Shown: piece by piece, positions 1-28,154 of the stretch | Numbering within the stretch: position 1 is the first letter of the stretch | Layout: each line of letters starts with the position of its first letter | From: Gammaproteobacteria bacterium | GTDB lineage: Bacteria > Pseudomonadota > Gammaproteobacteria > Francisellales > CACEW01 | DNA: 28,154 bases | Assembly: GCA_048594525.1 (NCBI GenBank) | Contig: JBMDXV010000078.1 | Coordinates: 1-28,154 of the forward strand | Reading direction: 5' to 3' | The notes under the pieces: generated by a model | Told to the model about the DNA's origin: nothing | Database searches by the model: none | What the model saw: the letters and a program-made list of their open reading frames with translations, nothing else | Position numbers and translations under genes: made by a program

Positions 1-111
1 CCTGCTGAAATATTGATTGAGTTGACGCTGTCATCAATTGAGACGGGGTATAGCGTTGAATCTGAAATTTTAGTGAGGCTTGCGCATTCATTGGCCAAGG
101 CAAGGGTTTAA
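1..111 (+). CDS. 3' end of an unidentified CDS truncated by the window edge (PAEILIELTLSS...LAKARV*)
   Basis: Frame 1 is open from base 1 to TAA at 109-111. It is co-directional with the next genes. The product cannot be recognised from 36 residues. Confidence 0.5.
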   Translation, partial: PAEILIELTLSSIETGYSVESEILVRLAHSLAKARV

Positions 112-138
112 GTTTTTTAGCAACATGAGGGAGTAAAA

Positions 139-735
139 ATGATCTATACCTATTATCGAAATGAAGAGGGAGCCGTTCAAGAGATGGCTCGCTATACCAA
201 AGCGACCTTTGGAGAATCAAAAGTCACGGCGGTTGAAAACGAGGCTTCTCTTAAGGCGCACTGGAAAGATACGCGACTACCTGAAATTTTTAAGCGGTTC
301 AAATCAGGTGATGCACTAATTGTGTTGGATGCGCCTAACCTTGCGTGTTCGATGACGCAGATATTAGAAATTTTAAAGATCACTGTGGCGCAAGGGGTGG
401 CGATTCATTTTATTAGATATCAGACAGTGATGAAGAATGACACGCCTGAAATAGAGTCCAAGGCCTTATTAAACTTGATCAGTAGAATCCAAAATCACTA
501 TACCGTTAAACGAACCCATGAAGCGATTGGAAGGAGGAAGGCATCGGGCTTGCCATTGGGTAGGCCGAAGGGGCGCAAGAATAAGGCATTAAAGCTTGAT
601 CCTTTTAAAGCGGATATTGAAAAGTACATGACTATTGGGGTGAGTAAGGCATCGATTGCGAAATTAGTTGCGTGTCATCCGCAGACTTTGCATGACTGGT
701 TGGGCCGAAGAGAGCAGCAGGATGTGAGGGTTTAA
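139..735 (+). CDS. Serine recombinase (resolvase/invertase) family protein with degenerate catalytic motifs and intact C-terminal HTH
   Basis: SD-like GAGGGAG precedes the ATG. The resolvase layout is recognisable (GDALIV...GVAIHFI...KRTHEA...GLPLGRPKG...SKASIAKLVACHPQTL), but YxRVS reads YYRNE and DRLxR reads PNLAC. Confidence 0.8.
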   Translation: MIYTYYRNEEGAVQEMARYTKATFGESKVTAVENEASLKAHWKDTRLPEIFKRFKSGDALIVLDAPNLACSMTQILEILKITVAQGVAIHFIRYQTVMKNDTPEIESKALLNLISRIQNHYTVKRTHEAIGRRKASGLPLGRPKGRKNKALKLDPFKADIEKYMTIGVSKASIAKLVACHPQTLHDWLGRREQQDVRV

Positions 736-738
736 AGT

Positions 739-1248
739 ATGAAACTGTCTTTCGTTCAGGGGGCTATTTTAGGGGGAGCGCTGATACAGAGTGCTTATGC
801 TCTGCAAGAAGATCCCACACCTTATCCTCTTTACAGCGGGACAGCTTTAAGTTGCAGCGCCCTTGGGCCGGATGGAACAGACTGCTGCGCCTATCAGGGC
901 TGGAATTCGATGGATGAATGTAATGCGCAAGAAAAGGAGCTTGCTGAAGCAAGAGCCGTTGGGGCGGCAGAATATATTGGAAACCTTTGTGTTGAAAAAG
1001 AGGGGGCATGTGTTTCTTCAAGTTCTGTCTACTGTGTGTTTAAAGAAGGGGATCAGTGGGATAAAGGAGCGTATCTCATACAAACTACCGTCCGAAAATA
1101 TCTGAATATGGGTTTTGGTACTGCAAGCCAGCCCGATTGTAAGGGGTTAAGCAAGCATCAACTGACTGTTGGTCTGCTTATGTTTATAAGCAGTGGTATG
1201 ACAAGAGATCAGGCGGAGCAGGCTTGGGCAGAGGAAAGCAATTCATAA
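739..1248 (+). CDS. Secreted Cys-rich protein homologous to the TraN C-terminal domain (mini-TraN)
   Basis: Signal peptide ends in A-Y-A. All 8 Cys and the motifs CC..GW, EKEL..AR..G, YC.F and FG....PDC.G align by eye with the C-terminus of the TraN at 4095-6053. Confidence 0.8.
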   Translation: MKLSFVQGAILGGALIQSAYALQEDPTPYPLYSGTALSCSALGPDGTDCCAYQGWNSMDECNAQEKELAEARAVGAAEYIGNLCVEKEGACVSSSSVYCVFKEGDQWDKGAYLIQTTVRKYLNMGFGTASQPDCKGLSKHQLTVGLLMFISSGMTRDQAEQAWAEESNS

Positions 1249-1268
1249 GGATCAATAAAGGGGGAGAT

Positions 1269-1562
1269 ATGTCACAGCACTTTTTTAATACAGAGTATCA
1301 AGGTCGGCCCGTAGAAGTCGTGATGGGCTGGGATAGGCCCTTGCAGGAATACTTTTTATGGATCAGGTGGCTGGACCGTAAAGAGTACGATGGGGAGAGG
1401 TTTTTATGGCACAACCTAGATCACGATGTGAAGGAGCGTCATCTGTTTTATACCTTTGTGCGGGTGCTGGAGTCATTTGGGATTGAAGTGCCAAAGGAGA
1501 TGCTTGATGGAGTACTCAGAGATGGACAAGAAAATGCGGGCAGTAAAAAGGTTATTTATTAG
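1269..1562 (+). CDS. Small hypothetical protein (MGWDRPLQ.YF motif)
   Basis: GGGGAG SD at 1261-1266 supports the ATG at 1269 rather than the ORF-track start at 1224. The sequence is protein-like; no function is recognised. Confidence 0.7.
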   Translation: MSQHFFNTEYQGRPVEVVMGWDRPLQEYFLWIRWLDRKEYDGERFLWHNLDHDVKERHLFYTFVRVLESFGIEVPKEMLDGVLRDGQENAGSKKVIY

Positions 1563-1571
1563 GCTTTATTA

Positions 1572-1907
1572 TTAATGGTGGAACCAAAAGAGGAGCATGT
1601 TAATGACAACGACGAGGCAAAAGCCAAAGACAATCTTAGTGAGCATATCAAGCTTGCCATCTGAGCGGGCAATGTCTTCTTTGAACTCAGCCCGCAGCAG
1701 CGCATTGTCAGCGCGAACAGAAGCAATCTCCTCTTTAAGCTTAACTTCAACGAGCAGCAGATCTTCTTTTGTAGCAAGACGTTCAATACTGCTGTTGGTG
1801 GCATCCTTAATCATTTCAACCAGAGTTTCAGCCTGGTCGTCTTTAATTCCAGAGCGCTTGAGGGCATTGAATGACTTTAAGGTATCAAACTGGTGTAGGG
1901 CTTGCAT
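1572..1907 (-). CDS. CCDC90/DUF1640-like coiled-coil protein with C-terminal membrane anchor
   Basis: FDTL...L...G....QAE head motif, LATKEDL neck motif, heptad coiled coil and a C-terminal hydrophobic helix (IVFGFCLVVVINMLLFWF). Confidence 0.8.
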   Translation of the reverse strand: MQALHQFDTLKSFNALKRSGIKDDQAETLVEMIKDATNSSIERLATKEDLLLVEVKLKEEIASVRADNALLRAEFKEDIARSDGKLDMLTKIVFGFCLVVVINMLLFWFHH

Positions 1908-1997
1908 GGCTCAACTCAAAAAAGTGACTTATATGAATTATAACAAAATTCTGATCAAAACACTAAACATAAAAGTCGAGTTTAGAGGAGAATCAGT
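1908..1997. promoter_or_regulatory. AT-rich divergent intergenic region, expected to carry promoters for traU and the CCDC90-like gene
   Basis: The flanking genes diverge and there is a GAGGAG SD before traU. Individual -10/-35 boxes are not assigned. Confidence 0.45.
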
Positions 1998-2993
1998 ATG
2001 CGTCTGTTAAAGCCCCTAGCCGCCTTACTGCTCAGCTTGGACATCGTCTCTCTCCATGCCGCAGGCTCGACCTGCCAGGGCAACTTTGTTGATCCCATTA
2101 GTGACATCTGCTGGGACTGCATGTTTCCGGTGTCGATCGGGGGACTAACCGTTATCCCAGGGGCAGATCACAGCGATAGCACGCCGAGTTCACCGATTTG
2201 TGTGTGTAAGACAGATACCTTGCCGCGCGTTGGGATTACTTTTAGCTATTGGGAACCTTTTGCGCTTGAAGATGTGACGACCACGCCGATGTGCATGGTG
2301 AACTTAGGCGGGATTTCCCTGCCGATTCCGGGCTTATCGAATGATATGGGAGGCGAAGGGAATGCGCTCAATAATTCCTCAGAAGACCCGAACCCTTTCT
2401 TCTGGGTACACTGGTACAAATATCCGCTCTTGTACTGGCTTAACATTATTACGGATGTGGGCTGTATGGATACCGGGAACTTTGACATTGCGTATTTAAC
2501 CGAACTTGATCCCACCTGGAACAATGATTTACTGGGCTTTGTTTTGAATCCTGAAGCCATTTTATTTGGCAATCCCATTGCCCAGGCTTCCTGTGTTGCG
2601 GATGCAGCGGCAGCGATGGTGAAGCATCCCATTGATGCGATGTTTTGGTGCATGGGGGCGCAGGGCAGTGCGTATCCCTTAACAGGCAATATTGCGGGAA
2701 CCAGTTCCACAGTGAGCGGAACAGTCCTGGAAGGGGAGCGCATGAATTATAAGCTCCACCGGGAGGGCTTGCTCTGGGACACCTATGCAAACAATCTGTG
2801 TCAGCCCTTGCCTACGCCTATTTTGCCGAAGTCTCGTTACAGTTATCAGATGGTGAATACGACGCCGGATGCGAGTAGCTGTTATCCCTATGGGGACTCC
2901 AGCATCTTTTGGGAGTCGGGTCACGATAATCCAGCGGAACATGGGAACTTTGGATATTTGGTCTGGCGTGAAAGAGATTGTTGTTTTATGTAG
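1998..2993 (+). CDS. traU: Conjugal transfer pilus assembly protein TraU
   Basis: Signal peptide, CQGNFVDPISDICWDCMFPVSIG, YWEP, FFWVHWYKYP, ELDPTW and terminal W.E.DCC motifs typical of TraU. Confidence 0.93.
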   Translation: MRLLKPLAALLLSLDIVSLHAAGSTCQGNFVDPISDICWDCMFPVSIGGLTVIPGADHSDSTPSSPICVCKTDTLPRVGITFSYWEPFALEDVTTTPMCMVNLGGISLPIPGLSNDMGGEGNALNNSSEDPNPFFWVHWYKYPLLYWLNIITDVGCMDTGNFDIAYLTELDPTWNNDLLGFVLNPEAILFGNPIAQASCVADAAAAMVKHPIDAMFWCMGAQGSAYPLTGNIAGTSSTVSGTVLEGERMNYKLHREGLLWDTYANNLCQPLPTPILPKSRYSYQMVNTTPDASSCYPYGDSSIFWESGHDNPAEHGNFGYLVWRERDCCFM

Positions 2994-3012
2994 TTTTTTG
3001 CAGGAGAAGAGC

Positions 3013-4098
3013 GTGAATATACATCAGAAATTAGGTCTGGAAGGCTTAGAAAAGAAAAGACACCTAGAAGCCTTTCCTTCTCATATAGTGCGAGCTATGA
3101 GGATGCATAAAAACACTATTAGCCCACCAGAGAGTGAAGCATACGTCTCCTCGCGGCTGAAAGCAAGACAGTCAACGCATGGGCTTTTATGGAGCAGGTC
3201 TATCTTAGCTCATATATTAGGGACTGGTCTGGCAGGCTCAGAAAAAAAAGAAATAGGCCGGATCTTTTTTTTCCACATAGTGCAAACCACAATAAGGATA
3301 AAAGAAAACACTATTAGCCCACCAGAGGGTAAACCATACGCCCTCTCGCGATTGAAAGCAAATCGGTCAGGGTGGGGATGCGGCAAGGTTCTTTTAGGCT
3401 GTGCATTAGGCTTGGCTAGCCTCGGAATAGCCAAAGGAGCAACCCCTATTCCCGACAGCACGCTCCAAGCCATGGTTCAGGGCGCCCAGGACAATGAAGC
3501 ACACTTTAAAGCGAGCCAAGGCTACCAAGATATCGTGCAAGCTTCCAAAGTGCAAGCGTCGACATTAAAACCTTATGTTTCTTTAGGAAAGACCCCGCCT
3601 CCTGCTTCCTATCAGTCTGTGGTGAACACACTGGGTTTAAATACACAGGCTAATAATGGGGCGAGCAATGGCCCCACTAATCCCAAAGTCGCAACAGGTG
3701 CAATTGAATTTGTCTCTTTATCGATGCCGGTTGCCTCTTTACGGCAGATTTTAACGGATGCAGCGCGGTATAACATTCCGGTCGTGATTCGGGGCCTACT
3801 CCAGAACAATTGGAAACTTACGACCTCTGTAATCACCTCCATTCTACAACCTTCGGGAATGCCACCTATCCAAGGCAGCTTTGAAATTGACCCCGTGTGG
3901 TTCCGAACCTTTGGGATTAGTGAAGCACCTGCCTTGGTAGTGGTTGACCCCAACAATGCCTGCACAACACCGACCTGTACCCCATCCTTTGATGTGGTGT
4001 ATGGCAATATCTCCATTCAAAACGCGCTGGAACTCATACGGAATAAAGGCACCGTGGGGCAGAGCCTTGCGGCAGAATACCTGGGAGGCCAATCATGA
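3013..4098 (+). CDS. trbC: Type-F pilin assembly protein TrbC (start uncertain: GTG 3013 with a long N-terminal extension, or ATG 3378 with a +1 frameshift)
   Basis: C-terminal FVSLSMP..SLRQI..DA.RY.IPVVIRGL...IDPVWFRTFGISEAPALV...FDVVYGNISI..ALE is the TrbC signature. It lies between traU and traN. AGGAG SD at 3002-3006 precedes an in-frame GTG at 3013. Confidence 0.85.
   Translation: MNIHQKLGLEGLEKKRHLEAFPSHIVRAMRMHKNTISPPESEAYVSSRLKARQSTHGLLWSRSILAHILGTGLAGSEKKEIGRIFFFHIVQTTIRIKENTISPPEGKPYALSRLKANRSGWGCGKVLLGCALGLASLGIAKGATPIPDSTLQAMVQGAQDNEAHFKASQGYQDIVQASKVQASTLKPYVSLGKTPPPASYQSVVNTLGLNTQANNGASNGPTNPKVATGAIEFVSLSMPVASLRQILTDAARYNIPVVIRGLLQNNWKLTTSVITSILQPSGMPPIQGSFEIDPVWFRTFGISEAPALVVVDPNNACTTPTCTPSFDVVYGNISIQNALELIRNKGTVGQSLAAEYLGGQS
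3034..3361 (+). repeat. Imperfect tandem direct repeat, unit ~192-195 bp
   Basis: AAAACACTATTAGCCCACCAGAG is identical at 3110-3132 and 3305-3327. 3110-3166 vs 3305-3361 match 49/57. GGTCTGG.AGGCT.AGAAAA recurs at 3034 and 3226. Confidence 0.9.
3241..3273. repeat. Perfect 11-bp inverted repeat with 11-nt loop (GAAAAAAAAGA...TCTTTTTTTTC)
   Basis: Read directly from the sequence; it lies inside the second repeat unit. Confidence 0.8.
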
Positions 4099-6053
4099 AG
4101 GCCCTTTATCTTGCACTTCTTCCCTTCTTACTGCCTACTTTGAGCTTTGCTGATGTCGCATCAGACTGGTCAAGCGATGTGGCTTTCGCTCAGGGTGCAG
4201 AGGGCGCTGCGGCGGGGAATAGTAGCGCACAGATCAACCAGAGCGAAAGCATCCCGGGCTTTAGCAATAACCCCAGTGAAGAATCTTACTACAATAATCC
4301 GAATGGCATTCCCACAGCAGCCGATGTTGCGGCCACGACTGATCCCAATGCACAAAACATGGTAGGTCAATTTAATAGTGGAAATGATCTCCCGGTTAAT
4401 AGCAATTCACCCATGGTACAGACAGGGAATACCATTCAACAAAATATCAGCGGAATTATCAGCGGCACCTATCCTGGCTGTACGCAGCAGCAGTCTTGTC
4501 CCGGAGGATACCAAGAACACACTTGCGAAACCTCTCGATCGCAGCAGTTGAACTGCACCAATACCTTGAATGTCACCGTGAATTATCAGCCCTACCCTTT
4601 TGATTGTAACCACCTGGTTGCGGATAACAGCAATGTCGCATATTACACGGAAGTACCCGGGCCAGATGGGAATGGCAACTGCGTTACCGGGTTTACTCAA
4701 GTCTATATTAATGTAGGCCCCTCTTCAAAGCCTTTTGGAGAAAGTGGCAGCATGCAGGCGACGCTGCCCCCGAACGTTTCGGGAACGCTCTTTATGACCT
4801 TGCGGGGATTAGATTACAACGGAGACTTTAAGCCGCAATATGATCACTTGAGCCTTGCTGTGAATGGAAATGGGCTTCCCAGTTCAAGCATTGTGAACCC
4901 TAAATTCGCGAATGCGGATGTGCTCTGGGGGACAACGACGAGTGGCTTTAAGACACCGAACACAGGAGCCTTGGTCAACGTCAGCTACAGCTATAATCTG
5001 AGTGCTACCGGAGATACCGCGCAGCATGGCTACTATTTTAATCCGATCAACGGCATCAAGCCTGCGACGATGTACATTATATATCCCTATACGGCCTTTA
5101 ATATTCCGTCAGTCAGTACCGCCTGGGTGAATTCCTGTGGGACTATTCCTTCGATGTGCAACATGACAAGCCAAACCTGCACCGATAATTCAGGGACAAA
5201 GACCATTAATGGCGACCCGGTGACCGAGCCCTGCTGGCAGTACAGCCAGGTGTATCAATGTAATGGCCCGTCTATTCCCGCACAGGATAGCTGCGCGCCG
5301 TATCAAAATACTTGTAATCCTATCAGCAGCACCTGTGATCCTGACTCGGAAGTAGATGGCTATTGTTTAGTACAGAACGTGACTTATTCCTGTCCGAATG
5401 GCCCCTGTTCGTCAAACCTCGTGTGCGGGATGGATGAGTTTTGCGTGAGCGGAGACTGCTACACGCCGACCCCGAGTCAAAGTACCGACTTTGGCAAAGA
5501 CGATTCTGAGATGGCGGCAGTGACGGGCGCCATGCAGTCTGCGATCAACAGTGGGAGTGAGACGGCCTTTACAGGAGACGCACAAAGTTGTCGGGAGTCG
5601 ATTTTAGGCTACATCAACTGCTGTTCAGATTCAGGCTGGGGCATCAACATTGGCTTATCCAATTGCAGTGCCGCTGAAAAGGAATTAGGTCAGGCACGGG
5701 AACAGGGTAGAGCCATCCAGGTGGGAGGGTCTTATTGTTCATCAAGTACCCTTGGGCTTTGTACTGAACACAGCGAAGGGTATTGCATCTTCCCGGATCT
5801 GATTTCGTATGACGTTCAGGTGCAGGGTAGGCTGGGGCAACTCGGGATTAGCTTTGGGCAGAATTCGAGTCCGGACTGTTCGGGAATCAGTATCCCTAAC
5901 TTACAAAAGATTAATTTTAGTTTGATTGATTTTAGTAATGTGCAGCAAGAGATTGAGTCGCAAGCGACCTTCCCCGAATCGGGCACAACGCAGACGAATG
6001 TTGAAAAAGAGATCCAGAATATGGAACAGAATTTTAATGGAGGAGGACAATGA
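4095..6053 (+). CDS. traN: Mating-pair stabilisation protein TraN
   Basis: Signal peptide, many Cys, C-terminal NCC...C...EKELGQAR..G...YC...C....YCIF...FG...PDC.G...INFSLIDFS. ATGA overlap with trbC. Confidence 0.92.
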   Translation: MKALYLALLPFLLPTLSFADVASDWSSDVAFAQGAEGAAAGNSSAQINQSESIPGFSNNPSEESYYNNPNGIPTAADVAATTDPNAQNMVGQFNSGNDLPVNSNSPMVQTGNTIQQNISGIISGTYPGCTQQQSCPGGYQEHTCETSRSQQLNCTNTLNVTVNYQPYPFDCNHLVADNSNVAYYTEVPGPDGNGNCVTGFTQVYINVGPSSKPFGESGSMQATLPPNVSGTLFMTLRGLDYNGDFKPQYDHLSLAVNGNGLPSSSIVNPKFANADVLWGTTTSGFKTPNTGALVNVSYSYNLSATGDTAQHGYYFNPINGIKPATMYIIYPYTAFNIPSVSTAWVNSCGTIPSMCNMTSQTCTDNSGTKTINGDPVTEPCWQYSQVYQCNGPSIPAQDSCAPYQNTCNPISSTCDPDSEVDGYCLVQNVTYSCPNGPCSSNLVCGMDEFCVSGDCYTPTPSQSTDFGKDDSEMAAVTGAMQSAINSGSETAFTGDAQSCRESILGYINCCSDSGWGINIGLSNCSAAEKELGQAREQGRAIQVGGSYCSSSTLGLCTEHSEGYCIFPDLISYDVQVQGRLGQLGISFGQNSSPDCSGISIPNLQKINFSLIDFSNVQQEIESQATFPESGTTQTNVEKEIQNMEQNFNGGGQ

Positions 6054-6808
6054 AGGCGGTCGCTCTCTGTTTTATCCTGTTGCCGGTGCTTGGTCTTGCG
6101 GACTTTTACACGAGCCCTGCAGAAGGGTGGCTGAACTATAACTATGCGGCGCCCGTAAAGCCCCAGGCACAAAAAAAGCCAGAAACGCCCACGGGAGAGA
6201 TGAATGCGTTCCACGTCTATTTTGAAAATGTTAAAAACCAGGCGCTAATGCATCCTGGAAATGAGCAAGATGTAGAAAACTATATGGCACTCCAAAATTA
6301 TGTTCAGAACCGTTCAGTGCAGTTTCAACAGACCTGGCAAAAGGTCTTACTGGATGACCCTCAGTATGACTATGAACTCTTGCACCCCACAGACAGCTTA
6401 GCCAACCAGGTGGAGCACCAGGCAACCCAAGCCGAGGAAGTGGCTGCGGTCAAACACTTTGCAGCTAGCTATGGCTTAGTCTTCTTTTACTACAGTACGG
6501 ATGCCTATGCTAAAACCATGGCCCCAAGCTTACAGAGCTTTGCCGATCAGTATGGCATTGCGTTACTCGGGATTTCGATGGATGGCAACCTATTATCCGC
6601 GATTAGCAACAACCAAACTGATAACAAGGGCCAGGCTTACCGTTTAGGCGTGCAGGATTATCCTGCTTTGTTTCTAGTGAACCCCCAAACCGGCGCATCC
6701 ATTCCGGTGGCCTATGGGTTTTTAGCACAAGATCAATTATTGCAGCGGTTTTATGATTTAGAAACGAATTTTAGTGGTCAAGATTTAATGACAAGTACGG
6801 GGGTCTGA
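6050..6808 (+). CDS. traF: Pilus assembly protein TraF (thioredoxin-like fold without CxxC)
   Basis: EGWLNYN, A...P...NV..Y...Q, YGLVFFY...ISMDG...PALFLVNP.T...P.AYG. CxxC is replaced by DAYA. GGAGGA SD and ATGA overlap. Confidence 0.9.
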   Translation: MKAVALCFILLPVLGLADFYTSPAEGWLNYNYAAPVKPQAQKKPETPTGEMNAFHVYFENVKNQALMHPGNEQDVENYMALQNYVQNRSVQFQQTWQKVLLDDPQYDYELLHPTDSLANQVEHQATQAEEVAAVKHFAASYGLVFFYYSTDAYAKTMAPSLQSFADQYGIALLGISMDGNLLSAISNNQTDNKGQAYRLGVQDYPALFLVNPQTGASIPVAYGFLAQDQLLQRFYDLETNFSGQDLMTSTGV

Positions 6809-6809
6809 G

Positions 6810-7214
6810 ATGATGAAGCGCATAGTGGGTTTAGGGTTATTCTTTTTTTTAAGTACTGCATTTGGGGACTGGAGTCACTATGCGATGGTGCTCTTTTATG
6901 AGTCCACCTGTCCGCACTGTCAGCGCTTTACGCCGATTGTTGCGGACGTTGCAGAGCATGAACAGATCAAGCTCTATGCCTTCACGATGAATGGAGGCAC
7001 CTTGCCTGCGGTAGCAGCAGAAACTGCGCCCGCACAAGACGCGATTATCAATAACTTTTATCAAAGTGCACCGAGTCATGAAGTGCCTGCGGTCTTTTTA
7101 GTGAACGTCGATACGATGGCTTTTTTGCCTGTGTCGATAGGAGAAGAGCCGGAGGATCAGTTTGTGATGCAACTGCAACAGGCTTATCAGGCTTTAGAAG
7201 GAGGTGCAGCATGA
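6810..7214 (+). CDS. trbB: Type-F thiol-disulfide isomerase TrbB
   Basis: Signal peptide, LFYESTCPHCQRF active site, FTMNG and VPAVFLVNV.T; sits between traF and traH. Confidence 0.88.
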   Translation: MMKRIVGLGLFFFLSTAFGDWSHYAMVLFYESTCPHCQRFTPIVADVAEHEQIKLYAFTMNGGTLPAVAAETAPAQDAIINNFYQSAPSHEVPAVFLVNVDTMAFLPVSIGEEPEDQFVMQLQQAYQALEGGAA

Positions 7215-8572
7215 AGAAGTTAATTCTCCTCCTCTCTTTGCCAGGCGCAGTTTTTGCGAATGATGGGGTACAGAATGATTTAGATAATTTTTTTAATCAG
7301 TCGGGCTTTGTCTCCAATGTGACGACACCGACGGCTTACCAAGGTCAGGAAGCGGGATACTATTCGGCGGGGTCTCTTTACCTTCAATCGCCTTCGCGGT
7401 ATGTGCAGCCCATTGGGATTACGCTCCCTTCCTTGAATACAGGCTGCGGGGGGATTGATCTATTTAATGGGGGGATGTCCTTTATTAACAGTAAGGAACT
7501 CACCGCCTTTGCGCAGAATGTGATGTCCAATGCAGCGGGTTATGCTCTGCATTTGGCTTTAGCGACGTATGCGCCTGAGATTGATAGTGCCTTAAAATAC
7601 ATTCAGGATGTGGCCCAGCAAATTAACCAGTTTGGCATGTCGTCCTGCCAAGCTGCGCAAGCTTTGGTGGGAGGCATTTGGGATATGACCGGGCAGAACA
7701 TGACCCAGGCGTGCCAGGATATGGGTCAAAACCAGAATGCCTTTGGAAACTGGGTATCGGCAAAAGAAGGCTGCACGACAGGGAATCAAAGTAGCTCCAT
7801 CTTCCAGAATGGCCAAAGCCAGGGGCAGGGCAAGGATCAACTCCTCCCCAACACCAACATTGCCTGGAATGCGCTCGGGAACTATGGCATTACGAGTGAA
7901 AATGAGGAGCTTGCTGAATTCTTAATGACGGTATCGGGGACGATTGTCACAGATTCCAAGGGCAATCCCCACTTTTATCCACCACAGTTTAATAATGGCA
8001 ATATCATTGATGCCCTTATTAATGGCGGGACTGCTGATATTTATACCTGTAGTGAGAGTTCATCTTGCTTGAATATTACAAGCACCACGATGAACATTGG
8101 GACACAGAATGGGCTGGTTTCGCTCGCGCGGAATAATGTGAGTACCATTGCGCGGGATTTAGCAAGTGATACACCTTTAAATTCAAGCTTACAAAGCTTT
8201 TTACAAAATGTGAACTTCCCGATTTTAACCATCTTAGAATCAACGGCCATGACGGGTCAGAACAGCGCCTCCATTACAGAAGCCCTATCAGAATATTTGG
8301 CTTATTACATTTTAGATGAATACCTGCAATGGGCCTTGAATACCGTGGACTCTGCCTCATCGAGTCTTAATATCCCGGCCCCCGTGTTATCGGAGTTTAC
8401 GAACAATATCAGCCAGGGCCAGGCTTATATTGAAGCGGATGTCTCGAATAAAGCCCAGCAGTACTTAACCCAGTTGCAGGGTCTGATGGCTAACAACCAG
8501 ATGATGCAGCAGGCGATCGGGAAATCGAGTACCGCCCAGGTTGAAAATGTTGAATTCCAGAATGGAGAATAA
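7211..8572 (+). CDS. traH: Conjugal transfer protein TraH
   Basis: NVT.P.AYQGQEAGYYSAGSL, GCGGIDLFNGGMSFIN and SSCQAAQALVGG motifs; GGAGG SD. Confidence 0.93.
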   Translation: MKKLILLLSLPGAVFANDGVQNDLDNFFNQSGFVSNVTTPTAYQGQEAGYYSAGSLYLQSPSRYVQPIGITLPSLNTGCGGIDLFNGGMSFINSKELTAFAQNVMSNAAGYALHLALATYAPEIDSALKYIQDVAQQINQFGMSSCQAAQALVGGIWDMTGQNMTQACQDMGQNQNAFGNWVSAKEGCTTGNQSSSIFQNGQSQGQGKDQLLPNTNIAWNALGNYGITSENEELAEFLMTVSGTIVTDSKGNPHFYPPQFNNGNIIDALINGGTADIYTCSESSSCLNITSTTMNIGTQNGLVSLARNNVSTIARDLASDTPLNSSLQSFLQNVNFPILTILESTAMTGQNSASITEALSEYLAYYILDEYLQWALNTVDSASSSLNIPAPVLSEFTNNISQGQAYIEADVSNKAQQYLTQLQGLMANNQMMQQAIGKSSTAQVENVEFQNGE

Positions 8573-8575
8573 AGA

Positions 8576-11443
8576 ATGACCTTGCCTGTTTATGTGATAA
8601 CAAGTGGAGGGGTTGCGGAATACGTCTTTAATGCCGTAGCAGCCTATACACAAAGCCATGACTTCACTATCATTGTGGGGATTGCCGCGCTCTTAGGCTT
8701 TGGAGCCGCCGCCCTTCGCTATCATCGAGAGCGGGATATTGGGATTGCGGGGCATTGGTTCTTATTGTTCTTTTTAACGACCAATATTTTAGTCTCTCCC
8801 GCCTTATCGCAAGACATTGAGATTATTGATACCACGAATCCCATGCAGACCTATAATGTTGCGCATGTTCCGCTGGGCCTCGCGGTTCCCGCCTCGATGA
8901 TCTCCGAAGTCATGGTGGGGGTGGCGCAGGGCTTGGATACCGTCTTCCACCTGCCGGATGATATGGGCTACAGTTCAACGGGCATGCTCTATGGCAATAA
9001 GATCATGGAGACGAGCTTAAATCCCTCTCCCCTCCCGAAAGCCCTTCAAGCGGAAGTGGATGACTTTTACCGGCAGTGTATTTTACCGGACATCGTCATT
9101 AACAAAAAATATACCTATGAAGATTTAGCAACGTCTGTCAATCTCTTCAACTTTTTACAAAGTCAGCAAATGTCTCCCTTACGCGGCATTTACATCAATG
9201 GAAACTTTGAGACCTGTGCGCAAGCGGTGGGTCTCATTCAGACAAGCTTCCAGGGGTTTACCTCGACGCAACTCGCGGCCATGCAAAGCAGAATAGCCGG
9301 CCCCCTCGGGAACATTAAGTCTCCCCCCGGGCAATTTGCGAATGATTTACAGACGGCTTATTCGTATTACTTGAATGGCTTATCCCAAGATGCCGCAACG
9401 ACCGTTATGCAAAACTCCATGATCAACAGCATCCAGCAAGCAGGGGTGGATAACGCGGCTTATTACAACAATTCGGCAGCACAACTCATCAACTATGCAG
9501 AGACAACAGGAGAACAAGGCTTTTTAATGCAGACCCTCACGATCGCGAAAGTCATTGCGAACTGGCTTCCCTTTATTCAAACTGCGATTTTTTTAGCAGG
9601 GGTGGCGCTCTTTCCGATTGCGGTGTTGTTTACGATTGATCCCACGAGTTCGCATCGGTTCTTTAAGAACTATTTGGTCTTTTTTGTGTGGATCTGTTCC
9701 TGGCCAGTGATCTTTGTGGCGGTGAACTTTATCTCGAATGTGGCCTTAAGCTTTACAGCAAGTACGTACACCGCGGGGCTTTCGGGGCCAGGGATTACCT
9801 TGAGCAATATTAACGGGGTGCAGTTTGATTTTACGGTGATGTATGCGATATCGAGTCTTCTCACCATTGCGGCGGTGACAGGAGGGCTTCCTGGAGTGAT
9901 GAAGATGTCGAACATGGGACAAAGCCTCGCGAGCGATTTAATGGGCTTTGCGCGGTATTCGACAGGGGCGGCGGCATCAGCTTTGGGGGATGGGAATCTC
10001 AGCCTCGGCAATATGAGTGCGTTTAATGGGAGCGCGAATAAAACGGATCTTAATTCGAGCTACACCTATGGAATGAGTGCGGTGACGAACCCCAGTACGG
10101 GAACGGTGGATAAAGATTGGACATCCGGTGGGCAAAGTCACTACATTGGGACGGATGCGAGTGGCTTTGTCTTAGGTGGGAACTATGCGGCCAACTTTGC
10201 TCAGGAATCAACGAGCCAGTTACAGCAGATGGCGAGCCATAGTAAACAGGCTGCGCAGAGTATGTCTGAGCAGGCGACGCAAGGCATCAGTTCTGAGTTC
10301 CAGCACCTGGATCAGACCATGAGTCAAATTACGAATGACCAAAGTTATCAAGAGAACTTTAGTCATGACCAGTCTGGTCAGTTTATGGAGGCTTACAATA
10401 CGTTGCAATCCAATGTGCAGAGCTATGGGCAGGAGCATGGGTGGACGAATCAAGAGATTGGAAGTGTAGCTAGAAGTCTAACTTTTGGCATAGATGGCAG
10501 TGTAGGTGCAACAGGTAGTATTGGAGCAGGAAGTATTAAGGGCAGTGCTTCAATTTCTGGCTCTGCAAATTTAAATACGACAGCCAAAAAAGAAGATATT
10601 AATCAATTGGAGTCTAGTTACCGAAGTTCACTTACTGATACTCAAACTAAAGAATTACAAAATCAACAGCAGAATATTAATTCTTACATGGAGCAGGTTC
10701 AGTCAATGCAAAGTCAAGGCAAGCAATTGTCATCAGGAGACCAGATATTAGCAAGTATTGCTAATAGCAAGAGTGAGTTACAGCAAGCCAGCGCTGAGTA
10801 TAGCCAATCCGAGCAATACGAAAATATGGCTTCAAGTATTCAAAGCAACAGTGTTTCGTATAACCAGAATCTCATGCCTACTTTTGAGAGTTGGCTTAAA
10901 TCGAATGCCTATACTCAAAGCGGTCAAATTAAAGATCCAGGTTATCACGAAGCCTATGATGCTTTAATCAATAAAGAAACAGGTCGTCCAGTCACTGCGA
11001 TGGGAGCACAATCTTTAGCATGGGCAGAAAACCGTTTTGCAAGTTCAAATTTAAGTGGAACTGGGCTTGTTGCTCAAGCACAAATTGCCGCGACGGCTTC
11101 AAATGTTGCAAGTCAGGCGAATAGTTGGATGGGTGCTGTTAAATCACAGGGGACGTCAGCGGTTAATAGCAGCGCTGCTTCAGGAGTAGCTTCTGCACAA
11201 GCTGATTTTGTACAACAAGGCGGTCAATCCATGAGTAGTGCTAATTTCAATAGTAATAAAGCGAACGTTGAATCTAGTGTTAATGCTCAGCAAGGAACAG
11301 TGAATCAACAAGGTGCTGCCTTAGATCAAGAGAAAAGCAGCGATATGGAAAATTTTGATAAAAACACAGGAGCAGTCAATTCTAATGAAAATAGGGGATT
11401 ATGGGCAACAGAATGGAAAAATGATGATAAACCTGTTAATTGA
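8576..11443 (+). CDS. traG: Mating-pair stabilisation / entry-exclusion target TraG
   Basis: N-terminal TM segments, VAHVPLGLA.PAS, QCI..D and CSWPVIFVAVN motifs, then a long polar C-terminal periplasmic region; follows traH. Confidence 0.92.
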   Translation: MTLPVYVITSGGVAEYVFNAVAAYTQSHDFTIIVGIAALLGFGAAALRYHRERDIGIAGHWFLLFFLTTNILVSPALSQDIEIIDTTNPMQTYNVAHVPLGLAVPASMISEVMVGVAQGLDTVFHLPDDMGYSSTGMLYGNKIMETSLNPSPLPKALQAEVDDFYRQCILPDIVINKKYTYEDLATSVNLFNFLQSQQMSPLRGIYINGNFETCAQAVGLIQTSFQGFTSTQLAAMQSRIAGPLGNIKSPPGQFANDLQTAYSYYLNGLSQDAATTVMQNSMINSIQQAGVDNAAYYNNSAAQLINYAETTGEQGFLMQTLTIAKVIANWLPFIQTAIFLAGVALFPIAVLFTIDPTSSHRFFKNYLVFFVWICSWPVIFVAVNFISNVALSFTASTYTAGLSGPGITLSNINGVQFDFTVMYAISSLLTIAAVTGGLPGVMKMSNMGQSLASDLMGFARYSTGAAASALGDGNLSLGNMSAFNGSANKTDLNSSYTYGMSAVTNPSTGTVDKDWTSGGQSHYIGTDASGFVLGGNYAANFAQESTSQLQQMASHSKQAAQSMSEQATQGISSEFQHLDQTMSQITNDQSYQENFSHDQSGQFMEAYNTLQSNVQSYGQEHGWTNQEIGSVARSLTFGIDGSVGATGSIGAGSIKGSASISGSANLNTTAKKEDINQLESSYRSSLTDTQTKELQNQQQNINSYMEQVQSMQSQGKQLSSGDQILASIANSKSELQQASAEYSQSEQYENMASSIQSNSVSYNQNLMPTFESWLKSNAYTQSGQIKDPGYHEAYDALINKETGRPVTAMGAQSLAWAENRFASSNLSGTGLVAQAQIAATASNVASQANSWMGAVKSQGTSAVNSSAASGVASAQADFVQQGGQSMSSANFNSNKANVESSVNAQQGTVNQQGAALDQEKSSDMENFDKNTGAVNSNENRGLWATEWKNDDKPVN

Positions 11444-11449
11444 AAAGGA

Positions 11450-11893
11450 CTAGTGTCGATGATTATATTTATTACCTCTCAACCCACAATATGCCGAATT
11501 ATCAAAAAAAGAAACGCTTTCTCTTTTTTTCGGGAAAAGTTCATTACTATCACAAGAACTTGTAGTAGGTTTTTTTCCAGACATCCAATATGCAATAAAA
11601 AATATCAAGGAAATTACCAAAATGCTACCTAAGCTTCCTAAAAGATACATGCCGATCTCTTCGAGTAGACTTGAATTGATAGAAAGACTTCCTATAGTAG
11701 TAGAGAGGATCGCCCCAACAGCAAAGATAGAGAAGCCGCCTGTAAAAATAGTCGAAACTAATATTCGTTGCCATTTTGGCGGTTTTTTGAATTCTTCTTT
11801 AGCAGCCGTTAAGTCTGCTTTAGGATTGGCCGCTAAACCTAAATACGATAAATCATCAGTTTTCGCCTTCTTACCGAATTTAAAGCAGGCCAT
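11450..11893 (-). CDS. Two-TM membrane protein convergent with traG; candidate entry-exclusion protein
   Basis: GGAGGAAGG SD just upstream of the ATG at 11893 (the ORF track starts at 11959). It has two hydrophobic helices, and its stop lies 6 bp from the traG stop. Confidence 0.65.
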   Translation of the reverse strand: MACFKFGKKAKTDDLSYLGLAANPKADLTAAKEEFKKPPKWQRILVSTIFTGGFSIFAVGAILSTTIGSLSINSSLLEEIGMYLLGSLGSILVISLIFFIAYWMSGKKPTTSSCDSNELFPKKRESVSFFDNSAYCGLRGNKYNHRH

Positions 11894-12028
11894 TACCTTC
11901 CTCCAAAATTTAGACACTATTAAAAGTATAGCACAAATCTGTAAAAAGGCGAGAGTCAAAACAATGCTTTTAATTCAGTGGGTTAACAAACGTATTCAAG
12001 TTGAAAGCACTACATCCTCACTTACCGC

Positions 12029-12292
12029 CTATGTCCGATATACCCACCAGTGCATGGCTAAAAACACAAAAGGAATAGCCAGAATTCTGAGCACATCGTG
12101 TAAAAGCTGCATCACAGCCATCGCGAACAAATTTACGTCTGCTGCAAGGATGCTGCTGATAACAAACCGATCGATCAGCGCCAAAACCATAAACGAAAAT
12201 GCACAGCCGAATAAAAAGTGTATCAAGCTTTTTCTTTTTTGGATTGCGCTTTTTTGTTCCATCCAGTTTTTAATCTTCATTTCCAACTCCAT
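12029..12292 (-). CDS. Small hydrophobic membrane protein, unknown function
   Basis: 87-aa ORF with a basic N-terminus and two hydrophobic segments; co-directional with 11450-11893. Confidence 0.55.
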   Translation of the reverse strand: MELEMKIKNWMEQKSAIQKRKSLIHFLFGCAFSFMVLALIDRFVISSILAADVNLFAMAVMQLLHDVLRILAIPFVFLAMHWWVYRT

Positions 12293-12388
12293 TGTGAAGT
12301 GGAAATATAGCTTATCACAAAAGTATGTGTATAAATTGACTTGATTGATAAGATATTGATTTTATGTATGAACCAACCAGGAGTAATG

Positions 12389-13201
12389 ATGCAAAAAATA
12401 AGTAAATTGTTAAAAGTAGGCGCCTTAGCGAGTGCGATGGGGGTTTTATCAGGTCTTGCCGGATGCGCCAGTCCACAAGCTGTCCCTACGGCCCCACCTC
12501 AGCCCTTCAGCCCCGCACAGGAGCAGGCCATCTCTGCCATTGTAGCCAAAACCCTGATTAACAATCCCTCGATCTTGCTACAGACTGTCCAAGCTTTAAA
12601 AGCCCAGCAAGCCAATACAGCGAATCAGCAAGCCCTGAGCGCCATCAGTAAAAACGCAAGCAATCTTTTAAACGATGAAGCCTCACCCTTCATTGGCCCA
12701 GAGAATGCTTCTGTGGTGGTCATCGAGTTCTTTGACTATCAGTGTGTCTATTGTCATCAGGTCTATCCTGAAGTGAAGTCTTTAATCGCGGCTTATCCCA
12801 ATGTGAAGTTTATCTTTAAAGAGTTCCCCATTTTTGGCGCCTCTTCAGAGTATGCAGCAAAAATGTCTATTGTCGCCTTTGAACTCAACAAGTTTGAATC
12901 CTTCCACAATGCCCTCTTTGATACAGGCTTAATGGAAGGCAAGCTGACACCCGACGCAGTAGACAAAGTCGCAGCACAGGTGGGGATAAACCTCAGTCAA
13001 GCGAAAACCATGATGCAAGGGCTATCCGTATCAGGAGAGTTGTCACGAAACCAATACCTCGCCCAGCAATTAGGTATAGGAGGGACCCCTGATTTTGTCG
13101 TGATGCCGAACTCCACTACGGTGAATCCCGGTAAGGTGACTTTTTTACCCGGGGCTGTTCCCGCACAAGCCTTAACTCAGGCCATCATTCAAGCACAATA
13201 G
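12389..13201 (+). CDS. DsbA-family (Com1/DsbA2-like) thiol-disulfide oxidoreductase lipoprotein
   Basis: AGGAG SD at 12379-12383, lipobox [13 protein letters not shown] active site, FKEFPIFG and cis-Pro GTP motif, with an N-terminal dimerisation-type helix (L..NP.IL.Q..Q.L). Confidence 0.88.
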
Positions 13202-13211
13202 GAGAACTATC

Positions 13212-13646
13212 ATGTCAAAAGGAACTGTAAACAAAGTGATTCTGGTCGGACGCTTGGGGGCTGATCCTGAAATGCGGTATACCCCAAACGGAGTGGGGGT
13301 GGCCCATTTAAGGCTTGCCACGAATGAAACATTCAAAGATAAAACAGGTCAATCTCAAGATCAGACAGAGTGGCACCGTGTGGTGCTTTTTGGAAAGACG
13401 GCGGAACTTGCGGGTCAATATCTCAAGAAAGGCGCCTCTCTTTTCATTGAAGGGCGAATTCGGACAAACAAATGGAAAGACCAAAGTGGACAGGATCGCT
13501 ACAGCACTGAAATTGTGGCGAATGAAATGCAGTTTATGGGGGGAAATAGAGAAGCAGAAAACAAAGCGAACTCCTCTGAAGCTTCCCTGCCTGTTCAGCA
13601 CGCTGAGCCTGATGATCAGTTTAAAGGGGAAGACATTCCTTTTTAG
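13212..13646 (+). CDS. ssb: Single-stranded DNA-binding protein
   Basis: [25 protein letters not shown]...IEG.I.T.KW and acidic C-terminal DIPF tail. Confidence 0.97.
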
Positions 13647-13679
13647 TCACAAAATTGAACAAACCGATCAGGAGAGACC

Positions 13680-14414
13680 ATGACAAAAGAAAAACAAAAG
13701 GACAAGATTCGGAAGCTTTTAGAGCTATCGATGTCCGATAACGAAAACGAAGCGGCCATTGCCTTAAGGCAGGCGATGAGCTTGATGAACAAACATAATT
13801 TAAGCCAAGAGGAAGTTTATGGCCAGGCGATGATTGAGCATCGTATCACCACTCCTTATTACCGAATTCCAGGCTGGTACATTAAGCTTGCAAATTACAT
13901 GGCCACAGTGTCAGGTTGTTTTTTAGTATATGTAAATGGGCGATCTGATTTTGATATGAAAGCAGAAATGCGTTTTGCGGGCCGAGAGCGGGATGTAAAG
14001 AATTCGCTCTACCTTTTAACCTTTTTGCAAAGAACGCTGGAATCTCGTGTTAAGGAATACCGGATGGTGATCGAAAAAGAAGGGCTAGAGCCTGTTTCCA
14101 TGTGGGTGAAGTCTTACCGGTATGGCTTTATCACCAAAGTGTACCAACGGATTAAAGAGAGCAAGAAACAGTTTTTCACTGCCGAAAAAGGGACAGGGAT
14201 AGTCTGTGTTGATTCAGAGGCACGCATTCAAGAGGCAAAAGACTTTTACATCAAAACACACCAAACAAAAATAAGAACGACGGAGTCGCAAAGCCAATAC
14301 ATTGGATCAGCTTTACGGGCAGGGCAAAGTGATGCGGATGAATTGCAACTCAATAATGCGCTGAGCGGCCAGGATGAGGTGCTAGGGATCAGTCATTTAA
14401 AAGGAAGATCATGA
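13680..14414 (+). CDS. DUF2786 domain-containing protein
   Basis: N-terminal KIRKLL.LS.S.NENEA..A...A..LM.KHNL motif and C-terminal G..D...L.L. Confidence 0.8.
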   Translation: MTKEKQKDKIRKLLELSMSDNENEAAIALRQAMSLMNKHNLSQEEVYGQAMIEHRITTPYYRIPGWYIKLANYMATVSGCFLVYVNGRSDFDMKAEMRFAGRERDVKNSLYLLTFLQRTLESRVKEYRMVIEKEGLEPVSMWVKSYRYGFITKVYQRIKESKKQFFTAEKGTGIVCVDSEARIQEAKDFYIKTHQTKIRTTESQSQYIGSALRAGQSDADELQLNNALSGQDEVLGISHLKGRS

Positions 14415-14971
14415 ACGCATATATCGCTTTAAAATCCCTCTTTGAGGTGAGCACCCGTAAAAAGCAAGTGAGCCTCATGGGGCGATTTAAGTTTTATCTC
14501 TGGTGCACCTTTTTAGTCAAAAAGACTTCACACCAAAGAAGAATAAAACAAGCCTCGCGCCTACTCAGGCTATTTAATCAGCAGGATTTCAGGCATCAGC
14601 CCACCTCCTTTTTTGCCTATCTTCGTAAAATTGACGCGTTTACTTTTGAAGAACTGCTTCTCTTGGCCTTTAAGGCCAGGGGCTGCAAAGTGATTCATAA
14701 CGAGGCATACACGGGAGACGGGGGCATTGATGGCATGGTGATCTTCCCGGATAAGACCCGGTGGGCCATCCAGGCTAAGCGATATTCCACGTATATAAAG
14801 CTTGAGCATGTGAAAGCTTTAAGTCAGGTGGTCAAAGCACAAAGGCTCCAAGGTGGGATCTTTATCCATACAGGGCAGACAGGAGGGCGAGTTTATCCCT
14901 ACTTGGGCAAAGAGATTCTTTTAATCAGTGGGCAGAGGCTGCATCAGTTTGTAACCTCTGCTTTAGGATGA
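14411..14971 (+). CDS. Mrr-like PD-(D/E)xK restriction endonuclease
   Basis: YLRKID.F.FEELL...F, TGDGGIDG and AIQAKRY match the Mrr_cat signature; ATGA overlap with DUF2786. Confidence 0.88.
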   Translation: MNAYIALKSLFEVSTRKKQVSLMGRFKFYLWCTFLVKKTSHQRRIKQASRLLRLFNQQDFRHQPTSFFAYLRKIDAFTFEELLLLAFKARGCKVIHNEAYTGDGGIDGMVIFPDKTRWAIQAKRYSTYIKLEHVKALSQVVKAQRLQGGIFIHTGQTGGRVYPYLGKEILLISGQRLHQFVTSALG

Positions 14972-15028
14972 GGGAGGGCTGGTATCAAGAGCTGGGTGTG
15001 CTCAGAAATGGTTAATATCTGTCTTTTT

Positions 15029-15271
15029 TTAAGATGAAGCATGCCTGATGTGCAAATCAAACAAAGGATGGCCAGTAGGGTAGAAGATAAAGCCTTGTAG
15101 AACGATAACAAAGAGACTGAGGAGCAATATGCAAATCACAATGGCAGGGAAGTCCTGGTAAAGACTGGCGGAAATTTGCACTATGGTTTTAATGAAGAAG
15201 AATGACCAGCCGACTAAGAAAGCGGTGAGTATGAGCAATAGAAAAATATGGTGGTGAGAGATGGGTTGCAT
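15029..15271 (-). CDS. Small two-TM membrane protein (paralogue A), probably leaderless
   Basis: 80 aa with two hydrophobic helices; aligns with 15436-15690. Confidence 0.65.
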   Translation of the reverse strand: MQPISHHHIFLLLILTAFLVGWSFFFIKTIVQISASLYQDFPAIVICILLLSLFVIVLQGFIFYPTGHPLFDLHIRHASS

Positions 15272-15277
15272 AGTAGC

Positions 15278-15286
15278 AGTATAGCA
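15278..15286 (-). promoter_or_regulatory. Extended -10 element TGcTATACT 6 nt upstream of the ATG at 15271
   Basis: The minus strand reads TG-C-TATACT-GCTACT-ATG, with no SD and an AT-rich upstream tract. Confidence 0.55.
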
Positions 15287-15435
15287 ATAAACGAAAAAAG
15301 TAAAAAAATATTATTTGTAAAATTTAATAATTTTAATATGAGGTGAAGCGTGGATTAAGTAATCAATTTGGAATGAAAAACTAAGCAAGGGAGCCTCTTT
15401 TGCATATTCTTTCAATCAGTGAGGGGGGGGTTACA

Positions 15436-15690
15436 TCAGCTTGTGGCCCATGTGCTGGGATGAAGCAACATAGGCAAGGTAGAGGGATCAGTAGAAAGAT
15501 GAAGGAAAGTAGAGTAAATAATAATCAAAATAGCAGTGAGCGAACCCAGGAATTTATAGATGGAAGAGGGTCTCCTTTGGTCTCTGGAAAAAAACTCACA
15601 GGCTGCTTTGATAAAAAGGATAAGGATGCCAAGCGTCATAGCCGACATCAGCAGCATAAAAAAGAGGTGCGAATAGGTTATTTCTTTCAT
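15436..15690 (-). CDS. Small two-TM membrane protein (paralogue B)
   Basis: 84 aa. MKEITYSHLFFMLLMSA...FIK aligns with MQPISHHHIFLLLILTA...FIK. Confidence 0.62.
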   Translation of the reverse strand: MKEITYSHLFFMLLMSAMTLGILILFIKAACEFFSRDQRRPSSIYKFLGSLTAILIIIYSTFLHLSTDPSTLPMLLHPSTWATS

Positions 15691-15771
15691 CAGGGGAGCT
15701 TACCAGATTTGTACAGGAAAAATAAGCACAAGCTTGGTCAAGCAAAAAAGCAGCGCGTTTTCTTAGCTTGC

Positions 15772-15835
15772 AGCAATAGAAAAATGAGGAGGTAGGAAAT
15801 GGATTAGCGTAAAGCGGCGGAATTAGCAGTATAGC
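15772..15835 (-). pseudogene. Degenerate third copy of the 5' end and -10 box of the small membrane-protein gene
   Basis: AGCAATAGAAAAAT is identical at 15234-15247 and 15772-15785, and TAGCAGTATAGC at 15274-15285 and 15824-15835. The start codon is lost and the frame is interrupted. Confidence 0.5.
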
Positions 15836-15990
15836 CCATAAAAACTGGCTTATCAGAGATTAATTTTTATCCTCTCTTAAATGAGAAGAGGAGGGGTCAT
15901 TTCAAAAAAAGGGGTTTGGTGCGATGTCGATTTAGAGGGCTGGGTTAGTGGAGTGGGGCAGGAAACTATTCATAAAGAGGAGAGTATCAA

Positions 15991-16044
15991 ATGAAAGAGG
16001 AGGAAGCAAAAGTGGCACAGGCATTCAATGGAGGACAAAAATGA
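15991..16044 (+). CDS. 17-aa upstream ORF coupled to traD (MKEEEAKVAQAFNGGQK)
   Basis: Strong AGAGGAG SD ~7 nt upstream; its TGA overlaps the traD ATG (ATGA at 16041-16044). Confidence 0.4.
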   Translation: MKEEEAKVAQAFNGGQK

Positions 16045-18221
16045 AACCCATGCGTGACGAAGAAAAAGGACAGAATTTTATCCGGGGTTCGCATATTACG
16101 TTCCAGAACTTGGAGATGTTTTTTACGACTTTAAAGCAGATTGGGCTGTATGCGGTGTATTTGTTTTTAGGAATTGTCGTTTTGTATGTCTATTGGATGG
16201 TCTCTCGGCAAGACCTGTACTTTTTTTATAAGTATGAAGTCGCGCATTTGATGGTGAAGCTCACGGGCCTAAAAGGCACCACTTACATTGTGTATGACAA
16301 CGAGACCTATCTTATTTCCTATGCCGAAATGTTTCAGAATTCGGTTATTTTAGCTGCTGTCGCCGAGGTCTGGGCGAGTTTGATTGAAGGGGCCATTGTT
16401 GGGGGGCTTGCTGTTGTTCTGGTCACAGCAGGGGTGTCTGCCTGGTTTATCCGAACGGGAAGGAAACTTGGAGCAGCCAAGTTTGTGCGAGGGGCAAAGC
16501 TGGTCTCAAACGACCATTATATTCGCCTCGCGGCGAGCATTCCCTGTTCGGATATTCAGGTGCCTGCGGTGGTGGTGGATAAGCGGGTTGCAAAGCGGGA
16601 CTACCGTGGAGCGCGGGTCAAGCATTTGCCGCTGCCTTTATACTTTGAAGTCCAGCATATGCTAATCCATGGAACAATTGGCGCGGGGAAGAGCCAACTC
16701 ATTTTGGCGCTCTGCCGCCAGATCATCGCATCGAAGCGCCCCTCTAAGCGCATTATGGTGGATGTGGGTTGTAATCTCGTATCTGAACTCTATCGCCCGG
16801 GGGATCTCATTTTAAATCCCTTTGATCGGCGTTCAGTCTTTTGGGACATTTTTGAAGAGTTTCAGACGGATGTGGATTTTAGGATGTTCGCCTCCTACCT
16901 CATTCCAATGCCTGCGGGGATGAGTGACCCATTCTGGATTAATGCGCCAAGATCTATTTTAGCGAGTGTGGCCTATACCATGCAGGATGATCCTGAGCGG
17001 AGCGTGAAAGCGCTCCTGGACGTCCTCCTCCTCTCTGAGATTGCTGAACTCTGCGAATACTTGGATGAGTCTGAAGCAAAAAGCCTGGTTTCGGACAAAG
17101 TTCCGAAGACGACCTTATCGATTCGGGGGGTCATTGCGACCTACGTTTACTGTTTAAAATATCTCATAGGGATGGAAAGGTCTGATGAGAATGGGAGAGA
17201 ACAGCCTGCCTTTTCGATCAAGAATTGGATTCAGGACGAAAAGGCGACGGGAACCCTCTTTATTTGCTTGCCTGAAGACAAGCGGGAGGAGATGCGGGGT
17301 CTTGTGACCCTCTGGGTCTCCCGGGCGATTGATGCGCTTTTGGCCTTGGCACCGAGTCCTGACAGGCGGGTTTACTTTATCTGTGACGAAATTGGCGTTA
17401 TGAACAAGATCGATAAGTTTCAGACGGGAATGGGTCTTGGGCGGAAGTATGGGTTTTCGTTTATTTTAGGGATGCAGTCCTATAACCAGTTCGTGAAGAT
17501 TTATGGGGAAACTCAGGCGCGGGAGCTTTTGGATTTTATGAATACGAAGTTCTTTTTTAAGTCAAACGAAGAAACCACTGCGAAGTTTGTCTCAGCGAGC
17601 CTTGGGGAAGAAGAAGTGGAGACTGCGACTTTAAATCGGACGTATGGAGGGCATCACCGGGAGCGGCAGAACGTTTCGATGATTAACCAGGTTTCAACGA
17701 AGCCTGTTGTGACCTATAGCGAGATTTTGGAACTTAAAAACCTGGAATGCTACATGAAGGTGTCGGAGGGCTTGCCGATTACCAAGGTTCACTTAAAGCC
17801 GATTGGCTCTCAAGCCCTTTGCCCCGGCTTGGTTCCAAGAGTACTGGATGCTTACCAGCCGATGGAAGACCTGGTGAAGAATGTGAATGAGGAAGCACTG
17901 CACGCTTTGTCTAAGATTCGGGTTAAGAAAAAAACGGATTTGAAGAAGCGGGGACGCCCTAGCAAGAAATCAAATAATGACCCCGTTGATGCGGAGGGGT
18001 CAGAAATCATCTTTGATGAAAATGGTGAAATCATCGGTCGAGATGCGGGAAATAATGCTTCTCTTTCAACCCCACCTCAAGAGGTGACTTCACCCGAAGA
18101 AGGGAGTGACAGCGTCAGTAAGAACACAGAAAAAGCGCCCATAGGTAAAAAAGACAAAGTTTCTAAATACGACGAGGTGAATGATTTAGTCATACATGAT
18201 TATTTGGATGATAGGCAATAA
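16041..18221 (+). CDS. traD: Type IV coupling protein TraD
   Basis: GGAGG SD at 16030-16034, NFIRG N-terminal motif, two TM helices, Walker A HGTIGAGKS, DPFWINA, Walker B FICDE and LGMQS. Confidence 0.95.
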   Translation: MKPMRDEEKGQNFIRGSHITFQNLEMFFTTLKQIGLYAVYLFLGIVVLYVYWMVSRQDLYFFYKYEVAHLMVKLTGLKGTTYIVYDNETYLISYAEMFQNSVILAAVAEVWASLIEGAIVGGLAVVLVTAGVSAWFIRTGRKLGAAKFVRGAKLVSNDHYIRLAASIPCSDIQVPAVVVDKRVAKRDYRGARVKHLPLPLYFEVQHMLIHGTIGAGKSQLILALCRQIIASKRPSKRIMVDVGCNLVSELYRPGDLILNPFDRRSVFWDIFEEFQTDVDFRMFASYLIPMPAGMSDPFWINAPRSILASVAYTMQDDPERSVKALLDVLLLSEIAELCEYLDESEAKSLVSDKVPKTTLSIRGVIATYVYCLKYLIGMERSDENGREQPAFSIKNWIQDEKATGTLFICLPEDKREEMRGLVTLWVSRAIDALLALAPSPDRRVYFICDEIGVMNKIDKFQTGMGLGRKYGFSFILGMQSYNQFVKIYGETQARELLDFMNTKFFFKSNEETTAKFVSASLGEEEVETATLNRTYGGHHRERQNVSMINQVSTKPVVTYSEILELKNLECYMKVSEGLPITKVHLKPIGSQALCPGLVPRVLDAYQPMEDLVKNVNEEALHALSKIRVKKKTDLKKRGRPSKKSNNDPVDAEGSEIIFDENGEIIGRDAGNNASLSTPPQEVTSPEEGSDSVSKNTEKAPIGKKDKVSKYDEVNDLVIHDYLDDRQ

Positions 18222-18234
18222 GGAGGGCACCAGC

Positions 18235-21200
18235 ATGATGTCTTTTAGTAAAGTTAAGAGCGCAAAAGACGCCGACCATTATTTTATGGAGACGGATAAC
18301 TATTATTTAAAATCTGATGAATTTGCGGATCGCTTTCAGTGGTGGGGGAAGGGTGCACAAAAGCTGGGGCTTAACGGCAAAGTAATGGGCGAAGACTTTT
18401 TAAATGTTTTGGAAGGGAAATTACCGAATGGCGAGCAAATTTCAGCGGGTGTAAATGGGGTAAGACGGCCTGGCTTTGACCTTACCTTTTCTGCACCCAA
18501 GTCTGTTTCGATTCTTGCGCTGATTTACGGCAAGCACGAATTACTGGAGGCCCATCAAGAAGCGGTTAAAAAGGTATTAAAAGTGATTGAGCAAGAGGCT
18601 GCACAAGCACGAATCACAGGTAAAAATGGGACTGAAATAGAACAAACCGGAAATCTCATCGCAGCTTTATTTTTGCACGATACTTCACGAGAACTCGATG
18701 CCCAAGTCCACACCCATGCTGTGATTCCGAATGCCACGGAGAGGAGTGATGGAAAGTGGCGCGCCTTGGCTTCAAATTGTAACAAAGAGGGTTCCTTATC
18801 AAAAGGGTTTTATGAATATGTGCACGAAAACCAGATTTATCTCAGCACCATTTATCGCGCAACGCTTGCTGAAATTCTGACGAACCGACTTCACTATGAA
18901 ATTGAAATCTTGCCAGAGCATGAAGGGGGGAAGCATGGCATGTTTGAAATTAAAGGGTTTCCTCGTGAGTTAAAAAAAGCATTTTCAAAAAGGCGGGAGC
19001 AGATCAAAGCTTTGATGGAGCGAGAAGGCGCAATCTCTGCAAAAGGGCGGGACATTTTGACTTTGAATTCTCGGCGAGCAAAGCAGGCCATGGATCGCAC
19101 TGAATTGCATAAAATATGGGTGAAAGAAGTGAAGGAGCGAAAGCCTGACTTTGATCCGGATTCGCTGGTTAAAAAGCCTGGCGAAATCTCAGTTGAGACT
19201 GGCTCAGCTGAACCTTGGATGGCGAGCAAATCGGCTCAGAAAAATCAGCCCACCCTGCCCTCACGGGTTCAATCGGAAAATCCTGTGGCACGGCAAGCGG
19301 TGATTGAAGCGACTCAGCATTTTGCTGAAGCAAGATTGGTCTTTACATACAAAGACCTTGCGACTAAAGCGATGCAGTTTACCATGGGGCGCGCTTCATT
19401 TGAGGAGATTAACACGGCAATTCGTGCATTGCGGAAAGAACACTTTTTAGTGAGTCTGGGTGAGGACAGGATGAGTAGCCGGGACATCCTCGCGTACGAA
19501 AAGTCTCTTCTTTCAAAAGCAGAGTCTGCACGAGAGAAGGGCGTACCCACAAGCGTGAACAGCAAAGTGCTGGGAGAGATGAGGATTCCCTTCTATCAAA
19601 AAGAAATTGTGGAAACCCTCTTGGAGTCGAAGGAGGGAGTATCTGTAGTGAATATCGATTTATACAATAAACCTGAAGGTTTCATTGAAGCTTTACTCAA
19701 TACGGCTGAGCAAAGCGGTAAACGGGTTAAAGTATTGACTCCGACTAAACTATACACCAACGAACTCAGTCAAAAGATCCAGCGCCGCACTTTTAATGCC
19801 TGGCAGTGGGTGGTGAAGGTGTTTCATAAGCCTCAGGTGGCTGAAACGGTAAAGGGGTATTTATATCGGAATCAGGAGTCTGGCGGATTAAGCGGTTTTT
19901 TTAACAAGCCAGGCCGAGATATTTTGGTTGTTGATTCAGCGCATCGTTTGGGAAATCAGGATTTAGAGGGCTTGTTGGATGTCATTGAGTCTAAACAGGC
20001 TAAGGTCATTCTTCTCAATTCAGAGGGGGCATTAAAGGGCGCTGCGGCGGGGACACCGATTGCGCTTTTGCGTCGGGCGGGTATTCAAGAATATGCACTG
20101 GCTCAGGAGCGCCCCGAAAAACCCAAAGTCGCTATTACAGAGGTTTTGGATGATACAGCCCGGGCGCAAAGGATTGCTTCACACTATGCGGAGTTTGATG
20201 AAACCCTCCAGCGGGATACGCATGTGCTTGCGCATACACATAAGCAGGCGGATCTCTTGAATCAGGAAATTAGGAGGGCGCTTAAAAACAAGGGGAGCCT
20301 TTCTCATAATGAATACTCAATCTCTACGCTGACGCCTGTTTATCTCAGTGCGACTGAAAGACGATTTGCGAGCCAATATCTTAATAACATGGTCATCAAG
20401 CATTTTAAGAAAGGCGGAGTGGAAACCTATCTTGTGTTAAAACACATTGCGGAAGATAACACCGTTTTGCTGCTGAATGAACGTCAAGAAAAGGTGTATT
20501 GGAATCCTGCTACGGCGAGGTGGAAGACAGGAGTATATAAAAAGGGCGAGGTGGAGATTGCAGAAGGAGAGCGCTTAATTGCAACGGACACGATGCGGTA
20601 TCTTGGTTTTGAAAACGGTCATAAGTTAACTGTCAAAGCGCTCGGTAAAAAAAGCACAGAATTCTTGAATGAAAGCACAGGCGAAATTTTAAAGCTGAAC
20701 TACACTCAACTAAGGGATAGCTCAATTAAACATGCGTATGCGAGCACTGTTTTGGGGGCAGGGCGTGAGCAAAGAGGTCACGTCATTGCAGATATGAAGG
20801 GCTTTGCAGCGTCAAAGGAGATCTTAGACGAAGTAACCACACGTGCTGCAAAGTCCATCGACATCTTAACAGATCATGAAGAGCGTTTCATAGCGCAAGC
20901 ACAGCAAGTGGAAATCAAGCTGGATGCGAGCGCATCGCTGATGCTGGCCCTCAAGGAAGTGCCTCTTCTACAAAAGTTTATTCATGCGGATACGATTCGT
21001 GATTTTGAAAAGCATCTGACTGAAATAGCAGGAGGGCTTGCAGAAGCATTCAAAGGAATAGATAGTCGATCACTGGCTCAAAAGTCCATTGATTTTGTGG
21101 TGGGTCGGTTATCGGAGCGGGAGGCTGCTTTTGAGCATAAGGATCTCATTACAGAAGCGCTCATTTTTGCGACCACTGAGCTTGGCTTAAATGGGGGGGC

Positions 21201-24200
21201 AGCGGTGGGACTCTCTGACATTAAGGTAGAACTGGAGCGTTACCTTGCAGAAGGAAAGCTTCACGCTTCTCAAAATAAGACGCATTGGGTGACACAGGAG
21301 GCGCTCGAATGTGAGCGATCATTATTAAGGCTGACGGAAGAGGGGCGGGGGAAAGTACCAGCGCTTTTGTCGAAGGAAGAGGCCTGTACACATTTGAACG
21401 AGTCAGTATTAACAGAAGGCCAGCGGAATGCTGCCCATTTGATGCTGACGACAAAGGATCGCTTTATTATTATTCAGGGCGATCCTGGAACAGGTAAAAC
21501 GGCGCTGATTAAAAAAGTGAGAGAGATTCTTGAAGGTGTTCAGCCGGGTGTCACCCTTCGAGGGCTTGCGCCTACTTATCAGGCTGTAAAAGAATTAGAG
21601 GCGGTGGGTCTTCAGGCACAGACTTTAAAAAGCTTTTTAGTTGAGCACAGTGGTTTTGCAGAAAAAGCGCCTGAAGACATACCCGATTACAGCAAGACGG
21701 TGTTTATTCTGGATGAATATTCTATGGTCTCCAATCGGGATAGCCTGGAACTTACCGAGATTATTACAAAGACGGGGAGCCGAATGCCGAGTTTTGGAGA
21801 CATTAAGCAGTTCGGGTCGATTCCTGCGGGCAAACCCATGGAAGTTCAATTAAAAGCAGGGATTGCTTCCGTTAGGATGAGCGAATTGGTTCGTCAAAAA
21901 AATGAGGAGGCAAAGGACATTGCCAAGGCGGGGATTGCGGGGAATACAAAAGAGGTCTTTAGAGCGGCAGAAAAGGTGAATGCGGCGAATTATATTGAGC
22001 GCGATGAAAACGAGATGACCCCCGCTGAATTAGGGAGACTCACCGCCTCTGTGCATGAAGTTCAAAAGGGGTATTTTGGTCATGAAGACGACTTTAAATC
22101 AAATACGCTGCGCTTGAATGAGGCTACTGCGCGTGAATACCTTTTGAGGACGCCTGACATGCGGGCGAGATCTCCTATCATCGTGCAAACACATCAAGAT
22201 CGGCAGGATATTAATCGGGCGATTCGGGCAGGACTCAAACAAAGGGGAGAGCTTCCTGAAGTGGGGGGACTCATGCTAAAGCGTTTAATCCGAAACGATG
22301 TTTTAAAAACAGAGATTGAAGAGGCCATGAATGTGGGGGGATACATTCGTCTAGGGAGTCAATACTTTGAGGTGGTAGAGGTTGATCGGAAGAACAGGGC
22401 TTTTCTTTTACGGGGTGAGGATGGAAAAGTAACGGCTTTTGATACAAAGCGGGATTTACTAAGGTTTAAAGGGAACTATGAAGTCTTTCATTTACAGGAA
22501 GAAGAACTTGTGCCGGGAGATCTTGTTATGCTGCGGAAGAATGATCCCAAGAGAGGGCATAAAGCGAATATAGATCATGTCGTTAAAGCAATACAAGCGG
22601 GCAAAATTCAACTTGAAAGCACACGTGATCAATCAGAAGTGATTTTGGACAGTGCTTTATTAAAAGATGCGCATTGGGACTACGCTTATACGAAGACGAG
22701 TTATTCCATGCAGGGGGCGTCCACGTATTACCCTATCATTCACTTATCGTCCAAAGATGACAAGCTGGCGCATGTGCGAACGCTTTGTATTGTGACGACC
22801 CGACACAATCATCACTGCATGATTTTAACGGATAACAAGGCACGAGTGATTGAACGCTTTAGTCGCAAGCGTGACAAGTTTTCTGCGCTGGAGGTGATGG
22901 GAGAGCTTGAACCCAAAGAGGAGGCTAAAAAAGAGGCAGACCCTCTGCAAATCGGAGAGGGTGCTGAAGCTGTAAAGGTGCAAAAAGAGGAGCCGGGTCA
23001 TTCGGCCCATAAAACAATAGAGCATTTTGATGCCAAAGAAATTGAGATGCGGCTCAGTAATCAGGCTGAAATGATTGCGACGCATCTATTGGGTGAGCGC
23101 AATACCAAAGTGGGAACCGCTGGGGATTGGCGTTATGGGAAGAAGGGCAGTCTCAGCGTGAAGATGAGTGGAGATAAGCGGGGGAGTTGGCACAACTTTG
23201 AGACAGGGAAAGGAGGGCATCTTTTAGCGCTCATTCAAGAAGAATTGGGACTCGAGTTTAAGGAAGCCTTACGCTATGCAGCGAATCTCGTGGGGGGGTC
23301 GCATTTTGAAACCGTGAAGCGTGCTCTATCTCCTGAAAAAGTGGCTGATAAGAAAGCGTCGCAGGCGGACTGGAGACAAAAGCAAATCCAGCAACTTTTT
23401 AAAGAAGCGCGGCCTATTGAAGGGACATTGGCCGAGCGTTACCTGAAAGAGCACCGAGGGATTAGTGCGTTATCAGGCTTGAATCTCAGCTTTCATCCCA
23501 GGGTGTATTCGCATAAAGAAGAGAAAAATGGAAAGCATGTCTATCATCCTGCACTGGTGGGGTTTTGCATGGATGAAGAGGGTCACCCCTGCGGGGTTCA
23601 TGTGGTTTATTTGGATGAAAATGCAGGTAAGCGAACAGACTTGGCAGTTGCGAAGCGCTCGAGTGGAACAGTAGGGGGCTTTCCGGTTCGGGTGGGAGTA
23701 GGGAAGGCAGAAGACCGGATCAGCTTTATTGCTGAAGGGGTAGAGACGAGTGCCAGTATTCGGGAGAGTGTTCCTCACCATGATGTATGGGCTACGTTGT
23801 CGAAAGAAAACTTTGGGAAGTTGAATCCCGAGCGCTTGAGTCAAACCGTGGTGTTATGCGTTGATAATGATCAGGCTAACACGATCAAGCATGGGCAGGC
23901 TTTGGTCAAAGCGATTAATCGCTTAGAGCAGGCAAATAAAAGGGTTTTTATTGTGATGCCCAAAGAGGGGGATACTGACTTTAATGATGTTTTAAAGGAA
24001 AGGGGCCGGAATGGCGTTATTCAGGAAATGAACAACAAGTTATCAGGGGCGGCGTTTAAAGAACGCATGCTGCACTTTGAAGCAGAGAAGAAATTGATTG
24101 ATAAAGCATCCAGCCGGGAGATGAAAGAGAAGGCTTTAGACAAAATAGGTCAAAAAGCATTAAATGCCTTGATGAAGGCGTTTCAGAAAGAGAAGACTAA

Positions 24201-24273
24201 AGCAACTCCGGTACCTCGGAAAGAAATCCACTTACAAAAAGAGAAGGGGATGCATGATCGTGAAATCGGCTAA
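18235..24273 (+). CDS. traI: MOB-F relaxase/helicase TraI with C-terminal TOPRIM (primase-like) domain
   Basis: AAGGAGG SD; HYF..DNYY tyrosines, RRPGFDLTFSAPKSVS, HDTSR...HTH. A vestigial first helicase domain is followed by the active helicase IQGDPGTGKT/ILDEYSM. The C-terminus has AEG.ET, DND and DFND. Confidence 0.95.
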   Translation: MMSFSKVKSAKDADHYFMETDNYYLKSDEFADRFQWWGKGAQKLGLNGKVMGEDFLNVLEGKLPNGEQISAGVNGVRRPGFDLTFSAPKSVSILALIYGKHELLEAHQEAVKKVLKVIEQEAAQARITGKNGTEIEQTGNLIAALFLHDTSRELDAQVHTHAVIPNATERSDGKWRALASNCNKEGSLSKGFYEYVHENQIYLSTIYRATLAEILTNRLHYEIEILPEHEGGKHGMFEIKGFPRELKKAFSKRREQIKALMEREGAISAKGRDILTLNSRRAKQAMDRTELHKIWVKEVKERKPDFDPDSLVKKPGEISVETGSAEPWMASKSAQKNQPTLPSRVQSENPVARQAVIEATQHFAEARLVFTYKDLATKAMQFTMGRASFEEINTAIRALRKEHFLVSLGEDRMSSRDILAYEKSLLSKAESAREKGVPTSVNSKVLGEMRIPFYQKEIVETLLESKEGVSVVNIDLYNKPEGFIEALLNTAEQSGKRVKVLTPTKLYTNELSQKIQRRTFNAWQWVVKVFHKPQVAETVKGYLYRNQESGGLSGFFNKPGRDILVVDSAHRLGNQDLEGLLDVIESKQAKVILLNSEGALKGAAAGTPIALLRRAGIQEYALAQERPEKPKVAITEVLDDTARAQRIASHYAEFDETLQRDTHVLAHTHKQADLLNQEIRRALKNKGSLSHNEYSISTLTPVYLSATERRFASQYLNNMVIKHFKKGGVETYLVLKHIAEDNTVLLLNERQEKVYWNPATARWKTGVYKKGEVEIAEGERLIATDTMRYLGFENGHKLTVKALGKKSTEFLNESTGEILKLNYTQLRDSSIKHAYASTVLGAGREQRGHVIADMKGFAASKEILDEVTTRAAKSIDILTDHEERFIAQAQQVEIKLDASASLMLALKEVPLLQKFIHADTIRDFEKHLTEIAGGLAEAFKGIDSRSLAQKSIDFVVGRLSEREAAFEHKDLITEALIFATTELGLNGGAAVGLSDIKVELERYLAEGKLHASQNKTHWVTQEALECERSLLRLTEEGRGKVPALLSKEEACTHLNESVLTEGQRNAAHLMLTTKDRFIIIQGDPGTGKTALIKKVREILEGVQPGVTLRGLAPTYQAVKELEAVGLQAQTLKSFLVEHSGFAEKAPEDIPDYSKTVFILDEYSMVSNRDSLELTEIITKTGSRMPSFGDIKQFGSIPAGKPMEVQLKAGIASVRMSELVRQKNEEAKDIAKAGIAGNTKEVFRAAEKVNAANYIERDENEMTPAELGRLTASVHEVQKGYFGHEDDFKSNTLRLNEATAREYLLRTPDMRARSPIIVQTHQDRQDINRAIRAGLKQRGELPEVGGLMLKRLIRNDVLKTEIEEAMNVGGYIRLGSQYFEVVEVDRKNRAFLLRGEDGKVTAFDTKRDLLRFKGNYEVFHLQEEELVPGDLVMLRKNDPKRGHKANIDHVVKAIQAGKIQLESTRDQSEVILDSALLKDAHWDYAYTKTSYSMQGASTYYPIIHLSSKDDKLAHVRTLCIVTTRHNHHCMILTDNKARVIERFSRKRDKFSALEVMGELEPKEEAKKEADPLQIGEGAEAVKVQKEEPGHSAHKTIEHFDAKEIEMRLSNQAEMIATHLLGERNTKVGTAGDWRYGKKGSLSVKMSGDKRGSWHNFETGKGGHLLALIQEELGLEFKEALRYAANLVGGSHFETVKRALSPEKVADKKASQADWRQKQIQQLFKEARPIEGTLAERYLKEHRGISALSGLNLSFHPRVYSHKEEKNGKHVYHPALVGFCMDEEGHPCGVHVVYLDENAGKRTDLAVAKRSSGTVGGFPVRVGVGKAEDRISFIAEGVETSASIRESVPHHDVWATLSKENFGKLNPERLSQTVVLCVDNDQANTIKHGQALVKAINRLEQANKRVFIVMPKEGDTDFNDVLKERGRNGVIQEMNNKLSGAAFKERMLHFEAEKKLIDKASSREMKEKALDKIGQKALNALMKAFQKEKTKATPVPRKEIHLQKEKGMHDREIG

Positions 24274-24637
24274 GACCTTGGCCGCAATGCGGCAACGGAG
24301 ATTGGAAAGAGACCGAGAGTTTTTAGAGCCGCCCTGTCCGAAATGCGAGAAGCCTTTGATCAAAAAGCCAGGGCCTTATTGGGCGTGTAGTGGTTTTCCG
24401 TATTGCCTTCATACCATGCTGGATGAAGAGGGCTGCCCGGTTGAGCGAGAAAAGCCGCATCGCACCCATACGATTTGCCCGGAGTGTGGGCAGAGGCAGA
24501 TTTTACGGAGAAGAAAACAGGAAGGGAGAGGCTTTTATTACACCTGTTCATCCCGGATGTGTCGAGTCTGGTTTAAGGATGACCCGGGCGAGGTTGAAAT
24601 TCAAATTGTCACAAAGAAAAGGAGTGGTTTATCATGA
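24254..24637 (+). CDS. Stand-alone topoisomerase-type C4 zinc-ribbon protein (two ribbons)
   Basis: CPKC.KPL...YWACSGFPYC.HT and CPEC...GFYYTCS..MC; overlaps the traI stop. Confidence 0.78.
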   Translation: MIVKSAKTLAAMRQRRLERDREFLEPPCPKCEKPLIKKPGPYWACSGFPYCLHTMLDEEGCPVEREKPHRTHTICPECGQRQILRRRKQEGRGFYYTCSSRMCRVWFKDDPGEVEIQIVTKKRSGLS

Positions 24638-25668
24638 GTCATCTTATCGATGCTGTCGCTACGCGCGATAATACCGTCTATGTTGAAGGGCCGTGGGTCG
24701 TTGAGGTCAGCTTGGATGCTCGACATAAAGAGCAGATTTTGCGATGGCTTCAGCAGACTGTAGGCTTTCTTAAAACACATCTCAATCAACCGGCTGAATC
24801 CAGCTTGCTAATGTACCGCGAGGCAGGGAAGTCTGTATTGCGGCTTACATTTACAAACCGATTTTTAAGCGTTGATACGTTTCGAGAAATTACGCTTATC
24901 TTTTATGTAGCAGAACAATTTAATGTGGAGAAGGGCTACTTTGACAGCCATTATCACCGCAGAGATAAACCCATCATCAGTATAGACGTCATCGACAGCA
25001 TTGATGCCCTGCATCTTATTCGGCTCATTTTGCGTTACCTAGAGATGGATGCTGAAAGGATACTCTCGTCTGGAAGGAATATAGAAGCGCATGAAATCAA
25101 TAAGCCCCTAGTTGAGTTAAATCGAGAATCTATTCAATCTTATGCTTTGCGTTGCCCCTCTTGCGAGGAAATTATTCATACAGTGAAAGATAAGGAGGAC
25201 ATCCGTAACGCACTGGTGTTCCCCTATCGGCATGAAGGCATTAATTTGTACGCAGCCCTTCCCTTGCACCAGCAATTGAATGTGGAGCACTTCGCTTTCT
25301 GGAATAGTTTAAGCTGTGGCGGCTGCAAGGCAAAGCTAATTATTCTTCAGCTTGTTTTGAGTCAGCATTTCCAGGATATCTTTCTTGAGAATGAAAACTG
25401 CACTGCCTATGAAAAATATTTTGTATCAAAGCATATAGAAAACCCAGCGATCCGATGTGTCGAGCCAGAGCATTTCAGGCTCAAGCATCCGCTGATTGAT
25501 GGGGAGTGGGTATACAGCACATTTTATACTGATTATGGTTATATTCATGAGCATACCTTTGGACCTTTTGTAGTCCTTGTTGCGGAAAAGGATATACCCG
25601 AAGAGGCGAGTAAACTTGCCAAAGCGCTCATCCCGGTTATTTGGGCTGATCTTGTTGCCCAGGCGTAA
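24634..25668 (+). CDS. Hypothetical protein with two CxxC motifs (CPSC, CGGC)
   Basis: 344-aa ORF with ATGA overlap with the previous gene; no family recognised. Confidence 0.7.
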   Translation: MSHLIDAVATRDNTVYVEGPWVVEVSLDARHKEQILRWLQQTVGFLKTHLNQPAESSLLMYREAGKSVLRLTFTNRFLSVDTFREITLIFYVAEQFNVEKGYFDSHYHRRDKPIISIDVIDSIDALHLIRLILRYLEMDAERILSSGRNIEAHEINKPLVELNRESIQSYALRCPSCEEIIHTVKDKEDIRNALVFPYRHEGINLYAALPLHQQLNVEHFAFWNSLSCGGCKAKLIILQLVLSQHFQDIFLENENCTAYEKYFVSKHIENPAIRCVEPEHFRLKHPLIDGEWVYSTFYTDYGYIHEHTFGPFVVLVAEKDIPEEASKLAKALIPVIWADLVAQA

Positions 25669-25672
25669 GAAT

Positions 25673-27091
25673 ATGCGAAACATTCATCAATGCTTACTTC
25701 TTGTTTTAATATTGAGTTGCTGGACTTCTTACGCTTTGGCTGTTTCTTTGAATGATACAGGCAAGATTAATGAGACAGTGGTCAGCCGTGTTTTAGATGT
25801 GGAGTCGGAAAGCGATATTGTTGATGCGATAAAAACGGCAGAGCACGCGCATTTGCCCATTTCTATTATGGCCGTGCATCATAGTCAGGGAGGCCAGACT
25901 TTAGCGCAAGGGGGCGTTGTGCTAAATATGCTCCCCTTTGATCAGGTGCTTGCCTTTGACCCGGCAAAGAAGCAAATTACCATAGAGAGCGGCATGACCT
26001 GGGATGCCTTACAACATTACATTAATCCTTACAATTTGTCCGTCAAGGTGATGCAGGACTCGTATATCTTCAGTGTCGGGGGATCACTGAGCGCAGATGC
26101 GCATGGAGAAGATTTCCGCGCAGGGCCGATTGATCAATCAGTCATTGCGTTTCATCTCATTTTAGCCAATGGCCGCAAGGTACTTGTTACGCCTGTTATT
26201 CATCCTGAATTATGGAAAGCAGTGTTAGGAGGGTATGGCTCACTAGGGGTGATCAGTGACGTGACCTTGCAGTTGACAGACAACGACTTGCTTCAGGGGC
26301 ATTATGAGGAAACCGATATTAACCACGTTGTGTCACTTTTTGAAGCGCGCATTTTACCTGATCCCGATGTGATCTTTTTTTATGGGCGGCTTGATATTGC
26401 ACCCGGGAAGAACTTTTTACGCCAAATGTATGTGATTACTTCAAGTGATACACACCAGCTTCCAGAACCCTCGGCATTAAATGATCCTGAAGCCATGGAC
26501 TTTGTGATCAGACCTATTTTTAACTGGTCGCGCCATAGTAATTGGGGTAAATGGTTTCGGTGGTCATTAGAAAAGCAAATCATTAAAGAGAAATACGGCA
26601 GGGGGGAGGCAACCAGAAATGAGATCATGCGGAAAGCCATTCTTTTTGCGGTGAACCATCAACAAAAAAATCATGCGGACTGGCTGCAAGAATATTTTAT
26701 CCCGATGGATCAATTGCCTAACTTTGTGGGAAGGCTTCGAGACATTGCGACAGCGAATAAAATCAATCTTTTGAATGCCACGGTTCGGTATATTCCAGAG
26801 GATGACAACATTCTATTGTCTTATGCCAAAACAGATTGCTTTAGCGTTGTACTCTACTTTGATCAAGACTTATCAGCACCTGAAATACAAAAAAGCCAAA
26901 GCTGGACAAAGCAGTTGATTGATGCTGCCCTTGCTGAGGGAGGAAGCTATTATCTGACCTATCAGGATTTTGCGACTCGGCAGCAGTTTGAACAGGCCTA
27001 TGCGCATTATGAAGAATTCAGGCGCGTCAAACATGAATATGATCCGGGGAACAGATTTACGAATAAATTTTATCAAGCCTATTTAAAATAG
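25673..27091 (+). CDS. Secreted FAD-binding oxidoreductase (PCMH/FAD_binding_4 with ALO-like C-terminus)
   Basis: Signal-like N-terminus from ATG 25673, HHSQGGQ, FSVGGSLSADAHG, GGYGSLGVI and GGSYYLTYQ...K..YDP...F.N.FY. Confidence 0.88.
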   Translation: MRNIHQCLLLVLILSCWTSYALAVSLNDTGKINETVVSRVLDVESESDIVDAIKTAEHAHLPISIMAVHHSQGGQTLAQGGVVLNMLPFDQVLAFDPAKKQITIESGMTWDALQHYINPYNLSVKVMQDSYIFSVGGSLSADAHGEDFRAGPIDQSVIAFHLILANGRKVLVTPVIHPELWKAVLGGYGSLGVISDVTLQLTDNDLLQGHYEETDINHVVSLFEARILPDPDVIFFYGRLDIAPGKNFLRQMYVITSSDTHQLPEPSALNDPEAMDFVIRPIFNWSRHSNWGKWFRWSLEKQIIKEKYGRGEATRNEIMRKAILFAVNHQQKNHADWLQEYFIPMDQLPNFVGRLRDIATANKINLLNATVRYIPEDDNILLSYAKTDCFSVVLYFDQDLSAPEIQKSQSWTKQLIDAALAEGGSYYLTYQDFATRQQFEQAYAHYEEFRRVKHEYDPGNRFTNKFYQAYLK

Positions 27092-27147
27092 CATAACCAT
27101 TGGGATTGAAAGCTTAAGAAGGAGCTTGGCAAGCCAGAGTTTTTAGT

Positions 27148-27167
27148 TTATTATGCGTGCATAATAA
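27148..27167. repeat. Perfect palindrome TTATTATGC-GT-GCATAATAA
   Basis: 9-bp arms with a 2-bp centre, read directly; ~40 bp upstream of the ATG at 27207. Confidence 0.75.
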
Positions 27168-27206
27168 CCGTCTCACGGGTTTGGCTTGTTGCAAGATAGT
27201 GACGTT

Positions 27207-28058
27207 ATGTTAACCTTCACAGAATTTAAAGCTAGAAAACGAAAAATTCTACCTATTTTAGGTATATGTAACAAAATAAAATCATTAAAACTTCAATGGG
27301 AAAATTACGATCAAATTTTACACGATATTCGCAAAAGTGTAAAGATAAGCAAAAAAATGATTTCAGATGATTATTATGCGCGTAAAATAGAATTGTGTTA
27401 TATAACTCTCCTTAGTGGCATAGATAATTTAAATGAATTTCTAAAAAAAAATTATTATAATATTATTCCAAATCTTAAAGATTCTTATAAACCAGTTATC
27501 GCTAAAAAATTAGATAAATGGACTCGAGTTATGAGAAATTCACTTATACATGGTGATTTTTTTATGTTTGGATTTATTTTTCTTGAAGGAACCTTGTATA
27601 ATAATGAAAAACTTGTTAATTACGAGGGACTAAGTGTAATTTGTGATTATAGTATTGTTGATGAAAACCCTAGTTTTAATGGCTTAAATAAAGAAAAATA
27701 TTTTTCAGATGAAGTCATCATTATGCTTCGATTGCTCTATAATAAAAATTTGAGTATCGAAAACTTAAAAGAGTTAGGTCAGTTAAATTATCTTGACAAA
27801 GAATTAAAATTAAGAACGGATGGAAAAATGTCCGTTGAAAATATTACTAATTTAACTATTGAAAATTTAATGAAAAATGAAGAATTTATCACTTATCATT
27901 ACAAAAAATGGAAAACTCATTTAGTAGACTGTTTGGGGCAATTTCATTTTAATATCGCCTTGCTTATCAAAGAAATATACAACCAACACCTTGAATATTT
28001 CGAAAGTTCATATCATAATACTGCTAAGTTAAGCGAGACAAATTTAGAAATTGTCTGA
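27207..28058 (+). CDS. AT-rich hypothetical protein with HEPN-like RNxxxH motif
   Basis: RNSLIHG at 27534-27554 in a helical-looking protein. GC is very low (7/60 at 27421-27480). No clear SD, so the start is uncertain. Confidence 0.65.
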   Translation: MLTFTEFKARKRKILPILGICNKIKSLKLQWENYDQILHDIRKSVKISKKMISDDYYARKIELCYITLLSGIDNLNEFLKKNYYNIIPNLKDSYKPVIAKKLDKWTRVMRNSLIHGDFFMFGFIFLEGTLYNNEKLVNYEGLSVICDYSIVDENPSFNGLNKEKYFSDEVIIMLRLLYNKNLSIENLKELGQLNYLDKELKLRTDGKMSVENITNLTIENLMKNEEFITYHYKKWKTHLVDCLGQFHFNIALLIKEIYNQHLEYFESSYHNTAKLSETNLEIV

Positions 28059-28125
28059 TTATTGGCTGAAATCTTTAAATAATGTATGCTTTCCAAAAGG
28101 AAAGGTAGTCAACTTAGGAGATTTT

Positions 28126-28154
28126 ATGCGTAAAAATATCGGACATACAGTTAT
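28126..28154 (+). CDS. 5' end of a CDS truncated by the window edge (MRKNIGHTV...)
   Basis: AGGAG SD at 28116-28120 followed by ATG at 28126. Confidence 0.5.

Follow-up and report, generated by a model that had tools for sequence, protein, structure and literature searches.

The window analysed here, a stretch of 28,154 nucleotides of gammaproteobacterial DNA, carries at positions 739-1248 on the plus strand an intact reading frame whose 169-aa product (169 codons plus a stop) consists of a leader followed by the eight-cysteine C-terminal module of the conjugation protein TraN and, the leader apart, has nothing N-terminal to that module. By its sequence this protein, which we call mini-TraN, fits best among the stand-alone TraN-C-module proteins, a small family in which it would be a divergent member that branches early. 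We read it overall as an exported, stand-alone TraN C-module that acts in the donor mating apparatus, a reading that we would accept about as readily as doubt; its identity part is very probably right, and the part that concerns mechanism is put forward tentatively, with doubt having the upper hand.

The gene opens with an ATG placed 4 nt beyond the stop codon (733-735) of a resolvase/invertase-like gene (139-735, +), and its GAGGG Shine-Dalgarno (726-730, +), 8 nt 5' of the ATG, lies within the 3' end of that upstream gene, a layout that suggests co-transcription or translational coupling of the two. Residues 1-21 of the product (MKLSFVQGAILGGALIQSAYA, encoded at 739-801, +) contain K2, a hydrophobic core and an A-x-A sequence (A-Y-A) before L22 and are read as a predicted Sec leader; this reading of the sequence agrees with the low-confidence, unstructured N-terminus of the AF2 model described below. 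The TraN C-terminal module occupies 811-1167 (+; aa 25-143), with a beta, alpha, beta-hairpin, alpha arrangement and eight invariant cysteines, and is followed at 1168-1245 (+; aa 144-169) by a divergent tail that is helical in the model and stands in place of the IDLTKINF/IDFS-like motif.

A first-pass annotation of this DNA had proposed that, after its leader, the protein aligns with the C-terminus of the TraN encoded by the same element (~5565-5910), and this was borne out: BLASTP aligned residues 32-167 of mini-TraN with residues 492-629 of the element's own TraN (nt ~5568-5980) at 33% identity (145 columns; E 9e-13), and the alignment includes all of the motif pairs that had been quoted (e.g. 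LYSGTALSC/AFTGDAQSC, DCCAYQGW/NCCSDSGW and YCVF/YCIF). All eight cysteines pair with those of TraN, as had been claimed, and in our alignments they (C39, C49, C50, C61, C84, C91, C99 and C134) are invariant across TraN C-domains and the short family. The relationship to the TraN family also emerged from profile searches, in which residues 25-138 of mini-TraN matched positions 128-240 of the 240 in Pfam PF06986 (F_T4SS_TraN) with an E of 1.1e-18 and 68 bits (cut-off 23). Only the last ~115 positions of the NCBIfam TraN models were matched, far under their whole-protein cut-offs (TIGR02750: 66 bits, cut-off 422). The match between mini-TraN and the TraN C-module is far beyond what chance would give, and on these comparisons the observation of a stand-alone C-module is confirmed.

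Structure prediction gave the same picture. An AF2 model of mini-TraN, built on a 13-sequence family alignment, reached a mean pLDDT of 71.7, with values of 84-90 across residues 60-140 and below 50 for residues 1-29, and its elements run in the order strand, helix, beta-hairpin, helix and two C-terminal helices; residues 495-582 of the model of the window's TraN share this secondary-structure order. When mini-TraN, modelled alone, was compared by Foldseek with the Swiss-Prot AlphaFold set, the sole match was residues 447-600 of F-plasmid TraN (P24082), with a probability of 1.0, so that the TraN fold anticipated in the first-pass annotation was indeed recovered. Against the AFDB clusters, the matches, again at a probability of 1.0, were proteins of 197-988 aa, mostly auto-named TraN and otherwise with a C-terminal region like that of TraN, all of them matched via this C-terminal or near-C-terminal module. 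A feature search of the ESM Atlas returned generic TraN clusters only (0.81), and the PDB holds no solved structure with a TraN C-module that could be found by sequence or by fold.

The resemblance to canonical TraN is confined to one part of that protein. Mini-TraN and F TraN (P24082) have in common the C-terminal module, with its eight aligned cysteines and its order of secondary structure, and both are encoded in an F-type tra cluster and exported, export of mini-TraN being predicted from its leader. F-like TraNs, however, are about 600-1000 aa long and hold ~20-22 cysteines, as compared with 169 aa and eight cysteines, and mini-TraN is without their N-terminal helical region, their Cys-rich beta region (profile positions 1-127) and their receptor-binding tip. 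It also lies outside the trbC-traN-traF slot, which is filled by a genuine full-length TraN of 652 aa (4095-6053, +; C-module at about 5565-5910). TraN has six "conserved cysteine regions" (PMC10732058), and motifs matching all six can be read in mini-TraN. Judged by domain coverage, curated cut-offs, number of cysteines, tip and gene position, each of which it fails, mini-TraN is not itself a TraN. The first-pass annotation had described the protein as lacking the N-terminal region, the tip and the terminal IDFS motif, which is right for the copy in the window, where the tail sequence TVGLLMFISS aligns against INFSLIDFS of TraN; typical members of the family, however, keep an IDFS-like motif. 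A frameshift behind the odd tail was considered and rejected, the IDFS-like motif being encoded in no other frame.

An exhaustive phmmer search with mini-TraN against 1.84 billion representatives produced 535 matches, the top ones being short proteins of 178-200 aa that are 36-49% identical to it; those at 42-49% identity rank above every full-length TraN. Each of the short family members has its own leader, in one case with a lipobox (LAGC). A profile search contributed five further members of 177-200 aa, and the closest relatives of the window's mini-TraN (P0001) are ~11 other short leader-bearing proteins of 164-200 aa (named members P0002, P0003, P0007, P0009 and P0155-P0159). When 153 TraN C-modules were placed in a tree, six short leader-bearing proteins formed one clade with an SH-aLRT of 99 and a long stem, and the window's TraN fell among TraNs from related elements. 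A single clade (UFBoot/SH-aLRT 100/99), with mini-TraN as its earliest branch, was likewise recovered in a more careful tree that had 11 short members, and a further tree supported the short-family clade at 98. Recent duplication of the C-domain of the element's own TraN is disfavoured by these trees, although AU tests do not formally reject it: placing mini-TraN with its own TraN lineage gave p 0.07 and a delta lnL of 23 under LG+F+G4, and p 0.46 with a PMSF quick tree. At the ten family-diagnostic positions, mini-TraN keeps three of the family residues and has none of the TraN-type ones.

The remaining short database matches are spread among full-length TraNs in the tree and are mostly fragments that arise from contig ends or internal-start calls. 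Among the candidates set aside, the one at L010 (G001) and several other short matches are contig-end or mis-started pieces of full TraNs, and at L008 (G038) a leaderless ORF of 202 aa, which a small ORF and a TraF-like gene follow directly, has the look of a traN cut short. That so many other short matches are fragments of this type is the one point in favour of taking mini-TraN itself for an artefact, either a broken piece of traN or a truncation introduced by gene calling. Mini-TraN, however, begins at a start codon of its own, is preceded by a Shine-Dalgarno, carries a leader and lies inside the contig, an intact 652-aa TraN is encoded 3 kb away, and relatives from several independent assemblies show the same architecture; we regard the artefact as refuted, with a negligible chance of being right. 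Because leaders are conserved and synteny is largely conserved among the homologues, the family, as judged from the genomes compared, is not a set of random truncations.

The members of the family are accessory genes found in a single lineage of F-type conjugative elements, and the family is rare. Of 68 genomes from the order, 3 carry it, the window genome included, as do 0 of 399 other scored genomes sampled from the class, and it is therefore dispensable for F-type transfer in general. A tblastn search of plasmids with a family member found none among the 5000 best-scoring records, the matches listed being full-length TraNs; the best of them, in Piscirickettsia salmonis plasmids, reach 38% identity, and none covers 80% of the query. 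Positions 1-8000 of the window had no megablast match in the plasmid collection, and a word-index homologue search with mini-TraN alone retrieved only mini-TraN itself.

Where the surroundings of family members could be read, the genes usually follow one another as traN, traF, trbB, traH, traG, (small gene), (traT), (unknown), (OMP-like), ScsC/DsbA-like, mini-TraN, (ssb/small), traD, traI, and the traI includes fused DUF7146 and Toprim domains. The whole arrangement, or part of it, was read at L012-L015, at L020, L021 and L022 (L020-L022 being from metagenomes), on the P0009 contigs, and in two genomes, one from the same family as the window genome (G015) and one from the same genus (G001). 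The gap between the ScsC/DsbA-like gene and mini-TraN is 1-30 bp, and in two loci a single base pair, and full-length TraN accompanies mini-TraN on every contig that reaches the traN region. A survey for short leader-bearing TraN-domain proteins beside a full traN, which the first-pass annotation had suggested, was positive, with largely conserved synteny. Two F-type elements that are more distant, though from the same order, have the arrangement traG-x-traT-traD, and neither ScsC nor mini-TraN was found between their traT and traD; in what is a small sample, ScsC and mini-TraN appear together. A variant arrangement was seen on one soil-metagenome contig, L016, which bears tandem mini-TraN genes (254-805 and 1162-1656; 183 and 164 aa) with an OMP-like gene, not ScsC, before them, a topoisomerase-like gene after them and, between the two, a small minus-strand gene homologous to window 15436-15690 (-).

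In F-like systems, the traG-traT-traD interval is the site of exclusion genes, and canonical mini-TraN genes lie in this interval, with TraT annotated 2-3 genes 5' of them. This position, together with a leader for export and the lack of any receptor-binding part, would fit a decoy or exclusion factor, which the first-pass annotation had raised as a possibility beside a TraN chaperone and an adaptor for a tip encoded elsewhere, that is, a free module that competes for the partner of the TraN C-module, or that acts in would-be recipients already bearing the element, so that mating is dampened through fertility inhibition or surface/entry exclusion. We consider this unlikely, since the gene that mini-TraN adjoins is ScsC and not TraT, since ScsC and mini-TraN are present at L022 without a recognisable TraT, and since the window copy sits outside the interval altogether.

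The proximity to ScsC raises a different alternative, in which mini-TraN is a partner or client of the oxidoreductase, the two forming a folding module where the free TraN module serves as substrate, template or chaperone for oxidising or isomerising the Cys-rich TraN, TraU and TraH. Tight coupling of the two genes in most loci and the absence of both from the two more distant elements speak for such a partnership; the 11 kb that separate them in the window, and the tandem genes of L016 that come after an OMP-like gene, speak against it. We know of no precedent for a folding module of this kind, and we hold this explanation to be very unlikely.

The copy in the window has an unusual position. 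Like the ScsC-linked members, it combines a leader with the module and belongs to an element of the same type, and the trees place it in their clade (support 98-100), with the reservation from the AU tests given above; the element is one with homologous ScsC, TraD and TraI (48-57% identity). The ScsC-linked members, however, have Thr-rich and IDLTKINF motifs and adjoin ScsC, whereas the window copy does neither and lies 5' of traU, behind the resolvase-like gene. There it forms part of a unit of three genes, resolvase-like, mini-TraN and a small protein, and is found 11 kb 5' of the window's ScsC/DsbA-like thiol-disulfide oxidoreductase (12341-13201, +); the latter, which in related elements stands directly 5' of mini-TraN, is here directly 5' of ssb, after 10 bp. 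The resolvase-like gene, at which the contig begins, matches Pfam Resolvase with an E of 4.7e-5 and NCBIfam Mpi with 79 bits (cut-off 272), and its nucleophile motif reads YYRNE, with no Ser; lacking the nucleophile, its product is predicted to be inactive. The small protein (1269-1562, +; 97 aa from an internal ATG, MSQHFFNTEY...WDRPLQ...) looks cytoplasmic and has no leader, and its homologue at L020:19631-19984, 3' of traI (blastp 37% identity, E 5e-20), makes it seem a recurring accessory gene whose position has changed. A DUF1640/CCDC90-like gene on the minus strand (1572-1907; 111 aa; Pfam E 1.2e-8) parts the mini-TraN unit from traU; the low-complexity ORF that overlaps it (1597-2010, +) is probably spurious.

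In sequence, too, the window copy is set apart. It is without the Thr-rich N-terminal motif of the family (ITTTKTTLN) and without the C-terminal motif IDLTKINF (IDFS-like) that typical members keep, it has a 5-aa insertion relative to the family, and it forms the longest terminal branch in the clade (0.9-1.5). On the loci and sequences compared, it is the most divergent member of the family and is displaced from the canonical site. The same features would be expected of a relic, that is, a gene lost from or displaced from the canonical ScsC-linked site by rearrangement, so that the frame at 739-1248 is now drifting and has lost its part in conjugation: the branch is the longest, both terminal motifs are gone, a stretch of five residues has been inserted, the site beside a resolvase-like gene without a nucleophile is non-canonical, and the neighbouring small gene is likewise displaced in comparison with L020. 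What we find at the gene itself does not look like drift, however. The ORF is whole, it has a Shine-Dalgarno and a leader, and all eight cysteines are retained among the full set of 23 family-invariant residues, signs that the copy looks maintained.

The divergence of mini-TraN can moreover be set against that of the rest of the element. Mini-TraN is 35-46% identical to the canonical group, within which identities are 48-65%, an intermediate degree of divergence that is also seen in TraN and TrbB. To the canonical group the window's ScsC shows 53-57% identity (53-65% within the group) and its TraD and TraI 48-54%, which is about as near as members of the group come to one another, whereas TraH, TraF and TraG together reach only 26-43% (50-79% within the group), with TraH at 34-37% (69-79% within) and TraG at 26-30% (50-66% within). 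Since the exported Mpf proteins (block 1998-11443) are far more diverged than ScsC, TraD and TraI (12341-24273), the element is a mosaic, and mini-TraN looks as if it has co-diverged with its own Mpf block rather than simply decayed. A divergence in line with that of other exported Mpf proteins such as TraH and TraG also counts against the relic, which we consider distinctly improbable.

A functional stand-alone module in the donor remains our preferred reading, and we infer its course as follows. Sec export would yield a mature mini-TraN of about 148 aa, whose eight cysteines would be oxidised to four disulfides by two enzymes of the element, the ScsC-like protein and a TrbB-like thioredoxin-fold protein (6810-7214, +; assigned by Pfam/NCBIfam), the second disulfide catalyst that the element encodes. 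The product, located in the periplasm or the outer membrane of the donor, would represent a second, tip-less TraN C-module that may supplement or tune the TraN-dependent assembly of the mating apparatus, with no binding of its own to a recipient receptor. It is the tip of TraN that binds outer-membrane proteins of the recipient, and the C-terminal domain folds back onto the N-terminal domain in AlphaFold models (PMC9246713); cysteines of the conserved C-terminal part of TraN are required for function (PMC7555446). A complex prediction for TraN (residues 20-652) with mini-TraN (residues 23-169) scored 0.01, a value that counts neither for nor against an interaction.

Further short forms of TraN bear on how far the C-module is a unit in itself. 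Two minimal TraNs consist of a leader and essentially the C-module alone: P0029 (L043:1051-1632; 193 aa), encoded between trbC and traF-traH-traG and thus in the traN slot, and P0128 (L044:297-971; 224 aa), encoded directly 5' of traF. Both branch among full-length TraNs and not with the ScsC-linked clade, and on the stretches seen they occupy the canonical traN slot, each as the one TraN-like protein seen there, whereas the mini-TraN of the window comes in addition to a full TraN. Since minimal TraNs of this kind fill the traN slot, the TraN C-module can stand alone. In addition, the AFDB contains short proteins of 199-253 aa, auto-annotated as "conjugal transfer protein TraN", that are essentially C-module only. 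The first-pass annotation had known of no named system of this type. As regards the name this holds, for no source among the matches found gives the stand-alone family one, and our literature searches found no paper describing it; the minimal TraNs and the auto-named short TraNs make a tip-less TraN less exotic than that annotation supposed. The literature on short or second TraNs yielded only the unrelated TraN of the Gram-positive pIP501 and a short/long TraN typing scheme, in which "short" means about 650 aa and "long" about 1000 aa.

Taken together, a separate, conserved gene for an exported product beside a full TraN and the minimal TraNs of the traN slot show that the C-module folds alone and is kept by selection. 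It would be a larger step, and one that we think distinctly unlikely to be right, to regard the TraN C-module as an autonomous unit whose tip-less copy, normally co-produced with an ScsC-type catalyst, is a new modulator of conjugation that might set mating efficiency or exclusion by competing with the C-module of TraN or by docking next to it. Were mini-TraN a mating modulator, it would be a new accessory component of F-type conjugation; if not, it would be a minor lineage-specific paralogue. In either case, a protein of about 150 aa with four predicted disulfides offers a small, tractable handle on the binding partners and the role of TraN's conserved part, and the family points to a possible dedicated link between the TraN C-module and an element-encoded oxidoreductase of the ScsC type.

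Several other features of the element were recorded along the way. The tra region is split across contigs in this assembly (G000): TraW was not found in it, and TraV, together with a TraC cut by a contig end, lies on another of its contigs (C67:4996-6986). The ORF assigned to TrbC (2869-4098) encodes 409 aa, of which residues 281-388 alone form the TrbC domain; the N-terminal extension is long and shares 125 nt with the end of traU, so that translation may in fact begin further 3'. At L022 the homologue has 237 aa. The interval between traG and ScsC (11450-12344) holds a minus-strand ORF of 169 aa that looks membrane-like and an ORF of 240 aa without a Pfam match, for which no homologue was found among the TraT, OMP-like or unknown genes of the canonical interval. 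Finally, TraI (18196-24273) is a fusion protein of 2025 aa, in which a TrwC relaxase and helicase domains are followed by a C-terminal DUF7146 and a Toprim domain (primase-like), an architecture common to the related elements.
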